DNA of 64,000 bases, taken from the NCBI GenBank assembly GCA_963804955.1, contig CAWDSQ010000007.1, forward strand, positions 288,001 to 352,000, in the 5' to 3' direction. Made by a program: the position numbers and the translations under genes. Below, in pieces: positions 1-64,000 of the stretch (positions are counted from its first letter, which is position 1; every line of letters begins with the position of its first letter). The notes under the pieces are model-generated. The model had not been told where the DNA came from, searched no databases, and was given only the letters and a program-made list of their open reading frames with translations. The stretch comes from an uncultured delta proteobacterium. GTDB taxonomy: Bacteria > Desulfobacterota > WTBG01 > CAIYCZ01 > CAIRTM01.

Positions 1-338
1 AACCGACCGGCGAGCGAGTATCCGCAGATCGCTTTCGGGGTACAGAAACAGCAGCACTTCCTGCCCTTCGACAAACCGGGGGGCGCGGGCATACATGCTT
101 GCGGCCCTGTGCATGCGCAGGGTCACCGTGTCGGCCGCATCGCCTTTGAGCATACGGTGGGCTGAAAAGGTATAGACAAGGGCGTGCGTCCTGGGTTTCA
201 ACGCCGGTGCAGACGCCCCAGACAATTTTTCCTGCGCTGCGGCACAGGCCTTCAAGGTTCAGCTCGCGCACAGCTGCGCCGTGGGCATGGCTGCACAGCG
301 CGCAAAAGCAGTATGCCGGTTATGATGTATCGTTTCAT
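1..338 (-). CDS. Hypothetical exported protein (partial, runs off window start; frameshifted)
   Basis: GAGAGGA RBS upstream of ATG at 338. Signal-peptide-like MKRYIITGILLL..., then after a 1-nt slip AAVRELNLEGLCRSAGKIVWGVCTGVE... open to the window edge. Confidence 0.5.
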
Positions 339-480
339 GGCTGGTCCTCTCATGTATTAGTTACCTACATATATACCACGGGATCAGTATAATGGCCACC
401 GGCCACCTTTTGCTTGACATTACTGCATTTTCAGACAAAAAATAAACATTATTTTTTTACCTGTTCGGAGACCGCTACCG

Positions 481-965
481 TGAGAAGGAAAAATCCTGTT
501 GTTTGCACTGCTGTGTATCATGGCCGGCGCCGTGCTGCTGCAGGCCTGCACCTCGTTGCCGCAGCAGGAAGGAGATGCAGTCCATGGCCCGGGTTTTTGA
601 CCGACCCTACGATGAGGTCTGGCTTTCTGTTGAGGACCTGCTGCACCATGATCTCAAATGCATTTTTAAAAAAAATGATAAAAAAGACGGCGTTCTTGAA
701 ACCGAGTGGGTTCACCGCATGGATACGGAGGGCAAGAAGCGCTGGATGATCCGCGCCACATGTGCGCAACGTGAAAGGCGGCGTCGAAGTGGTTCTGTAC
801 AAAAAAGTCGAGCTTCAGGACGATGTAAGCAAAAGCATCGATAAATACAGAAACAAAAAAAAGGACAACGCCGCAACGCCCACAAGCGGATGGAAAAAAA
901 CCGATGTAAATCTGACATCGGTTGATGACCTGTACCGGCAACTGGAGATCAAGCTTGAAAACTGA
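481..965 (+). CDS. Putative outer-membrane lipoprotein (BamC/NlpB-like repeat); frameshifted
   Basis: Joined across frames: ILLFALLCIMAGAVLLQAC (lipobox) ... RVFDRPYDEVWLSVEDLL...DGVLETEW ... VEVVLYKKVE...LYRQLEIKLEN*. Confidence 0.5.
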
Positions 966-998
966 CGCGGGCTATTCTGCAGGCTTTCCCTGCGGCGC

Positions 999-1451
999 AT
1001 GTTTTTGGCTTTCGTGTGTGCCGCATGGCTGCTTTGCTGCCTGCTGGCACCGGCAAGCTTTGCGCAGGCCGAAAGCCGGCAGCGCAGCCAGTTCAGCCGC
1101 GCGGAGATCAACTGGGCCACAACCTGGATCAACAATGCCCTGCCCAACTTTATGCAAAAGGGCATCATTGTCAAAATCAGCACAAAGGATGACGGCTTTC
1201 AGGTGTTTGCAGGCAAGCCCTGGTATGAGTTGACCTTTACGCAGCAGGGCGAATTTCTGAAAAATCTTGCCCGGTCCCGTGAAATAATCGGCCATCCGCC
1301 GCAGTTTTCGGTTGTTGATGTCGATTCCTCTGCAACCATTGCCCGCGTATCCTGGTCGAACATCGAAATACTCACCCCCACTGAGGGCTTCAAGTACTAT
1401 CAGCCCCCGGCAGATGATGCCGCAACAACCACGACAACCACAGCGTACTGA
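999..1451 (+). CDS. Hypothetical exported protein
   Basis: 150-aa ORF with signal peptide (LLAPASFAQA) and Thr-rich tail; tightly packed between neighbours. Confidence 0.6.
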   Translation: MFLAFVCAAWLLCCLLAPASFAQAESRQRSQFSRAEINWATTWINNALPNFMQKGIIVKISTKDDGFQVFAGKPWYELTFTQQGEFLKNLARSREIIGHPPQFSVVDVDSSATIARVSWSNIEILTPTEGFKYYQPPADDAATTTTTTAY

Positions 1452-1455
1452 CTTC

Positions 1456-2159
1456 ATGAAAGCATATTTTATAACCGGCACTGACACGGGCGTCGGCAAG
1501 ACCATGGTGACAGGCGCCATTGCCGCTGCTCTGGCAGCCAGGGGGCTTTCTGTGGGCGTACTGAAGCCCTGCGAAAGCGGCTGCGATGAAAAGGACGGCG
1601 AGCTTGTGCCGGCAGACGCGGTTTTTCTGCGGGATATGGCCGGCTGCGCTGACGGGCTTGATGCCGTCTGCCCCTATCGCCTGCGGACTGCGCTGGCGCC
1701 GGGCGTGGCAGCACAGCGTGAAGGCATTGTCATCGATCCGACGCGGATTGAAGCATTTTTTGCCGCTGCCTGCCGCAGGCATGACATCGTGCTGGTGGAG
1801 GGGGCCGGAGGGCTTCTGGTGCCGGTAACTGACACGGCTTCTGACCATAGACCTGGTAAAACTGCTTGCCATGCCTCTCATCATCGTCGGTCGGCTCTCT
1901 CTTGGCGCCATCAACCACATGCTGCTCACGGTGCGCGAAGCGCAGCGGGCAGGGGTGGCGGTTGCCGGCATGATACTCAACCAGACCGCTCAGGAGCAGG
2001 GCCTTGCCGAGCAGACCAATCCTGAAGTCATATGCCGTTTTACCGATGCGCCGCTGCTGGGCATCATGCCGTTTGTGCCGAGCGGCAGACCGCCGGGAAC
2101 AGAAAGGCGCTTGCAGGACCTTGCCGAAAGGCATCTTCTCCTGAGCCTGCTTTGCCTGA
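1456..2159 (+). CDS. bioD: Dethiobiotin synthase (frameshift near 1835; 3' end uncertain, in-frame stop is 2407)
   Basis: MKAYFITGTDTGVGKT P-loop, KPCESG, LVEGAGGLLVP; second frame PLIIVGRLSLGAINHMLLT...GMILN. Confidence 0.92.
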
Positions 2160-2221
2160 AGCGGGCAGCGTCCGAAGCTGGTATTCCGACCCGTAAGCGC
2201 CTGCACCGGCTTTGGCCGGAC

Positions 2222-2775
2222 TCACTTCCATGCAGACCCGTTCCACTTCTTATACCGGATAACGCCGGTGCTGATCAAGCCTACGGCGCGGGCCGAGCCT
2301 TTTTTGTTTGTAAAATACACGTATCCGGCATTGCTCAGGCCCATCGGATTAAACGATACCCGCATGCCCTGAAAGGTAACCGGGCTTTCAGGCAGATCTC
2401 CGCCTGATGCTGCAGCGCTTTTCGTCGCCTTACCGAATCCGAACTGCACGCCGCCGGTACCGGCCGCTCAGTGAGCCGTATTCCTTGCCGGGAATGATTG
2501 TTTTGTTCTGTCCGTCCGCATCAAAAACATAATGGCCATCAAACTTTCCACCTGTATCTATGAGTTCAAATTCAATGACAACAGTTCTTTTTTCCTTTAT
2601 GGCCTTCGACCGTGCTCTGCGCAGCAGCGAAGAAAAATCATGGGTTGCCATTGTCAGCCATAGGCTTCAACAGCTTCATTAATATTGGACGACTGAAATG
2701 GCAGACAGTATGCCGAGTATCGTAACCACGACCATCAATTCGACAACGCGTAAAACCTCTTTTCCCCTGCTTCAT
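2222..2775 (-). CDS. GspH/FimT-family minor pilin or pseudopilin (several frameshifts)
   Basis: MKQGKRG|FT(L)VELMVVVTILGILSAI class III signal; LRRARSKAIKEKRTVVIEF; C-terminal VSFNPMG...GYVYF...AVGLISTGVIR typical of FimT/GspH. Confidence 0.75.
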
Positions 2776-2989
2776 ACCACCCCCAACAATAATAATTAGT
2801 TAGATAATTAAAATATGTAGATAATAATTAGCTTAATTTTTAATTAACTTCAATTAAAAATTTATGCTAGGGCTGTCATATTTATTCCGGGGATACGGCA
2901 TGCAGAGCAGAGAGGATTGAATATATAAAAACCGGATACGGCTTTTTTGAGAATTTTATCACTCCAGGCACAACTTCAATGGCCATACC

Positions 2990-3030
2990 TTGACTTACAT
3001 CAATGATAATTTCTGATGCGTCGCTATAAT
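2990..3030 (+). promoter_or_regulatory. CRP/FNR-family (HcpR-like) box TTGAC-N4-ATCAA plus TATAAT -10, upstream of HPP gene
   Basis: TTGACTTACATCAA at 2990-3003 and TATAAT at 3025-3030; site centre at about -40.5 (class II geometry). Confidence 0.6.
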
Positions 3031-3080
3031 CAATACATAGACTGTCAAACGATTTTTAAAAAAACAGCCGGGGCACAAAC

Positions 3081-3885
3081 ATGGGCGATACCAAAACGAC
3101 TGCTGCGAAAAAAGCCGAAGACCTTTCGGACAGCGATATCTATCAGGCTATGGAAGAAATGTCGGGATATGTGGATATTACGCTGGAGGATTTCAGGGAG
3201 ATATACCGGCATGCCTACCAGCATGCCCACAAAAGTATCCTTGGCACGATCCGCAGATCAAACAGAGGTTGTGCCCGCGGTTCCCTGCGGCAGTGACTAT
3301 CAAAAAACCGTGCCGCCTGCCATGCCGGCAGGCTTGTGCCCGGCTGTAAAAAACTATTTTAAAAAAATGCAGGGCTCGGAGCACAGCCCGCCCCGAGTCG
3401 GGTTAATGGAAATATGCTGGTCATGGAGCGGGGCTTTTTTGGGAATAGCTTTAGTCGCGTACTGCAACTTCACGGTTCTTGACCAATCTGACCTGCTGCT
3501 GCTTATCGGATCGTTTGGCGCTTCGGCGGTCCTGATCTACGGCGCCATTAAAAGCCCGCTGGCTCAGCCCCGGAACCTTATCGGCGGACATATTCTTTCC
3601 GCTGTTATCGGCGTTGCCTGCTACCAGTGCTTTTCTTCCAACCCCTGGCTTGCCTCCGCACTGGCAGTGGCAACGGCCATAGCCGTCATGCATGCAACCA
3701 AAACGCTGCACCCGCCCGGCGGCGCGACCGCCCTCATAGCCGTTATCGGCAGCGAGCAAATCCATAGCCTGGGCTATCTTTACGCGCTTATTCCCGTGGG
3801 CTTCGGAGCTCTTCTGATGCTGGCAGTTGCACTCGTGGTCAACAATATACCTCATTCCCGGAGATATCCGGAATTCTGGATATAA
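3081..3885 (+). CDS. HPP family membrane protein with N-terminal soluble extension (frameshift near 3240)
   Basis: SFGASAVL, SPLAQPRNLIGGH and TKTLHPPGGATAL motifs; N-terminal LSDSDIYQAMEEMSGYVDITLEDFREIY in another frame. Confidence 0.88.
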
Positions 3886-4027
3886 GCAGGTACCAGTGAA
3901 AAAATATTTGTCTCAATTATGGCATTAACGGCTGTTGTCCTCATGATCCTTGTGAAGCATAACAGTGAAAATTAAAATTTTGCCTGTTTCAGGATAGGCT
4001 ATGAGTTCTAACACAAAGGAGAAGGTC

Positions 4028-5288
4028 ATGAAAAGACACATCGCTCTACTGACGTATCTTATCGCCGCGATGCTCTGCTGCAGCCTGCCGTGCAGCGCAG
4101 CAGAAGTAAAATTTCCGACCCTCTCCTATGAGGGCGCAGAGCTTGCCGAAGTGAAGGAATGGGAAAAGACCTGGGCCGGCAAGAAGGTAACAACGGAAAA
4201 TGTTGATCAGGTAAAAGAGTTTCTCCATGAAGCTGTGTACAAGGCGATGAAAGATCCATCGATTTTCGGGGCGAAATCCCTCTGGTTTGATATAGTTCCG
4301 TACCGGCCCTATGAGGTATCAAAAGGGCTTATTGAAGCGACGCAGAACTATGCCCCTTCCAGTAAACTCGACGCAAAAGAAGATCTTGTCGGCTACGGAG
4401 ATGTTGCAGGCTACCCCTTCCCGCAGCCGAAAACCGGTATTGAAATGGCATGGAATTTTGATTCCAATACCCGGGGTGACAGCAGCCACCTGTTTCATGG
4501 CGGTACCGTTGTCGACTGCAGAACCGATCATGAGCGTGAAGCAGGTCACCTGCGGTGGGAACTTTCCTGGATAGGACGCTGCGACGTGCCGCCGGTTCCT
4601 AAAATACCAAACAGCGAAAACACGCGCGACATTGCCCGTACATTCTTTGCGCGCCACACAGCGCCAGCCGACTTTGTTGATACCACCATGCTTGAGGTCA
4701 GATATAAGGATAACAGGGAAGAGGATATGTGGGTGTATACGGCGATGTTCAGGCGCATACGGCGCTATGCAACCAGCCAGCGGACGGACACGATCGACGG
4801 CACGGACATGATTTATGACGATCAGGAAGGATGGTACACGCATCCTACCCGCAACACCTACGCTGCCAAAGGCAGGGCCGATCTGCTGGTTGGCAGGCAT
4901 CAGGACCCGAAAAACGTGCAGCGCGAGCATGGCCAGGGATTCTGGAACGGCTTTCAGAGAGAGCGTGCCAACCACTGGGTTGTTGAGGTTATCGACAAGG
5001 ACCCGAGCTATATTTACAGCAGGCAGATATGGTATCTGGACCCGGAAACATGGCAGATGAACTTCAAGGTCATGTACAACCGCCAGGGGAGCTCTGGAAA
5101 ATGTATGAAATAACCTATAACGAAGCTCCGTCGTATGGCGGGGAGAAACAGCAATGCCCAGTTCCGAGCACATTGTCGACTTTATCCGCCGCCATGGAAG
5201 CCCCGGCAACAGGGAGATAAAGGGCGTGGGCATCACTATTCCCCTGAAGCAGTTTACGACCAGAGCGCTGCAGGAAAAATCATATTAA
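4028..5288 (+). CDS. DUF1329 domain periplasmic protein (frameshifts near 5090-5160)
   Basis: Signal peptide; ITTENVDQ-like start, GYPFPQPKTGIEMAWN, WVYTAMFRRIRR, YIYSRQIWYLDPE, YNRQGELWK. Confidence 0.8.
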
Positions 5289-5303
5289 CAGGTTGAATAG
5301 CTG

Positions 5304-5657
5304 CTATATTTTCAGATCGTTGCTGAGTTTATACCGTATCTTCAAGGGTTGCGTATAAAATACACAGGCAGACATGCCTGTAAATATAGCAACTACGCCA
5401 AGAATAACCGCGAGTCTTGACCATGGCATTCCAGCGGCTATGCGCTGCGTCACCAGATCATACAACGTTCTGAACCATTCCAGCGATGCTAAGACAAGAC
5501 AAAACTGAACAATGCGAGCTGACCGGCGTTTTGGAATAAAAAGAAGCAGGGGCACGGCCAGGCTGACACCCGCAAGAATAAAAAATCCCGAACGCAGAAA
5601 ATGAGCTGCGATAAGAAGCATACTTATAAAAACCGGGGCGACCCTCAAAAAAATCAT
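5304..5657 (-). CDS. Small hypothetical membrane protein (about 4 TM)
   Basis: MIFLRVAPVFISMLLIAAHFLRSG...GMPWSRLAVILGVVA; hydrophobic throughout. Confidence 0.7.
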   Translation of the reverse strand: MIFLRVAPVFISMLLIAAHFLRSGFFILAGVSLAVPLLLFIPKRRSARIVQFCLVLASLEWFRTLYDLVTQRIAAGMPWSRLAVILGVVAIFTGMSACVFYTQPLKIRYKLSNDLKI

Positions 5658-5744
5658 TTCAGCACACCATAATGACTCCCGTTTATTCAACCTGACACAA
5701 ACAAAACACAGCGCAGTTCTTTTTCTCATCTATTTTTTTTCTCA

Positions 5745-5875
5745 GAGCGTGTATGAAAAGTCATGTACTGTCATCCTGAACGAAGTAAAGGATCCATGAA
5801 TTCAGTACAACTACGGGATTCTTCGCTGCGCTCAGAATGACAACACAAAGGTGCTTTGGCTTTTCGTGCACGCTC
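5745..5875. mobile_element. MITE-like element with imperfect TIRs, TCA direct repeats and internal REP-like hairpin
   Basis: GAGCGTGTATGAAAAGTCA ... TGGCTTTTCGTGCACGCTC flanked by TCA (5742-5744 and 5876-5878); internal TGTCATCCTGAACGAAG...CTTCGCTGCGCTCAGAATGACA (5769-5842). Confidence 0.7.
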
Positions 5876-6208
5876 TCAGGACTTTATCATCACGAGCATC
5901 ATTTTCATGCGTGTGAGCGCCTGCAGCGCATGGGGCTTGTTTGCGGGCATGATGATCATGTCGCCGGCTTTGAGGTCATGCGGCACGCCTGCTATTTTTA
6001 TCTGCACCGTGCCGTCAAGCACCTGCACCAGCGCGTCAAACGGAGCGGTATGCTCGCTCAATCCCTGCCCCTGGTCAAAGGCAAAAACCGTGACCGTGCC
6101 CGTATCCTTGCGGATAACCTCGCGGCTGACAATGGAGCCCTGCTGATAGGCAACAATGTCTTCTATAGAAAAAACCTTTCCTGTTTCTTGAGTCATGTTT
6201 TCGGTCAT
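5876..6208 (-). CDS. Cupin domain protein
   Basis: VFAFDQGQGLSEHTAPFDALVQVLDG...LKAGDMIIMPANKPHALQA cupin motifs. Confidence 0.88.
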   Translation of the reverse strand: MTENMTQETGKVFSIEDIVAYQQGSIVSREVIRKDTGTVTVFAFDQGQGLSEHTAPFDALVQVLDGTVQIKIAGVPHDLKAGDMIIMPANKPHALQALTRMKMMLVMIKS

Positions 6209-6321
6209 ACTACCCTCCATACTGTTTTAAAATACCTGTTTTAAATGAAGCCCCTCTTGCCTGTGGCGTTTAGTTTTTTCACCTTTTACCGTTTTTCCGC
6301 GCTGCACGCTCGACTGCTTCC

Positions 6322-7287
6322 TCATTCCGGCTTCTTTTTATCACACAACCCCGGATACAGCTTTTGAGAGCACTCAGGACAAATGCCATGAGAAAAATCA
6401 GCATCTGTTCTTTCGCTGATATAGTGCTCAAAACGCACCCAGGCCTGCTGGTCCCTATAATCTCCATCCTCAACCCTAATCTTTCCGCAGTTGCAGCAGA
6501 CCGGCAAAAGGCCCTCCAGAGTCTTTATTTGCAGCAGCGCATCCTTCAACGCAGCAATGCCCGCAACAAGCTTGCTGCCGGAAAACAAGACAATGAACAA
6601 ACTTATAATCAAAATAAAAATGTGCCCGCCGATAAGCCGCAGCTTCATTTTTTCTATTGCTGCAATAAAAGGAGCATAGGAAAACGATACACTGATCCCC
6701 CCTCTGATATCCCCAACTTTATAGCCCTGTTTTGCATGACAGTTCAGACATGATGCGTCTGTTATCAAAGGCGCCATATACCGGAAGAAGGGGGGGGCGC
6801 CTGATTCATCAAGGATAGAATCCTCTCTTCCGCCCTTTTCAAATCCTTCAAGCACTTTTTGCTCCCAATCAGTTGGCTTATTTACAGGGTTAACTGGTTT
6901 AGCGCTCGTAATGCGCAGCTGAATGCCTTTCTTCCGGCGCAACAACTCGGATATCTGCCGCGTCATAAAGGCTGGATTTATTTTTGTAAGCGGGCCATTT
7001 TCTGTCGTTATGTCACGATCTGGGCTATCAAGATAAGGATTGGGCCGTGTTTCTCCATGTACCGGTGCGTATACGCCGCCATGAAAAGCATTCCATTCCC
7101 GGGCAACAACAATAGTCTCATAAACAGAGCGGGCATTCTGAAGAGCCAACTGCTTATACTCATCTCCAATGTTTTTTATGTTAAAAAAAAGGGAACCCCC
7201 TATCCCGGCAAAAAGGATAAGGCAGACAAAAAGCATAAACCTTCTTGCATCAGAAACAGTCTCAAAAGTCTTTATGCTCGACACCAT
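6322..7287 (-). CDS. DUF3365/Tll0287-like heme-c sensor protein with C-terminal Cys-rich (zinc-ribbon-like) domain
   Basis: Two TM segments; WNAFHGGVY, TKINPAFMTRQISE, RITSAKPVNP, CLNCH heme motif, GDIRGGISV; tail LLPVCCNCGKIR...FSHGICPEC. Confidence 0.85.
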   Translation of the reverse strand: MVSSIKTFETVSDARRFMLFVCLILFAGIGGSLFFNIKNIGDEYKQLALQNARSVYETIVVAREWNAFHGGVYAPVHGETRPNPYLDSPDRDITTENGPLTKINPAFMTRQISELLRRKKGIQLRITSAKPVNPVNKPTDWEQKVLEGFEKGGREDSILDESGAPPFFRYMAPLITDASCLNCHAKQGYKVGDIRGGISVSFSYAPFIAAIEKMKLRLIGGHIFILIISLFIVLFSGSKLVAGIAALKDALLQIKTLEGLLPVCCNCGKIRVEDGDYRDQQAWVRFEHYISERTDADFSHGICPECSQKLYPGLCDKKKPE

Positions 7288-7306
7288 GCGGCACGCTCAC
7301 AATAAA

Positions 7307-8501
7307 TTATTTCAGCCTGGCGGCAAAATCTTTCCCGAACTGTACGCAGTCTTCCGTACTTTGAATATCGGGCATCCAGTTTGACCGAATGCCGTCATTC
7401 AACAATTCAAAACCGCTCTCCCGCAGGCTTTCCGTTATAATTTTCACCGACTCGCCGCTCCAGCCATAACAGCCGAAAGCGGCTGCTTTCTTCTTTTTTG
7501 AATGCCAAGGCCCTTTATCATTTCAAGCAGCCCGGCCATGGCAAACAGTATGCCCCGGTTGATGGTGGGCGAGCCGGCAAGTATTGCTTTTGACCTGAAT
7601 ATCTCGGTTATCACGTCGTTCTTGTCCGAGCGGGAGATATTATAGAGCTTCACGGCAACTGCTCCATCGGCCTCGGTAATGCCACTGGCCAGGGCCTCGG
7701 CCATTCTGCGCGTGCCCTCCCACATGCTGTCATAGACTATGGTGATCTGGTTCTCCTGATAGTCGGCGGCCCACTGCTGGTACTTCTGCACAATCTGCAG
7801 GGGGTCTGTGCGCCAGATAACACCGTGGCTGGGGCAGATCATGTCAACCGGCAGACCAAGGGCAAGCACGTCTTTTATTTTTTTATCCACCATCATGTTA
7901 AATGGCGTCAGGATATTTGCATAATACTTGATGCACTCCTGATACAGCTCTGCCTGATCAACAAGATCATTATACATAAGCTCCGAGTTGCATAATGATG
8001 GCCGAAAGCGTCATTGCTGAAAAGCACATTGTCGCGGGTGAGATAGCTGAACATGGTGTCGGGCCAGTGCAGCATGGGCGCTTCGACAAAGATCAGATCC
8101 CGGCTGCCAAGGTTGAGCTTGTCGCCGGTCTTGACGACCTGAAAATTCCAGTCCTTATGATAATATCCCTTAAACGATTTCAGACCGTTTGCCGTGCAGT
8201 AGATCGGCCTGTCAGGTATCTCCTTCATAAGCTCTGGAAGCGCCCCGCTGTGATCGGGCTCGGCATGATTGGCTATGACATAATCAATCTTCTCCAAGGG
8301 CAGCACTGTTTTAAGATTTTCAACAAACTCTTTGCCGAATCTCGCCCATACCGTATCGATGAGTGCTGTCTTTTCATCCTGAACCAGATATGAATTATAT
8401 GTTGAACCCCGGTGCGAGGAATACTCCTCGCCATGAAATTTGCGGATTTCCCAGTCAATCTTGCCGACCCAGGTAATGTTGTCTTTAATTTTAAAGCTCA
8501 T
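7307..8501 (-). CDS. fprA: Flavodiiron protein (FprA/Roo; NO or O2 reductase), frameshifted
   Basis: [29 protein letters not shown] and PSHG diiron motifs; flavodoxin [21 protein letters not shown]; ends [10 protein letters not shown]. Confidence 0.92.
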
Positions 8502-8515
8502 CTGTCATTCCTCCT

Positions 8516-9576
8516 TCACCAATATTTGTTAGTTTTATTTAATTCAGACAAATATTCAGCGCGAAGCTTAGCTGAAAGCTTCTTTGTCAGCGCAAATGCC
8601 TTTTCTACCGTTCTTTCCCGGTCAGCGTTCACCAGACAGCAGGTTGCCGGCGAAAGCATGCTTTGTGATAAAAGAAGATCCCTGTCGATGCCGCTCTTTG
8701 TGAGTTTATTCCCATAAGCTTTTAAGCCGGCTCTCGATGGAGGCAAGGGTTTCTTTTTCAAACGGCTCGATATTTGTCGGTATGCCGCCCCAGACAATAA
8801 TGCCGCCCCGGTCGAGAAAGGCTTTGATTGATGCGGGGTAGGAGGTAAATATTTCTCCGTTGCTGTAGGTATCAAGAGAGAGCACATTCATATCGAGCTG
8901 TCAGCAAAAAATCCCAGTCCGGATTGCCGCAGAGATGGATGCCGACAGGCCGTTCAACAAGAGAAAAAAAAGTCTCCAGATCACGCTTTGCCGCCATGTC
9001 ATTGTAGCCGGACATGCCGCTGAAAACAAACTGCAGCCCCGGCTCATCAATAAACATAAACGCATTGGGGTTAAGCTTTTTTAATTTTTGCAGCTGCACA
9101 TTCACGCGCCGGGCCAGAAACTCAAGCATGAACGGCCGGACAGTATCGTCGAAAATGATGGGCCGTTTATCCTGATCGAGAATATTCATTCCAAGGCTTA
9201 CCGGACCTTCAATCTGCCCCCGAATGGCAGGTCTGTCTGCAAGGTCAAGCGCCAGAAACCGGTGGTATACCGCTGAATAGTTCGTGCTGATATCAAAGTA
9301 TTCCGGCGTCTCAAAATGAGCGGCTGTCTGCTCAATCTCCTGAATAAATTTTTCAAAGGAAAAACTCAGCGTCCGGTCCGTCAGGTTTAACTGTATGCCC
9401 GGAAAATGTTCTGATGCCTGCACATACATATCTTCATAATAGCTGAGCAGGGGAAGCTGCGGCCAGAACGGCACATCAAGAGAAAGCGCTGCTTTCAGCG
9501 CCTGATCGACATCCGTATGCGGCATGACGGCCATTGCTGTTGTGAGAAGATTGCCGGGTATGGTCATGTCAGGCAT
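8516..9576 (-). CDS. Single-barrel (core) MetE-like methionine synthase homolog, frameshifted
   Basis: PFWPQLP, FIDEPGL, GIHLCGN (HxC Zn ligands), DVLSLD, IVWG, LLSPATC pattern. Confidence 0.7.
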
Positions 9577-9599
9577 ATCCTTTTCAGTTGCTGTGTATA

Positions 9600-10248
9600 T
9601 CAAAAACCAAGCCAGCGCGTCACCTCGTCAACAGAAGCCCGCACTGCGGGGAAAGTTGTTGAGCGGCGCTTCATCAGCGGGATAGCCAAGCGCAACGCCG
9701 CCCAGCAGCTCTCGGTCAGCAGGAATCCCGAGATGCTTTTTTATATCCCCGGCGCAGATGACCGTTACCGTCAGCCAGCAGGCGCCCAGGCCCCGGGCAT
9801 GGGCTGCGAGCAGAAAATTTTCAAGCGCAGCGGCAGTGCTGAGCTGATACTGGTTATCTGTGCCTTTATAGGAGACAAAATACACCGCAACGGGGGCGTC
9901 GAAAAAGCGGAGGCTTTTTTCAAATATCTCATTGGGGTTGATGCCCTCCTTTTCAGCCGTAGCGATCATCACGTCAAGCACCTCCTGCTGCCGCGACTTC
10001 AGCGGCTCGGGGGGATCTCCAAAGGCATTGCCATCCTGCAAGCGCTTAAAAAAATTCTCCTCAGTAATGGCATTGACAGCCTCAAGCGCGGAGCCGGTCA
10101 GCACAATAAACTCCCAGGGCTGCTGATTGGTGGCGCTGGGAGCCCAGGTGGCAGCCTCCAGGCATTCTGCTATAAGCTCCCGGGGCGGCATGCGCCGGTC
10201 AAATACGCGAATGCTTCGTCGCTGGCGCATAACATCAAGAATATCCAT
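9600..10248 (-). CDS. Nitroreductase family protein
   Basis: RRSIRVF, APSATNQQPWEF, LAAHARGLGACW, VALGYP; true end probably VTRWLGF* at 9600 after a slip. Confidence 0.9.
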
Positions 10249-10271
10249 GGCGGCTCCTTTTTTTTCTGTTC

Positions 10272-10310
10272 AAAACAGAACAGGGGATGAAGCATCATCC
10301 CCTGTTCTGT
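10272..10310 (-). terminator. Intrinsic terminator downstream of the nonaheme cytochrome gene
   Basis: Perfect 16-bp stem ACAGAACAGGGGATGA/TCATCCCCTGTTCTGT with 4-nt loop, followed by TTT on the minus strand. Confidence 0.7.
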
Positions 10311-10314
10311 ACAT

Positions 10315-13096
10315 CTATAGCCTACTGGTCACTGGAAAACACAACTTTTTCCAACCGGCTCTGTCGCTGCGGTTGCTGCTGCCGGCACGCAGCGTCTTCA
10401 GCAGGGCAAAAATACCCGGACGGGCGGCAACGGCGTTGTGGAGCGTTGCAGTGCCGTCTGCAGCAATATCCTCAATTTTATAATAATATTTAATGCCGCT
10501 TAGCGCTCCCCTGTCTTCATATACATACGAATCACCCTCACCGCCCGCTACCGGTGGCGGCAATCAGCTCGTCATTTATCTTTTTAAACGTGCCGTTCTT
10601 GCCGACTGCACGATACACATTAAAGCCCGAAATATCATTCTCGCGGGCCGTCGTCCACTTCAGTGTCACCTTGAACAGTCCCGCCTGAGCGGTAAACGCG
10701 GCAAGGCTCACGTCCTTGAAATGATCGATGGCCGCAATGCTGTCGTCAAGCAGGCGCTCCATATAGCCGGGGTTGTGTATGCCGAAGCTGCGGTCATTCA
10801 GAACAAGGCTGAAGTTCAGATAGGCATGCTTGAGAACCTCATCGGTCGACTCCTCGATAAAGGGCAGATTGCTGCCGCGGTGGCAGGTTGCGCATTTGCC
10901 GGGCTGGAACGGCGGCATAAAGCCGCTGTTGGCCGTTTTCAGGCTCTGCTCAAGCTCTTTGAGCTTGGTCTTGAGGCTCGACTGCAGGCCGTTGCGGTCA
11001 AAGGTGTCAAGGCCGGGATGGCACTGCTGGCACACCGTTATATTGAGCATATCATCGGCTGTGCCCGGATCGCCGTCCGGGCCCACATCGCGCATCCGCA
11101 TGCCGTGGCTGCCCACAATGCGAATGCTGTTGTTGTCCGTAGCGGCAATATCCCCGGCCATATGGCACAAAACGCAGCCCTTGGTCATTATGGTGCGGGT
11201 TTTTTTCTTCCTGATACTCGGAGTAATCGCCCCAGTGATAGCCATTACCGATCTCATCGGCTGTGCCGGTATAGGTCGCGTTCTGCCATTTCTTTTCATG
11301 GCAGGTCACGCACAGCTCGGCGCTGGCCTTGCGGGTGCCGGAGGGGTTTTCAGCTGTCTGCACATGGGGATCATGGCATACGTCGCAGCCCACATTGGGC
11401 GTATCAGAGGGCACATCGGTGCTAAGCATGGGATAGCGGAACTTGTCGAAGCTTTTGCGGGAGTTTGCCGCGCCGATGAACCCCTGCGTGTAATGGCATT
11501 TATAGCAGTTGCCCCGAAGGGCGGATGACACTTCGGCATGGCCGAAGGCCAGCGGGTCTGAGTGGCGCGATTTCTGCCACTGGGCAAACTCCTGGTGGCA
11601 GGTGCCGCACAGGCCGGGCCAGTGGGTTATGGAAATGCGCGGCGGGATCGCCCTTATGCAGGCTGCCCGGACCATGGCAGGTTTCGCATCCTACGCCGGC
11701 TCCGGCATGCTTGGTGTCTTTATAGGTTGCGTAGGTGTCGCCGTGGCATTTGGCGCAGGCCTCCGTACCGATGTCCTCTGCAATGTACACGGTGACAGTG
11801 GCCGGCTGGCTCATGTCGCCGGCATCGCCCGTGACGACAAGACTTGCCGTAAACATGTCGCCACTTTTCGCATCGGCAGGAACCATAAACCATGTATTTT
11901 CAGACGACGCATTATCAAGAAGGCCGGTGCGGTCAGTCCCTGCGCTGTCCGCAAGCGTCCAGGCAAAACCGAAATCAGACTGGCTCCAGTCGCCGTTCTT
12001 GTTTCCGTAAACATCAAACAGCGGGCTTGCCGTCTCATGGCTGTAGGCTCTCGGGTTGTAGTCCTCCGGCGACGGCATATTATTGTCTTCGCCCCAGCCC
12101 CGCAGATACACCTTGTCTCCGGGCTTGACAGCCCTCAGGCCCTTTGTCTCGGACAGAACCGTTCCGTTATAAATGAGGGGCAGTTCAGAGGGGCCGGGAA
12201 TGACGGAGGGGAATGCCAGGGGCAGATCATTTACCATGGTAATGGTATCGATCGCCTCGCTCCCCACGCCCTTGCTGTCGATAATCATCATGGCGAAGGT
12301 GTAGTCGCCGGGAAGGGTGGGGATAAAGCTGGTGCTCGATGATTTTATCAGCTCGGCGCCGTCGGGCTTATCAACCAGGGCAACATAAATTGTATTCAAA
12401 TATTTCAGAAGAAGATTGCTTGGATCAAGCCCAACCGAATTGCCATAGAAGTTCTTGGTTGGATTAATCTTGAAGCGCAGGGATGTTCTGCCTTTTTTTA
12501 TGCTGAAATCACGCAGGACAGCGTCGCCTGCGGCAAGAGGCAAGTCTTCTGAGACCTGATAATAGCTATCTGCAACCGCACGTATGCTGTAATCCCCCTC
12601 AGATGCCGACAGCTCGTACTGGCCCAGGCTGTCCGTATGGGTTGCCGCAACAGTTTCCATGGCTCCCAGCCTTTCTTCAACCAGCGCCACCATGGCGCCG
12701 GCAACGGGTGCGCCTTGTATATCGGTTACCGTGCCGCTGACAGAGACCGATTTTTTTATGGGCATGCTGACCTGCGTCGTTGCGCCGGTCTCTACCCAGA
12801 TGAAACCGGTGCGGCCGGTGCCGTATTTGTCTTCGGTATAGCCCGCAGCCGTGACCGTCACGCTGTAGTTGCGGTAGGGAATGATATCGGTGAAAAGCAC
12901 GGTGCCGTTATCATCGGTGACTGCGCTGTAGTTGCCCGGCTGCATGAGCACCGTCGCGCCTGCAACCGGGCTCGGAACTGTAAAAGTCCTTCACCGACAC
13001 CTGCACGCTGCCCGGGGTGTACGCATGGGCTGCGCAGAAGGACATAAGCATCAGCACTGCGGCGCACATCATTTTCATTGTCGTTCTCTTCAGCAT
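10315..13096 (-). CDS. Large exported multiheme (9 CxxCH) cytochrome c with N-terminal carboxypeptidase-regulatory/Ig-like domains and C-terminal FN3-like domain; split into 5 frame segments
   Basis: Signal peptide (CAAHA); SGTVTDIQGAPVAGAMV; hemes CAKCH, CETCH, CGTCH, CYKCH, CDVCH, CVTCH, CVLCH, CQQCH, CATCH; DRSFGIHNPGY; VTLKWTTARENDISGFNVYR...YYYKIEDI. Confidence 0.85.
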
Positions 13097-13252
13097 GACT
13101 CCTCCCTTTGTGTGTTTTTGTATCCCGGTTTGATCTTACTATACTGCATTATCAGTCGCAATGGCTAAACCACACAAGTTTTTGGCCACGGTGAACACAT
13201 TTATATACATTTAACATCGAATGCCTCGTTATGCCCATTACCTGCGTCATAA

Positions 13253-13758
13253 TCAGAAACATCCCGATACCGCCCTGCTCTGTGCCGCTTCAGAAACATC
13301 CCGGCTGACATGTGGCAGGCCGAGGGAGTCGGCAAGGCGGCAAATTCTGGCATAAAACTCCGCAGGAGGCAGGCCGGAAACAATGCTTCCCTGCAGAAGT
13401 GCTGTTTCCGCTCTTGCCGCCTGACCATAATTAATCGCCGCTGCCATATAGGCTGTTACCAGACACAGCGCTTCAAGGTTCTCCTGAAGCCGTGGATCAA
13501 CATGCAGGCGGCACTGCTGCTCCGCACCCCGGCCAGCAGGGAACGGCTCGGCGAACTGATGCGCTTCCAGGCCTTCACGGCTGAACACAAGCTCCGTCGG
13601 GATAGCGCAGGCAGTGCGGATCAGTGAGAAATCTGTGCAGATTTGCCGGATTCAGCCCCTGCCCAAGCGCATGCCGTGCCCGCAATGCCGCGCAGCGTGC
13701 ATGCTCGGCAAGAGCGCTGCTGAATGCAGTCACTGAAGCTAACGTCTGTGTCGGCCAC
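13253..13758 (-). CDS. Hypothetical protein (reconstructed over frameshifts)
   Basis: GGGAGAG RBS plus GTG at 13758; joined ...SALAEHA...FLTDPHCLRYP/TELVFSREGLEAHQFAEP...LHVDPR...AYMAAAINYG...FYARICRLADSL. Confidence 0.55.
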
Positions 13759-13872
13759 AGCTCTCCCTGTTTAATGGTGGCTGACGAAAACCCTCGCCAT
13801 GATTTCGCTGGGCTATAACTCAATCTCAAAAAAGTGCCGTTTATAACCTACATGCTCTCCCTGCCGGTGCGA

Positions 13873-15310
13873 CTACGGCTTTTTTATCTCCTTTTGAGGC
13901 TCGTGCTTCTTTGCCATAGTTCCGCCCCCTGATGCATTCAACCATTTATGATTATCGGTTTTCAGCAGCTCGCTGATTTTCTGTTGCAGTTTGCCTGCCG
14001 CCTCTTTTTTGACCGGATCATCTGAATGCAGTCCTTTTTCCGCCAGTTCCTCAAGCTCGGGGAGAAACTCCGTATAGAAATTACGACCGACCTCATAGGT
14101 TCCGTGCCAGTGAGTATAATCAGGCGCCATCATGGAAGCTCCGTGCCGCGCCCGGCGGCCTTCATGATGCCAGAGCTCAAACCAGACAAAATCAAGCTTG
14201 CTTGAAAACTGCGGTTTCTTTAACAGCGGCTTGGCAATCTCCATAAGAGCCGCTCCCGGCTTTGCAAATTTATCATGATACAGTTCGATAAGGGAATCAT
14301 ACTGTATATAAAAATTGTCCACCCAGGGCTTGGCATGACAGCTCATGCACACCTCCTGCATGCTGCTTCGCCTTTTCTCCCAGCCGATCTTTGCGGTTTC
14401 AAGCCCCAGCTTTTCATCGGCCGCCTCCGGCCGTATGGACAATACAGGCCTGTTGTTCCAGCTGATACGCAGGCCCACGTCATGGGTGACCGGCTGCTTG
14501 ATCGTTGCGCTCATATGACAGGTTGCGCAGGTCGGCCCGGCGCTGTAATCTTCGCCCGGCACCCACTTGGAGTTTTCCATATTCATCTTGTCGACATTGG
14601 CTCTGAAGGCAATGCCGTGCTTTGATTCATTGTAAATTTCCATCTGAGGGTGATCAGGGCCAAGGTGGCACTTGCCGCAGGTATCCGGAAAGCGGGCCTG
14701 GGCCGCAGAAAACATATGCCGCGAATGGCACGCGGAGCAGGATCCCTCTGAGCCGTCAGGATTAATCCTGCCGATCCCCGTGTTGGGCCAGGTTGCCGGG
14801 TCAAGCTTGCCGTTTTCCAGCACTTTCACCTCGCTTCCATGGCATTGCCAGCAGCCGTTTACTGCGGCTGATGAATTGCCGCCCGGAAAACCCGGCGTTT
14901 TAAAAGCCCTGTTGCCTTCAACGACTTCAGCCAGGGTATTGTCAAGGGAGCCGAGAATCCTGCCTGCCTTTGCATGATGAGACCCGGCAAACTCCTTCAC
15001 TTCCTGCTCATGGCAGCGGCGCGCAGTCGCGCGGGCTCACAATAACCGCTATGATCTGGCCTTCATGCTTCTGCGCATCCTTGTCTCCGGGCTCAGCCTT
15101 GTGACATTCATAGCAGCCCACATTGCCGCGAAAATGCTTGCTTGCGCCCCACTGCTCATAGATGACGGGTGTTTCTTTCTTATGGCACTCAATACATTTT
15201 TTCGATTCAGCCGACAGCTCGGTCAGCGTATAGCCGGCAACCGACGTGCCTGCCGCAACCTGCGCCACAAAAAGCAGTACCGCAACCAGTGTACCGATAT
15301 TTTTTATCAT
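13873..15310 (-). CDS. hao: Octaheme hydroxylamine oxidoreductase (HAO)-family cytochrome c (frameshift near 15015)
   Basis: GGGAGAG RBS and signal peptide; 8 heme motifs CIECH, CYECH, CARCH (across the slip), CWQCH, CSACH, CGKCH, CATCH, CMSCH; CHLGPDHPQMEIYNESKHG; WHHEGRRARHGASMMAPDYTHWHG. Confidence 0.9.
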
Positions 15311-15336
15311 CGCACCAGCTCTCCCTTTATATAAAG

Positions 15337-16560
15337 TTATCCTGTATGCACCGTATGCTTGAACTCGCCTGACAAAATCGGCACGGCAAGATGGACCATC
15401 CATGAATACAGTAGAAATTCCGAAGGCCCATATGCCGATGCAGATCCATGTTTCATTCCAGGTGGGAAAGTACTCAACAATCTCCCCCAGCGGGGTCGGC
15501 AGAAAACCGGGAACAATCAGCCCCATGCCCTTTTCGATCCAAATCCCCAGAAAAGCCAAAACACAGGCGACATTTAATAAGCTCATCTTTCTGGCCAGGG
15601 GCGGAACAATTAAAATAAAGGCCGCGACTATTTCCGCTGCAATGGCGGACCATATCCACGGAACCAGCGCAACGTGACCGTGCAGGCCGAACAGCAGGTA
15701 GCGGGCAGCGCTGGTATGGACGGAATCAGAATAAAACTCTTTAAACACCTCGCATCCCAGCAAAAAAAGATTTACCAGCAGCGATACGGTTACAACCTGG
15801 CGGAGCATCTGCAGCGCCTCATCACGTATCGTGTACTTTGTGTACCGCCGCACGATCTGAAAGGCCACAATCATGAGGCCCGGCCCTGCGGTAAAGGCGG
15901 ACCCGATAAACCGCGGGGCGACAATAGCGGCATTCCAGAACGGGCGGCCCACCAGGCCTACATACAGGAAAGCCGTTACCGTATGAATGCTGATGGCCCA
16001 TAAAATAGCGATCAGCACAAAGGGCAGATACATCAGCGCTGCCGGCTTTCGCTGCAGGTATTTCATGTACAGCAGATACCCGCAGATGTGCACATTCAAA
16101 AAAAGGTAACCGATTAAAACAACAACATCCCAGGAAAGCATGGATATGGGAAAGTTGAATACGCCGATACCCGGCACCAGATGCCAGAAGCGGTCTACCC
16201 TGCCCAGATCAACGTTAACAAACAGCAGGCACATGATGATGGCGGCAATGGCAAGCAGTTCGCCCAGAATGACGACATCATGGAGATGTTCGTTTTTATA
16301 AATATATGCGGGGATTACCAGCATGACCGCTGCTGCCGCAAGGCCGACAATAAAGGTAAAATTTGCGATATAGACGCCCCAGGACACCTGATCCGTCATC
16401 CCGGTTAAGGCCAGACCGAAAACCGTCTGCCGGGCATAGGCATGAAGGCCGATGAAGCAGAGCACGGTCAGAAAAGGTCATCCAGCAGTAATACCGCGGG
16501 CTGCCGTAGAAAGCTCAGCCGTATCGCCCTCCACAAAAACATCTGGTAACTGCGCATCAT
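15337..16560 (-). CDS. NrfD/PsrC/DsrP-family quinol-interacting membrane subunit (frameshifted at both ends)
   Basis: GMTDQVSWGVYIANFTF, VDLGRVDRFWH, SMLSWD, WAISIHTVTAFL, WIEKGMGLIVPGF; about 10 TM. Confidence 0.9.
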
Positions 16561-16571
16561 GATTGATCCGT

Positions 16572-17545
16572 CTACTTGTCGAAAAAATAATAAAACCGGG
16601 GTATGGTGCCGAGTTCTTCTTTCAAGAATATAGACGCGTTTTTCCCTTAAAATATAATTAACAGGGCTTGCGGGATCGGCCACATTGCCGAACACCCGCG
16701 AGCCTGTGGGGCATACTTCCAGACAGGCAGGATACAGGCCCTGTGCGGACACGCCTGAGGCAAAAGGTGCACTTTTCGATCACGCCCCGCGGTCGTGATG
16801 CGGTTGCCCAGATAGGCCATATCCAGGGTAATGTCCTCCCCGGGCAGAGAGGGCCTGCTGAAGTTGAACCGGCGGGCCCAGTACGGACATGCGGCCTCGC
16901 AGTAGCGGCAGCCGATGCACCAGTTGTAATCAACGACAACAATCCCGTCAGGCTCCTTCCAGGTGGCCTTCACCGGGCACACCTTGGTGCAGGGCGCCTT
17001 TTTACACTGCTGGCACTGAACCGGCATATAGTATTTGTTTTTTTGCGGCACTGTTTCAGGATTGAAGTAATGGTCGGATTTTTCCGGATCAATTGACCCC
17101 TTTTCCATTTCAAGAACCCTGATGTACTGGATCGCCGGATCGCGGGAGGTGTTGTTTTCCTTCATGCAGGCATACACGCATCTCCGGCAGCCGATACACC
17201 GGCCAAGATTCAGCGCATAGGCATATTCCACTCCGCTCAGGGGCTTAGGGTCAGCCACCGTTGCCGTAACGCCGTAATCAGCCTCAATCTCTTTTTCGAT
17301 GCGTCGCAGTATGTTGTTCATCTCATCAGGGGTGAGGCGCTCATAATGGTTTTGCAGAAACTCATCCAGGCTGATCGTGCCGCTGCAGACTCACGAAGGG
17401 GCGACAGCGCCCACCCCAACGCAGCTGCCGCGGCGGTTGCATTGACGCCTATTTTCATAAAGCTTCGCCTGGTGAGGGGGGCGGTGGTTATCTGCTCGAT
17501 TGAGCGGATTCCGGCGCCCTGAGCCTTGCGCACGTTCACGCTCAT
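16572..17545 (-). CDS. Tat-exported 4Fe-4S polyferredoxin subunit (NrfC/DsrO/HybA family), frameshifted
   Basis: TRRSFMK Tat motif; CIGCRRCVYAC, CQQCKKAPCTKVCP, CIGCRYCEAACP, EKCTFC, PACLEVCPTGSRVFG. Confidence 0.9.
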
Positions 17546-18171
17546 TCATGCAGGGCCCCTTTCTTCAGGTGCGGCGAGCCGGCGCTTACCGGTGGCGGCA
17601 TGGGCGCCAAAGCCTTAAAAGCCGGCTGATGCGGATCATGACATTGAATGCAGACAAGCTTTGTTGACGGGCCCTGCCGGATATCCCAAAAGCCGTTCAT
17701 CCTGCCATGAACGCCCTCTTTCCAGTCGCGATATATGGTGCCGTGACATTTTGCGCACAGGAGGACCGGCTTGTCCTGAGGAATCTCGCGCCCCTCGTGA
17801 TCCACGTATGATCCCCGTATGTCCGGGTGATGACAGGCCAGACACCCCAGGTCCTCGCCGTGATTGAGCTTTATATGTGTATGTTCGCCGGCGGGATTGT
17901 TTGATCTAACGGGCGTCTTAAAATCTTTATGGCATTCACTGCACTGGTAGGTAAAGCCGGTGCGATCAAGGCTCAGCGGTTTTGGCAGCCCCCGCACCGG
18001 CGTCGTATCCAGCCAGTTTTGCTGCCCGGCAAAGCTCAGGGGTTTTTCAGATGATGCAGCGATTGAGGGCTGATCTGCTCCCATGACTGGATGGAAGACA
18101 AAAAAATCCTCCAAAAACAGCCAGCATGCTTACATAACAAAAGATATCTTTCAAAACAGATCACCGGGCAT
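17542..18171 (-). CDS. Tetraheme cytochrome c (start uncertain)
   Basis: CSECH, CLACH, CAKCH, CIQCHDPH; stop overlaps the next start (ATGA). Confidence 0.85.
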
Positions 18172-18290
18172 TGTGTTTACCAAACTAAAAGCTACCCCGT
18201 TCAGAATTCAGTTCCGACAAAGAAGCTGCTGTTTTCTCAGCATTACCGGCAAAGGGTGGAACTGCACTATCTGGCATGTCCCCACTGCAA

Positions 18291-19164
18291 TCAGGCAAGG
18301 ACTTCAACGCCGACCTTGCGGACCATTTCATGAAACGATATTTCTTTTTTATCAACAGGATACTGTCGATATATGTCCAAGCGTTTTTCAAGAATATGCA
18401 CAACCCCTCCAGCATCGGTCTGTTGAGCAACGGTCCGGGCAATCCGGGGATGCCGCGACCCCGTGCCGCCGGCGACGACCTTGTAGCCTTTCTCCTTCGT
18501 GAAAATAACTTCTTTTTTACATTCTTTTTCACAGCCTCCGCACAGAACGCACCGCGCATAGTCAATGACGGGGTTGCCGTCCTGAAGCGTTATGGCGCCT
18601 TCAGTGCAATACCTGACGCAGGCCTGACATTGGGTGCAGCCCTCAGCTCTTGACCGCAGGCCGCAACTGGCAGATGATGCCGAAATCGTTAAAATACGGG
18701 GACATGCAGCAGTTGGGGCAGCCGATAATGGCTATGCGAAACACGTGGTGCGACATAAGGGGGGTGCGCGCCTTTTCAATAACAATACGGGTAGCGTTAA
18801 GCTGCCTGAGCTTTTCCCGCAGGGGCACAAGCACGGCAAGCATCATCTCGCGCTTCTCGGCCGTGCAGGCGCCGTACTTTGCCGGACAGAGCTCGATCTT
18901 GAAAAGCTCACCGTCATCATCTTCAAAAAAAGCATCAGGCAGGCCGACATCCTCGCCCCGTCCCATGCGGCGAACCACCTCGGTCGCCTCAGGCCCAAAG
19001 ACGCGCCCATAGCCTTTTTCGGTTGCTTGAGCAATTGCTGCCGTGACCTTAGCCAGCCCCTTCTGCAGCGCCCGGCGCTCTGCATCAAGGCGCACAAACT
19101 GCGCCATCATGGGCGGTACGGCAATATCTGCAAGTATGTCTTCAGCCTCTTTTTCCCATTCCAT
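18291..19164 (-). CDS. Nitrite/sulfite-reductase-like 4Fe-4S protein with N-terminal PCP-reductase-like domain and inserted 2x[4Fe-4S] ferredoxin (frameshift near 18645)
   Basis: MEWEKEAEDILADIAVPPMM...AERRA; CPAKYGAC; FRIAIIGCPNCC...DFGI; second frame CTQCQACVRYC, CVLCGGCEKEC, GYKVVAGG..SRHPRIA; ends KVGVEVLA*. Confidence 0.8.
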
Positions 19165-19194
19165 GCTTTCATGCTCCTGCAGCGTGCCGATGTT

Positions 19195-19923
19195 TTATTC
19201 CTGCCGCCGCTCCACAATATCGCCGCCAACACTCACAACAACGGTTTCCAGCGGCACTGATGCGCCTGCCGCCTTCAGGCCCGCCTTGACGATCTGCGGC
19301 ATGCCCTGACAGCACGGAACCTCCATAACGACAACCGTGACGCTCTTTATATCATTCTGTTTGAAAATTTCTGTAAATTTGTCAACGTACAGCTCCCGGT
19401 CGTCAAGTTTCGGACAACCCATAAGCAAAACCCTGCCCTGCAGAAAGTCGCGATGAAATCCCGCATGGGCAAACGCCGTACAGTCCGAGGCGACCAGCAG
19501 GTCGGCGCCCTTGAGAAACGGCGCATGGGGAGGCACAAGGCGCAGCTGAACCGGCCAGGTGGAAAGCGCCGATACGCTCACTGACGGCTCCGCTGCAAGC
19601 CCGGCTTTCGGCTCAATATGCCGCACAGCAGCCGACGGGCATTGACACGAGGGGCCGGGGCTGCCTGAACGAGCGCTGTGAACTTTCAGATGCCGGGCAA
19701 CAGCCTCCTCGTCAAAATCGTCGGCTTCACGCACAACAATTTTCAGCGCGTCCTGCGGGCACTCGCCGATGCAGTTGCCCAGGCCGTCGCAGAAAACATC
19801 GGAAATCACCTGCGCCTTGCCGTCAACAATGGCGATGGCTCCTTCGGCGCAGGCGCTCACGCAATCGCCGCAGCCATTGCAGCGCTCCCGATCAATTTCG
19901 ATGATGTTGCGCTTTACTTTCAT
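19195..19923 (-). CDS. hcp-associated 4Fe-4S ferredoxin-like protein (FrdX type)
   Basis: CNGCGDCVSAC, CDGLGNCIGECP, WPVQLRLV, DCTAF, GCPKLD, MEVPCC. Confidence 0.88.
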   Translation of the reverse strand: MKVKRNIIEIDRERCNGCGDCVSACAEGAIAIVDGKAQVISDVFCDGLGNCIGECPQDALKIVVREADDFDEEAVARHLKVHSARSGSPGPSCQCPSAAVRHIEPKAGLAAEPSVSVSALSTWPVQLRLVPPHAPFLKGADLLVASDCTAFAHAGFHRDFLQGRVLLMGCPKLDDRELYVDKFTEIFKQNDIKSVTVVVMEVPCCQGMPQIVKAGLKAAGASVPLETVVVSVGGDIVERRQE

Positions 19924-19946
19924 CGGGTTCTGCTTTCTGCTGTATC

Positions 19947-20742
19947 TTACATACCGCACATAAAGTTTAGAAAAAAATCTGCTACTGTCTCAAGCCTGCG
20001 AGGAACCTGCAGCTCAAAAACCTCCCTGGCAACACGTTTTCCGGAGGCTGTCAGCATACGCGATTCAATAAGCGCCGCCAGCTTCTCCGGCTCCCGGGGC
20101 TTCTCAATATCGCCCTCCTGAATATTGACGATCAGGTCGGCATCATAGAGGACCTTGAAATTGGATGTCTCAACCGGGCCGCGGATGATGGTGGTGGCCG
20201 ATGATGTCGCACACCTCATCGGTGAGCGCGGGCTCAGCATGCAGCCCCATCAGGATGCCCCGCGCCGTGAGGGGGCCGAGCTCTTCCTGGTATTTTGCGG
20301 CAGTGCTCCCGTAGAGCTTCTCGGCATCCTTGATGCCGATGTCATGGAGATAGGCGGCTGTCAGCACCACGGCCGCGTCGGCCTCCTGCCCCTCGGCTAT
20401 CTTTTCTGCAAAATGAGCCACCTTTTCGGCATGCCTGATGCGGCGCTCGTCGTCGCCGAAAAACGCCCGCATTTCGCAGGCCACGCGCTCGGCAAAAAGA
20501 TGCTTCTGCTTTGCAAGCACTTCAGGCGGCATGTCCTTAAGGCACTGCGCCGCAAACTTGCAGTACGTGGCGCAGCCGAAGTCAAGGTTCGGGTTTGTAA
20601 CCCTGGCCCCGCAGCCCTTGCACCGCCGCACGGCATCGTCCTTGAAAAACTCCACGGTCTTGCCGCATGCGGGGCATGGGGCTTCAAATATGTCTGTCGG
20701 TTTCCAGTACCGTGTGTCCTGACCGGGGCATTTCATTGGCAT
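19947..20742 (-). CDS. HD-domain phosphohydrolase with N-terminal Cys-rich finger (frameshift near 20175)
   Basis: CPGQD...CPACG...EFFKDD...CKGCG; RIRHA, AYLHDIG, IGHHH, LYDAD. Confidence 0.85.
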
Positions 20743-20769
20743 CTCTCCGTTAATTCAAGATTCAGGATT

Positions 20770-20797
20770 GCAGGGGCGTATGGCCATACGCCCCTGC
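20770..20797. repeat. Perfect 28-bp palindrome (REP-like) just 3' of hcp
   Basis: GCAGGGGCGTATGG|CCATACGCCCCTGC; resembles GTAG-type REP hairpins. Confidence 0.6.
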
Positions 20798-20846
20798 GGA
20801 ATATTATAATATCCCTGAAGTCCGCATTCCTCAATCCGCAGTTGTG

Positions 20847-22479
20847 TTATCCCAGTATCGCCTTCAGGTCCGCATCGGGCGTGCTGATAGGCTTGATATC
20901 AAAAGTCTTTACAAGCACATCCAGCACCCCCGGCGTAATGAATGCCGGCAGTGACGGCCCCAGACGAATGTCCTTTATGCCGAGATGCAGCAGGGTCAGC
21001 AGTATGGCCACGGCCTTCTGCTCATACCATGACAGCACCATCGACAGGGGCAGATCATTCACCCCGCAGTTGAAAGCGCCTGCCAGGGCCACGGCAATCT
21101 GCACCGCAGAGTAGGCGTCATTGCACTGGCCGATGTCAAGCAGGCGCGGAATCCCGCCGATATCGCCAAGGTCTTTGTCGAAAAACCTGAACTTGCCGCA
21201 GGCAAGGGTCAGCACCACGCAGTCTTTGGGCACCTTCTCCACAAATTCGGTGTAGTAGTTGCGGCCGGGCTTGGCGCCGTCGCAGCCCGCCACCAGAAAG
21301 AAATGCCTGATGGCCTTGCTCTTTACCGCGTCGATCACCGCTCCTGCCACGCCCATGACAGCATTGCGGGCAAAGCCGACCATGACCGATTTGCCCTCTT
21401 TGTCCTCGGTGAATCCGGGCAGCTCCAGCGCCTTTTTGATAACCGGGGTATAGTCATGCCCCGTGATATGCGCCACACCCGGCCAGCCGACCATGCTGGT
21501 CGTGAAAATATTGCCCTTATAGCTCTCGGCAGGCCGCTGGATGCAGTTGGTGGTCATAAGGATAGCGCCCGGAAATTCCGTAAACTCCTTGAGCTGGTTC
21601 TGCCATGCCGTGCCATAGTGGCCGTAAAAATGGCTGTATTTTTTCAGTGCCGGATAGCCGTGAGCAGGGCAGCATCTCGCCATGCGTATACACAGTAATG
21701 CCCTTCCCCTCGGTCTGCTTCAAAAGCTCCGCAAGGTCCTTCAAGATCATGGCCCGATACAAGAATCGCTTTGCCTTTCTTTACACCCAGGGGCACCTTT
21801 GTGGGCACGGGATGGCCGTAGGCGCCCGTATTGGCCGCATCCAGAAGCTCCATCGCGCGCAGGTTGATCTCGCCGGTTTTTAGAGCAAGGGCCACCCACT
21901 CATTGGCGCCAAGGCTCTGTATTGAAGGGGGCAGCAAGGGCCTCATACAGAAAATTATAGACCTTTTCATCCTCCTGCCCGAGCACCTGTGCATGATCGG
22001 CATAGGCTGCAACGCCCTTGATGCCGAACAGCACGATATGCTGGAGCGACAGCAGGTCGGCCGGAACCGAGGGGTCTGACTTGAGACCAACGGCAGCGCC
22101 CTGCTCGATCAGGCCGTTCAGGTCAGCCGCGGGTTTAAAGGCAGCAGCGGGCTCCGTTATAGTCGGCGCCGGTTTTGGCCTTGAGCTGTTCGCGCAGCTC
22201 CACTGCCTTTTTGATATAGGCCGGAAAACGGTCGGGGTCAAAATTCACGTTTGTGAGGGTGGCAAACAGGGCCTCGGCGGTAAATACGTCCTGGCCGGGA
22301 ATTTTAACGCCCTTCTTGATACCCTCAAGGGCATAAAGCGCAAGGCCCCGCAGGGCATGCACGAGCAGATCCTGAAGTGCCGCCACGTCGGGAGATTTGC
22401 CGCAGACGCCGCCGACGGTGCAGCCTTCGCCTTTTGCGGTCTGTTCACACTGGTAACAAAACATATTTTTCTGTGCCAT
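20847..22479 (-). CDS. hcp: Hybrid cluster protein (hydroxylamine/NO reductase); multiple frameshifts
   Basis: [71 protein letters not shown]. Confidence 0.96.
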
Positions 22480-22578
22480 AATTCTAACCTCCTTATATGT
22501 TTGAGTGCATGGTTTTGAGCGGGGATAGTATTTTGTATAGCATAAAAATGACGGCCGCCGCTGTCATATTATGAGTTA

Positions 22579-22620
22579 ACTATAGCCGACCCGGGCCCGA
22601 GAAACCTTGACGCAGGTCAA
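22579..22620 (-). promoter_or_regulatory. HcpR box TTGAC-N4-GTCAA and -10 (TATAGT) of the hcp promoter
   Basis: TTGACGCAGGTCAA at 22607-22620; TATAGT on minus at 22584-22579; centre at -41.5, canonical class II CRP/FNR position. Confidence 0.85.
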
Positions 22621-22741
22621 AAGAAAGTGCTATTTTTCATACCCTGATAAAAATTCGCATCTGCAGTGCTTGCTGGAGAAAAGAAGGTCGAAAATCAGGC
22701 CGATAAACGTCTAAACTCTACTACTTAATAAGCAGCTACCC

Positions 22742-23431
22742 ATGGACATTGCAAAACAGCTCTCCCATATTCCTCTGTTTCAGGGCCTTGAGCCACAATA
22801 CCTGCAAACCCTTGCCCGCATCGCCGTCAAAAAGTTCTTCAAACGGGGTGAAACCGTATTTGCCGAAGGCGACCCCGGCACGGGTTTTCATATCATTACG
22901 ACGGGGCGTGTCAAAGTTTACAAAACCTCGCCCGACGGCAAGGAGCAGATCCTGCACATCATGAGCCAGGGAGAGCCTTTCGGCGAGGTGCCGGTATTCA
23001 CGGGCCAGCGTTTTCCAGCCTATGCCGAAGCTATCGCCGACACCTCTACGCTGTTCATACCCCGCAATGACTTTATCAATCTCATCCGCACCGAACCGTC
23101 GGTGGCGCTCAGCATGCTTTCCGTTCTCTCCCTTCGCCTCAAGCGCTTCACCAGCCTTATAGAAGATTTATCGCTGCGGGAGGTGCCGGGCAGGCTCGCC
23201 GCGTATTTATTATACTTAAGCGAGCGCGACAAGGGGACGGATGACATCAATCTTGAAATTTCCAAAACTCAGCTGGCAAGCATACTGGGCACAATACCCG
23301 AAACCCTCTCCCGCATTCTTGCCCGTATGACCAGGGAAGAAATCATTGAGTCCGACGACAAGCGGCATATCCGCATCTGCAACCGCACTGCCGTTGAAGA
23401 ACTTGCGGCCGGCGAGCGCCGGCTTGCCTGA
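22742..23431 (+). CDS. hcpR: Crp/Fnr-family transcriptional regulator HcpR
   Basis: cNMP-like domain (GRVKVYKTSPDGKEQIL, FGE); HTH LASILGTIPETLSRIL; divergent from hcp. Confidence 0.88.
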   Translation: MDIAKQLSHIPLFQGLEPQYLQTLARIAVKKFFKRGETVFAEGDPGTGFHIITTGRVKVYKTSPDGKEQILHIMSQGEPFGEVPVFTGQRFPAYAEAIADTSTLFIPRNDFINLIRTEPSVALSMLSVLSLRLKRFTSLIEDLSLREVPGRLAAYLLYLSERDKGTDDINLEISKTQLASILGTIPETLSRILARMTREEIIESDDKRHIRICNRTAVEELAAGERRLA

Positions 23432-23567
23432 GCGCCCGGCCATGATGCCGTATTGACAGTGTTTGTTCCGTAGACTACAATGGAAAAAATCGCATCCGGC
23501 CCACCGTACATGCTCATGGTCTGTGACGTAGAGAAGCAAAAAAACTTTTTTTACGGGAGGTAGTGGT

Positions 23568-23855
23568 ATGCTGCGCATCATGGCGGTCATCACTCTGGCA
23601 ATCCTTATCGGGGCAAGCTGCTCGGATGAAAAAAACCCCGTTCGGGAATATGGCTCCACGCTCACCGGAGCAGTCAAAAAAGCTGAAAAAACAAAAGTCC
23701 TGGCCGATATGGTTACGATCAGATCTGAGATCATGCAATACAAAGCCGAAAATGGCGCATTCCCCCCAGGCCTGAATGATCTCAGAATGAAGGACATTGA
23801 TCCCGATCTCTACAATTATAATCCCGAAACGGGACAAGTTGCCCTGGCGAAGTAG
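23568..23855 (+). CDS. Small lipoprotein with pilin/GspG-like core
   Basis: GGAGG RBS; lipobox IGASC; LADMVTIRSEIMQYKAENGAFPPGLNDL...YNYNPETGQV. Confidence 0.7.
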   Translation: MLRIMAVITLAILIGASCSDEKNPVREYGSTLTGAVKKAEKTKVLADMVTIRSEIMQYKAENGAFPPGLNDLRMKDIDPDLYNYNPETGQVALAK

Positions 23856-24036
23856 CACTGCCATGTAACAGGCCCGAATGAAAAATGTGCTGTTTTGTGA
23901 AAAATTCAGGCATTCAGGATTTCTCCATCCCTGCGCGCGCTTAAAAGCGATGTACCCGTTACTGACACTTCAAAAACCCTTGCGGTTCCTGCTGTACAAC
24001 CCATAAAAATCTTTATTGAGATTTGCATCTGAATAC

Positions 24037-24065
24037 TTGACTAAAATCCTCTATGCCATGATAAT
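24037..24065 (+). promoter_or_regulatory. Sigma70-type promoter of first glycan unit
   Basis: TTGACT-N17-GATAAT; near-identical to 27833-27861. Confidence 0.7.
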
Positions 24066-24177
24066 AATGGATAGAATAATTTACTGTTTTACAGCCTGCT
24101 TTCAAAAAGAATATATATAGATATAGTCTTATTCCAACACAACAAAGAGATTACCGCTCCTGTTGTACAGTGAAGGC

Positions 24178-24201
24178 TGTAGCCGAGAGGGCGAAGCTGC
24201 A
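24178..24201 (+). promoter_or_regulatory. Leader hairpin motif copy 1 (JUMPStart/ops-like)
   Basis: TGTAGCCGAGAGGGCGAAGCTGCA; repeated at 27971. Confidence 0.55.
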
Positions 24202-24324
24202 AACACACCAGACAGGCCGGGATCGATCTCAATATAAAAACAACCAGAACAAATCATCGAACAATGCAATTCAACAAAGCGAGCTGTTCTCTGACGCTTA
24301 TATAATTTTTTTGTACTGCGAACT

Positions 24325-25230
24325 ATGTTTATAAAATTTAGAAACCATACTCTTGCGCTGTATAAAGACGAAAATTACAATTCCGCTTTTTCCGAAATGC
24401 TCGAAAGGGGACTCAGTCAAACCCCAAGCATCCTCTACGATGTTTCCATTTTCAATAAATTCAGTCGCATAGTTCATACCTATGCTGAAAGCCTGCCCGA
24501 AACGACGCTGCACATCGGACCGGGCGGCTCACTGGGCTGTGAAGTTCTCCTCTGCCTGAGCGGCATTAAAAAAGCATGGACCCTTGATCCATCCGCCTCT
24601 TTCACATTTAATCTAAGCACATTTTTCGCCGCGCTGCAGAAACTCTATACTGTTACAAACTCTCTTCAAACAATTCACAATTGCTCCGCCGCCCCCTTAA
24701 GCCTGCCTGCGCATTCCATGGAAACTGACGGCTCATACCGCATTGGTTCAAGCCTCATGCAGCATTTCCCGAACAGGACCTTTGAGAATACCGGATTGCA
24801 GAATGAATCCGTGGATTTTCTGTTTTCAAATGCAGTGCTGGAGCATGTGCGGGACCCCCTGCAATGCATCCGGGAAGCGCATCGGGTGCTCACAAAAAAA
24901 GGTCTTACTGCGCACCAGATAGACCTCCGCGATCACCGTGATTTCAGCAATCCGCTGCATTTTCTCCGCTACTCCGACAGTCAATGGCAGACTATAATGA
25001 AGAACTACTGTTCGCGCGATCCGCTACGCTACATGAACCGGTTGAGGGCTCAGGATTTTATCACCATTTTTGAAAGCGCAGGGTTTCGCATACGTGAGTT
25101 CACACCGAACGCGTCTGCATCCGATCAAACAGTCAACGATGCGCAAGCAAGCCTTGCCTCAAGCTTTACAAGGTATTCAGCAGATGAACTGAAAACAACA
25201 TCATGCTTTATAGTCGCTGAAAAACGCTGA
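24325..25230 (+). CDS. Class I SAM-dependent methyltransferase
   Basis: LHIGPG motif I; VDFLFSNAVLEHVRDP; HQIDLRDH; YMNRLR. Confidence 0.85.
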   Translation: MFIKFRNHTLALYKDENYNSAFSEMLERGLSQTPSILYDVSIFNKFSRIVHTYAESLPETTLHIGPGGSLGCEVLLCLSGIKKAWTLDPSASFTFNLSTFFAALQKLYTVTNSLQTIHNCSAAPLSLPAHSMETDGSYRIGSSLMQHFPNRTFENTGLQNESVDFLFSNAVLEHVRDPLQCIREAHRVLTKKGLTAHQIDLRDHRDFSNPLHFLRYSDSQWQTIMKNYCSRDPLRYMNRLRAQDFITIFESAGFRIREFTPNASASDQTVNDAQASLASSFTRYSADELKTTSCFIVAEKR

Positions 25231-25238
25231 AAGAGTGC

Positions 25239-25345
25239 TTGCAGGTTAAGCGGCTTCGCGGCATATGCGCTTGTGCCATTTTGGATGCAACCACGTGTGC
25301 GCTTTTCACTGCCCGTGACCGGTTCGGAAAAAAGCATCTTGCTTA
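25239..25345 (+). pseudogene. asnB: Degenerate asparagine-synthetase (GATase domain) fragment
   Basis: VKRLRGICACAILDATTCALFTARDRFGKKHLAY resembles the AsnB segment LRGMFAFAIWD...LFLARDRFGKKPLYY; no flanking domain. Confidence 0.6.
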
Positions 25346-25404
25346 CATATGCAGAAAGAACCGGGGTGATAGTATCACAGCCATAGTGTTTAATTGGTCG
25401 CGTT

Positions 25405-27138
25405 ATGGACATGCTGAGAAGGGTTTATAAAAACAATTTAATCAGACTGTTCATGCTCGCCCTTGTCTGTTCAGCATGCATACACGTGCGTGTGCCCGGC
25501 AATTATCCGTTCCTGCATCCTGCAAGAATACAAACCACCGTGCTTTCGCTGTACCTGTTCTTCCTGATCCTGCCCTGTTTATTCTTTTGTTTTAAGACGA
25601 TGTTCGGATCGGGCATTGCCTGGCTGTTTGCAATTTTTTTCATGCTGCTGTCTGTGTTTCCTTACAAATATTTTTACCGTCAGGAAACTGATCTTGCATC
25701 TATTTTCTTTGAACCTGTGCCGGACGCAGTTGGAGGCATAAACGGCTTTTTCTATATTTTCATTCTGTTTCTCGTCGCGGCAGCAGCTTTTCTCTATCGC
25801 AGCCTGCGGCAAACAAAAAAAGCGGTTCTGTGCAATCTGGACGGCAGAACATTCCTGGTGCTGTTTTTTCTTTTTTCCCTTTCGCTCCTGCAAATCATCC
25901 CCCGCCTCGGACAAAACTCACCCAAATGCGTTTTATATAATGCCCACAGGGCTGAACAGCCGTATGCCGTTGCAGGCGTTCCCTGTGAAAAATTTTACGG
26001 CTATCATTATTGCGGCTACGACGCCCTGCAGCATACGGTTCCGAGCGGATTCTTTAAAGGGGTCAGCACTGATGGCTACGGCGCCCTGGTCATCAATCGC
26101 CGCGGCCTCGGGCCGTATCTCTATTCGCACATAGCGCACTACATGAACCCCTACCTGGCTGCCATGGCCATCAACTGTTTTTTTTACTTCCTGATTATTG
26201 CCGGAGGCTTCTTCCTTGCCCGGCATATTACCGCAAGCAGCATAGTTGCCGTCTCTTTTTCCATTCTTCTGTCGGCCAACATGTATATAGTGTTCCAAAC
26301 AGTCGTGCCGTATTTTTACCTGCCCTATTGCGCATTTGTGCTTTTGATTATGTATCTGCTCTTTAAGCAGGATTTTTTTGGAGCGCCCCAGACAACCTCC
26401 GACACCCTCTTGTTTTTCTCCGTTCTTGCCTGCAGCGGATTGACCTATGATCCCTACCCGTTCAGCTCCATGCTGTTCTTCTGGGGGTTGTTTGTTTTTT
26501 GTGGAAAGTACCGTGCCGAGAGGGCAGCCGCAGACAAAGCCCTGCTTAAGGCCGTCATCTTTCCAGCTGTACCGATTTTAAGCCAGTATCTCTGGGAGAA
26601 CCTTTTAAAGTATTATGGGCTGCTCGGCGGCACTGATAACGTCAACGCGCGCAATGACCTTCTGGACAAGCTGCTCTTTCTGCCTGAATATATTTTCAGA
26701 AACTTCTGGGACTTTGCCGCTCTTGTCAATAAAAACGCCTATAGGCTTCTTGTTACAAACCCTGCAAGCAAAGATATTGAATACTGGCCGCTGTTGGGCC
26801 TGTTGGGTGTTGTCTCCCTGTTTGCATTCCTCCCCCGATATGTTGACAGGCGATATCTCAAAGGCCTGTATGCCTGTTATACTGCCAATTTTTCTATTGC
26901 GCTTGTGGCTTCTCTGGCTGCCGCCATACCGCCACAGATAAAATACGGCGATGCTTTTATCTCCGCCCTGAGATCAAACAACGCCTATCCCGTCCTGGTG
27001 CTGGCACAGAGCGCCGGCATCTGCTTGTGCGTCGATCTGTGCTTCGGCAGGCAGAGCGGCCGTTTGAGGAATATCGCAATCATAGGCTTGTCGCTTATTG
27101 TCTATGCATGTTCCTATGTGAAACTGCTTTTTACGTAA
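25405..27138 (+). CDS. Polytopic membrane protein, possibly GT-C-fold glycosyltransferase or glycan-modifying protein
   Basis: 577 aa, more than 12 hydrophobic segments with a soluble loop (INRRGLGPYLY); inside glycan locus. Confidence 0.6.
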   Translation: MDMLRRVYKNNLIRLFMLALVCSACIHVRVPGNYPFLHPARIQTTVLSLYLFFLILPCLFFCFKTMFGSGIAWLFAIFFMLLSVFPYKYFYRQETDLASIFFEPVPDAVGGINGFFYIFILFLVAAAAFLYRSLRQTKKAVLCNLDGRTFLVLFFLFSLSLLQIIPRLGQNSPKCVLYNAHRAEQPYAVAGVPCEKFYGYHYCGYDALQHTVPSGFFKGVSTDGYGALVINRRGLGPYLYSHIAHYMNPYLAAMAINCFFYFLIIAGGFFLARHITASSIVAVSFSILLSANMYIVFQTVVPYFYLPYCAFVLLIMYLLFKQDFFGAPQTTSDTLLFFSVLACSGLTYDPYPFSSMLFFWGLFVFCGKYRAERAAADKALLKAVIFPAVPILSQYLWENLLKYYGLLGGTDNVNARNDLLDKLLFLPEYIFRNFWDFAALVNKNAYRLLVTNPASKDIEYWPLLGLLGVVSLFAFLPRYVDRRYLKGLYACYTANFSIALVASLAAAIPPQIKYGDAFISALRSNNAYPVLVLAQSAGICLCVDLCFGRQSGRLRNIAIIGLSLIVYACSYVKLLFT

Positions 27139-27555
27139 TGAGCCTTCCTGCTGCGGAACAGACCGCATGAGCAGTATTAAAAATAAAAAAATCGCGCATT
27201 TTTATGGCTCATGCAGCTTATTGATGCCGCACTTTTCAAAAACTGTTTTATCCTCTACAGGTGTTGACCTGATTTTTGGGGCCGGACCGGTCTGATTTTT
27301 GACACCCGCCCGATCCCTGGATTTCTGCTGCCGATTGCAGAGCCACTGTGCAACCTTGCAGAAAGCATCCCCCTCCTGTCGGGAATTGCCGGATCATTAT
27401 ATTTCTCCGCCCGAATGCCGCTTCTGTAATCCTGTAAAAACTTTGCGCGGTGCCGGCTCGATCTCTATCGCATCAGGCCCTGTTACCAAATCCGTACAAG
27501 TTCGACATACGGGAAAAAGGTGCATGATTCAGCAGCGGGCCTTGAATGTTTTTAC

Positions 27556-27737
27556 TAGAGCATTTAACTATTTGCCGTAGCCATGCGCAGCGGTGAACTT
27601 TTGATTCGTTTGCCCGTGCTAAATTCTCGCATCAGAGCCATGCTATGGTGGAAGGTCAATCGCTCGAACCGCACGGGCTGCTCTCACCAAAAGCTCACCA
27701 CTGTGTTTTCGGCTATACTATTTTGTTAAATGCTCTA
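27556..27737. mobile_element. MITE-like element with TAGAGCA termini
   Basis: Perfect 13-bp TIR TAGAGCATTTAAC/GTTAAATGCTCTA; body is an imperfect long palindrome (GGTGAACTTTTG/CAAAAGCTCACC, GCCCGTGC/GCACGGGC). Confidence 0.75.
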
Positions 27738-27832
27738 AAGATACAATACTTGGCAGGTCTCGAAAACCGGCGCTTTCAGCGTCATTGCCGAAGGTAGAAC
27801 AAATATGTATTTGTATTTCGTTATTTGAGTGC

Positions 27833-27861
27833 TTGACTAAAATTCACTCTACTATGATAAT
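27833..27861 (+). promoter_or_regulatory. Sigma70-type promoter of wzm-wzt glycan operon
   Basis: TTGACT-N17-GATAAT. Confidence 0.7.
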
Positions 27862-27970
27862 ATTGATATAAAATAGTTTTAAGAAAACTGTATCTTCAGC
27901 AAAGCATGTACATCAGTAGGCTGATGCAGCGTGAACAGGATGCATCCCGATCCCTTTCGTGCCTAAACAG

Positions 27971-27994
27971 TGTAGCCGAGGGGGCGGAGCTGTA
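27971..27994 (+). promoter_or_regulatory. Leader hairpin motif copy 2 (JUMPStart/ops-like)
   Basis: TGTAGCCGAGGGGGCGGAGCTGTA; GGGGCGGAG resembles ops GGCGGTAG. Confidence 0.55.
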
Positions 27995-28080
27995 TGTACT
28001 TCTCCCCTGTTGCCCCATGATGCTCTGCAACTGGAACGGAGCGATTCTTTAAATTTAAAGTACTGGTTTAGAGTCCTTGC

Positions 28081-28935
28081 ATGGAAAAAAAGCTGCCGAT
28101 TACTGAATATACAGCGGAATCTAAAAATCAGCCATATGCAGCAATACTCCATTCCATGTGGCGGGATCTGCTTGACTCCCGCGAACTTTCATGGAGACTC
28201 ACCATTAAAGACATCCGCGCCCAGTACAGGCAGTCGCTGCTGGGCATTTTTTGGGCTTTCCTGCCGCCCCTTGTAACGGCTCTGATCTTTATTTTTCTCA
28301 ACAGCCGCAATATTGTCAATTTCGCTGACACGGATATTCCCTATCCGGTATTCGCGGTCTATGGCACTGTCCTGTGGCAGATTTTCGTTTATGGCCTGCA
28401 GGCCCCGTTGCGGGTTGTTGCCGAAGCAAAACCCATGCTTACGAAAATCAATTTCCCCCGGGAAGCTCTTATCTTATCCTGTTTCTGGCAATCGCTCCTC
28501 AATCTGCTTATTAAAACGGCCATTCTGGTGCCGGTGTTGATAATTTTCAATGTCCCACTGACATGGGGGCTGCCCTGTTCCCTGGCGGCAATGGTCGTTT
28601 TGACCCTCCTCGGCATGGCGATAGGGCTTCTCTTGACGCCCATCGGCCTGCTTTACTCTGATATTTCACACGGCTTGACCCTTTTCATAACCATATGGTT
28701 TTTTGCTACCCCCGCTGTCTACCCGCCGCCGGAGGGCCTGCCTTTTTCAATGCTTGCAACACTCAACCCGGTCAGCCCCGTGCTCATAGGCGCCAGGGAT
28801 CTCGCGACCCGCGGGGCGCTGCTCAACCCCGAAGCTTTTTTTATCGTAACCTCGCTGATGATCGCTCTGCTGATTGCGGCATGGATCATCTATCGCCTTG
28901 CCATGCCGATACTGATCGAAAGAATGAATGCATAG
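28081..28935 (+). CDS. wzm: Polysaccharide ABC exporter permease
   Basis: KDIRAQYRQSLLGIFWAFLPP, KINFPRE, FATPAVYP, LNPVSP. Confidence 0.92.
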   Translation: MEKKLPITEYTAESKNQPYAAILHSMWRDLLDSRELSWRLTIKDIRAQYRQSLLGIFWAFLPPLVTALIFIFLNSRNIVNFADTDIPYPVFAVYGTVLWQIFVYGLQAPLRVVAEAKPMLTKINFPREALILSCFWQSLLNLLIKTAILVPVLIIFNVPLTWGLPCSLAAMVVLTLLGMAIGLLLTPIGLLYSDISHGLTLFITIWFFATPAVYPPPEGLPFSMLATLNPVSPVLIGARDLATRGALLNPEAFFIVTSLMIALLIAAWIIYRLAMPILIERMNA

Positions 28936-28980
28936 CCCCCCTCCCCTGCTTAATAACGGAACATCGACGTACCAGCAGCC

Positions 28981-30180
28981 ATGCAGGAAAATGAGCCTTT
29001 TATAACAGTTGAACACGTAGGCAAAAAATTTTGCCGAAGCCTGAAAAAATCCCTTTGGTACGGCCTTCAGGATATTTATACCGAAGTGAGCGGCAGGCAG
29101 CGTTCGCATGATCTGCGCCCGGACGAGTTCTGGGCTCTTACGGATGTTTCATTCGAATTGCGCAGGGGGGAATGCCTGGGCGTTATAGGTCCGAACGGCT
29201 CAGGCAAGAGCACACTGCTTAAAATCATCAATGGCCTGCTCAGGCCGGACAGGGGCAGGATAATCGTTCGGGGCCGTACAGGCGCCTTAATTGAACTGGG
29301 GACGGGGTTCAACCCGATCCTGACCGGCAGGGAAAACATTTATAATAATGCAGCTGTCCTGGGCATACACAAGGCCGACATAGACAGGAAGCTTGACGAA
29401 ATAATCGATTTTGCCGAAATCAGAGAATTCATCGATACTCCTATTCAAAGCTACAGCTCCGGCATGAAAGTTCGGCTGGGGTTCGCCGTTGCAGCGCACC
29501 TGAAGCCGGACGTGATGCTCATCGATGAAGTGCTGGCGGTGGGCGATGTGGGGTTCCGCGCTAAATGTTATTTAAAGATATCAGAACTCATAGAAAACTG
29601 CGCTGTCATTTTTGTTTCGCACAACATGTCGCAGATAGCAAAGTTATGCAGCAAAGTGCTGGTGCTGGATCGCTGCAGGGGCATTTCACTGTCTGAACCG
29701 CCGCAGGGCATTGAGCGATACAACAGCCTGTTTCCGGACATGCAGACGGTCGTTGCGGGCACCGGCGAGGCAAAAATTGAGCAGCTGACGCTTCTTGACA
29801 GCCACAATCGATCGACAGAAACTTTCGCCTACAATGAGGCGATGCGCATACGGTTCAACCTGGAAGTGGCGGACTGCCATGAGGAATATGTCATATCGAT
29901 AACATTTATGAATGCCGATTCAAACCTCCTGGCGCAATGCCACTCACGCTACAATAATGTGACCTTGACGAACACAAAAAAACCGGGCACGGTTAGCGTC
30001 AGCATACAGAACCTTCCGCTGAACCCGGGAATATATTATATCAACATAATTGTTTTTGACAAAAACAACACGAAGCACCTGCTGTGGCTGTACAGCGCAA
30101 AAAAAATAATCGTTACAGGCGATTTCCATGGCGGAGCGCCAATACAGTTCAGTGCTGCATGGGAACAAACATCACAGTGA
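28981..30180 (+). CDS. wzt: Polysaccharide ABC exporter ATPase with C-terminal carbohydrate-binding domain
   Basis: GPNGSGKST, YSSGMKVRLGFA, IDEVLAVGD, FVSH; Wzt-C beta-sandwich tail (LPLNPGIYYI). Confidence 0.93.
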   Translation: MQENEPFITVEHVGKKFCRSLKKSLWYGLQDIYTEVSGRQRSHDLRPDEFWALTDVSFELRRGECLGVIGPNGSGKSTLLKIINGLLRPDRGRIIVRGRTGALIELGTGFNPILTGRENIYNNAAVLGIHKADIDRKLDEIIDFAEIREFIDTPIQSYSSGMKVRLGFAVAAHLKPDVMLIDEVLAVGDVGFRAKCYLKISELIENCAVIFVSHNMSQIAKLCSKVLVLDRCRGISLSEPPQGIERYNSLFPDMQTVVAGTGEAKIEQLTLLDSHNRSTETFAYNEAMRIRFNLEVADCHEEYVISITFMNADSNLLAQCHSRYNNVTLTNTKKPGTVSVSIQNLPLNPGIYYINIIVFDKNNTKHLLWLYSAKKIIVTGDFHGGAPIQFSAAWEQTSQ

Positions 30181-31100
30181 CGACCGAGGCAGCATACTGC
30201 CCCTTCTGCGAGGGCGCATGCCGGTTTGTTTATAACATGCACGAGTATCGCATTTATAAATGTTTACGCTGCGGCACAGGCCGGGTTTCCCCAATGCCGG
30301 AGGCAGGCTTTTTGACCGGATACTATTCCGGTTTTTTGTTTGCAGCCAATAAAGAAAATTACCAGCCGGTGCTGGCCAGCGCAAAAAAGCTCTACCCGCT
30401 GCTGGGATTATCTCCGGGGGGAAACGCCAGCTTGCTTGACATAGGGGGCGGAGGCGGTTTTTACGCAAAAGCTTTTGAGGAACTCGGCTATGGGCGGAGC
30501 ACCTATGTCGATCTTGACAACAGGGCATGCGATTTTGCCAGGAATATCGGCTTAAGCACTGTGCTGCATGAAGATGCAGCCAGCCTGCGTTACAGCGGTA
30601 AAAAATATGACCTTATACTGTGCCGGCATCTTATTGAGCATTTGCCGAATCCTGCTCTCTTTATCATGGAAATCTTAAAGGCTCTTTCAAAAAAAGGCCG
30701 GCTGCTTTTGATGTGTCCAAACGGCAATTCCCTGGAATATCTTGCATATCCCCGCTCCAATATCACACTGCGGATCGATACGATCGGTCAATCAAGCCGC
30801 ATGGCCAAATCAAAGGTGATTCAACGGTTTCTTTGCGGCGATATCCTTCATGGCATAGATCCGCCGCGGCATCTGTGGGCAATCACGCAAAAGGGCATCC
30901 AGAGCCTCATTGATGGGACGCTCTATAAAGCAACTGTCACAACCCATCCCTTAACCGATATGATCTATTCTCCGTACTACAGGCCGGGCTCTTTGGGCGG
31001 CAGGGCTTACGATCTGTGCGGCACTTATTTTTTTGCAAAAATTCACGGGGGCACGCACTTAGTGTCGGTTATTGAAAAAAAACAATGCCCTTCACAATAA
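30159..31100 (+). CDS. SAM-dependent methyltransferase with N-terminal CxxC...CxxC
   Basis: CPFCE, CLRCG, LLDIGGGGG, HLIEHLPNP, DPPRHL. Confidence 0.85.
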   Translation: MGTNITVTTEAAYCPFCEGACRFVYNMHEYRIYKCLRCGTGRVSPMPEAGFLTGYYSGFLFAANKENYQPVLASAKKLYPLLGLSPGGNASLLDIGGGGGFYAKAFEELGYGRSTYVDLDNRACDFARNIGLSTVLHEDAASLRYSGKKYDLILCRHLIEHLPNPALFIMEILKALSKKGRLLLMCPNGNSLEYLAYPRSNITLRIDTIGQSSRMAKSKVIQRFLCGDILHGIDPPRHLWAITQKGIQSLIDGTLYKATVTTHPLTDMIYSPYYRPGSLGGRAYDLCGTYFFAKIHGGTHLVSVIEKKQCPSQ

Positions 31101-32494
31101 CAGAAATCACAAAAAACAATCTGTGCACCGGCTGCGGATTATGCGCTGCTGCATGCCCGGGAGAGCGCATTGCCATGGCATGGAGCCCCTCCTGCATATG
31201 GTCGCCCGCAATTTCCGCTTCCGGCTGTACGCACTGCGGCACGTGCTATGCATCATGCCCGCAATCGCCTGAGGTCATCGTAGAGTATGCCGCTCAGGCA
31301 GCGGTTGACGGGGAACGATACGGCTTGAAAAACGCCGATCACTTCATAAGTTTTGACCTCGATACAGACAGCCGCGTGAAAAGCTCTTCGGGCGGGGTTG
31401 TCTCACTGCTTCTGACCCGTCTTCTTGAATCACACGATATTGACGGAGTCCTCTGCTCAACCCCTCTGTGCGCCGGCGTCGGGGCGCCCCACTATAAACT
31501 CGATGTTATGACAACAGCCGGACAGATACACGGCTGCCGAAGCTCGCATTATCATCCGCTGACATATCACGAGGCTTTCAAGCACATAAAAAACAGCGGC
31601 GGCGCATATGCAGTGGTTGGCGTGCCCTGCGTGATCCGCGGAATAAAACTTCTTCCCCCTGCGCTGCGAAAAAAAATAAAATACACCATTGCCCTTGCAT
31701 GCAGCCACAATGTGACGGCAGCATTCATCGACCAGCTGGCCCTGCAGCAGGGCATCACGAAGAAAGAAATTTTTTCCGTTAATCTGAGGGAGAAGCTCAA
31801 CATCAGCGATGCCAGTAACTTTAATACTTTTTTCAAGCTTTCCGATCGTGAAATCCGAAAAAACAGGTTTCTTACGTCATTTACTGTGATGTGGAGAAAT
31901 TATTTTTTCGCTCTGGAGAGCTGCCTCTACTGCCCCGATTTTTATGGCGCCGATGGGGACCTCTCCGTAAAAGATGCCTGGGGGCGGCTCAGCAAAGACC
32001 CGCTGGGGACATCGCTGCTTATTGTCAGAAACAGTGCGCTGCTGGCTTTTATCGAGAAGCTCTCCCATGCCGGCCTGCTGCATCTTGAGCCGTGTGATGA
32101 GGATGAAATATGTAAGTCGCAGCCGGAATCGGCGGCATTCAAGCAGACGGAGGTGCACACAAGGCTACTATGGAAAAAAGCCGTCAAAAATATTTTAAAA
32201 AAAACCGGGCCCATCCCTGCCGCCGCATGGCTGATATCAAACCGCCAGACCTGGAGATATTTCCGGATTTTAGGGCTTATTAAAATATCAAATTTTTGTT
32301 TCGCGCGATTCGGGAGCGTTCCTGTCAAAAGCATACTTTTTTGCAGCACACTCGACAAACAGACAATCGCCCTGTTACAGGTTTGTCGGCGAGCAGCACA
32401 TACGTTTTGTCGCACGCTGCGCATCAGCCCTGAAGTCTCTGACCAGAACGGCCCTTCGCTTTCTGGGCGCCTTCGATCCAAAACGTCCGGATAA
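31085..32494 (+). CDS. FrhB-family (F420 hydrogenase beta-like) Fe-S flavoprotein; possibly fused to next ORF
   Basis: CTGCGLCAAACP, CTHCGTCYASCP, SSSGG, VGVPC, CLYCPD, DLSVKDAW. Confidence 0.85.
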   Translation: MPFTITEITKNNLCTGCGLCAAACPGERIAMAWSPSCIWSPAISASGCTHCGTCYASCPQSPEVIVEYAAQAAVDGERYGLKNADHFISFDLDTDSRVKSSSGGVVSLLLTRLLESHDIDGVLCSTPLCAGVGAPHYKLDVMTTAGQIHGCRSSHYHPLTYHEAFKHIKNSGGAYAVVGVPCVIRGIKLLPPALRKKIKYTIALACSHNVTAAFIDQLALQQGITKKEIFSVNLREKLNISDASNFNTFFKLSDREIRKNRFLTSFTVMWRNYFFALESCLYCPDFYGADGDLSVKDAWGRLSKDPLGTSLLIVRNSALLAFIEKLSHAGLLHLEPCDEDEICKSQPESAAFKQTEVHTRLLWKKAVKNILKKTGPIPAAAWLISNRQTWRYFRILGLIKISNFCFARFGSVPVKSILFCSTLDKQTIALLQVCRRAAHTFCRTLRISPEVSDQNGPSLSGRLRSKTSG

Positions 32495-32510
32495 ACCGGC
32501 TCTCCTGCAT

Positions 32511-33776
32511 GTGCTGATCGCCGGCGGCTACGGCTACGGCAATATCGGCGATGAGGCGCAGCTGGCCGCCAATATCCAGCACTGGCGCATGGCCGTGCCG
32601 GATGCTCAGATTACCGTGCTCACCCCGAACCTGAACTATACGCAAAAAACCCATGCCGGCGTACATACCCGGCTCGCCCCCCGTATTGCTTTTTTTGGCC
32701 GGGGCGGCAGGATGTATTTTGGTGATGAAACAACATTTAAAAAGCTCTTTTTCCCCATGGCCGGCCTTTTACTTTTTAATGCGCGCCTGATGCGGGCAGG
32801 CCTTCCTCTGTTCGGGATAACCGCCCGGCAGGCCTCGCTGCTCGATGCGATCCAGAACGCCGACATAGTATTTCTATCCGGGGGGGGATACCTCACGGGC
32901 ATGACGCTCACCCGCCTTTGGGACAATATGCTTCTCATTCGGCTGGCCCATCTGCTTGGCGTACCAACGGTTCTTTCCGGACAGACAATAGGCATTTTCA
33001 AAGACCGCACCAGCAGAAATCTGGCGCGCTGGGGGTTGAAAAAAGCTCACAAAATATATCTGCGGGACGCTGAAGGCTCTCCAGAGGCCCTTGGGTCACT
33101 GGGCATAGACGCTGCCTCCTACGAATGCACCTTTGATGACGCACTGTATTACAAGGTGGCGTCTGAGGCAGCACCCCGCGAGGCACTGCAACAGAGCGGT
33201 ATTGATCCGGCAAAGCCATATATGAGCGTCAATGTGCACTACTGGGGCCAGGCCCCTGAGGTTTCCCGCGAGGCAATGCGTCAAATAGCCCATGCTCTGG
33301 ATGCGATCAACAGCACATGCGCGGTTCAGATCGCTTTCGTGCCCATGGTCAGCACTGATGAAACGGCCATTAGGGAAGTTATGGAGAATATGCGCCGGCC
33401 ATCCGTTATGGTTGATCACAAGTACGATATGGACGCAGCTATAGGCGCTATCCGGCTGGCGGCACTGTGCCTGACCATGAAACATCACCCGATTATTTTT
33501 GCAATGGGCGGAGGCGTGCCCACAGCTGCCATAGCCTTTGATGACTACTATCATCATAAAAACAGGGGGGCTTTAAAACTATTCGGCATGGAAAACTGCA
33601 TTGTGCAGTGCGCCCCGGAACAGCTTGGCGATGCGGTACAACAGAAAGTTCTCTCTTTGCACGAAAACCATCATGAGCTGCAGGCAAAAATAGCAGAAAC
33701 ATACAACAGGCTTGAAAAAGATGCCGGTAAAGCAGTGTATGTCTGGGCCCGTCAACATGCTGTGCGGAATGGCTGA
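32511..33776 (+). CDS. Polysaccharide pyruvyl transferase family protein
   Basis: GGYGYGNIGDEAQL, SGGGY, SGQTIG, IYLRD, MKHHPIIFA. Confidence 0.88.
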   Translation: MLIAGGYGYGNIGDEAQLAANIQHWRMAVPDAQITVLTPNLNYTQKTHAGVHTRLAPRIAFFGRGGRMYFGDETTFKKLFFPMAGLLLFNARLMRAGLPLFGITARQASLLDAIQNADIVFLSGGGYLTGMTLTRLWDNMLLIRLAHLLGVPTVLSGQTIGIFKDRTSRNLARWGLKKAHKIYLRDAEGSPEALGSLGIDAASYECTFDDALYYKVASEAAPREALQQSGIDPAKPYMSVNVHYWGQAPEVSREAMRQIAHALDAINSTCAVQIAFVPMVSTDETAIREVMENMRRPSVMVDHKYDMDAAIGAIRLAALCLTMKHHPIIFAMGGGVPTAAIAFDDYYHHKNRGALKLFGMENCIVQCAPEQLGDAVQQKVLSLHENHHELQAKIAETYNRLEKDAGKAVYVWARQHAVRNG

Positions 33777-33778
33777 CC

Positions 33779-35159
33779 ATGATCTTTTTTGCCCTGCCAA
33801 AGCCTGATGTACCGTATCTGGCGGAATTTTTCCAGGGGCTGCTGCGGTATCTGACGGAAACGGGCAGGCGCCCGCTTGTCTTTACCAACTATTATTCGAG
33901 CATGGAATTTTTCGCCCAAAGCGGCGCAACCGTATTCTGCCCGGAAATTTTTGTTAAAGAAGATATGTATGAATCAGCTGCGGCAGCACATGCCGAAAAC
34001 ACAGGCACCTATGACCCTGTGCAGGCAATTCAGCCCTGACAACCTGCGCAACGCCCAGAGAAATGCCTTCTGCTGCCGGATCCTGCCGGAAATCCTGGAG
34101 AACATATTTGCACGGCAACTGCCGTCCGCTGCGGTCGTATGGAATTTTTTCCCTCCCTTCAATACGGTCAGAGAAAAACTCCTTCAAAAAAACATTCCGA
34201 CTCTCACAACAGACAAGGGCCTTCTGGGCAAGACGGCCTTCCTGGATCCCTGCGGAATGAACGGGTCGAGCTATTATGCGGATCCTGACACCTGGAGCAA
34301 AACCGTTGGCCGCCACAGGGGCCCGCTTGACCTGGCTGCTGCGGCAGAGTACCTTGCCTCATATGTGCGGTCATACGAGTCGGGGTGGGATCAGCCCGGC
34401 TATGAAGCTCCGGAGAATCTGCGAAAACGTTTTGGAATCAGGCTGGAGCAGAAAATCATCTTTGTGCCGACGCAGGTTCTTGCAGACAGCAACATGATCC
34501 TTCATCATGGCGCATTTCATGATAATACCGCTTTCATACGAGCTTTTCTTGTTCAGCTCAGAGAACGCAACGACCTTTTTTTCCTGATAAAAAAGCATCC
34601 CAAAGAGCCGTCTCAACAGGCCGAGATACAGCACATCATTGCGGACCGGGGCATCTGGACAGAAAACATCAATACGTTTTCTGCAATAGAAGCATGTTCT
34701 GCTGTCATAACACTCAACAGCACGGTCGGACTGGAAGCGGCCATGCTGGGGAAACCCGTAGCAGTCTGCGCGCCTGCCCTGTACTCCCGAAAGGGCTTCA
34801 CCTATGACATCACCGACGTGGCAATGCTGCCGCCCCTGATGCCTGCACTGCTGAGCGGCTGGCAGCAGAGCGATGAACAGAGATTATCGCTTCTGTACTT
34901 TCTTGCATTCATGCTGAAAAAGTATCTCATCCCCGCAAACGGAGTTCAGCCGGCGGCGATCTACGACAGATATCTGGAACCCTGCATGCACTATGACACT
35001 GCTACGGGAACAACAGACCGGGAGCATCTCGCAGTAACCCGCATGGCGCATGAGCATGTCATGCCGTCTGCAGGGGTCAGCCGCGCCATACAAAAAGGTC
35101 CCCGGATAAAAAATCATTTTGCCACATGGGCAAAAAGCCTTTTTAAAAAAACCCCGTAG
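33779..35159 (+). CDS. Capsule biosynthesis KpsS/LipB-like protein (beta-Kdo transferase-like); frameshift near 34020
   Basis: FLDPCGMNG, FVPTQVLADSN, KKHP, TLNSTVGLEAAMLGKPV. Confidence 0.75.
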
Positions 35160-35195
35160 GGTTCTCTTATAAAACGAGCCGTTTGATAAAAAACC

Positions 35196-36269
35196 ATGGC
35201 GGTGAAAAAGATATTCGCAGTGCAAACGCTCTATGACCACTGGTCGGCTTATTCAGGCTATCAGGGCTTCATACCCCTGCTGCACAGGGGCTATGATGCA
35301 CAGCATGTCCGCATACCCTACGGCGCAAAAAGCTATCACACATCACCCGTTCTCAAAAAAATCATCGGGGAGGCGGTAACAAACTCAGGCCTGGCCTTAT
35401 ATTCCGCCAATGACTTTGAAGAAGAAGTGAAATTGTTTTTTCAATCAGCTGCCGGCCGGCCGGCAGCTGTGCACTTTCTTGACGGAGAACACGGCTATTG
35501 CCACTTCACCTCTCTTATAAAGCCGCTGCGCTTGCTGCGGGGCGGCAGACCTCATATCATAGTCTCGTATCACCTGCCTCCCCAGCGTCTTCTCACGCGG
35601 ATGACCAGATACGACCACCTGGCGCGTGCTGATAAAATAGTTCTGGTAGGCTCCAACCAATACGATTTTTTTCAAAAATACGTTTCCGCCGAGAAGATTG
35701 CCGTGATACCGCATGGCGTCAACACCGGTTTTTTTTCGCCGCCTCATAGCGCCAGGCCCCACGACCCTGAACTGTTCACCTGCCTTTGCATCGGATCGCA
35801 CCTGCGGGATTATGCATTCCTTGCCCGGGTGGCGGAAAAACTGCAGGGGGTTTCCCGCATCAGATTCAGAGTCATTTCACCTGCATGCGACGTGCCGGTT
35901 TTGCATCAGTTACATAATGTCCGGATAGAGGCAGGATTGCCGGATGAGGGGCTGCTTGAGGCATATCGACAGGCTGATGTCCTGACCATGCCTCTGCTTG
36001 ATACAACCGCAAACAATGTCGTCCTTGAGGCACTGGCCTGCGGATTGCCGGTCCTGACAACAAATGTCGGCGCGATCCGGGATTATGTCGGTGAATCGTG
36101 CGCCATGCTGTTTGCGCCTCTTGACACAGACGGCTATGCCGATGCCCTTGCCGACCTTGCCCGCAGCCCTGCACTGGCTGCGGAAATGGGAAGCGCTGCG
36201 CGAGCGCATGCCGAAAACCATCTTTCATGGAAAATTCTTACGCCCCGGTATGAGCGGCTGTACCAGTAG
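35196..36269 (+). CDS. Glycosyltransferase family 4
   Basis: IPHGVN, NNVVLEALACGLPV. Confidence 0.9.
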   Translation: MAVKKIFAVQTLYDHWSAYSGYQGFIPLLHRGYDAQHVRIPYGAKSYHTSPVLKKIIGEAVTNSGLALYSANDFEEEVKLFFQSAAGRPAAVHFLDGEHGYCHFTSLIKPLRLLRGGRPHIIVSYHLPPQRLLTRMTRYDHLARADKIVLVGSNQYDFFQKYVSAEKIAVIPHGVNTGFFSPPHSARPHDPELFTCLCIGSHLRDYAFLARVAEKLQGVSRIRFRVISPACDVPVLHQLHNVRIEAGLPDEGLLEAYRQADVLTMPLLDTTANNVVLEALACGLPVLTTNVGAIRDYVGESCAMLFAPLDTDGYADALADLARSPALAAEMGSAARAHAENHLSWKILTPRYERLYQ

Positions 36270-36292
36270 CCCTTCTCTGCTTTTCAATCAAC

Positions 36293-37510
36293 ATGATAGA
36301 AAATAAAAAATTTTCCATAGCTATTCTTACTGCTGAATTTGTTACGGAGCCGTATTTCAGCGGTGGTGTCGCACAGCACTTCTTTCGCATAGCAAAATAC
36401 CTTGCGGAGCAGGGGCATACCGTACATGTTATTACCCGGTCACATGAAACCGCACGTTTTATGTATCAGGGGCTGCACGTATACAGAATCAGCGTAGACG
36501 GCGCCGGCGCCCTCGGAAAAACCATGAAACGTCTCGCGCTTGGAAAAATAGATTCAACCATTGACCACCTTCGGTTCAGCTTTGCATGTCTGCGGCAGCT
36601 GCAGTCCATTATAAAAAAAACCCCTGTCGATATTATTCACTGTTTCAACTCTCACGGTATCGGGCTCTGGCCGCTGCTGATTCCGCACATCCCCCAGCTC
36701 GTAACCGTCTCCTGCTATCGCCCTCTCTGGAATTCACTGGCGGGCGTTGAAAAAACCCCGGATGTCTGGCTTGACGAAAAAACAGAAGCCTTGTTCTTCA
36801 TCCTCAGCAGGCATATCTATTCACCAAGCGCTAATCTGCAAAAAATACTTGCCGCGGAACTTAATAAAAAAAACATACCGGTTATCAGAACACCCTTCTA
36901 TATTGAAGTTGATGCAGAGGATGATTCCGCATACACAACAACTCTGGGCGGCAAAAAATATATCCTGTTTTTTGGCCGCCTCCAGATGCATAAAGGCGCT
37001 CATATTCTGGGAGAGGCTCTGCCGTCCACTTTACAAAGCTGCCCGGATATGCACGTCGCTTTCGTGGGGCTTGACGGAAAGTCTCCGTCGGGCGCCTCCA
37101 TGCGCGACCATATTAAAAAACTGGCAGCAGGCTCGGCAAACCGCATTGTATTTATTGACGCAGTTCACCATAATCAACTCTACCCCATTCTGAAGCACGC
37201 CCGCCTCGTTGTGCTGCCCTCCCTCATCGACAACCTGCCCAACACCCTGCTTGAAGCCATGGGGGTGGGCAAGCCCGTCATAGGCACGACGGGGTGCAGC
37301 TTTGATGAAATGATAGAAGACGGCGTCTCAGGCTTCCTCGTTCAGCCCGGGAATGCTCCTGCTTTGGCTGCTGCCATAACTGCTGCCTGGCAATGCTCCG
37401 ATGCTGAACTTGCCGCCATCGGGCAGCGGGCTGCAAAAAAAATCGAAGATCTTGCTCCCTCAAAAACGGTTGGGGCCGTGATAGACTATTACAGAGCACT
37501 CATCAACTGA
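36293..37510 (+). CDS. Glycosyltransferase family 4
   Basis: FGRLQMHKG, PSLIDNLPNTLLEAMGVGKPV. Confidence 0.9.
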   Translation: MIENKKFSIAILTAEFVTEPYFSGGVAQHFFRIAKYLAEQGHTVHVITRSHETARFMYQGLHVYRISVDGAGALGKTMKRLALGKIDSTIDHLRFSFACLRQLQSIIKKTPVDIIHCFNSHGIGLWPLLIPHIPQLVTVSCYRPLWNSLAGVEKTPDVWLDEKTEALFFILSRHIYSPSANLQKILAAELNKKNIPVIRTPFYIEVDAEDDSAYTTTLGGKKYILFFGRLQMHKGAHILGEALPSTLQSCPDMHVAFVGLDGKSPSGASMRDHIKKLAAGSANRIVFIDAVHHNQLYPILKHARLVVLPSLIDNLPNTLLEAMGVGKPVIGTTGCSFDEMIEDGVSGFLVQPGNAPALAAAITAAWQCSDAELAAIGQRAAKKIEDLAPSKTVGAVIDYYRALIN

Positions 37511-37536
37511 CAGCTGCACACACAGAGGTTGGCGCT

Positions 37537-38514
37537 ATGACAGACTTTAACAATATGTACACCGGAGGGCAGCCCGCCCCGCGTGACTGGGAAACATGGC
37601 TGCGCAGACTGCGGACAAAAATAGGCCGCGCCATCATGCGGGATACGCCTCCCCTGCCTCATGGAGCCTGCGTTGATCTGCCGGTACGCCATCGCGAATT
37701 CCGGCCTGACATGACTGGCAAAATGCTTAAACCCATCGATTTTTCGCATCTGCGTGATGCCCCGCTCTCTGATGTCAAAGCCGCCATCGCCTGGGTAGAA
37801 GAAAAAGCAGGCTGGTTTCACAGTGTAGACTTAAAACATGGCATAGCCACACCGGGGGGCAGAGGGTGGGAGGAGCGGCGGGAACTTTTTAGAATCCCTG
37901 ACGCAGTAAGAGGCAAAACCGTTCTTGATATTGGAGCGATGGAGGGTGGCGACACATTTTGCGCCGAAGATGCAGGTGCGGCATCTGTCACTGCGCTGGA
38001 TGTAGACAACTACTTTGACTATGATTCAGGGCTGAACGCTGCATGGGATTATACGGTAGACCGCTACCTGCAGGCCAAACAGGAAGGGCCCGAAAGCGAA
38101 TGGGTTTTTTTGAACTCAAAACGCTTTGGTTTTGAGTTGTGCAGACAAGTCAGGCATTCACATGCAGAACGCATTTCCGGAGCGGTCTATGATCTTTCCC
38201 CGTCAAAACACGGCATGTTTGATATTGTCTATTGTTTTGGGCTTTTGTATCATCTCCGCAACCCTCTGTTAGCCCTGGATCGCATTGCCGCTGTCACAAA
38301 GGACCGGCTTTTTATATGCTCACAGATATTCAACGGGTATGCGCCGTATGCAAACACTATGCTCTACTATAACGACACCTGGCGAGGCAGTTATACAAAC
38401 TGGTTTGTTCCAACGCCGCAGGCGCTGATTGACATGGCCGGCAGCAGCGGTTTTAAGAGAATAGAAGTCATTGCATCAACTGACACACAAACCTATCTCG
38501 CCTGCTATAAATAA
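37537..38514 (+). CDS. SAM-dependent methyltransferase (DUF1698/CmoB-like)
   Basis: WFHSVDL..G..TPG, VLDIGAMEG, FDIVYCFGLLYHLRNP, NWFVP. Confidence 0.85.
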   Translation: MTDFNNMYTGGQPAPRDWETWLRRLRTKIGRAIMRDTPPLPHGACVDLPVRHREFRPDMTGKMLKPIDFSHLRDAPLSDVKAAIAWVEEKAGWFHSVDLKHGIATPGGRGWEERRELFRIPDAVRGKTVLDIGAMEGGDTFCAEDAGAASVTALDVDNYFDYDSGLNAAWDYTVDRYLQAKQEGPESEWVFLNSKRFGFELCRQVRHSHAERISGAVYDLSPSKHGMFDIVYCFGLLYHLRNPLLALDRIAAVTKDRLFICSQIFNGYAPYANTMLYYNDTWRGSYTNWFVPTPQALIDMAGSSGFKRIEVIASTDTQTYLACYK

Positions 38515-38619
38515 AATAATGCTGCACGCAGCGGCTCCAATGGCCTCCCCCGAAAATTCAGCATTTCCAGCGGTGCGGATAAAATAAATGCACATACCCG
38601 ATCAGCCTCTTACTTAAAA

Positions 38620-39888
38620 ATGAATATTCTTTTTTTAACATCTGCTGCACCCGCTAAGGCTGGTTTTTCAACCAGCGAAAAAAGGCCCCCCCTGGGGTTG
38701 GGCTATTTAATGTCCGTTCTGAAACAGAAAGGCCACCGGGTATTTTTCAGCGATGAATATCTACAGCCTTCAGGAGTTCTAACAGGAAATTTTTTGCAGC
38801 AAAACAACATAACGCATGTAGGTATTTATGCCAACACAATCTGTTACCAATCCACCCTTGCGCTGATCGGATTGCTCAAAAAAAAGAGGGATGCAGGCCA
38901 GTGGCGAGGCAAAATACTGGTCGGAGGGCCGCATACATCGTTCGGCGCTGATGAAATACCGCCATCAGTCGATCATATTGTAATCGGAGAAGGAGAAATT
39001 TCACTGCCCGGAATTATTGACGGCGAGGTCACGGAACGAATCGTTACAGGTAAAAAAGTGCAGGATATGGATTCCTTACCGATGCCGGCATGGGAGAAGT
39101 TCATTAACCTGCCATATACCTGGACGCACGAATGGCTTACCAGTTCTCCCGTGTACACCATGAATACAAGCAGAGGGTGCCCGTTTCATTGCAGTTTCTG
39201 CTCTGTCCGGTCCCTATGGGGTAAATCCTATCGCTGCATGTCGGCAGAACGAATCGTTGACGATATCCAGCATATGGTCAAACACTATGGAGCCAAAGGC
39301 ATTTATTTTCGCGAAGACCATTTTACATTCAAGAAAGAAAGAACCATTGATTTCTGCCAAGCCCTGCTGAAAAAAAACATCCGCATTGACTGGATATGCG
39401 AAACCCGCGTCGACCAGCTGGACGATCCTGAATATCAACAGCTTATGTTTGATGCGGGCTGCAAAGCTTTCTATATCGGGGTTGAAAGCGGAAGCCCCAG
39501 AATGCTCAACCTCTTTAAAAAAGGTGAAACACGAGAGCAGTTCGTGAAAGCTTTTGAAATTGCCCGCACAACCGGGATAAAAACCTATGCGAGTTTTGTC
39601 GTCGGGACACCATTTGAAACAGACGATGACGAGCGCCTCACCGATGACTTGATTAAGGAAATAAGGCCCGACTTTTTATCTAAAAATATTTTTCTCGGGA
39701 TACCCGGAAGCGAACTATATGACCAGATCAAATTAAATAATTTATATGAATATGAAGACGAGCTGCATATTTTATATCCAAAGGGATATCTGAAAAATGT
39801 ACGCAAATATTACGGCGATAATCCATATTATAAGACCTACAGCCGCTTCAAAATTTTCCAAAACTATGTAAGCAAGCAGCTTGTATAA
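38620..39888 (+). CDS. B12-binding domain radical SAM protein
   Basis: PPLGLGYL, VGGPH, IGEGE, SRGCPFHCSFC, IGVESGS. Confidence 0.92.
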   Translation: MNILFLTSAAPAKAGFSTSEKRPPLGLGYLMSVLKQKGHRVFFSDEYLQPSGVLTGNFLQQNNITHVGIYANTICYQSTLALIGLLKKKRDAGQWRGKILVGGPHTSFGADEIPPSVDHIVIGEGEISLPGIIDGEVTERIVTGKKVQDMDSLPMPAWEKFINLPYTWTHEWLTSSPVYTMNTSRGCPFHCSFCSVRSLWGKSYRCMSAERIVDDIQHMVKHYGAKGIYFREDHFTFKKERTIDFCQALLKKNIRIDWICETRVDQLDDPEYQQLMFDAGCKAFYIGVESGSPRMLNLFKKGETREQFVKAFEIARTTGIKTYASFVVGTPFETDDDERLTDDLIKEIRPDFLSKNIFLGIPGSELYDQIKLNNLYEYEDELHILYPKGYLKNVRKYYGDNPYYKTYSRFKIFQNYVSKQLV

Positions 39889-39890
39889 TC

Positions 39891-40982
39891 ATGCAGCCTA
39901 CCGTCACCGTCCTTCTTTCTGTTTTTAATGGTGAGCGCTACCTGCGGCATGCCATTGAAAGCATTTTGAATCAGAGTTTCGATGACTTTGAATTCTTAAT
40001 TATCAACGATGCATCCACGGACCGCAGCCGGGATATACTGCTTTCCTACCCGGATAGACGCATACGATTAGTTGACAACAGCAGCAATATCGGCCTGACT
40101 GCATCCTTGAATCTCGGCCTCGATTTAGCAGCGGGTGAATATGTCGCACGACTGGACGCCGATGATATTTCCCATGCCGAAAGGCTGAAAAAGCAGGTTT
40201 TTTTTCTGCGTGACAGGCCTGCAACTGCCGTACTGGCAACAGGCTGTCATATTGTGGATGAGGCAGGCAATCTCACGGGTACTATCCACCCACCCGTAAG
40301 CGAACATGAGATCAAGTGGCGTCTGCTGTTTTACAACTGCCTCCCCCACAGCTCAATCATGTTCAGGAAAAAAGAAATTATGTCGCTGGGCGGATATAAT
40401 AAAGACATACAGTATGCCCAGGACTATGACCTCTGGCTGCGCACGGCTGAGCTGTACCGGATCGAGGCTCTCAGCGAACCGCTCATGTCATACCGCCTTC
40501 CTGACAAGGGCGCCATTTCGCATGATAAAAAAAATGAACAATCGACCGCGGCCGGTTTGATACGGCTCAACAATCTTCACAAGCTGGGGATTGAGGCAGA
40601 GCTTACCGGGGGGGTTCAAGAGCTCTGTGAATTTCTCTTTTTTAACGGCGCCCTGCATGATGCTCCAGCAGCGGAGCTTCTTTTCAGGAACATATTCCGG
40701 GCCTTTTGCGCTTCGGATTTTACATCGGGATTAACGGCTGAAAAGAAGGCGTGCATCTCCAAAAATTTTAAAGCCAGGCTGGCAAATTTTTTCCTGCAGC
40801 GGGCCTGGGAGCAGTATCAGAAAAACGACCTCTGTGCATTTCGGCGCCAGTTACGTGAATCAATACGGCATCACTCCTGGCCGGCGTCACTTCCGTTAAT
40901 CTTAATTCTTATAAAATCTTTTTTCGGCAAAACGGCATTCGAAGCGATACACAGGCTGCGAAAAAAAATCAGCAGCAGCTGA
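39891..40982 (+). CDS. Glycosyltransferase family 2
   Basis: INDASTD, ARLDADD, AQDYDLW. Confidence 0.92.
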   Translation: MQPTVTVLLSVFNGERYLRHAIESILNQSFDDFEFLIINDASTDRSRDILLSYPDRRIRLVDNSSNIGLTASLNLGLDLAAGEYVARLDADDISHAERLKKQVFFLRDRPATAVLATGCHIVDEAGNLTGTIHPPVSEHEIKWRLLFYNCLPHSSIMFRKKEIMSLGGYNKDIQYAQDYDLWLRTAELYRIEALSEPLMSYRLPDKGAISHDKKNEQSTAAGLIRLNNLHKLGIEAELTGGVQELCEFLFFNGALHDAPAAELLFRNIFRAFCASDFTSGLTAEKKACISKNFKARLANFFLQRAWEQYQKNDLCAFRRQLRESIRHHSWPASLPLILILIKSFFGKTAFEAIHRLRKKISSS

Positions 40983-41004
40983 GCTTTTTATATCACACAA
41001 GCAT

Positions 41005-42156
41005 ATGACACCTCGCCCTGCCCCGCTGGTAAGCATTATCATTCCGACATATAACAGGGCCGGCCTTGTTGGCCGGGCGGTTGACAGTGCTTTGCGCCAA
41101 ACCTTTACTGATTATGAAATCATTGTTGTTGATGATGCCAGCACCGATGACACACGCGGCTATTTGCATAATCGCTATCAGGATACAATCACGTATATTC
41201 AAAAAAAGGAAAACCAGGGGCTTTCGGCTGCACGCAATAGCGGCATTGCTGCTGCACAAGGGACATACCTTGCTTTTTTGGATGACGATGACGAATGGTT
41301 TTCAGATAAGCTGTCTTTGCAAATAGAATTAATCCGGCATGCGCCTGCAGTCGGCCTGGTATATTGCGGAGCTGTCCTGGCTGATGATAATAACAATTTT
41401 TTACGGGCCCTTACTCCCAGCAAAAAAGGCTCTATTTTCGAAGATATTCTCTGCTGGAACTGCATTACAGGATCGGCCTCTGCCGCACTTATAAGAAAGG
41501 ACATCCTGAAACAAACCGGTTTTTTTGATGTTTCATTATCCGCCTGTGAAGATTGGGATCTGTGGATTAGAATTTCACAGTGCAGCGAAGTTGCTTTTAT
41601 AGATCAGTGTTTAGTAACGTGCACGGTGCATGCGCATAACATGCATAAAGACATCTCCAGAATGGAAAAGAACACCTTTTTAGTTCTTGAAAAATACCAG
41701 GCCGGGATCGACACCGCCAGGAGGATCGAAATTGCGCGGTCACAGTCCGTTTTTTTTGCCTGGCAGTATTATCAGGCGGGACAAACAGAGGAGTTTAACA
41801 GAATGATTTTTAAAGCCCTCCGCTACAATTCCTGCGATCCGATCCCCCTTCCCGAGGGGGATGTATCAGAAGAAGAACACGCGTTTTTTACTGCATGCAA
41901 TCTTTACTGGAGCAGTCCGGAGGCGCCGCTGTTTCCTTCTGCAAAAAAAAAGTCCTATGCGCAGCACTATTTGAATTTTGCATGGCACTATTATAATAAT
42001 AATGATATGCATAATTTTCGAAAATGCCTCATGCGCTTTTTCAAATACTCATTCCCGAGAATTCCACTAAGGCTTGTTCTTTCTTTGTGTAAATCGTTTT
42101 TAGGAAAAAACCTGTCCGACATTGTACATACTGCGCGGAAAAAGCTGTGGACGTGA
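41005..42156 (+). CDS. Glycosyltransferase family 2
   Basis: IIPTYNR, VDDASTD, FLDDDD, EDWDLW. Confidence 0.92.
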   Translation: MTPRPAPLVSIIIPTYNRAGLVGRAVDSALRQTFTDYEIIVVDDASTDDTRGYLHNRYQDTITYIQKKENQGLSAARNSGIAAAQGTYLAFLDDDDEWFSDKLSLQIELIRHAPAVGLVYCGAVLADDNNNFLRALTPSKKGSIFEDILCWNCITGSASAALIRKDILKQTGFFDVSLSACEDWDLWIRISQCSEVAFIDQCLVTCTVHAHNMHKDISRMEKNTFLVLEKYQAGIDTARRIEIARSQSVFFAWQYYQAGQTEEFNRMIFKALRYNSCDPIPLPEGDVSEEEHAFFTACNLYWSSPEAPLFPSAKKKSYAQHYLNFAWHYYNNNDMHNFRKCLMRFFKYSFPRIPLRLVLSLCKSFLGKNLSDIVHTARKKLWT

Positions 42157-43076
42157 AAGCACCATTAATCTACGCTGTTATCGTTTCCTGGAATAGCCGG
42201 AAATGGATACAGCCTGCTATCGAAAGCTTGCAGAATTCTGCAATTCCGGTCAGCATTATAGTGGTTGATAATGCTTCAACGGATGCTGCGGTAAGCATTG
42301 TCCGGAATGAATATGCTGATGTTGAAATAATTCAGCTGCCTGAAAACGCCGGCTTTGCCGCTGCAAACAATTCCGGCATCAGTGCCGCCCTGAAGCATGG
42401 CGCTGAGTATATCCTGCTGCTCAATCAGGATGCGAAAATTTCACCGGAGATGCTTGTTGAAATTGTCAGTCTTTTCGAAAAAAACCATGCTTTTGGCATA
42501 ATAAGCCCGCTGCACATGAATTATGAGGGCACGTGCGTTGACCCGGTTTTTCTGTCATTTATTTCAGAAAATGATTTCATGCTATCAGATGCTCTCACGC
42601 AAAAAATGCGTGAAATTTACGAGGTGCCGTTTATCAATGCAGCAGTCTGGGTGATCTCCCGGGCTCTGGTTGAAAAAATCGGGGGATTCGATCCGATATT
42701 TTTCATGTACGGAGAGGACCAGGACTATTGCCACCGGGCACGGTTTCATGGATTCAAAACGGGCGTAGCGCCAAAAGCCATAGCCTATCACTGGCACGGC
42801 GGCGGCGAGTTTTTGAAAAAAAGGCCTTTTAAAGAGCAGTGCTTACGGCACTGCGCGCAGATACTCTGCCGCCTGAAGCGCCCTGACCATATTTTTGTTT
42901 TAAGTTTATCAGGCATTCTGGCAACATGGGTTCAAAGATCTCTGGTGGTTTTGGCGTATGGAGATTTTAGACAGTTTGCCGCCATGCTCGCTGCCTGCGT
43001 AAAGGTGCTGCCAGTGATTTTCCAGGTCAGACGGCACCATGCCCGGTGCAGACGATCCGGCAGGCTATGGATCTGA
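42153..43076 (+). CDS. Glycosyltransferase family 2 (rhamnosyltransferase-like)
   Basis: VDNASTD, GFAAANN, LLNQDA, FMYGEDQD. Confidence 0.9.
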   Translation: MKAPLIYAVIVSWNSRKWIQPAIESLQNSAIPVSIIVVDNASTDAAVSIVRNEYADVEIIQLPENAGFAAANNSGISAALKHGAEYILLLNQDAKISPEMLVEIVSLFEKNHAFGIISPLHMNYEGTCVDPVFLSFISENDFMLSDALTQKMREIYEVPFINAAVWVISRALVEKIGGFDPIFFMYGEDQDYCHRARFHGFKTGVAPKAIAYHWHGGGEFLKKRPFKEQCLRHCAQILCRLKRPDHIFVLSLSGILATWVQRSLVVLAYGDFRQFAAMLAACVKVLPVIFQVRRHHARCRRSGRLWI

Positions 43077-44128
43077 AGAAGGGGCGTATGGCTCTGCAAA
43101 AACATCCGGAGATAGCCTACCTCTTGCCAAACCTGGGAATAGCAGGGGGGGTAGCCATTGTCCTGAGCCATATTTCCGAGCTGCGCAAGCGTGGAAGAAA
43201 TGCGGTCGTTTTTTTTCAGAGCCCTTCGTCAGACGGGCCGTGGCACTATTTGCTGCAGGAGGTCCCGGCATTTCCATTTAACGATTATTATACAGTATGC
43301 GGCAGCAGCGGCGCACAGCATCTTGTTGCAACCTGGTGGATGACGGCTTTTGATGTCGCAAAAGCCGGCGCCCGAAACAGGCACTATTTCCTCCAGTCAC
43401 TTGAAAACAGATTGTACCCCGAAGGCCATATTCTTCAGAGCACCTTTTTCCTGTCACTGTTACTTGATTTGAACATTTTTACCGAAGCGAGCTGGATACG
43501 GGCATGGTTGCAGGAGCATATGCACATTGATGCGCCCGTCATCAGCAACAGCATTGACCCTTTAATATTTTATCCGTCCGAAGGCAGACAGCATAAGCGG
43601 GACAAGCTGCGCGTGCTGATCGAGGGCCCCCCGGACAGGCCGTTAAAGGGTGTCGCTGAATGCTTTACGGCAGTCAGCGGCCTCGATATTGAAGTATGGT
43701 ATGTGACAGCACAGGGAGACCCTGACCCGGCATGGCGCATCGATCGCCTTTTTAAGGCAGTCCCGTATGCACACATGCGGGATATTTATGTCCAGTGTGA
43801 TGTCCTGCTGAAAATGAGCAAAGTTGAGGGGTTCTTCGGTCCCCCTCTTGAAATGATGGCCTGCGGTGGAACATGTGTTGTGGGGGATGTTTCCGGGCAT
43901 GACGAATACTGCGTACATAAAAAAAACTGCCTTGTTGTCAGAAAAGATTCACCGGAGGAGGCGCGGCAGGCAATTATCGGGTTGATGAATGACCGGGAGC
44001 TTTTACAGGAATTGAAGGGAAACGCCCTGAAAACGGCAAAGGAGCATGTCTGGGGCAGCAATATAGATATCCTGAGCAATGAAATTTTTGCAGACCGGAA
44101 AAGCGCATACCGCGAAAACAGTGACTGA
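43067..44128 (+). CDS. Glycosyltransferase family 4 (WsaF-like)
   Basis: IAGGV, VATWW, EGFFGPPLEMMACG. Confidence 0.88.
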   Translation: MDLKKGRMALQKHPEIAYLLPNLGIAGGVAIVLSHISELRKRGRNAVVFFQSPSSDGPWHYLLQEVPAFPFNDYYTVCGSSGAQHLVATWWMTAFDVAKAGARNRHYFLQSLENRLYPEGHILQSTFFLSLLLDLNIFTEASWIRAWLQEHMHIDAPVISNSIDPLIFYPSEGRQHKRDKLRVLIEGPPDRPLKGVAECFTAVSGLDIEVWYVTAQGDPDPAWRIDRLFKAVPYAHMRDIYVQCDVLLKMSKVEGFFGPPLEMMACGGTCVVGDVSGHDEYCVHKKNCLVVRKDSPEEARQAIIGLMNDRELLQELKGNALKTAKEHVWGSNIDILSNEIFADRKSAYRENSD

Positions 44129-44332
44129 GCTTATTGAGAGCCTTATCGCAATAAAGGAATATATTGTCCCTACCGTTACGAATGCCCCGCTCCGGGATGA
44201 TATTAAAGGCAGGGTTCGTCAAGCAATCAGAGCGCTGCGGCTGAAGAGTTAGCCAACAACAGCACTCACAGCGGGTGGCTTGGCTTCGCCCTAAAAGGGC
44301 GCAATCAAAAACACGCAGTGTTTGAGCTGCCC

Positions 44333-44375
44333 TCTTGAGAAAAACCGCCATCGATGACTATGGTTTTTCTCAAGA
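44333..44375. repeat. Perfect 14-bp inverted repeat (hairpin) inside the operon
   Basis: TCTTGAGAAAAACC-N15-GGTTTTTCTCAAGA. Confidence 0.6.
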
Positions 44376-44398
44376 TAAAAATATTCGAATAGTAATCC

Positions 44399-45451
44399 AT
44401 GAGGCATATGAGCGAACACGAGGGAACGATTCAATATATATTCACCAGAATGGAGCATCATTCTGAACACTCCGGATATGACCAGATTACCAAATACATT
44501 CCAGGCAGATATGTCGGGCCGAATACGCTGCACCGTATCCTGAATGCAGTACCGGAGCGGGTGCTTGCGCACGTGCGCCGCAGTGCAGGGCACTGGTACA
44601 ATTCAAGCGCTCTCAAGCAGGAACTGCAAAATATTCCTGATTTTTTTTTGAAATCAAACAAAATTTATCATTTTCTATATGGCGAAGATACGTATCATTA
44701 CTCGTGCTATCTTAATCCGAAAAAATCAAACAGGTTTGTAGCCAGCTATCACACCCCGCCGGAAAAATTCCTGCAAATCAATCGCGGATCACGGCATCTG
44801 CGGGCTCTGGATGCCCTTGTCATAATTGCTCCCAACCAGGAAGACCTTTTCAAAAATCTGGTTAATCCTGAAAAGGTTCACCTCATCCCCCATGGCGTGG
44901 ATACGGGCTTTTTTCATCCCCGGGAAACTGTGCAGAAGAAAAAAAACCACTGCCTTTTTGTCGGCTCGCATCTTCGTGATGTAGGCATGCTGCGTGCGGT
45001 CATTAAAACAATTCACAAAACCGAGCCTGAAATTTTTTTTACAGCTGTTACTTTTGAAGAAAATTTCAAATTTTTCGAAGGGCTTAACAATGTACAGATG
45101 TATTCGTCAATTTCTGAAGCGCAGCTTGTAGATCTGTACAGCACCGCAGACCTTCTTGTCCTTCCTCTGATCGACGGTACGGCGAACAATACAATCCTTG
45201 AGGCTATGGCTTGCGGGCTGCCGGTAATTACAACTGATGTGGGAGGAATTGCCATGTATCTGCCCCGGGAAGCCGGGCTCCTGCTGGCAGCAGGCGATGC
45301 GCAGCTCATGGCTCATGCAACGCTTGAGCTCATACATGATTCAGTGCGGCTTTCAGCTATGTCGAAGGCTGCTCGACAGACAGCCGAATCTTTCGACTGG
45401 TCTGTCGTTGCGGAAAAAATGCGCCGTGTCTATCAAAGCATTGCAGCCTGA
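44399..45451 (+). CDS. Glycosyltransferase family 4 (paralog of 35196 gene)
   Basis: IPHGVD, GSHLRD, TANNTILEAMACGLPV. Confidence 0.9.
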   Translation: MRHMSEHEGTIQYIFTRMEHHSEHSGYDQITKYIPGRYVGPNTLHRILNAVPERVLAHVRRSAGHWYNSSALKQELQNIPDFFLKSNKIYHFLYGEDTYHYSCYLNPKKSNRFVASYHTPPEKFLQINRGSRHLRALDALVIIAPNQEDLFKNLVNPEKVHLIPHGVDTGFFHPRETVQKKKNHCLFVGSHLRDVGMLRAVIKTIHKTEPEIFFTAVTFEENFKFFEGLNNVQMYSSISEAQLVDLYSTADLLVLPLIDGTANNTILEAMACGLPVITTDVGGIAMYLPREAGLLLAAGDAQLMAHATLELIHDSVRLSAMSKAARQTAESFDWSVVAEKMRRVYQSIAA

Positions 45452-45478
45452 CGGACCCGGGCCCAAGCAGAAAAATTC

Positions 45479-46624
45479 ATGCCACAGCCGACACAAAAAA
45501 AAATCCTCATGATCATCGGCCTTTTCCACCCCTTTGTCGGCGGTGCTGAAAGGGAATGCCGGAATCTGGCAAAAAAGCTGATCTCACTGAAGCACTCGGC
45601 AACCGTTTTGACGGCGTATCAGGAGGGGCTGCCGCCATTTGAAATTATAGACGGAATTCCGGTCTACAGGAAAATTCGAGGCTGGCATTTTTTTGAACTC
45701 ACCTACATGCTTTCCGTGTTCATGCTGCTCTGGAAACACCGCAAAGGCTATGACCACATACTCTGTTTCGGCATGTATCTGTACACAGCGCCTGCTGTGC
45801 TGTTCGGATTCTGCACCGGCAAAAAAGTCCTTCTCCGCCTTGAATGCGGCGGAGCGTATGGTGACTTCCAAAGAGTTTCTCCTCTCAAATTTAAAAATCT
45901 CATCATGTGGTTTTCAAAACGGGCGCACCGCATTCTGGCAATAAGCGGCGAAATCGAAAAAGAGCTTCTGTCGCACGGGTTTCCCCAAAAAAGGATACAG
46001 CGCATTTCAAATTCTGTTGATGTCCGCCGTTTTGCGCCGGGGACCTGCCAAAAAGAAAACAATATCCCGCGTATCAGCTGTATCGGAAGGCTGGAGAAGC
46101 AAAAGGGCATAGATCTGCTGTTGAAAGCACTTAAGATTATTGCCGATCGGGGGATCACCTTTTCAGCCTGTATTACAGGAGACGGCCCCCAGCGCCCTGA
46201 ACTCATTGAAAGCGTGCAGCAGCTGGGGCTCTCGGATTCCGTAACCTTTGCGGGCCTGCAGCAGGATGTTGAGCCGTATTTTCGCATGACAGATATTCTG
46301 GTCATGCCATCCCGCTTTGAAGGGCTGCCGCTTGTGCTTCTCGAAGCGATGGCCAGCGGCCTTGCCATCATAGCATCATCGGTTGGAGGTATACCCGATG
46401 TCATTGATCCTCGACAGACGAGAAGCAGCCCTGCCGCCTATGCCGTCTGCGAAAGCGGCATTCTGGTTCCGCCGGAAAATCCGGAACTGCTTGCAGAAGC
46501 TATCCAGCACCTCCTCTGCAGTCCCGATTTGCGCAAGCGCCTCGGCGCCAATGCGCGCGAACATATTACAAAAACGTATTCCCTGGATATAGTGATTCAA
46601 AAGTATCTGGATATTTTCAACTGA
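45479..46624 (+). CDS. Glycosyltransferase family 4
   Basis: FHPFVGGAE, GRLEKQKG, PSRFEGLPLVLLEAM. Confidence 0.92.
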   Translation: MPQPTQKKILMIIGLFHPFVGGAERECRNLAKKLISLKHSATVLTAYQEGLPPFEIIDGIPVYRKIRGWHFFELTYMLSVFMLLWKHRKGYDHILCFGMYLYTAPAVLFGFCTGKKVLLRLECGGAYGDFQRVSPLKFKNLIMWFSKRAHRILAISGEIEKELLSHGFPQKRIQRISNSVDVRRFAPGTCQKENNIPRISCIGRLEKQKGIDLLLKALKIIADRGITFSACITGDGPQRPELIESVQQLGLSDSVTFAGLQQDVEPYFRMTDILVMPSRFEGLPLVLLEAMASGLAIIASSVGGIPDVIDPRQTRSSPAAYAVCESGILVPPENPELLAEAIQHLLCSPDLRKRLGANAREHITKTYSLDIVIQKYLDIFN

Positions 46625-46638
46625 CCTGCATATGCTCA

Positions 46639-47802
46639 ATGATCCCGAAATGCAAACAGCCGCACAGTTGCATGCCTGAGCCTAAAGTCCTCATCATTAT
46701 TCCCTATTTCCACCCCCACCGGGGAGGAGCCGAACAGCAGGCTTTGCTGCTCAGCACACAGCTGCAGCGGCAGGGGCTGCTGTTCGGCGTGCTTACGCGT
46801 CATTTTCCAGGCCTGCCGCGCTCGGAGCTGGTGGACGGCGTTCAGGTCTATCGCTCTATTTACACCCTGCCCTGGGGCAAGCTTTTCGGCATCTGCTACT
46901 TTCTCTCATGCCTGTGGTTCCTTGTAAAATACCGGCATTCATATACGGTCATTCAATGCTATATACTGCAGGGGTTTCATTCCCCTGCCGCCATAGTCAT
47001 GCAGCGCCTTTTTAGAAAAAAAATCATTATTCGCGTATCGGCAACAGGCCCGCTGAGCGATTTTCTGCTGCTGCGTCGAGGCGCCGCAGGCGGTCTTTTT
47101 CTCAAATGCGTTCGAAAGGCTGATAAAATAATCGTCCTGTGCAGCCAGTCACAACAGGAAGCGCAAGCTGCGGGATTCAGCCGGCAACAAATCATTCATA
47201 TTCCAAATGGTGTCGACCTGTCCGTTTTCGTTCCCGCATCCCGGCCGCCTGCCGCATCCAGGCATATTCTCTTTGTCGGACGACTGGATAAGATGAAGGG
47301 TGTCGATATATTGCTGGAAGCCATCGCCGAGCTCAAAAAAAACGGCATTACATGCTCCTGCACCATTGTCGGCGATGGTCCAGGCAAAGAGAATCTGCAG
47401 AACGCAGCCGGAAAATTGCACATAGAAAATCAGATTGTGTTTGCCGGAACGTGTTCAGACATTGTCCGGCATTTACATACAGCCGCTGTTTTCGTTTTTC
47501 CATCACGCTCTGAAGGCATGCCGAATGCAGTACTTGAAGCAATGGCCTGCGGAGTGCCGGTCATCGCCACGTCGGTTGGCGGCATTCCCGACATCATCCA
47601 AAATGGACGCAATGGACTGCTTGTCGCCCCCGATGACAGCCGGGCCTTAAGCTCAGCCCTTGCTTCGCTGCTCACCGATCCCGATCTGGCGGCAGCACTG
47701 GGGAGCCGGGCCAGGATGGAGGCCGAATCGCTGTACTCGCTTGACCGGATAACCGATGCCTATCGTGCGCTCTACCGGGACATCATCAGGCAACAGGAGT
47801 AG
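46639..47802 (+). CDS. Glycosyltransferase family 4
   Basis: FHPHRGGAE, GRLDKMKG, PSRSEGMPNAVLEAM. Confidence 0.92.
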   Translation: MIPKCKQPHSCMPEPKVLIIIPYFHPHRGGAEQQALLLSTQLQRQGLLFGVLTRHFPGLPRSELVDGVQVYRSIYTLPWGKLFGICYFLSCLWFLVKYRHSYTVIQCYILQGFHSPAAIVMQRLFRKKIIIRVSATGPLSDFLLLRRGAAGGLFLKCVRKADKIIVLCSQSQQEAQAAGFSRQQIIHIPNGVDLSVFVPASRPPAASRHILFVGRLDKMKGVDILLEAIAELKKNGITCSCTIVGDGPGKENLQNAAGKLHIENQIVFAGTCSDIVRHLHTAAVFVFPSRSEGMPNAVLEAMACGVPVIATSVGGIPDIIQNGRNGLLVAPDDSRALSSALASLLTDPDLAAALGSRARMEAESLYSLDRITDAYRALYRDIIRQQE

Positions 47803-47850
47803 CCCCCCGCTGCAGCATTTTAAAAAGCACCTTGCTGCTGCACAGTATAT

Positions 47851-48065
47851 TACTCAACTTGACTGACTTTTAACAGAATCATGGAAAATCCTTGTATTAT
47901 TCTTGCCCAGGCCAGCCTGTTCAGGGGCACAAAGCGTCGCAGGGGCGGTGCGAATGAAGGTGTCGTATCACAGAAAAAACTGGTTTTATGAGCACGTAGC
48001 CCGACGCAAGCGGCGTGCCCCTGAACAGGCTACGCACCGGATTAAAAAGGCAGTCAAGTTGAGTA
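47851..48065. mobile_element. Nested MITE-like element at the convergence of two operons
   Basis: Outer perfect 15-bp TIR TACTCAACTTGACTG/CAGTCAAGTTGAGTA; inner perfect 17-bp IR AGCCTGTTCAGGGGCAC (47914-47930)/GTGCCCCTGAACAGGCT (48015-48031). Confidence 0.72.
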
Positions 48066-48070
48066 TATTA

Positions 48071-49322
48071 TTACTGTTCGGTTTTGTTGTTCTCCTGATT
48101 GCATACATATTCAGCAATTGCTTCACCGGCTATACGGTGCCCTTTTTCATTCCAGTGGCCGAAACCCATATCGGTATTAGGAAAGCCGTGCAGATACTGC
48201 TGCGCCTGCTCAGCATACCGGCCGATGATGGGGGCAAGAATAAGCGCTTCAATTCCATGAGCAGCTGCAAAAGATGCGATTCGCCTGTCAGGATACAGCA
48301 GGTCCTCACAGCCAAGTGATTGAGCAAAGGCCTTTCGTGCTTTTGGATCGGGATATACCTGTATGCCGTTTGTCAATGTGACGAGAAGAAATTTCACCCC
48401 CTGCTCCATAACCTCCCGGTGCATCTGCGCAAGCAAAGCCTCTGTAATCCGCCAGGCTTCAGCCCAGTCTTCCGACTGTGGGGGTAGATAAATCTGGTTG
48501 TCCAGTCCAATGTCAGTGCCGGGCTGTTTACCGGCAGCGGCTCGCGCTGCTGCCGGTACTCTTTTGCACAATGCGATCCGGCTCAGAGCCGGTCTGTGCA
48601 GGGCGTTTTTTAGACGATGGAGCCTGTTGCCTGACAATAAAATCTCTTTGGGTTTTCTTTACAAACTGATAGAGACGAAAACAGTCTAAAACAGCTGCGA
48701 TCCTTTCATAGAGCGGGCTGGACTTGAAACGAAATGAAGGGGACTGAAACAAAGCGGTATCCAGGGACAATGAGCCGTCCTTCAATAGAAAAAAAGGACG
48801 GGAATCCAGTGGGCTGAGAGATGCATGATTATCGCGCACGTCGTTGCCCGACAGGAATGCCAGCAGGACCATATCCGGGTGAAAACCCCAGACCCTGCTG
48901 CGAAGGGTGAGCAATTCTTGTGCAGTTGCATAGCCGGCTACGCCGAAATTCAGCACTTCTACTTTTTTGCCATCAAACGCAGCACACGCATTCAGCTTGT
49001 TTTCCAGAATGCGCCAGAAAGCATCCCTGACATCCACTTGAAAAGCTTCCGCAAATGAATCTCCCAGCACTGCAATACGATAGACCCCGGAAGGTTTTTC
49101 TCTGCTGATTTCGCGGTCATCCCGCATGCCATAACGATTTATCTTAACAAACCCCTCCCCTTCCTCCCGCCACCAGCCCTCAGCACCCGGCCGATGGGCC
49201 GACCCCGCAGCTTTGTCATACCGGTAAAAGCCCGGGTACGAAAAACCGATACATCTCAAAAAAATTTCTACGGCAATTAAAGCTGCAGCAATACTGGTGC
49301 AGGCCAATAAGAAATTTTTCAT
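48071..49322 (-). CDS. SGNH/GDSL hydrolase family protein (glycan acyl modification), frameshift near 48600
   Basis: N-terminal TM; LGDSF, NFGVAGY, GND; C-terminal GHWNEKGH. Confidence 0.88.
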
Positions 49323-49435
49323 TGCTCTTCGCATATCTAGTCCGAACAGCCTTTCATCATCACTTGTACCGGCACGCGGTTTCTGATAAAATTCCTTTGA
49401 AACATAAAAACATGTTCACCTGCTTCAGGAAACCC

Positions 49436-50149
49436 ATGAAATTAACCAAAAAAACAGCCCTGGCCTGCGCAATTGGCGCCTTTTTTATATGCGCTCTCGT
49501 GACCCTGTATGCTCACAGAGTTGATAATTCATTGTCAAAAGAAGACAAACGCTACATACCAAAATATCTGGGGGGCATGGCGCTTTTGCCGGAAGCGCCC
49601 ACCTATGCAGAAGAATTGAATTTTATAGTTTCGGCTCAGAGCTCTGTTCTCAACGTCGCACCAAAAAATGAGGGGCTGCCGCTCGACCAGAAAAGGGAGC
49701 CCAGGGAATTGTATATTGCTAAAACCGGCTTATGCTATGACAGAAGCAGGGTTATTGAAAAAATTTTAATGTATGCCGGTTTCAAAACACGGCATGTTGC
49801 ACTATACTCAAAAAAAGGCTCTGAATCGACTGCCGCATTACTTGCAACGCCGGACACTGATTCTCATTCCATTACTGAGGTCTTAACGGGACAGGGTTGG
49901 CTCGTCGTTGATTCGAACGCGCCCTGGGTATCAACTGATAAAAACCTTCGCCCTGTATCAATTAAAGATATACAGTCGGCTGCAGACACATCTCATCCTA
50001 TCCAATGGAGCATGCAGCCCGCACCAAAAATCTACGGGGAACCATTTATTTTTATGTACGGGCTCTATTCAAGACATGGCAGATTCCACCCGCCCTATGA
50101 TTTCATCCCTGATATTAATTATGGCGAGTTTCTTCAGAATATGTGGTAG
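49436..50149 (+). CDS. Transglutaminase-like domain protein with N-terminal anchor
   Basis: Cys-His-Asp triad pattern GLCYDRS...SHSITEV...WLVVDSN. Confidence 0.65.
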   Translation: MKLTKKTALACAIGAFFICALVTLYAHRVDNSLSKEDKRYIPKYLGGMALLPEAPTYAEELNFIVSAQSSVLNVAPKNEGLPLDQKREPRELYIAKTGLCYDRSRVIEKILMYAGFKTRHVALYSKKGSESTAALLATPDTDSHSITEVLTGQGWLVVDSNAPWVSTDKNLRPVSIKDIQSAADTSHPIQWSMQPAPKIYGEPFIFMYGLYSRHGRFHPPYDFIPDINYGEFLQNMW

Positions 50150-50199
50150 CCGCCGGCCACACAAACTGTCTGGCTCCATCCATTGTACCATCGCACAGC

Positions 50200-51474
50200 T
50201 TACGTGCAGCCATCATGCCGTCTCCGGAAAAAATAGCGCAGGCTCTGCATCATCGGGATAACCGCCATGATCTCTGCGCATATTTTGAATCGCGTATCAG
50301 GAAAAAGCAGCATAACAACGGGCCATAATGCAAAATACGGAACAAAAAAAACCGCTTCTTTTAACGATAGTTTCCTGCAAAAAAGCAGAAGCAGCGAGCC
50401 CGCAAAAAGAGGAACATACAAAAGCTTATACAGAAGATACATCATGGCAGGCAGAATCACAATGGCGCCCAGATGCGCTGTTTTTCCATCGCCGGCGATA
50501 TATGTGTCCGGGGCGGTAAAGCGTGGTATCTTTTCGAAATTCAACCAGTGCCATAATGACTTCACCATGCATCGATACAGAAAAGCCGGCACATCCTGAC
50601 GTATTTCCTTCATGCCCGCCCTGAAAAAATACTCGTTTTGCTGCGCCTCATTAAGCCCTTTGATCTCACTTTTCATGCCGGCAAGAATTTCTTTCTCGAA
50701 AAAGACATCAATATCATAATTGGGATGGCCGTGGAGGTAGGCGCGGTTGTTCCCTATAAAAAAATTAATCCCGAAGGTCGTTCCCAGCCCAAAAGACAGA
50801 GAGCGTTTATAGTTATAGAAGCAGAACAGGGCTGTATAGATACAAAAAACCAGAAGAAATCCCGCAAAACACTTTTTTGCTTTCTTCCTCCCGGCAAAAA
50901 CAAAAACGCCCAGCAGTGAAAGCAAAATTACAAAATTTGTCGACCGCATAAGTGCAGCTATCGCAAGAACAAACGCCAGTATGCAATAAAAAGCGCTCTG
51001 GCCGCCACTGTCGGAGACGCTATCATGCAGCCTGATCAGCATATAAAATGACAGAAATAAAAAAAAGCATTCGCTGGCCGCAGCCGGCGACAGGAGACAG
51101 GACCAGATAAAATACGGATTGAGCAGCATTGCACAAACAGCAAAAAAACAGGGCCAGCCTTTACCCAAAACATATCGTGCAGCTGCGTACGCTGTCCAGA
51201 ACCACAGCATGAGCATAATTATTTTATAAACGTAATGATTGACGGCAAGCCCTGTTATTGCTTGAAAGCCGTTTACAAGCAGAAAAACACCTGGCGGGTA
51301 TGCGGAAGTGCGTTCTGAGGCATGTACGAGCCCGGCAAAAACGGATTCCGGCGCATAGTAGCTTTTTGTAGAAATATAGCTGATGATGACAGCTGCAATC
51401 GCAAGCACTATCGCAAAGAGAACAAAAGCATATCTGTCTCTGTACATTGGAAATTGAGGCTGAAGGATTTTCAT
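50200..51474 (-). CDS. ArnT/PMT-like (GT-C) membrane glycosyltransferase
   Basis: Multi-TM; YPPG, LNPYF, LMRST, GINFFIGNN, DTRFK. Confidence 0.7.
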   Translation of the reverse strand: MKILQPQFPMYRDRYAFVLFAIVLAIAAVIISYISTKSYYAPESVFAGLVHASERTSAYPPGVFLLVNGFQAITGLAVNHYVYKIIMLMLWFWTAYAAARYVLGKGWPCFFAVCAMLLNPYFIWSCLLSPAAASECFFLFLSFYMLIRLHDSVSDSGGQSAFYCILAFVLAIAALMRSTNFVILLSLLGVFVFAGRKKAKKCFAGFLLVFCIYTALFCFYNYKRSLSFGLGTTFGINFFIGNNRAYLHGHPNYDIDVFFEKEILAGMKSEIKGLNEAQQNEYFFRAGMKEIRQDVPAFLYRCMVKSLWHWLNFEKIPRFTAPDTYIAGDGKTAHLGAIVILPAMMYLLYKLLYVPLFAGSLLLLFCRKLSLKEAVFFVPYFALWPVVMLLFPDTRFKICAEIMAVIPMMQSLRYFFRRRHDGCT

Positions 51475-51525
51475 AATTTTAAACTGTCAGAGCCCGTACG
51501 GCTGCTGGCAGCACTGCCTTCCGTA

Positions 51526-52731
51526 TCATCTGTTCGACAGTTTTCTGCCAAGAATGCCCACCTTGGGAATAAATCCATGCCGCAACATGCTTACCTGTGC
51601 AAACCCGCCTTCACGAAACCAGGCGGTGACCTCTTCCTTGGTGTGGTGATACTGGAAAGGCGGCGACAGCCAGTCGAAATTCTCAAGAAGCCGAACGCGC
51701 CAGTCCGGGTGGGCGGAAAAGGTGCAATATTTTAAAAGCGGCACTGTGCCCAGCAGCGCAAGCAGGTAGCAGCAGGCATACAGCAGCCTGTGGGGCAGGA
51801 GGACGGTTAAGCGCCGGAGCGCATCCGAGCATTTCTCCCTGGTCAGCACCAGCAGCCAGTACAGTCTTTTTGCCCACGCAGACTCTACGAACCGGAGCCT
51901 CTCGGGCCGCAGCGGGTTGGACTCAAAAGCAGCATAGCCGCCCGCAGTGCCGTATACCCAGATGGACAGCATGCCGCCCGGCCTGACATACCGCGCTACT
52001 GACGCAAAGGCTTTGCGCGTATCGGGCGTATGGTGCAGCACGCCAAGGCTGTAAATAATGTCAAAAGACTCGGCATGAAAGGGCAGGCGCATCAGATCAG
52101 CCTGCACGATATGCACATTGGGCATATGCCCGGTAAGCTCGCTGGCCCGGAACACGCTTTCGCTCAGGTCCACGCCGATAACCTCACCGCCATGCGCGCC
52201 GGCAACCCGCGTAAAGCGGCCCATGCCGCAACCGGCGTCGAGCGTCAGCCTGCCGGCAAAGTCGGCCGGCGAAAGCTGCGTTTCCTCAATAAAAATTCCG
52301 CGCTCCTCATCTTCAAAGCAGGCAGGATAGCGCATCCATTCATAGCCGAAGCGCTCCTGAGTTTTCTTCCCCTCCTGAGAAACAGGTGTGGAGCCTCCGG
52401 AGACATATGCCGGCACTGCAAAGCGCTCAGGATATGCAGCGTGAAGCTTCAGCAGCTGCGCGCTATCAAAAGGCAGCAAAACAGGAACCCCGCGCACTAT
52501 CGGAAACATCCGGCCGCATGCACAGTTCAAAATCCCATGGAGGATTTCCCTCCGGGCACAGTCCTCACAGCGGCCTTCAAGGGCTGAATCCTGCGCAGCC
52601 AGAAAGCATGCCTTGCACCGTGCTGCAGGCCCGCCTGTTCCCTGCACGCAGCGAGCCTCTTCAAAAACAGTCAATTGCAGAGGCCTCCCGCACAGGGGGC
52701 ACACCAGAAAATTAAGCAGACGATAGCGCAT
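51526..52731 (-). CDS. SAM-dependent methyltransferase with N-terminal Trm112-like domain
   Basis: LVCPLC...GILNCACGRMFPIVRGVP; FGYEW; LDAGCGMGR; SLGVLHHTPD; FDWLSP. Confidence 0.88.
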   Translation of the reverse strand: MRYRLLNFLVCPLCGRPLQLTVFEEARCVQGTGGPAARCKACFLAAQDSALEGRCEDCARREILHGILNCACGRMFPIVRGVPVLLPFDSAQLLKLHAAYPERFAVPAYVSGGSTPVSQEGKKTQERFGYEWMRYPACFEDEERGIFIEETQLSPADFAGRLTLDAGCGMGRFTRVAGAHGGEVIGVDLSESVFRASELTGHMPNVHIVQADLMRLPFHAESFDIIYSLGVLHHTPDTRKAFASVARYVRPGGMLSIWVYGTAGGYAAFESNPLRPERLRFVESAWAKRLYWLLVLTREKCSDALRRLTVLLPHRLLYACCYLLALLGTVPLLKYCTFSAHPDWRVRLLENFDWLSPPFQYHHTKEEVTAWFREGGFAQVSMLRHGFIPKVGILGRKLSNR

Positions 52732-52824
52732 ACACATCCCCCGTGCCGGTTTTGTTAAAAGTTCATCTTTTTCATCTGCAGCGTGTTGCAGAAAGGCTCC
52801 AGCCGTACTGCGGAACAACCGCGG

Positions 52825-53994
52825 CTATGCAGCCGGGCCTTTGACCAGGCGATCGTAGAGCTCCCCGTACTTCTGTGCCACTGTTGCCACTGCATAGTGC
52901 CGGCAGACCTTTTCCCGGGCATTTCTCCCGAGATCGGCAGCCCGCGCATCATCCTGTATAAGGGATTCGAGAGCTCCGATCAATTGCTCATCATTACCAC
53001 ACGGCACAAGAACCCCTGTTACGCCATCCTCGATAAGCGCTCTATTTCCGGGAATATCGGTTGCGATAACGGCAAGACCGGATGCCATCGCTTCAAGAAC
53101 CGAGTTTGAAAGCCCTTCATATTCAGACGGCAGTATGAAAACATCCGCTGCCTGTAAAAAAGGCGCAATAGTATCAACCGTATTTACAATATGCACTTTT
53201 TCATTTAAAGATAACTGCTCGCACATCCTGCGGAGAAAAACGGCATCCGGGCCTTCGCCGATTATGTACAGGCAGAAAGGCCGGTCACAGTTGATTTTTG
53301 AAATCGCAGTGACCAGCCAATCAAGTTTTTTTTGAGCAAACAGTATGCGCCCCGTATACACAATAATCTTTCCATCAGGCATATGCAGCGATTGCCTGAG
53401 AGCTGCCCGGTTTTCAACGGGACAATAGGCTGCCGTGTCAACGCCATTGGTGATAGCGCATACCTGCTCAGCAGGATATCCGATACTGATAAACTCCTGC
53501 TGCACTTCTTCGTTTAAAGCAATAGCAGCGCCGGACTTTTTGCATCCGGCCAAAAACAGCCTGCCCAGCCATGACCGGCTATTCCTCTGAACATCACCTC
53601 CCTTGCCACTGCAGGCAAGCTTGAGAACAGAGGCCTTCCTGAGCGCTTTGGCCATCATCATTGCTACAGCGCCCGTGTACCCGACCTGAAATGAATGAAT
53701 AATATCATAGGATGATCTTTTTTTATAAAGATACACGACAAGGCTTATGAGAAACACTGCGGCGCCGATATATTTCAATGAAAGAGAAGGCAAACGGGTA
53801 ATACAAACAGAGCCTATTTTCTCCCGTGCAGGCCATGAGAGGTGTACCCTGCTTGTTATAACTTCGACGCGCCAACCCCTCTTGACAAGTGCTGAGGCTG
53901 CAGTAAGCGCCTGCTTTTCCATGCCCCCGATAAAAGGGTGAAAAGAGCGAATAACAAACAGCACCCTGCCGTTGGCGGCATTAGAAACCATCAT
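52825..53994 (-). CDS. Glycosyltransferase family 4
   Basis: FHPFIGGME, PSEYEGLSNSVLEAMASG. Confidence 0.92.
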   Translation of the reverse strand: MMVSNAANGRVLFVIRSFHPFIGGMEKQALTAASALVKRGWRVEVITSRVHLSWPAREKIGSVCITRLPSLSLKYIGAAVFLISLVVYLYKKRSSYDIIHSFQVGYTGAVAMMMAKALRKASVLKLACSGKGGDVQRNSRSWLGRLFLAGCKKSGAAIALNEEVQQEFISIGYPAEQVCAITNGVDTAAYCPVENRAALRQSLHMPDGKIIVYTGRILFAQKKLDWLVTAISKINCDRPFCLYIIGEGPDAVFLRRMCEQLSLNEKVHIVNTVDTIAPFLQAADVFILPSEYEGLSNSVLEAMASGLAVIATDIPGNRALIEDGVTGVLVPCGNDEQLIGALESLIQDDARAADLGRNAREKVCRHYAVATVAQKYGELYDRLVKGPAA

Positions 53995-54082
53995 AGGTAT
54001 CCATGCAGCGCTGCCATGCTGCTAAAAAAAGTTGCTGCAAAATACGGGCTCTCGTTCGCTGTATGCATTGTACAGGCTGCCA

Positions 54083-55441
54083 TCATATAACGGCAGCCAT
54101 ACCGGACGTCATATCGCCGCGGGTATCAGGCAGTTGTAAAGCATAGGTCAAGCCCATAAGAGCCCAAAAGGTTGGAGAAACACTGACAACGCTGAAGCTG
54201 AAAAAATCATTGACCATATACCCCGCATATCCGCTCAGGATAGCGCATAAAAGCATTCTCAACCGATTATCCCGCTCGCTTTTCAGCCTGCGCCACAGCA
54301 TCACAAAAAAAGATGCCATAACGCCGCAGTAGGCAAACAAGCCGAAAAGTCCCTGCCCAATGGCTATATCGATATAATTGTTGTGCGCGCGGTCAATGGC
54401 CCCCGGGGTCTTGAACCGTTTGAAACTTTCAACAGAAACGCCCTTATACACTTTCTCATGCGTATCAGGGCCGTAGCCGAACCAGGGCCGTTCCACTATC
54501 AAAGGCACGGATTTCCCCCATACAAAAAGCCTTGTTGCCGAGCCATGCCCCTGCTGCAGATTGAAGGCCGCTTGCGCCTTGGCGGCAATCCTGCTGCCGA
54601 TATTGAATGAGCCCAAACCGCTGGCGGTAACAAGCCCCAATACAAGAGCCGCGCCGGCAATCGCAGTAACCATACATACAAGATGCTTTTTTTGCCCGGC
54701 GCCGCCATATCGGAAAACCAGGCACGAAAAAAGCAGCGCTGAACAGGTACAACCAACCCAGCTTGCCCTGGCCATACTCAGCACAAGCGCCATCACGATA
54801 AAAGCAAGCGCGAAAGAGCACGTGAAATATGTTTTTTTTTCATTTTTATACAGGCAGTATCCAGCAAAAAGGGGCCCCGTAAGCACTAAAAACTTGCCGA
54901 GAAAATTTCCATTACCCATGGTGCTGTTGATCACATTGTTCACGTTAAATGAGTCAATAAAATGTCGTGTCGGATTAAAGCCAAGGTATTGCATGAGGCC
55001 GTAGAGCGCCACTAAAAAAGCGCTCACAAGCAGCCATTTTACAAGCTGCTCGGCCTGCAGGCGGGATTCAACAAGCCCGGCAAAAATGACAACCAGAGCT
55101 ACATAGGCCAGCAGCGTAAACAGCCCCTCATATCGCAAAAAATCACCGCGCAGACTCAGATTGCAGTCAATTGACAGGACGGTTGATATAACGGCCGAAC
55201 AGCCGTATAAAATCAAAAAAACAGTGGCCGCAAGCCCTGGCAGGGAGAACGCCTTCCTGAAAATACAAAATCGTGCAATCACAGCAGTGCAGATTATGCA
55301 TATCAATCCATAGACCGAATCAATTTTGGGCTGGTAGAAATAATCATAGGCAGTAGGGTTGACCATCAAAGGAACAAGAACCAATAGAAAAAAAAGGCAG
55401 ATATTAATTATGCTCTGTAGAATCATATGCAGGGAAGTCAT
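54083..55441 (-). CDS. O-antigen ligase family (Wzy_C) protein; candidate pilin O-oligosaccharyltransferase
   Basis: About 12 TM; STMGNGN, SMARASW, RLFVW..PWFGYG, DRAHNNYI; first gene downstream of pilA. Confidence 0.85.
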   Translation of the reverse strand: MTSLHMILQSIINICLFFLLVLVPLMVNPTAYDYFYQPKIDSVYGLICIICTAVIARFCIFRKAFSLPGLAATVFLILYGCSAVISTVLSIDCNLSLRGDFLRYEGLFTLLAYVALVVIFAGLVESRLQAEQLVKWLLVSAFLVALYGLMQYLGFNPTRHFIDSFNVNNVINSTMGNGNFLGKFLVLTGPLFAGYCLYKNEKKTYFTCSFALAFIVMALVLSMARASWVGCTCSALLFSCLVFRYGGAGQKKHLVCMVTAIAGAALVLGLVTASGLGSFNIGSRIAAKAQAAFNLQQGHGSATRLFVWGKSVPLIVERPWFGYGPDTHEKVYKGVSVESFKRFKTPGAIDRAHNNYIDIAIGQGLFGLFAYCGVMASFFVMLWRRLKSERDNRLRMLLCAILSGYAGYMVNDFFSFSVVSVSPTFWALMGLTYALQLPDTRGDMTSGMAAVI

Positions 55442-55732
55442 AGCAGGTGCTCACTCACGACAGAATTTTGCACGCGGGAAATCCTTAGAACAAAGCCCGG
55501 CTGAAGCTGCCCGATCTCCCTGGTAAGAACATACAAACGACGGGTTCGTATGTCAACAGCCAAAATGTTTGTATGCGAAAAATGAAAAAGAATCCCTCTG
55601 CTCAGATACATTCAGCCGTGGCGGCAGGCATACGGCAATTGCATCCCCTGTATCTGCGGTGCGCGGATACAGCCGGCATGGGCGGGTGCAGTAATGATGT
55701 TGTTTGGATTTTTTTCGAGCGCCTCATGCTGT

Positions 55733-55766
55733 AAAAAAAAACAGAGGCCCAGAGGGCCTCTGTTTT
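55733..55766 (-). terminator. Intrinsic terminator of pilA
   Basis: AAAACAGAGGCCC-N3-GGGCCTCTGTTTT followed by a T-run on the minus strand. Confidence 0.85.
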
Positions 55767-55791
55767 ACAAACCTCATACTGATTGTTGTTC

Positions 55792-56268
55792 TTACTGGGA
55801 CTGCTTTGTAACGCCAGTCGAGGTAACGACAATCATGGAGCCCTTCATATCATCGGGCACACCTAAACATACTACCTGGATCTCATACGTTGCGCACTCG
55901 GCAGCAGCAGTTCCATCACAAGCTGTTGCACCATCACCTTGTAAACCGCGATAATCAAAAGTCCCGAAGCCCTGTATAGTTGACGTAGTTGCAAGCGTAC
56001 CGCCGTTATTATTGCATATCGGGAAAAAATCAGTATAAGTACCTGCTAAAGCCGCCGTCGGGAACTGATTGCCCGGAGAGTCGACAGCATAACCGGCAAG
56101 GCAGCCTCTCATAGACTCAGATGTTGACACGCATGCAGCAACACGAGACTTATTACGATAGGCAATAAAGTTAGGCACTGCAATTGCAGCCAGAATACCG
56201 ATAATGGCCACGACGATCATGAGTTCGATCAGAGTAAAACCTTTTTCATTTCTTGTTTTGAGCATCAT
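55792..56268 (-). CDS. pilA: Type IVa major pilin
   Basis: KG|FTLIELMIVVAIIGILAAIAVPNF; downstream of pilSR with sigma54 promoter and own terminator. Confidence 0.93.
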   Translation of the reverse strand: MMLKTRNEKGFTLIELMIVVAIIGILAAIAVPNFIAYRNKSRVAACVSTSESMRGCLAGYAVDSPGNQFPTAALAGTYTDFFPICNNNGGTLATTSTIQGFGTFDYRGLQGDGATACDGTAAAECATYEIQVVCLGVPDDMKGSMIVVTSTGVTKQSQ

Positions 56269-56371
56269 TGTGTCTTCCTTCCATGTTTATATTTAATAAA
56301 GTTTTTAGGGTTTTAAAAATCGAATTTATTATTTGGTTTTGTTCCACCTCCTTTCGATGCATCTAAGCATT

Positions 56372-56387
56372 TGCAAAACCAATGCCA
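56372..56387 (-). promoter_or_regulatory. Sigma54 (-24/-12) promoter of pilA
   Basis: TGGCATTGGTTTTGCA = GG-N10-GC; AT-rich tract upstream; adjacent PilR enhancer-binding protein. Confidence 0.85.
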
Positions 56388-56508
56388 AAAATTAAATCAT
56401 ATTATTTATTTTAAAAAGTAATAAAAATATAAAAAAAATAATCCCTTAATGCCTTTAAATGTCACGGTGGAACAAAAAACGTCACCCCCGCTGTTCGCAC
56501 AGCTTATT

Positions 56509-56709
56509 TAGAGCATGTAACTAAAACTTGTAACCGAACATCAGAAAACAGTTGAGTGCGTTAGCTGTATAACGGCATATCTTGTCATTCCCGCTTGACG
56601 GGAATCTTTTTTGGTGTGCTGAAGAATGATTCCGGACAAGCCAGAGACCAAGGTCTATGTTGCTCGTAAACACATGAATACTGGTTATAGTGATTTGTTA
56701 CATGCTCTA
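56509..56709. mobile_element. MITE-like element with TAGAGCA termini and partial REP-like cargo
   Basis: Perfect TIR TAGAGCATGTAAC/GTTACATGCTCTA (1 nt different from the 27556 element); internal TGTCATTCCCGCTTGACGGGAATC...GATTCCGGACAAGCC. Confidence 0.75.
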
Positions 56710-56947
56710 AAGGCGCTTTCAAGTAAACAACCTCGCGCAATTCCAATTTCTTCTTACCCGGGATGTGGTGCACAGGGAAGCAGGTGACTGAGAACAGGTG
56801 CTTTAAGTTTCAGCAGGGTCTGTTAAAAAAGGTTCGGCGGCGATTCCCGGTTTGTATGTATATCAAAGCGGCTTGAGGCGGGCAGACATGAACGTATGCG
56901 AGGCGGGATTCTACAGCTACGGCGCCTGCGCGACGGGCATGCTGAGC

Positions 56948-58665
56948 TTACGCAGGAAAAAAAACCGAAAAGACAGCTCCTTTGCCTTCTTCACTTTCAA
57001 CGGCTATTGTGCCTTTATGCTCCTGTATAATTTTATAGACAATGGACAAACCAAGGCCGCTCCCCGAATCTTTGGTTGTAAAAAACGGATCGAAAATGCT
57101 GTTGATTTCCGACTTCTTTATTCCGCAGCCCTCATCGGCTATTTTAAGCACAACCCATGCCGCAGCGGGGGGGCGGCGGCAGGTTCACGGCTGCCGCTTT
57201 TTAGCGCAACAGGCTCACATCCATGCTCGACCGCAGCAGCAGTGAGCGTGATTGCGCCGCTTTTGTCCGTCATAGCCTGAGCGGCATTCAAAATAAGATT
57301 CCACAGAACCTGCTTTATTTGCTGACGGTTTGCTGTAATGGTGATCTGCCGGGGAATAAGCTGGCGGATGGATACACCGGGGCTGCATTCAATGCTGTTC
57401 TTAAAAAGATCGATAACCTCATCTGCAACCGTGTGCAAGACGACGCGCTCCTGCCCCGGAAGTTCTGCGCGCGCGTATTGCGTGAAATCAGAAATCAGGC
57501 TGCTGAGATTTTCACTCTCCCTGATAATGATGTCCATAAGGCGTTTATCTGCGGTCTCCAGCTGAAGGCTTTTTTGCAGTACCTGAATCGATCCGCTGAT
57601 CGAAGCGAGCGGATTTCTGACTTCATGGGCTATGCCGGCGGCAAGTCTGCCCACGGCAGCCAGCCGGTCTATTCTTTTTAAATGCTCCTGCATGTCCCGA
57701 AAATCGGTAAGATCCTGAAAAATAAGTATTGTGCCGATTTCGTCATTTGATCCGTCCTTGAGGCTGGCCCCCGAAAAACCCAGCCACAGGGACCGGCCGT
57801 CGCGCCTGAGAAACGTCATTTCAAAACCTGCTGTCAGGGAACTGCCGGGAAAATTTGACGAATGAGCTGAAACGGCAGTGGAAATTCCCGGGAAAATATC
57901 CTCTATCCCTTTCATATACGTTTGGTCAAACCTATAGCCGGTGATCGCTTCGGCTGCACGATTAAAAGTAATGATTTGGCGAAACTGATTAAGGCTAACG
58001 AGCCCGCTGGGAATATTTTCTATGATTTTTTCATTTAAAGCTTCAAGCTGCTCGAGATCGACCTGTTTTTTTTGAAGCTGCTGTCTTGATTTTCGTGCCT
58101 GCTCGGTCAAAAAGCTGCTCAGAACAGCAACGAGATAAAAAGCCGCGACATTAATGACGATGGGAAAAAACAAAGATTCCTGTTCGTATCCTGTCGCGGT
58201 AAAAGCGCCGATATGAAACGGTGAAATAATACGGTAATGCTCAAGGGTAATGAGCAGCGGAAAAAGAAAGCTTGCTGCGGTTGCCGCAAACAGGCCGCCT
58301 GAAATAAAAAGGCAGATGCTGGCTGCAATGATCTCGACGCTGTAGAGAAATGCAAAAATACTGTTGATGCCGCCGGTAATAAAAAGCAGCGTCGTAATTA
58401 AAAAAAGATCAACAATAATCTGAACATAGGCAAAAAGAACAAACCGCCTCAGAAAAGAAAGAAGAAAAGCATAGATGAAGGTCAGGGCAAATGCCGAGCC
58501 GGTAAGCGAATACAGGTAAATAAGATGCGGGGTAATAAAGGAATCGCTTCGGCGGAGCTGAGTTACTGTGGCGATGCCGAGAAAAAAAGCTGCCACCAGA
58601 ACTCTGAAAAGCATCAGCAGCTGGAGCTTGCTCTTCAGGCTATGGGTATCTTCATGTGCTTTCAT
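56948..58665 (-). CDS. pilS: Sensor histidine kinase PilS (frameshift near 57150)
   Basis: LMLFRV, TGGINS TM region; PAS; AHEVRNPL H-box; NLILNA; second frame DEGCG, FDPFFTTK, GLGL. Confidence 0.9.
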
Positions 58666-58708
58666 ACAATACCAGAAGCCGCACCATCTTCACCCGGCAT
58701 AGGCGCTA

Positions 58709-60122
58709 TCAGTCCTTGTTGAGAAGGCTCTCATCAATGGCAAGCTTCTGAATCCGGTAGCGCATCGACCGCAGCGTTATTCCCAGAAGCTTCGCTCCCC
58801 CCTTGACAGACCCTTTTGATTGTTTCAGCGCTTCTTCAACATAGCCCTTTTCATAGCTCTCGACGAGCTCATCAAGCTGAACGCCGTCCCGCGGAATGGT
58901 GACATTCTCCCTCGGCAGAAGCCGTTGCCGGGCGGTTCTCCCCGGCGCCGCTTGAGCATGACACACCGAGACCCTCCGGAAGCATAATACTGGTAGTTGA
59001 CAGCGCAACGCCGCGCTCTATGATATTTTCAAGTTCGCGGATATTGCCTGGAAAATCATGCCGCATCAGGCAGTCAAGGGCAAAATCCGATATTTCGCTC
59101 ACATTTTTCCCGGTTTCGCGGGCAGACCGTTCGAGAAAATACCGCGCCAGCAGCGGAATATCTTCCCGTCGCTCGCGAAGAGGCGGCAGAGCTATATTGA
59201 TGACATTCAGCCGGTAGTACAGGTCTTCGCGAAACGACCCCTCTGAAACCTTTTGTGCAAGATTTTTGTTTGTAGCCGAGATTATCCGCACGTCAACCTT
59301 GATTTCTTCCGTGCCGCCCACGGGCGTAAATGTTTTTTCCTGCACCATGCGCAGCAGCTTCACCTGCAGCGAAAGCGGCAATTCGCCCACCTCGTCAAGA
59401 AAAAGCGTGCCGCCGTGAGAAGCCTCGAGAAAACCCATTTTATCCTTAATGGCCCCGGTAAAAGCCCCCTTTTTATAACCAAACAGTTCGCTCTCAAGGA
59501 GCGTCTCGGGGATGCCGCCGCAGTTGATAACGATAAACGGCAGCCCGGAACGATTGCTCCTGCTGTAAATAGCCCGCGCCACCAGTTCCTTCCCCGTGCC
59601 GCTCTCGCCGGTGATGAGAACATTGCTCTTTACCGAAGCCGCCCGTCCGATCAGGTCAAGAACCTTTTTCATCGACGGGCTCTGGCCGATCATGCCGCAG
59701 GAGTTGTCCTGTTGATTCCCGGAAGCATCTTCGCCTGAAAGCCGTGGGTCGACTGCCTGTGCTCTCTTATCAAGAGCCGCATCAATTTTGCGTTTTATGT
59801 CCTCGACATAAAACGGCTTGGTTATATAGTCATAGGCGTCTTCATGCATAGACTCCCGGGCCGTCTCATAAGATGCAAATGCCGTAATCATGATAAAAAT
59901 CGTGTGCGGTGAAAAATCCCGCACACGCTGCAGAAGGGTGATGCCGTCCATCCTGGGCATTTTAATATCGGCAATAACGACATCAAAGGGCTCCTGCTCA
60001 CAGCGGGCAAGCGCATCCAGGCCGTCGGAGGCGCACGAGACGTCATAGCCCTCACGCTGGAGATATATCTCCAGCATCTCACGTATGCTCTTTTCGTCAT
60101 CAACAACCAGAATTTTTGTCAT
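58709..60122 (-). CDS. pilR: Sigma54-dependent response regulator PilR (frameshift near 58950)
   Basis: Receiver ILVVDD, DIKMP; GESGTGKE, GAFTGA, FPGNIRELEN; HTH LLGITLRSMRYR. Confidence 0.92.
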
Positions 60123-60232
60123 ATGCAGGTCTTCCATGACGGGCGAAATTGCCCGGCCGAAGGGTCGAGCGCCGGCCCCCCTGTACCCGCCATCAGCATA
60201 GCACAGAAAGCGGCATGAATACAGTCGCGGTA

Positions 60233-61513
60233 TCAGCCCGCACAGGAATAAACAATAGAGCCGGCGACGATAGTATAGGCTGCGCACCCTTTAAAACGTC
60301 TGCCGAAGAAAGGTGAATTGCTGCTTTTCGAGCACAGACGTTCTTTGTCAAACACATACTCTGCTTGCGGATCGATGATGGTAATATCGGCATCACAACC
60401 GGACTGAATATGCCCCTTCGGCAGATGCAGAATGCGCGCGGGGTTGATCGTGTATTTCTCAAGGGCCTGCATAAGCGTCAGCACTCCTTCAGCAACAAGC
60501 GACAGCGTCAGGGGCAGCGAGGTTTCAAGACCGATCATGCCGAATGCGGCATTGTCGAACTCCACATCCTTTTCAAGTGAGGAGTGCGGGGCATGATCGC
60601 TTGCAATAACATCCAGGGTCCCGTCCCGGAGCCCCTGCCGGATAGCCTCCAGATCCTGCTGCGTGCGCAAAGGCGGATTGACCTTCGTAGCAGTATCAAA
60701 GGAAGCCACAGCTTCATCAAGCAAGGTAAAATAGTGCGGGGCTGTTTCTGCGGTCACGGCAATGCCCCGGGCTTTTGCCTCCCGTATAATGCGGACCGAG
60801 CCGGACGTGCTCACATGGGCTATGTGGACCGGGTGGCAGACCCACTCGGCAAGAGCTATCTCGCGGGCCACGATCAGCTCTTCGGCGGCGGGAGCTATAC
60901 CCCGCATGCCCAGGCGGGTCGAAACGATGCCCTCATGCATCACGCCCCTGGCCGCAAGATCGGCGTCTTCGCAGTGGCACAGGACCGGGAGAGAAAATGT
61001 TTTTGCATACTCGATGCAGCGCCGCATGACCTCAGCGCTTTTGACCGCTTTCCCGTCATCGGAAAGCGCGACAATGCCAGCCTCCTTCATATCTCCATAC
61101 TCGGCAAGCGCGTCGCCTTTCAGGCCCCTGGTAAGGGCGCCAACGGGATACACGTTGACGCATGCCTCTGCGCGGGCTTTATTCACAATAAAGTTGGTTA
61201 CCGAGGCATTGTCATTGACGGGGCTGGTGTTGGGCATGCACGCTATGGCGGTAAACCCGCCTGCCGCCGCGGCACGGGCTCCTGTCTGTATGGTTTCCTT
61301 GTACTCCTGCCCGGGCTCGCGCAGGTGCGTATGCATGTCGATAAGGCCGGGCGCCACAAGCAGCCCTGCGGCGTCAATGACCTGCATGCTGCCGGCTTCC
61401 TCAATCTGGGGGCGCAGCTCAACTATTTTCCCGTCATCGATCAGCACATCAAGACGCGCATCGGTTCCCGATGCAGGATCAAGCACGCGACCGTTTTTAA
61501 TAAGCAGCGACAT
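60233..61513 (-). CDS. pyrC: Dihydroorotase (type I)
   Basis: DMHTHLREPG, CMPNT, KVNPPLR, ASDHAPH. Confidence 0.96.
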   Translation of the reverse strand: MSLLIKNGRVLDPASGTDARLDVLIDDGKIVELRPQIEEAGSMQVIDAAGLLVAPGLIDMHTHLREPGQEYKETIQTGARAAAAGGFTAIACMPNTSPVNDNASVTNFIVNKARAEACVNVYPVGALTRGLKGDALAEYGDMKEAGIVALSDDGKAVKSAEVMRRCIEYAKTFSLPVLCHCEDADLAARGVMHEGIVSTRLGMRGIAPAAEELIVAREIALAEWVCHPVHIAHVSTSGSVRIIREAKARGIAVTAETAPHYFTLLDEAVASFDTATKVNPPLRTQQDLEAIRQGLRDGTLDVIASDHAPHSSLEKDVEFDNAAFGMIGLETSLPLTLSLVAEGVLTLMQALEKYTINPARILHLPKGHIQSGCDADITIIDPQAEYVFDKERLCSKSSNSPFFGRRFKGCAAYTIVAGSIVYSCAG

Positions 61514-61516
61514 AAT

Positions 61517-62434
61517 TTATTTTCCTATCAGAAGGTACATAAGCGCCATACGCACGGCAACGCCGTTTGTCACCTGATCAAGAATTATGGATTTCGGGCC
61601 ATCGATCACGTCGGCCGACATTTCTATGCCGCGGTTAACGGGCCCCGGATGCATGATGAGCACATCGGGGCGCGCCTTGTCAAGCACCGCCATGCTGAGC
61701 CCGAAAAACCGCGAATATTCCCGTATGGTCGGGAACAGGCTCTGGGCCTGCCGCTCAAGCTGAATGCGCAGCATCATGATGACGTCCATATCACGCACCG
61801 CATCGGCAATTAAGGGGATAAACGTCACGCCCAGGGATTCAATAAAACGGGGCACCATAGTCTGCGGCCCGGACACATACACCTGCGCTCCCATCATGGT
61901 GAGCAGGAAAATATTTGAGCGCGCGACACGGCTGTGGGCAATATCTCCGATGATGGCCACCTTGAGCCCCGCCAGCGACCCCTTGCGCTCCCGCATGGTG
62001 AATGCATCAAGCAGGGCCTGCGTCGGATGCTCATGGGCTCCGTCGCCGGCATTGATAATGGCCGCGGGCAGAGCGTCGGCAAGAATTTTGGGCGCCCCGG
62101 CGCAGGAATGCCTGATAACAATGAGGTCCGGGTTCATAGCCTGAAGGTTTTCGCCCGTGTCCCGGAGTGTTTCGCCTTTGACCACACTGCTGCTGCTGGC
62201 GGAGATGTTGATCACATCGGCGCTGAGCCGCTTCCCGGCAATTTCAAATGAGGTGCGGGTTCGGGTGCTGGGCTCGAAAAAAAGGTTGATGACCGTCTTG
62301 CCGCGCAGCGTGGGCACTTTTTTAATGTCCCGCTCGGACACTTCCTTCATGGAAGCCGCGGTATCCAGAATATGGGTAATCTCCGCAGGCACAAGATCAC
62401 CGATCGACAGCAGATTTTTGCAGCGCAGCTCCAT
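61517..62434 (-). CDS. pyrB: Aspartate carbamoyltransferase catalytic subunit
   Basis: [25 protein letters not shown]. Confidence 0.97.
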
Positions 62435-62973
62435 TACGCACCTCCTGTAATGAAGGCCTGATCGATACCGTCGTCCTCCTGCAGCAGCACCTCAACACGT
62501 TCGCCCTTCGTGGTAGCTATATTCCTGCCCGTATAGTCCGGCTGAATGGGAAGCTCCCGGTGTCCGCGGTCTATGAGCACCACCAGCCGTATCGCCTCGG
62601 GCCGCCCCAGGTCATGAATGCCGTCCAGCGCCGCCCGGATTGTTCTGCCCGTATACAGCACATCATCGCACAGATAAATCTTCATGCCCTTGATGGGGAA
62701 GGGTATTTCGGTTTTTTTCAGCACCGGATGGGAGGCTATTTCCGAAAGGTCATCCCGGTACAGGGTTATGTCAAGCGCGCCCACCGGTATGCGAAAACCG
62801 GTGAATTCCTGCAGCTTCCGGGAAAGCCTGTTGGCTATGGACACCCCGCGCCGGCGTATGCCTATGAAAGCAAATGTTTCCGCCCCCCGGTTATGCTCCA
62901 GCAATTCAAAAGCAATGCGGTTGAGCGTCCGGTCGATATCGCTTGCATCCATGATTATTTTTTGTCTGGTCAT
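62434..62973 (-). CDS. pyrR: Pyrimidine regulatory protein / UPRTase PyrR
   Basis: [27 protein letters not shown]. Confidence 0.96.
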
Positions 62974-62983
62974 GTCCTACCCC

Positions 62984-63016
62984 AAAAAAAAACCTCCCCC
63001 GTTGCTGGAGAAGGTT
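62984..63016 (-). terminator. Terminator-like attenuator hairpin directly upstream of pyrR
   Basis: AACCTTCTCC-AGCAAC-GGGGGAGGTT followed by a T-run on the minus strand, about 10 nt before the ATG. Confidence 0.7.
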
Positions 63017-63237
63017 GAGTATGCCGCTGGCTGTGTGCCCACATGCTGATTCGCCATTTTCTGCTTTTACCGGTTTGCCTGAAAAAGTTGTCTTTAAGTA
63101 GCACAGCCGGCACAGCCCGGTCAAGGGAAAAGACAAGAACAAAGTCACGGGCTTTTTAGAATTATTTCAACCCGCTTTGACAATAGCGCAGTCTGTGCTA
63201 CTATAGGGCGGTATGCACATCGGCAAAGGCGGCACGA

Positions 63238-63759
63238 ATGACTGAACATTGCGAATTTTCTTTTTATTCCCGCAGCAGCAGCAGCACTGTTGAAAGCGGC
63301 AAACAGCTTGGCGCTCACTTGGGCGCAGGCTGCGTTATCGGCCTTGTGGGAGAGCTTGGCGCAGGCAAGACCTGCTTCATTAAGGGCATAGCCGAAGGGC
63401 TCAACAACACCCCCGAAAGCGAGGTGACAAGCCCGACATTCACCATTCTGCAGGAATACCCCGGACCGGTGCCGCTTTACCATTTCGACGCCTACCGCCT
63501 GTCGGGAAGCCATGACCTGGAAGCAATCGGATTTGAGGACTATGTCGGCACCGACGGGGTCGCTGTCATTGAATGGGCGGACCGTATCCAGGATGCCCTG
63601 CCGGATGAAGTTATCATGGTACGGATTGAATGGCTTTCCGAAAATGAACGCCGTTTTATTTGCATGGCCCGGGGAGAAAAACACTGTGGGTTGCTTGCGC
63701 GGTTTCGCGATAGCAGTACAGCCGTTGCAGCAAAAAATTCCCGAAATGAAGCGTTTTAA
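63238..63759 (+). CDS. tsaE: tRNA threonylcarbamoyladenosine biosynthesis ATPase TsaE
   Basis: GELGAGKT, VTSPTF, HFDAYRL, IEWA. Confidence 0.95.
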   Translation: MTEHCEFSFYSRSSSSTVESGKQLGAHLGAGCVIGLVGELGAGKTCFIKGIAEGLNNTPESEVTSPTFTILQEYPGPVPLYHFDAYRLSGSHDLEAIGFEDYVGTDGVAVIEWADRIQDALPDEVIMVRIEWLSENERRFICMARGEKHCGLLARFRDSSTAVAAKNSRNEAF

Positions 63760-64000
63760 CCTTTATTGAAACTATTATTTCGGGACACAATCCGGGGTGT
63801 TTCCAACCGGGGTTCAGGGGATACACACGTGGTTTTTTTAGAACCCCTACCTTATCATAAAATTTCCACTATTTTTGTCTTTGATACAGAATTTCCGGCG
63901 CGGGCAGCCCGGTACGGCTTTTGAATCGGCGGGGAGACCATATCCGCCCCTTATTTTGCCGGGGCCTTTTCAATCAATCTCCAGAGCAGTATCGTCGTTT

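Follow-up and report, generated by a model that had tools for sequence, protein, structure and literature searches.

A candidate quinol-fed octaheme HAO-family reductase cluster downstream of hcp in an uncultured delta proteobacterium

Closest described systems

Loci of the type analysed here were described in two genome papers, of 2017 and 2022, in Thermosulfurimonas and Dissulfuribacter, where nitrite reduction was proposed for organisms lacking NrfA (PMC5276818; PMC9676032). The same four-gene locus and the same hypothesis as in the earlier note on the present DNA already stand in those papers; the locus type is widespread and known, and it is not new as a discovery. No biochemical study of it was found in the literature. 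The published loci and the one in our window (the whole stretch of 64,000 nucleotides that was analysed) share a multiheme cytochrome homologous to HaoA, an NrfD-family membrane protein, a 4Fe-4S protein of the periplasm and one further cytochrome c, a likeness that rests on the papers' descriptions. The published locus sits in an 11-gene nap cluster, whereas napA was not found in the genome studied here and an FNR-type box, hcp and FeS genes precede our cassette.

In the E. coli NrfABCD layout a membrane NrfD-type protein is followed by a Tat-exported FeS protein, a small multiheme cytochrome and a periplasmic multiheme reductase, and the cassette obeys the same electron-chain logic. However, its head is an octaheme HAO with CXXCH motifs throughout instead of a pentaheme NrfA with CXXCK, its cytochrome carries 4 hemes instead of 5, its FeS and membrane subunits score well under the curated NrfC model and agree better with DsrO/DsrP, and its membrane subunit has about 10 helices against 8 (PMC8076601). 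The E. coli system is FNR-family regulated (PMC12285233). Concerning the catalytic subunit alone, the best match in both sequence and fold is IhOCC of Ignicoccus hospitalis (4QO5), which likewise has eight CXXCH and no Tyr-heme cross-link and is cited as a nitrite reductase in PMC9250108. IhOCC is, however, archaeal and only 25% identical (Foldseek), its partners differ from those found here, and its aromatic-Thr-X motif reads W-T-T where ours reads Y-T-H.

A cross-link-free HAO is also found in the epsilon-Hao systems, where it is paired with a tetraheme cytochrome of the NapC/NrfH type (Nautilia, Campylobacter, Caldithrix; the reverse-HURM proposal); reduction of nitrite and hydroxylamine was proposed or shown for it, and it often lies beside nap (PMC8042395; PMC5317091). 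There the quinol dehydrogenase is a single NapC/NirT protein, while here it is a three-subunit NrfD/FeS/cytochrome module; the epsilon-Hao plus NapC layout does occur in members of the studied HAO clade in Agarivorans, Aliagarivorans and Neiella. With DsrMKJOP, whose DsrJOP part faces the periplasm, the cassette shares its nearest curated models (DsrP and DsrO) and a small multiheme cytochrome alongside, but dsrA was not found in the window's genome. The MccA-type octaheme subunit has a heme-copper site, with the active heme in the N-terminal module. In MccACD an octaheme reductase can connect through NrfC/NrfD-type subunits (PMC8076601); the octaheme protein here, unlike that of MccACD/SirACD, belongs to the HAO clade and not to the MccA clade. 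PMC8076601 lists 15 NrfD-type complexes, none of them linked to HAO, and the words 'hydroxylamine' and 'octaheme' have 0 occurrences in it.

Gene content, conservation and regulation

The cassette consists of four minus-strand genes, whose products are a tetraheme cytochrome c, a 4x[4Fe-4S] protein exported by Tat, an NrfD/DsrP-type membrane protein of ten helices and an HAO-family protein with eight hemes. Pfam and NCBIfam matches, together with the heme and Cys motifs, bear out the genes and domains that had been claimed for it. The features are the following:

22742..23428, plus strand: CRP/FNR-family transcription regulator, reading away from hcp (Pfam cNMP_binding and HTH_Crp_2)
22607..22620, no strand assigned: FNR-type palindromic box TTGACGCAGGTCAA, 128 nt 5' of the hcp start
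20850..22479, minus strand: hcp (hybrid-cluster protein), with at least one frameshift near 22200 (tblastn with the Hcp of L018 and L016)
20524..20745, minus strand: small Cys-rich protein, homologue of the 113-aa post-hcp gene of L018 (tblastn, 72% identity)
19207..19923, minus strand: 4Fe-4S dicluster (ferredoxin-like) protein (Pfam Fer4 families; L018:3095-3820 is 60% identical)
18294..19182, minus strand: NIR_SIR/Fer4 protein, a small sulfite/nitrite-reductase-like FeS protein; a single frameshift lies near 18646 (tblastn with L018:3900-4793)
about 17542..18127, minus strand: tetraheme cytochrome c whose N-terminus carries a hydrophobic signal or anchor (4 CXXCH)
16572..17545, minus strand: Tat-exported 4x[4Fe-4S] subunit, NrfC/DsrO-like (RRSFMK, Fer4 families, four Cys clusters)
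15337..16560, minus strand: NrfD-family quinone-interacting membrane subunit, DsrP-like, about 10 helices (Pfam NrfD, NCBIfam DsrP)
13873..15310, minus strand: octaheme HAO-family cytochrome c, IhOCC-like, without the cross-link Tyr (Pfam Multi-haem_cyto)
13301..13751, minus strand: fifth gene, cytoplasmic protein of about 149 aa without a named family, with one frameshift near 13600 (tblastn)

The intergenic gaps of 11 and 26 nt reported by the earlier note are exact. The ATGA overlap between the cytochrome and NrfC genes is present as written, but the true NrfC start is uncertain because of a probable extra base at about 17532; in relatives the overlap is 8-14 nt. The unit is larger than the four genes previously listed, with a conserved fifth gene 3' of HAO. 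On the 5' side further genes of the same strand follow with no long gap, namely two FeS genes, the small gene and finally hcp, and tblastn of the neighbourhood places the hcp block upstream of the cassette, as had been claimed. The operon appears to start at hcp, behind the FNR-type box and beside the CRP/FNR regulator gene.

Synteny of the cassette holds elsewhere: it is intact in 6 of the 12 loci of relatives and conserved in 36 of 80 loci, across many phyla. The three-gene partner module adjoins HAO in 30 of the 52 assessable loci of the HAO clade (those with at least 4 kb on both sides of HAO), more than half, again in many phyla. Other members of the clade are adjoined by NapA/NapB (4 loci), NapC/NirT immediately downstream (3 loci), hcp (2 loci) or an HPP-family gene (1 locus). 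The order hcp, small gene, Fer4, NIR_SIR/Fer4, cassette is identical in the window and in relative L018, where a flavodiiron protein gene follows 3' of HAO; in L013 and L015 the cassette is accompanied by NIR_SIR proteins and a cysteine synthase.

A box of the form TTGAC-N4-GTCAA precedes the cassette or hcp both in the window and in 5 of the 6 cassette-bearing relatives. It stands 74-103 nt 5' of cyt4 in L013, L015, L016 and L017; in L016 and L018 a box lies 96-109 nt 5' of hcp. Across 1.12 Mb of related loci we counted 24 boxes where about 4.3 were expected, many of them just 5' of cyt4 or hao. The CRP/FNR regulator itself is 71% identical to the cassette-side regulator of L016 and reaches no curated NCBIfam equivalog.

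The subunits and the rest of the genome

The HAO gene matches Pfam Multi-haem_cyto (E 3.4e-23) and, read through one frameshift, encodes 8 CXXCH and no CXXCK; all eight are invariant across 40 cassette HAOs. Its closest solved protein is IhOCC (PDB 4QO5; E 4.4e-49 with one sequence, 2e-71 with the profile), followed by NeHAO and then Kustc0458; further profile matches are 1FGJ/4FAS (about 6e-28) and 6H5L (1.7e-26), and no MccA chain is among the PDB sequence matches at E<=1e-3. With the structure model, Foldseek gave 10 matches at E<=1e-3, without exception structures of the HAO family and headed by IhOCC; the heme-free AF2 model is poor (pLDDT 71), and for this reason its TM to solved HAOs is just 0.25-0.35. 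The distal Asp-His pair of NeHAO (Asp267/His268, mature numbering) aligns with D219-H220 of the PDHP motif, a pair that is invariant in 201 of 201 relatives, and the heme-4 CXXCH and the distal pair together are conserved in 200-201 of 201.

Here, we compared the site of the cross-link Tyr of nitrifier HAO (NeHAO Tyr467 mature, Tyr491 precursor), whose context is GGW-T-Y491-T-E-G (supplement of PMC9250108). In a motif alignment made by eye, not a structural superposition, NeHAO W489-T490-Y491 falls on Y398-T399-H400 of MMGPDYTHWHG; if a one-residue shift is omitted, again by eye, Y491 aligns with W401. No member of the family has Tyr at position 400 or 401 (0/201). Tyr398 is Tyr in 174 of 201 relatives and Ile, Phe or Trp in the other 27, with Trp in IhOCC and Val in Kustc0458 at the equivalent place. 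Where NeHAO has its distal Tyr334, 200 of 201 relatives carry Arg, so the pocket is unlike that of both NeHAO and NrfA. Reductive HAOs have His at the cross-link site (PMC12758564), and purified cross-link-free HAOs reduce nitrite, NO and hydroxylamine without oxidizing hydroxylamine (PMC8042395). With His at the Tyr site, the comparison supports assignment to the putatively reductive, cross-link-free kind that had been proposed.

The tetraheme cytochrome c is 62% identical to its L014 homologue, and its 4 heme motifs are invariant in the family alignment; against profiles it gave weak NrfB-like matches only. The FeS subunit carries the twin-arginine motif RRSFMK, matches Fer4_11 and other Fer4 Pfam families, and has four Cys groups for [4Fe-4S], both in the window read-through and in the intact L014 homologue. 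For the latter, the best curated model is DsrO (167.4 bits, below its cut-off of 200), and the NCBIfam equivalog for E. coli-type NrfC (TIGR03149) is not reached (107.7 bits against 377.6). The membrane subunit (405 aa, about 10 hydropathy peaks) matches Pfam NrfD (PF03916, E 9.6e-37, 127.7 bits, cut-off 25.8) and passes NCBIfam DsrP, with 370.6 bits in the window and 408.7 in intact L014 (cut-off 350). The module had been called NrfC/NrfD-like; the curated models place it nearer to DsrO/DsrP than to E. coli NrfC/NrfD.

Concerning the other genes, the fifth is 45-59% identical to the post-HAO genes of L013-L016 (tblastn), has no Pfam or NCBIfam match and belongs to a family with 312 representatives among 1.84 billion proteins; its confident structure model (pLDDT 92.9) shows a zincin-like fold, with Z reaching 8.4. 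Pfam Prismane matches the Hcp of L018 and that of L016 (E 1e-170), and these two proteins align with the window's hcp across two frames at 64-74% identity (tblastn). The NIR_SIR/Fer4 gene is 56-66% identical, also in two frames, to L018:3900-4793 (tblastn), whose protein matches Pfam NIR_SIR and Fer4. The small Cys-rich product has no Pfam or NCBIfam family.

The host genome is a 36-contig MAG, 87% complete, in which NrfA, NrfH, NirS, NirK, NapA and NarG were not found over cut-off. For NrfA, PF02335 gave only stretches of about 19 bits in a cytochrome-TPR fusion on contig C20 and TIGR03152 gave no match in this genome; NrfH stayed below its cut-off. NrfA was not found either in the six cassette-bearing relatives, among 41 genomes searched, in line with the NrfA-independent role suggested by the earlier note. 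For dsrA the best score in the genome was 25.5 bits (cut-off 392.85), and dsrMK was not found among the cassette's annotated neighbours. Membership in DsrMKJOP was considered and rejected: the DsrP model is passed, yet dsrA was not found in the 87%-complete genome, nor dsrMK among the annotated neighbours. NrfABCD/NrfHA was rejected likewise, a pentaheme NrfA with CXXCK not being found in the 87%-complete genome. Two observations weigh against a nitrogen-oxide role: NapA was not found in the window's genome or in 5 high-quality cassette-bearing relatives, and none of the four same-genus genomes has the HAO.

Proposed function and alternative readings

Gene content, cofactor motifs, conservation, context and regulator box are direct observations; from here on we infer a substrate, a product, an electron direction and subunit contacts, and we judge it rather probable that the cluster is a quinol-fed periplasmic reductase of nitrite, NO and hydroxylamine. 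The ten-helix NrfD/DsrP-type subunit would take electrons from menaquinol, and the FeS subunit, Tat-exported and with four clusters, would relay them together with the tetraheme cytochrome c to a trimeric-type, cross-link-free octaheme HAO of the IhOCC/epsilon-Hao kind. At its five-coordinate heme 4 the HAO would reduce nitrite, and probably NO and hydroxylamine too, the product most likely being ammonium. In this lineage an FNR/CRP-family regulator would control the cluster, which would share a transcript with hcp or be transcribed beside it. Because the genome search found no nitrate reductase, the role is most likely to scavenge nitrite/NO or to respire nitrite from outside, and not to carry out full nitrate ammonification. 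A point against the reading is that enzymes of the HAO/OCC type show promiscuity in vitro.

The four genes are interrupted by one-base insertions, at least 10 in number. An alignment to the intact L014 proteins that allows for frameshifts gives 4 events in NrfC (5 extra bases), 3 in NrfD and 1 in HAO, without an in-frame stop, and contigs of four other metagenome runs have one base fewer at 10 distinct places inside the four genes; the indels suspected by the earlier note are thus present in the sequence. The extra bases lie at about 15019 (in the third CXXCH of HAO), 15415, 16475, 16512, 16626, 16744, 16796 and 17384/17390, with a probable one near 18098 in the tetraheme cytochrome, absent in two runs. 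Further frameshifts occur in hcp and in the NIR_SIR, fifth and flavodiiron genes. Since the intact relatives and the contigs of the four other metagenomes are without these bases, the insertions are probably assembly errors, and the organism would probably have working genes. It is also conceivable that the frameshifts are real and the stretch from hcp to HAO is a decaying pseudogene block, with nothing functional made: the breaks are many, they are concentrated at roughly 7-24 kb of the window while 32-48 kb is clean, and the absence of HAO in the same-genus genomes would fit loss in the genus. We consider this quite unlikely, however, as all events seen are one-base insertions with zero deletions and zero in-frame stops, identity to intact relatives (a normal 74-81%) is as high as that among the relatives themselves, unrelated neighbouring genes are broken too, several breaks fall in short T or C runs, and the genome is a fragmented, incomplete MAG.

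If the genes are functional, the chemistry could still be another. The DsrO/DsrP scores and the NIR_SIR and cysteine synthase neighbours (in L013 and L015, and the NIR_SIR/Fer4 gene directly upstream of the cassette in the window) mean that sulfur chemistry would also fit: the complex would reduce sulfite, tetrathionate or polysulfide and correspond to MccACD/SirACD or octaheme tetrathionate reductase, but with an HAO as its head. Slobodkina et al., the first describers of the locus, named this alternative (PMC5276818), and an octaheme cytochrome on NrfC/NrfD-type subunits is the known MccACD layout (PMC8076601). But the catalytic subunit lies in the HAO/IhOCC clade and not in the MccA/OTR clades (clades per PMC9250108), dsrA was not found in this genome, the same HAO clade elsewhere occurs with nap, NapC/NirT, hcp and HPP genes, and the context here is hcp and a flavodiiron protein gene, which leaves the sulfur reading distinctly improbable. 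A product other than ammonium, either NO or hydroxylamine (HAOr/Kustc0458-like or reverse-HURM) with cytoplasmic Hcp and flavodiiron protein finishing the route, is unlikely as well, if a little less so. It would agree with the hcp gene just upstream in the same direction, with the flavodiiron gene 3' of HAO in L018, with the Arg in place of Tyr334 and with Kustc0458, a cross-link-free HAO that turns nitrite into NO (PMC8042395); on the other hand PMC9250108 cites the closest solved relative, IhOCC, as an octaheme nitrite reductase, epsilon-Hao enzymes reduce both nitrite and hydroxylamine (PMC8042395), and sequence cannot reveal the product. Finally, family membership and a Tyr (Y398) two residues ahead of the cross-link position might recall an oxidative hydroxylamine or hydrazine dehydrogenase feeding the quinone pool. 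This is highly improbable: Y398 is replaced in 27 of 201 relatives and differs in IhOCC and Kustc0458, 400 and 401 are never Tyr, and the setting is FNR-type and hcp-linked, without ammonia monooxygenase context.

The quinol-fed nitrogen-oxide reductase may also be extended, tentatively and with a rather low probability, to a distinct kind of menaquinol:nitrite/NO oxidoreductase that conserves energy and may translocate ions. In it a DsrOP-like module would have been recruited to an HAO head, an NO- or anoxia-sensing CRP/FNR regulator would switch on the cassette together with Hcp, nitrite would be turned into ammonium in two compartments with cytoplasmic Hcp, and the zincin-like fifth protein would be a dedicated assembly factor. 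Surveys of nitrate/nitrite ammonification mostly count nrfA. If this extended reading were true, widespread ammonification or NO/hydroxylamine turnover would be invisible to nrfA-based gene surveys, and if nitrite or NO is simply what the complex reduces, a considerable part of the anaerobic turnover of nitrogen oxides in soils and sediments would be attributed to the wrong genes or missed. What the window adds to the described loci is the co-location with hcp and the shared FNR-type box, a module that is DsrOP-like rather than NrfCD-like, the conserved fifth gene, and a genome in which no partner nitrate reductase was found. As for its spread, the HAO clade turns up in 599 or more of about 185,600 species genomes and comprises about 8,000 or more protein clusters at 90% identity.

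The cassette and its surroundings

The region 13873-18171 contains four co-directional genes, all on the minus strand, and the gene ends derived by script bear out the 11-nt and 26-nt intergenic gaps described in the earlier note. The genes around this cassette were mapped by tblastn, using the cassette-flanking genes of relatives.

Genes of the cassette and of its surroundings (window positions)
18127 to 17542, minus strand: tetraheme cytochrome c, four CXXCH motifs, ends by script
17545 to 16572, minus strand: Tat FeS subunit, twin-arginine signal RRSFMK, Fer4 dicluster families, four Cys groups
16560 to 15337, minus strand: NrfD-family membrane subunit, Pfam NrfD 127.7 bits, NCBI curated DsrP 370.6 (cut-off 350)
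15310 to 13873, minus strand: octaheme HAO, Pfam Multi-haem_cyto, weakly hydrazine dehydrogenase model
13751 to 13301, minus strand: fifth gene (tblastn with relatives' neighbours)
22479 to 20850, minus strand: hcp (tblastn with relatives' neighbours)
22742-23428, diverging from hcp: CRP/FNR-family regulator gene
7313-8501, minus strand: flavodiiron protein gene, metallo-beta-lactamase-like and flavodoxin domains, two frameshifts
3010-3882, plus strand: HPP-family membrane protein gene, preceded by a second FNR-type box

The order on the minus strand is hcp, a small Cys-rich gene, a Fer4 gene, a NIR_SIR/Fer4 gene, the four cassette genes and the fifth gene, and the transcription unit, as judged from this arrangement, appears to extend beyond the cassette. 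The gene order is identical at L018, a locus of a family member belonging to a different genus, where a flavodiiron gene directly follows HAO; at L016, another relative's locus with an intact cassette, hcp and the CRP/FNR regulator gene are close to the cassette. Also present in the window are a perfect 14+14-nt palindrome without loop at 20770-20797 (GCAGGGGCGTATGG/CCATACGCCCCTGC), in the spacer that separates hcp from the small Cys-rich gene, a gene for a CarboxypepD_reg-domain protein at 11503-12990 (minus strand), between the cassette and the flavodiiron gene, and a gene for a Tll0287-like protein at 6325-7296 (minus strand).

The earlier note had suspected indels in the cassette, and they are present. 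A frameshift-aware alignment of the window with the four intact proteins of L014, a relative's locus used as reference, located four events in the FeS gene, three in the membrane gene and one in HAO, the last within the third heme motif; there were zero in-frame stops, and identity to the L014 proteins was otherwise 62-81%. As a second check, contigs from four other metagenome runs, 85-99% alike to the window, were aligned to the stretch. Among the differences listed, these contigs omit one base at 15021, 15414, 16471/16476, 16509, 16624/16626 and 16739, and also at 17384, 17390, 17532 and 18098, and the omissions coincide with places of events in the frameshift-aware alignment. The probable extra bases of the window are thereby placed near 13600, 15019, 15415, 16475, 16512, 16626, 16744, 16796, 17384, 17390, 17532 and 18098. 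Since all the length differences listed consist of one omitted base, the window holds one-base insertions only. The same type of break occurs in hcp, the NIR_SIR gene, the fifth gene and the nearby flavodiiron gene. The damage is uneven: ORFs of at least 300 aa cover 12% of 16-24 kb vs 95-99% of 32-48 kb, and when the clustering was compared over positions 1-24000 and 32000-48000 all the indels seen were one-base insertions. The all-insertion spectrum, the absence of stop codons and the normal conservation point to consensus errors of a 36-contig, 87%-complete MAG rather than decay, and on the same three grounds it is quite unlikely that the genes are really decaying and the operon is dead; the uneven clustering is a point against consensus errors.

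The fifth gene follows HAO in 19-20 of the 36 cassette loci, with homologues in four loci of relatives:

Homologues of the fifth gene, following HAO
L013, 10366-10815
L014, 9540-10022
L015, 3581-4027
L016, 3796-4245

It encodes a conserved protein of about 149 aa without signal peptide, matched by no Pfam or NCBIfam family, and its own family counts 312 representatives among 1.84 billion proteins. The predicted structure is confident (pLDDT 92.9). Compared with the zincin folds of ImmA, IrrE and minigluzincin the model gave VIA Z of 8.4-5.9, a range rated middling, while Foldseek returned zero matches at E<=1e-3 and the HExxH motif is absent from the family. A zincin-like fold is thus a lead suggested by the model, and the protein may be an assembly factor.

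The HAO subunit and its putative quinol module

Among solved proteins the nearest to HAO is IhOCC, the octaheme cytochrome c of Ignicoccus hospitalis (PDB 4QO5; E 4.4e-49 with the single sequence, 2e-71 with a 13-sequence profile), followed in the ranking by Nitrosomonas HAO (NeHAO), Kustc0458, KsHOX and HDH. The AlphaFold model, built without hemes, is of mediocre quality (mean pLDDT 71.2), and at residues 194-286 it is too poor for a reading of the active site; Foldseek gave 10 matches for it at E<=1e-3, all of the HAO family and in the same order as by sequence, with TM of 0.25-0.35.

Asp267-His268 of NeHAO aligns to D219-H220 of the motif PDHP and Tyr334 to an Arg, and across 201 family members the pair and the Arg show little or no variation. 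The full-length profile alignments end at NeHAO residue 379, before the cross-link site, and a C-terminal profile searched against PDB at E<=10 found nothing but IhOCC (E 0.047) and designed helical proteins, with no NeHAO alignment near Tyr467. Because the HMMER alignments end so early, the NeHAO precursor sequence was read from the supplement of PMC9250108, and Tyr491 was identified as the Y of GGW-T-Y-T-E-G-W-G, since Asp291, His292 and Tyr358 agree with the published numbering. In an alignment by eye, with the aromatic-Thr pair and the next Gly as anchors, the NeHAO site corresponds to Y398-T399-H400-W401-H402-G403, which belongs to the motif quoted in the earlier note, and the Y398-T399-H400 places are occupied by W-T-T in IhOCC and by V-S-W in Kustc0458. 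Of the 201 relatives, 189 have His and 12 have Gln at position 400, 200 have Trp at position 401, and 27 have Ile, Phe or Trp in place of Tyr398. The key site in HAOs is His in reductive and Tyr in oxidative enzymes (PMC12758564); PMC10728637 says nothing about the cross-link. From this rule and the residues at positions 398, 400 and 401, matched by eye, HAO appears to be of the cross-link-free kind, as the earlier note suggested.

As regards the module that would serve it, the intact membrane subunit of L014 scored 408.7 bits with DsrP (cut-off 350), and the intact FeS subunit scored best with DsrO (167.4, cut-off 200), against 107.7 with NrfC (cut-off 377.6). Hydropathy suggests about ten helices for the membrane subunit, like the ten of DsrP and unlike the eight of E. 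coli NrfD (PMC8076601). Given these scores, and since no dsrA was found in the genome holding the window (87% complete), the two subunits appear to form a module that is DsrOP-like in sequence and would serve a head other than Dsr. An HAO-linked complex is not mentioned among the 15 NrfD-type complexes listed in the same review, and PMC11896075 and PMC10732223 treat other NrfD clusters. The tetraheme cytochrome weakly resembles the NrfB, NrfH and cytochrome c7 families; in its family alignment all four heme motifs are invariant, the N-terminus has a hydrophobic stretch, and a PLPGPNTLRMG-like motif is conserved at the C-terminus.

Distribution and regulation

The HAO clade is very large: in a 90%-identity protein collection 7,996 of 8,000 scored candidates match, the best 120 of these all having at least 805 bits and names such as hydroxylamine oxidoreductase, and in one-genome-per-species contigs at least 599 stretches match. 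The best 80 of these loci belong to Planctomycetota (including anammox MAGs), Verrucomicrobiota, Omnitrophota, Hydrogenedentota, Bdellovibrionota, Myxococcota, Acidobacteriota, Gammaproteobacteria, a cable bacterium and others. The earlier note had called for a synteny search; among the 52 of these best 80 loci whose flanks measure 4 kb or more on either side, the three partner genes adjoin HAO in 30 (25 upstream on the same strand, 4 downstream, 1 on the opposite strand), while 1 has a partial module and 21 have none. All three are also found in 6 of the 28 short-flank loci of the best 80. In the 21 module-free loci HAO is adjoined by NapA/NapB in 4, is directly followed by a NapC/NirT cytochrome in 3, from cultured Gammaproteobacteria, and is accompanied by an HPP gene and a NIR_SIR/Fer4 gene in 1 and by hcp in 1; the remaining neighbours are unrelated or unnamed. 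Closer to the window, an HAO-family match occurs in 22 of 41 class relatives, 7 of 16 same-family genomes and 0 of 4 same-genus genomes (76-90% complete), and the cluster has a patchy distribution.

The cassette HAO is the sole HAO-family gene found in the genome holding the window. No NrfA, for which the earlier note had proposed a check, was found there above cut-off, nor did NrfH, NirS, NirK, NapA or NarG reach theirs; as the genome is 87% complete, these negatives mean 'not found' rather than 'absent'. The weak NrfA signal (PF02335) in this genome comes from a fusion of a large multiheme cytochrome with TPR/HEAT repeats, which is no NrfA:

Only weak PF02335 signal in the genome holding the window
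G000 (this genome), contig C20, 197022-199277 (L011, 955-3210): cytochrome-TPR fusion

Of 41 relatives, 1 yielded an NrfA, in a genome with no HAO match, and NapA was found in 0 of 5 cassette-bearing relatives (93-100% complete). Molybdopterin oxidoreductase genes on contigs C13 (110009-111391) and C7 (184738-186775) of the window's genome have an in-frame TGA, possibly selenocysteine, or are split over frames, and none reach the NapA or NarG cut-offs.

A pattern search located the palindrome TTGACGCAGGTCAA between hcp and the divergent CRP/FNR regulator gene. In relatives, a box of consensus TTGAC-N4-GTCAA precedes the cytochrome gene by 74-103 nt (L013, L015, L016, L017) and hcp by 96-109 nt (L016, L018), and L016 carries one also just upstream of the regulator gene; there is no such box at the L014 locus. 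In 80 more distant loci (1.12 Mb) 24 relaxed-form boxes were counted vs about 4.3 expected with uniform base frequencies, many of them immediately ahead of the cytochrome gene or HAO. Since the count within the window (2 vs 1.57 expected) is by itself not significant, the case for the box rests on its position and on the relatives. An inverted-repeat search of four intergenic stretches did not report the box, because of its short arms. We read the cassette as being putatively under an FNR/CRP-family factor, a control common to hcp. The second FNR-type box, TTGACTTACATCAA, with one mismatch, is at 2990-3003, directly upstream of the HPP-family gene. The HPP family includes nitrite transporters, and at L060, a more distant locus, an HPP gene comes after HAO.

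Proposed function and alternatives

The complex is probably a menaquinol-fed periplasmic reductase of nitrite, NO or hydroxylamine. This reading is based on the activities of purified cross-link-free HAOs, on IhOCC, on the linkage to the quinol module, on the nitrogen-oxide neighbours of the clade, on the company of hcp and flavodiiron genes and on the FNR-type box. According to PMC8042395, the purified enzymes act as reductases on nitrite, NO and hydroxylamine, with no oxidation of the last, and PMC9250108 cites IhOCC as a nitrite reductase. The quinol module (FeS subunit, membrane subunit and tetraheme cytochrome) would feed HAO with menaquinol electrons through presumed subunit contacts. 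As no nitrate reductase was found in the lineage, scavenging or respiration of external nitrite/NO is favoured over full nitrate ammonification.

A sulfur substrate, as raised by Slobodkina et al. themselves (PMC5276818), would suit the DsrOP-like module and neighbours such as the NIR_SIR genes and cysteine synthase; we consider it distinctly improbable. It is unlikely that the product of HAO is NO or hydroxylamine, passed to Hcp, and an oxidative chemistry is very unlikely.

The cassette belongs to a kind of locus that is already described but biochemically uncharacterised: a 2017 paper (PMC5276818) reported the four-part locus from Thermosulfurimonas dismutans and Dissulfuribacter thermophilus, a 2022 paper (PMC9676032) did so for T. 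marina and strain F29, and no biochemical study of it was found in full-text searches of open-access literature. Likened by the papers' descriptions, the Thermosulfurimonas/Dissulfuribacter locus has the same four parts, there inside a nap cluster, and the same function was proposed. The enzyme of Trichlorobacter ammonificans was also considered as kin of the cassette HAO and set aside; PMC12142623 presents it as an octaheme nitrite reductase of the CXXCK type, a different family.
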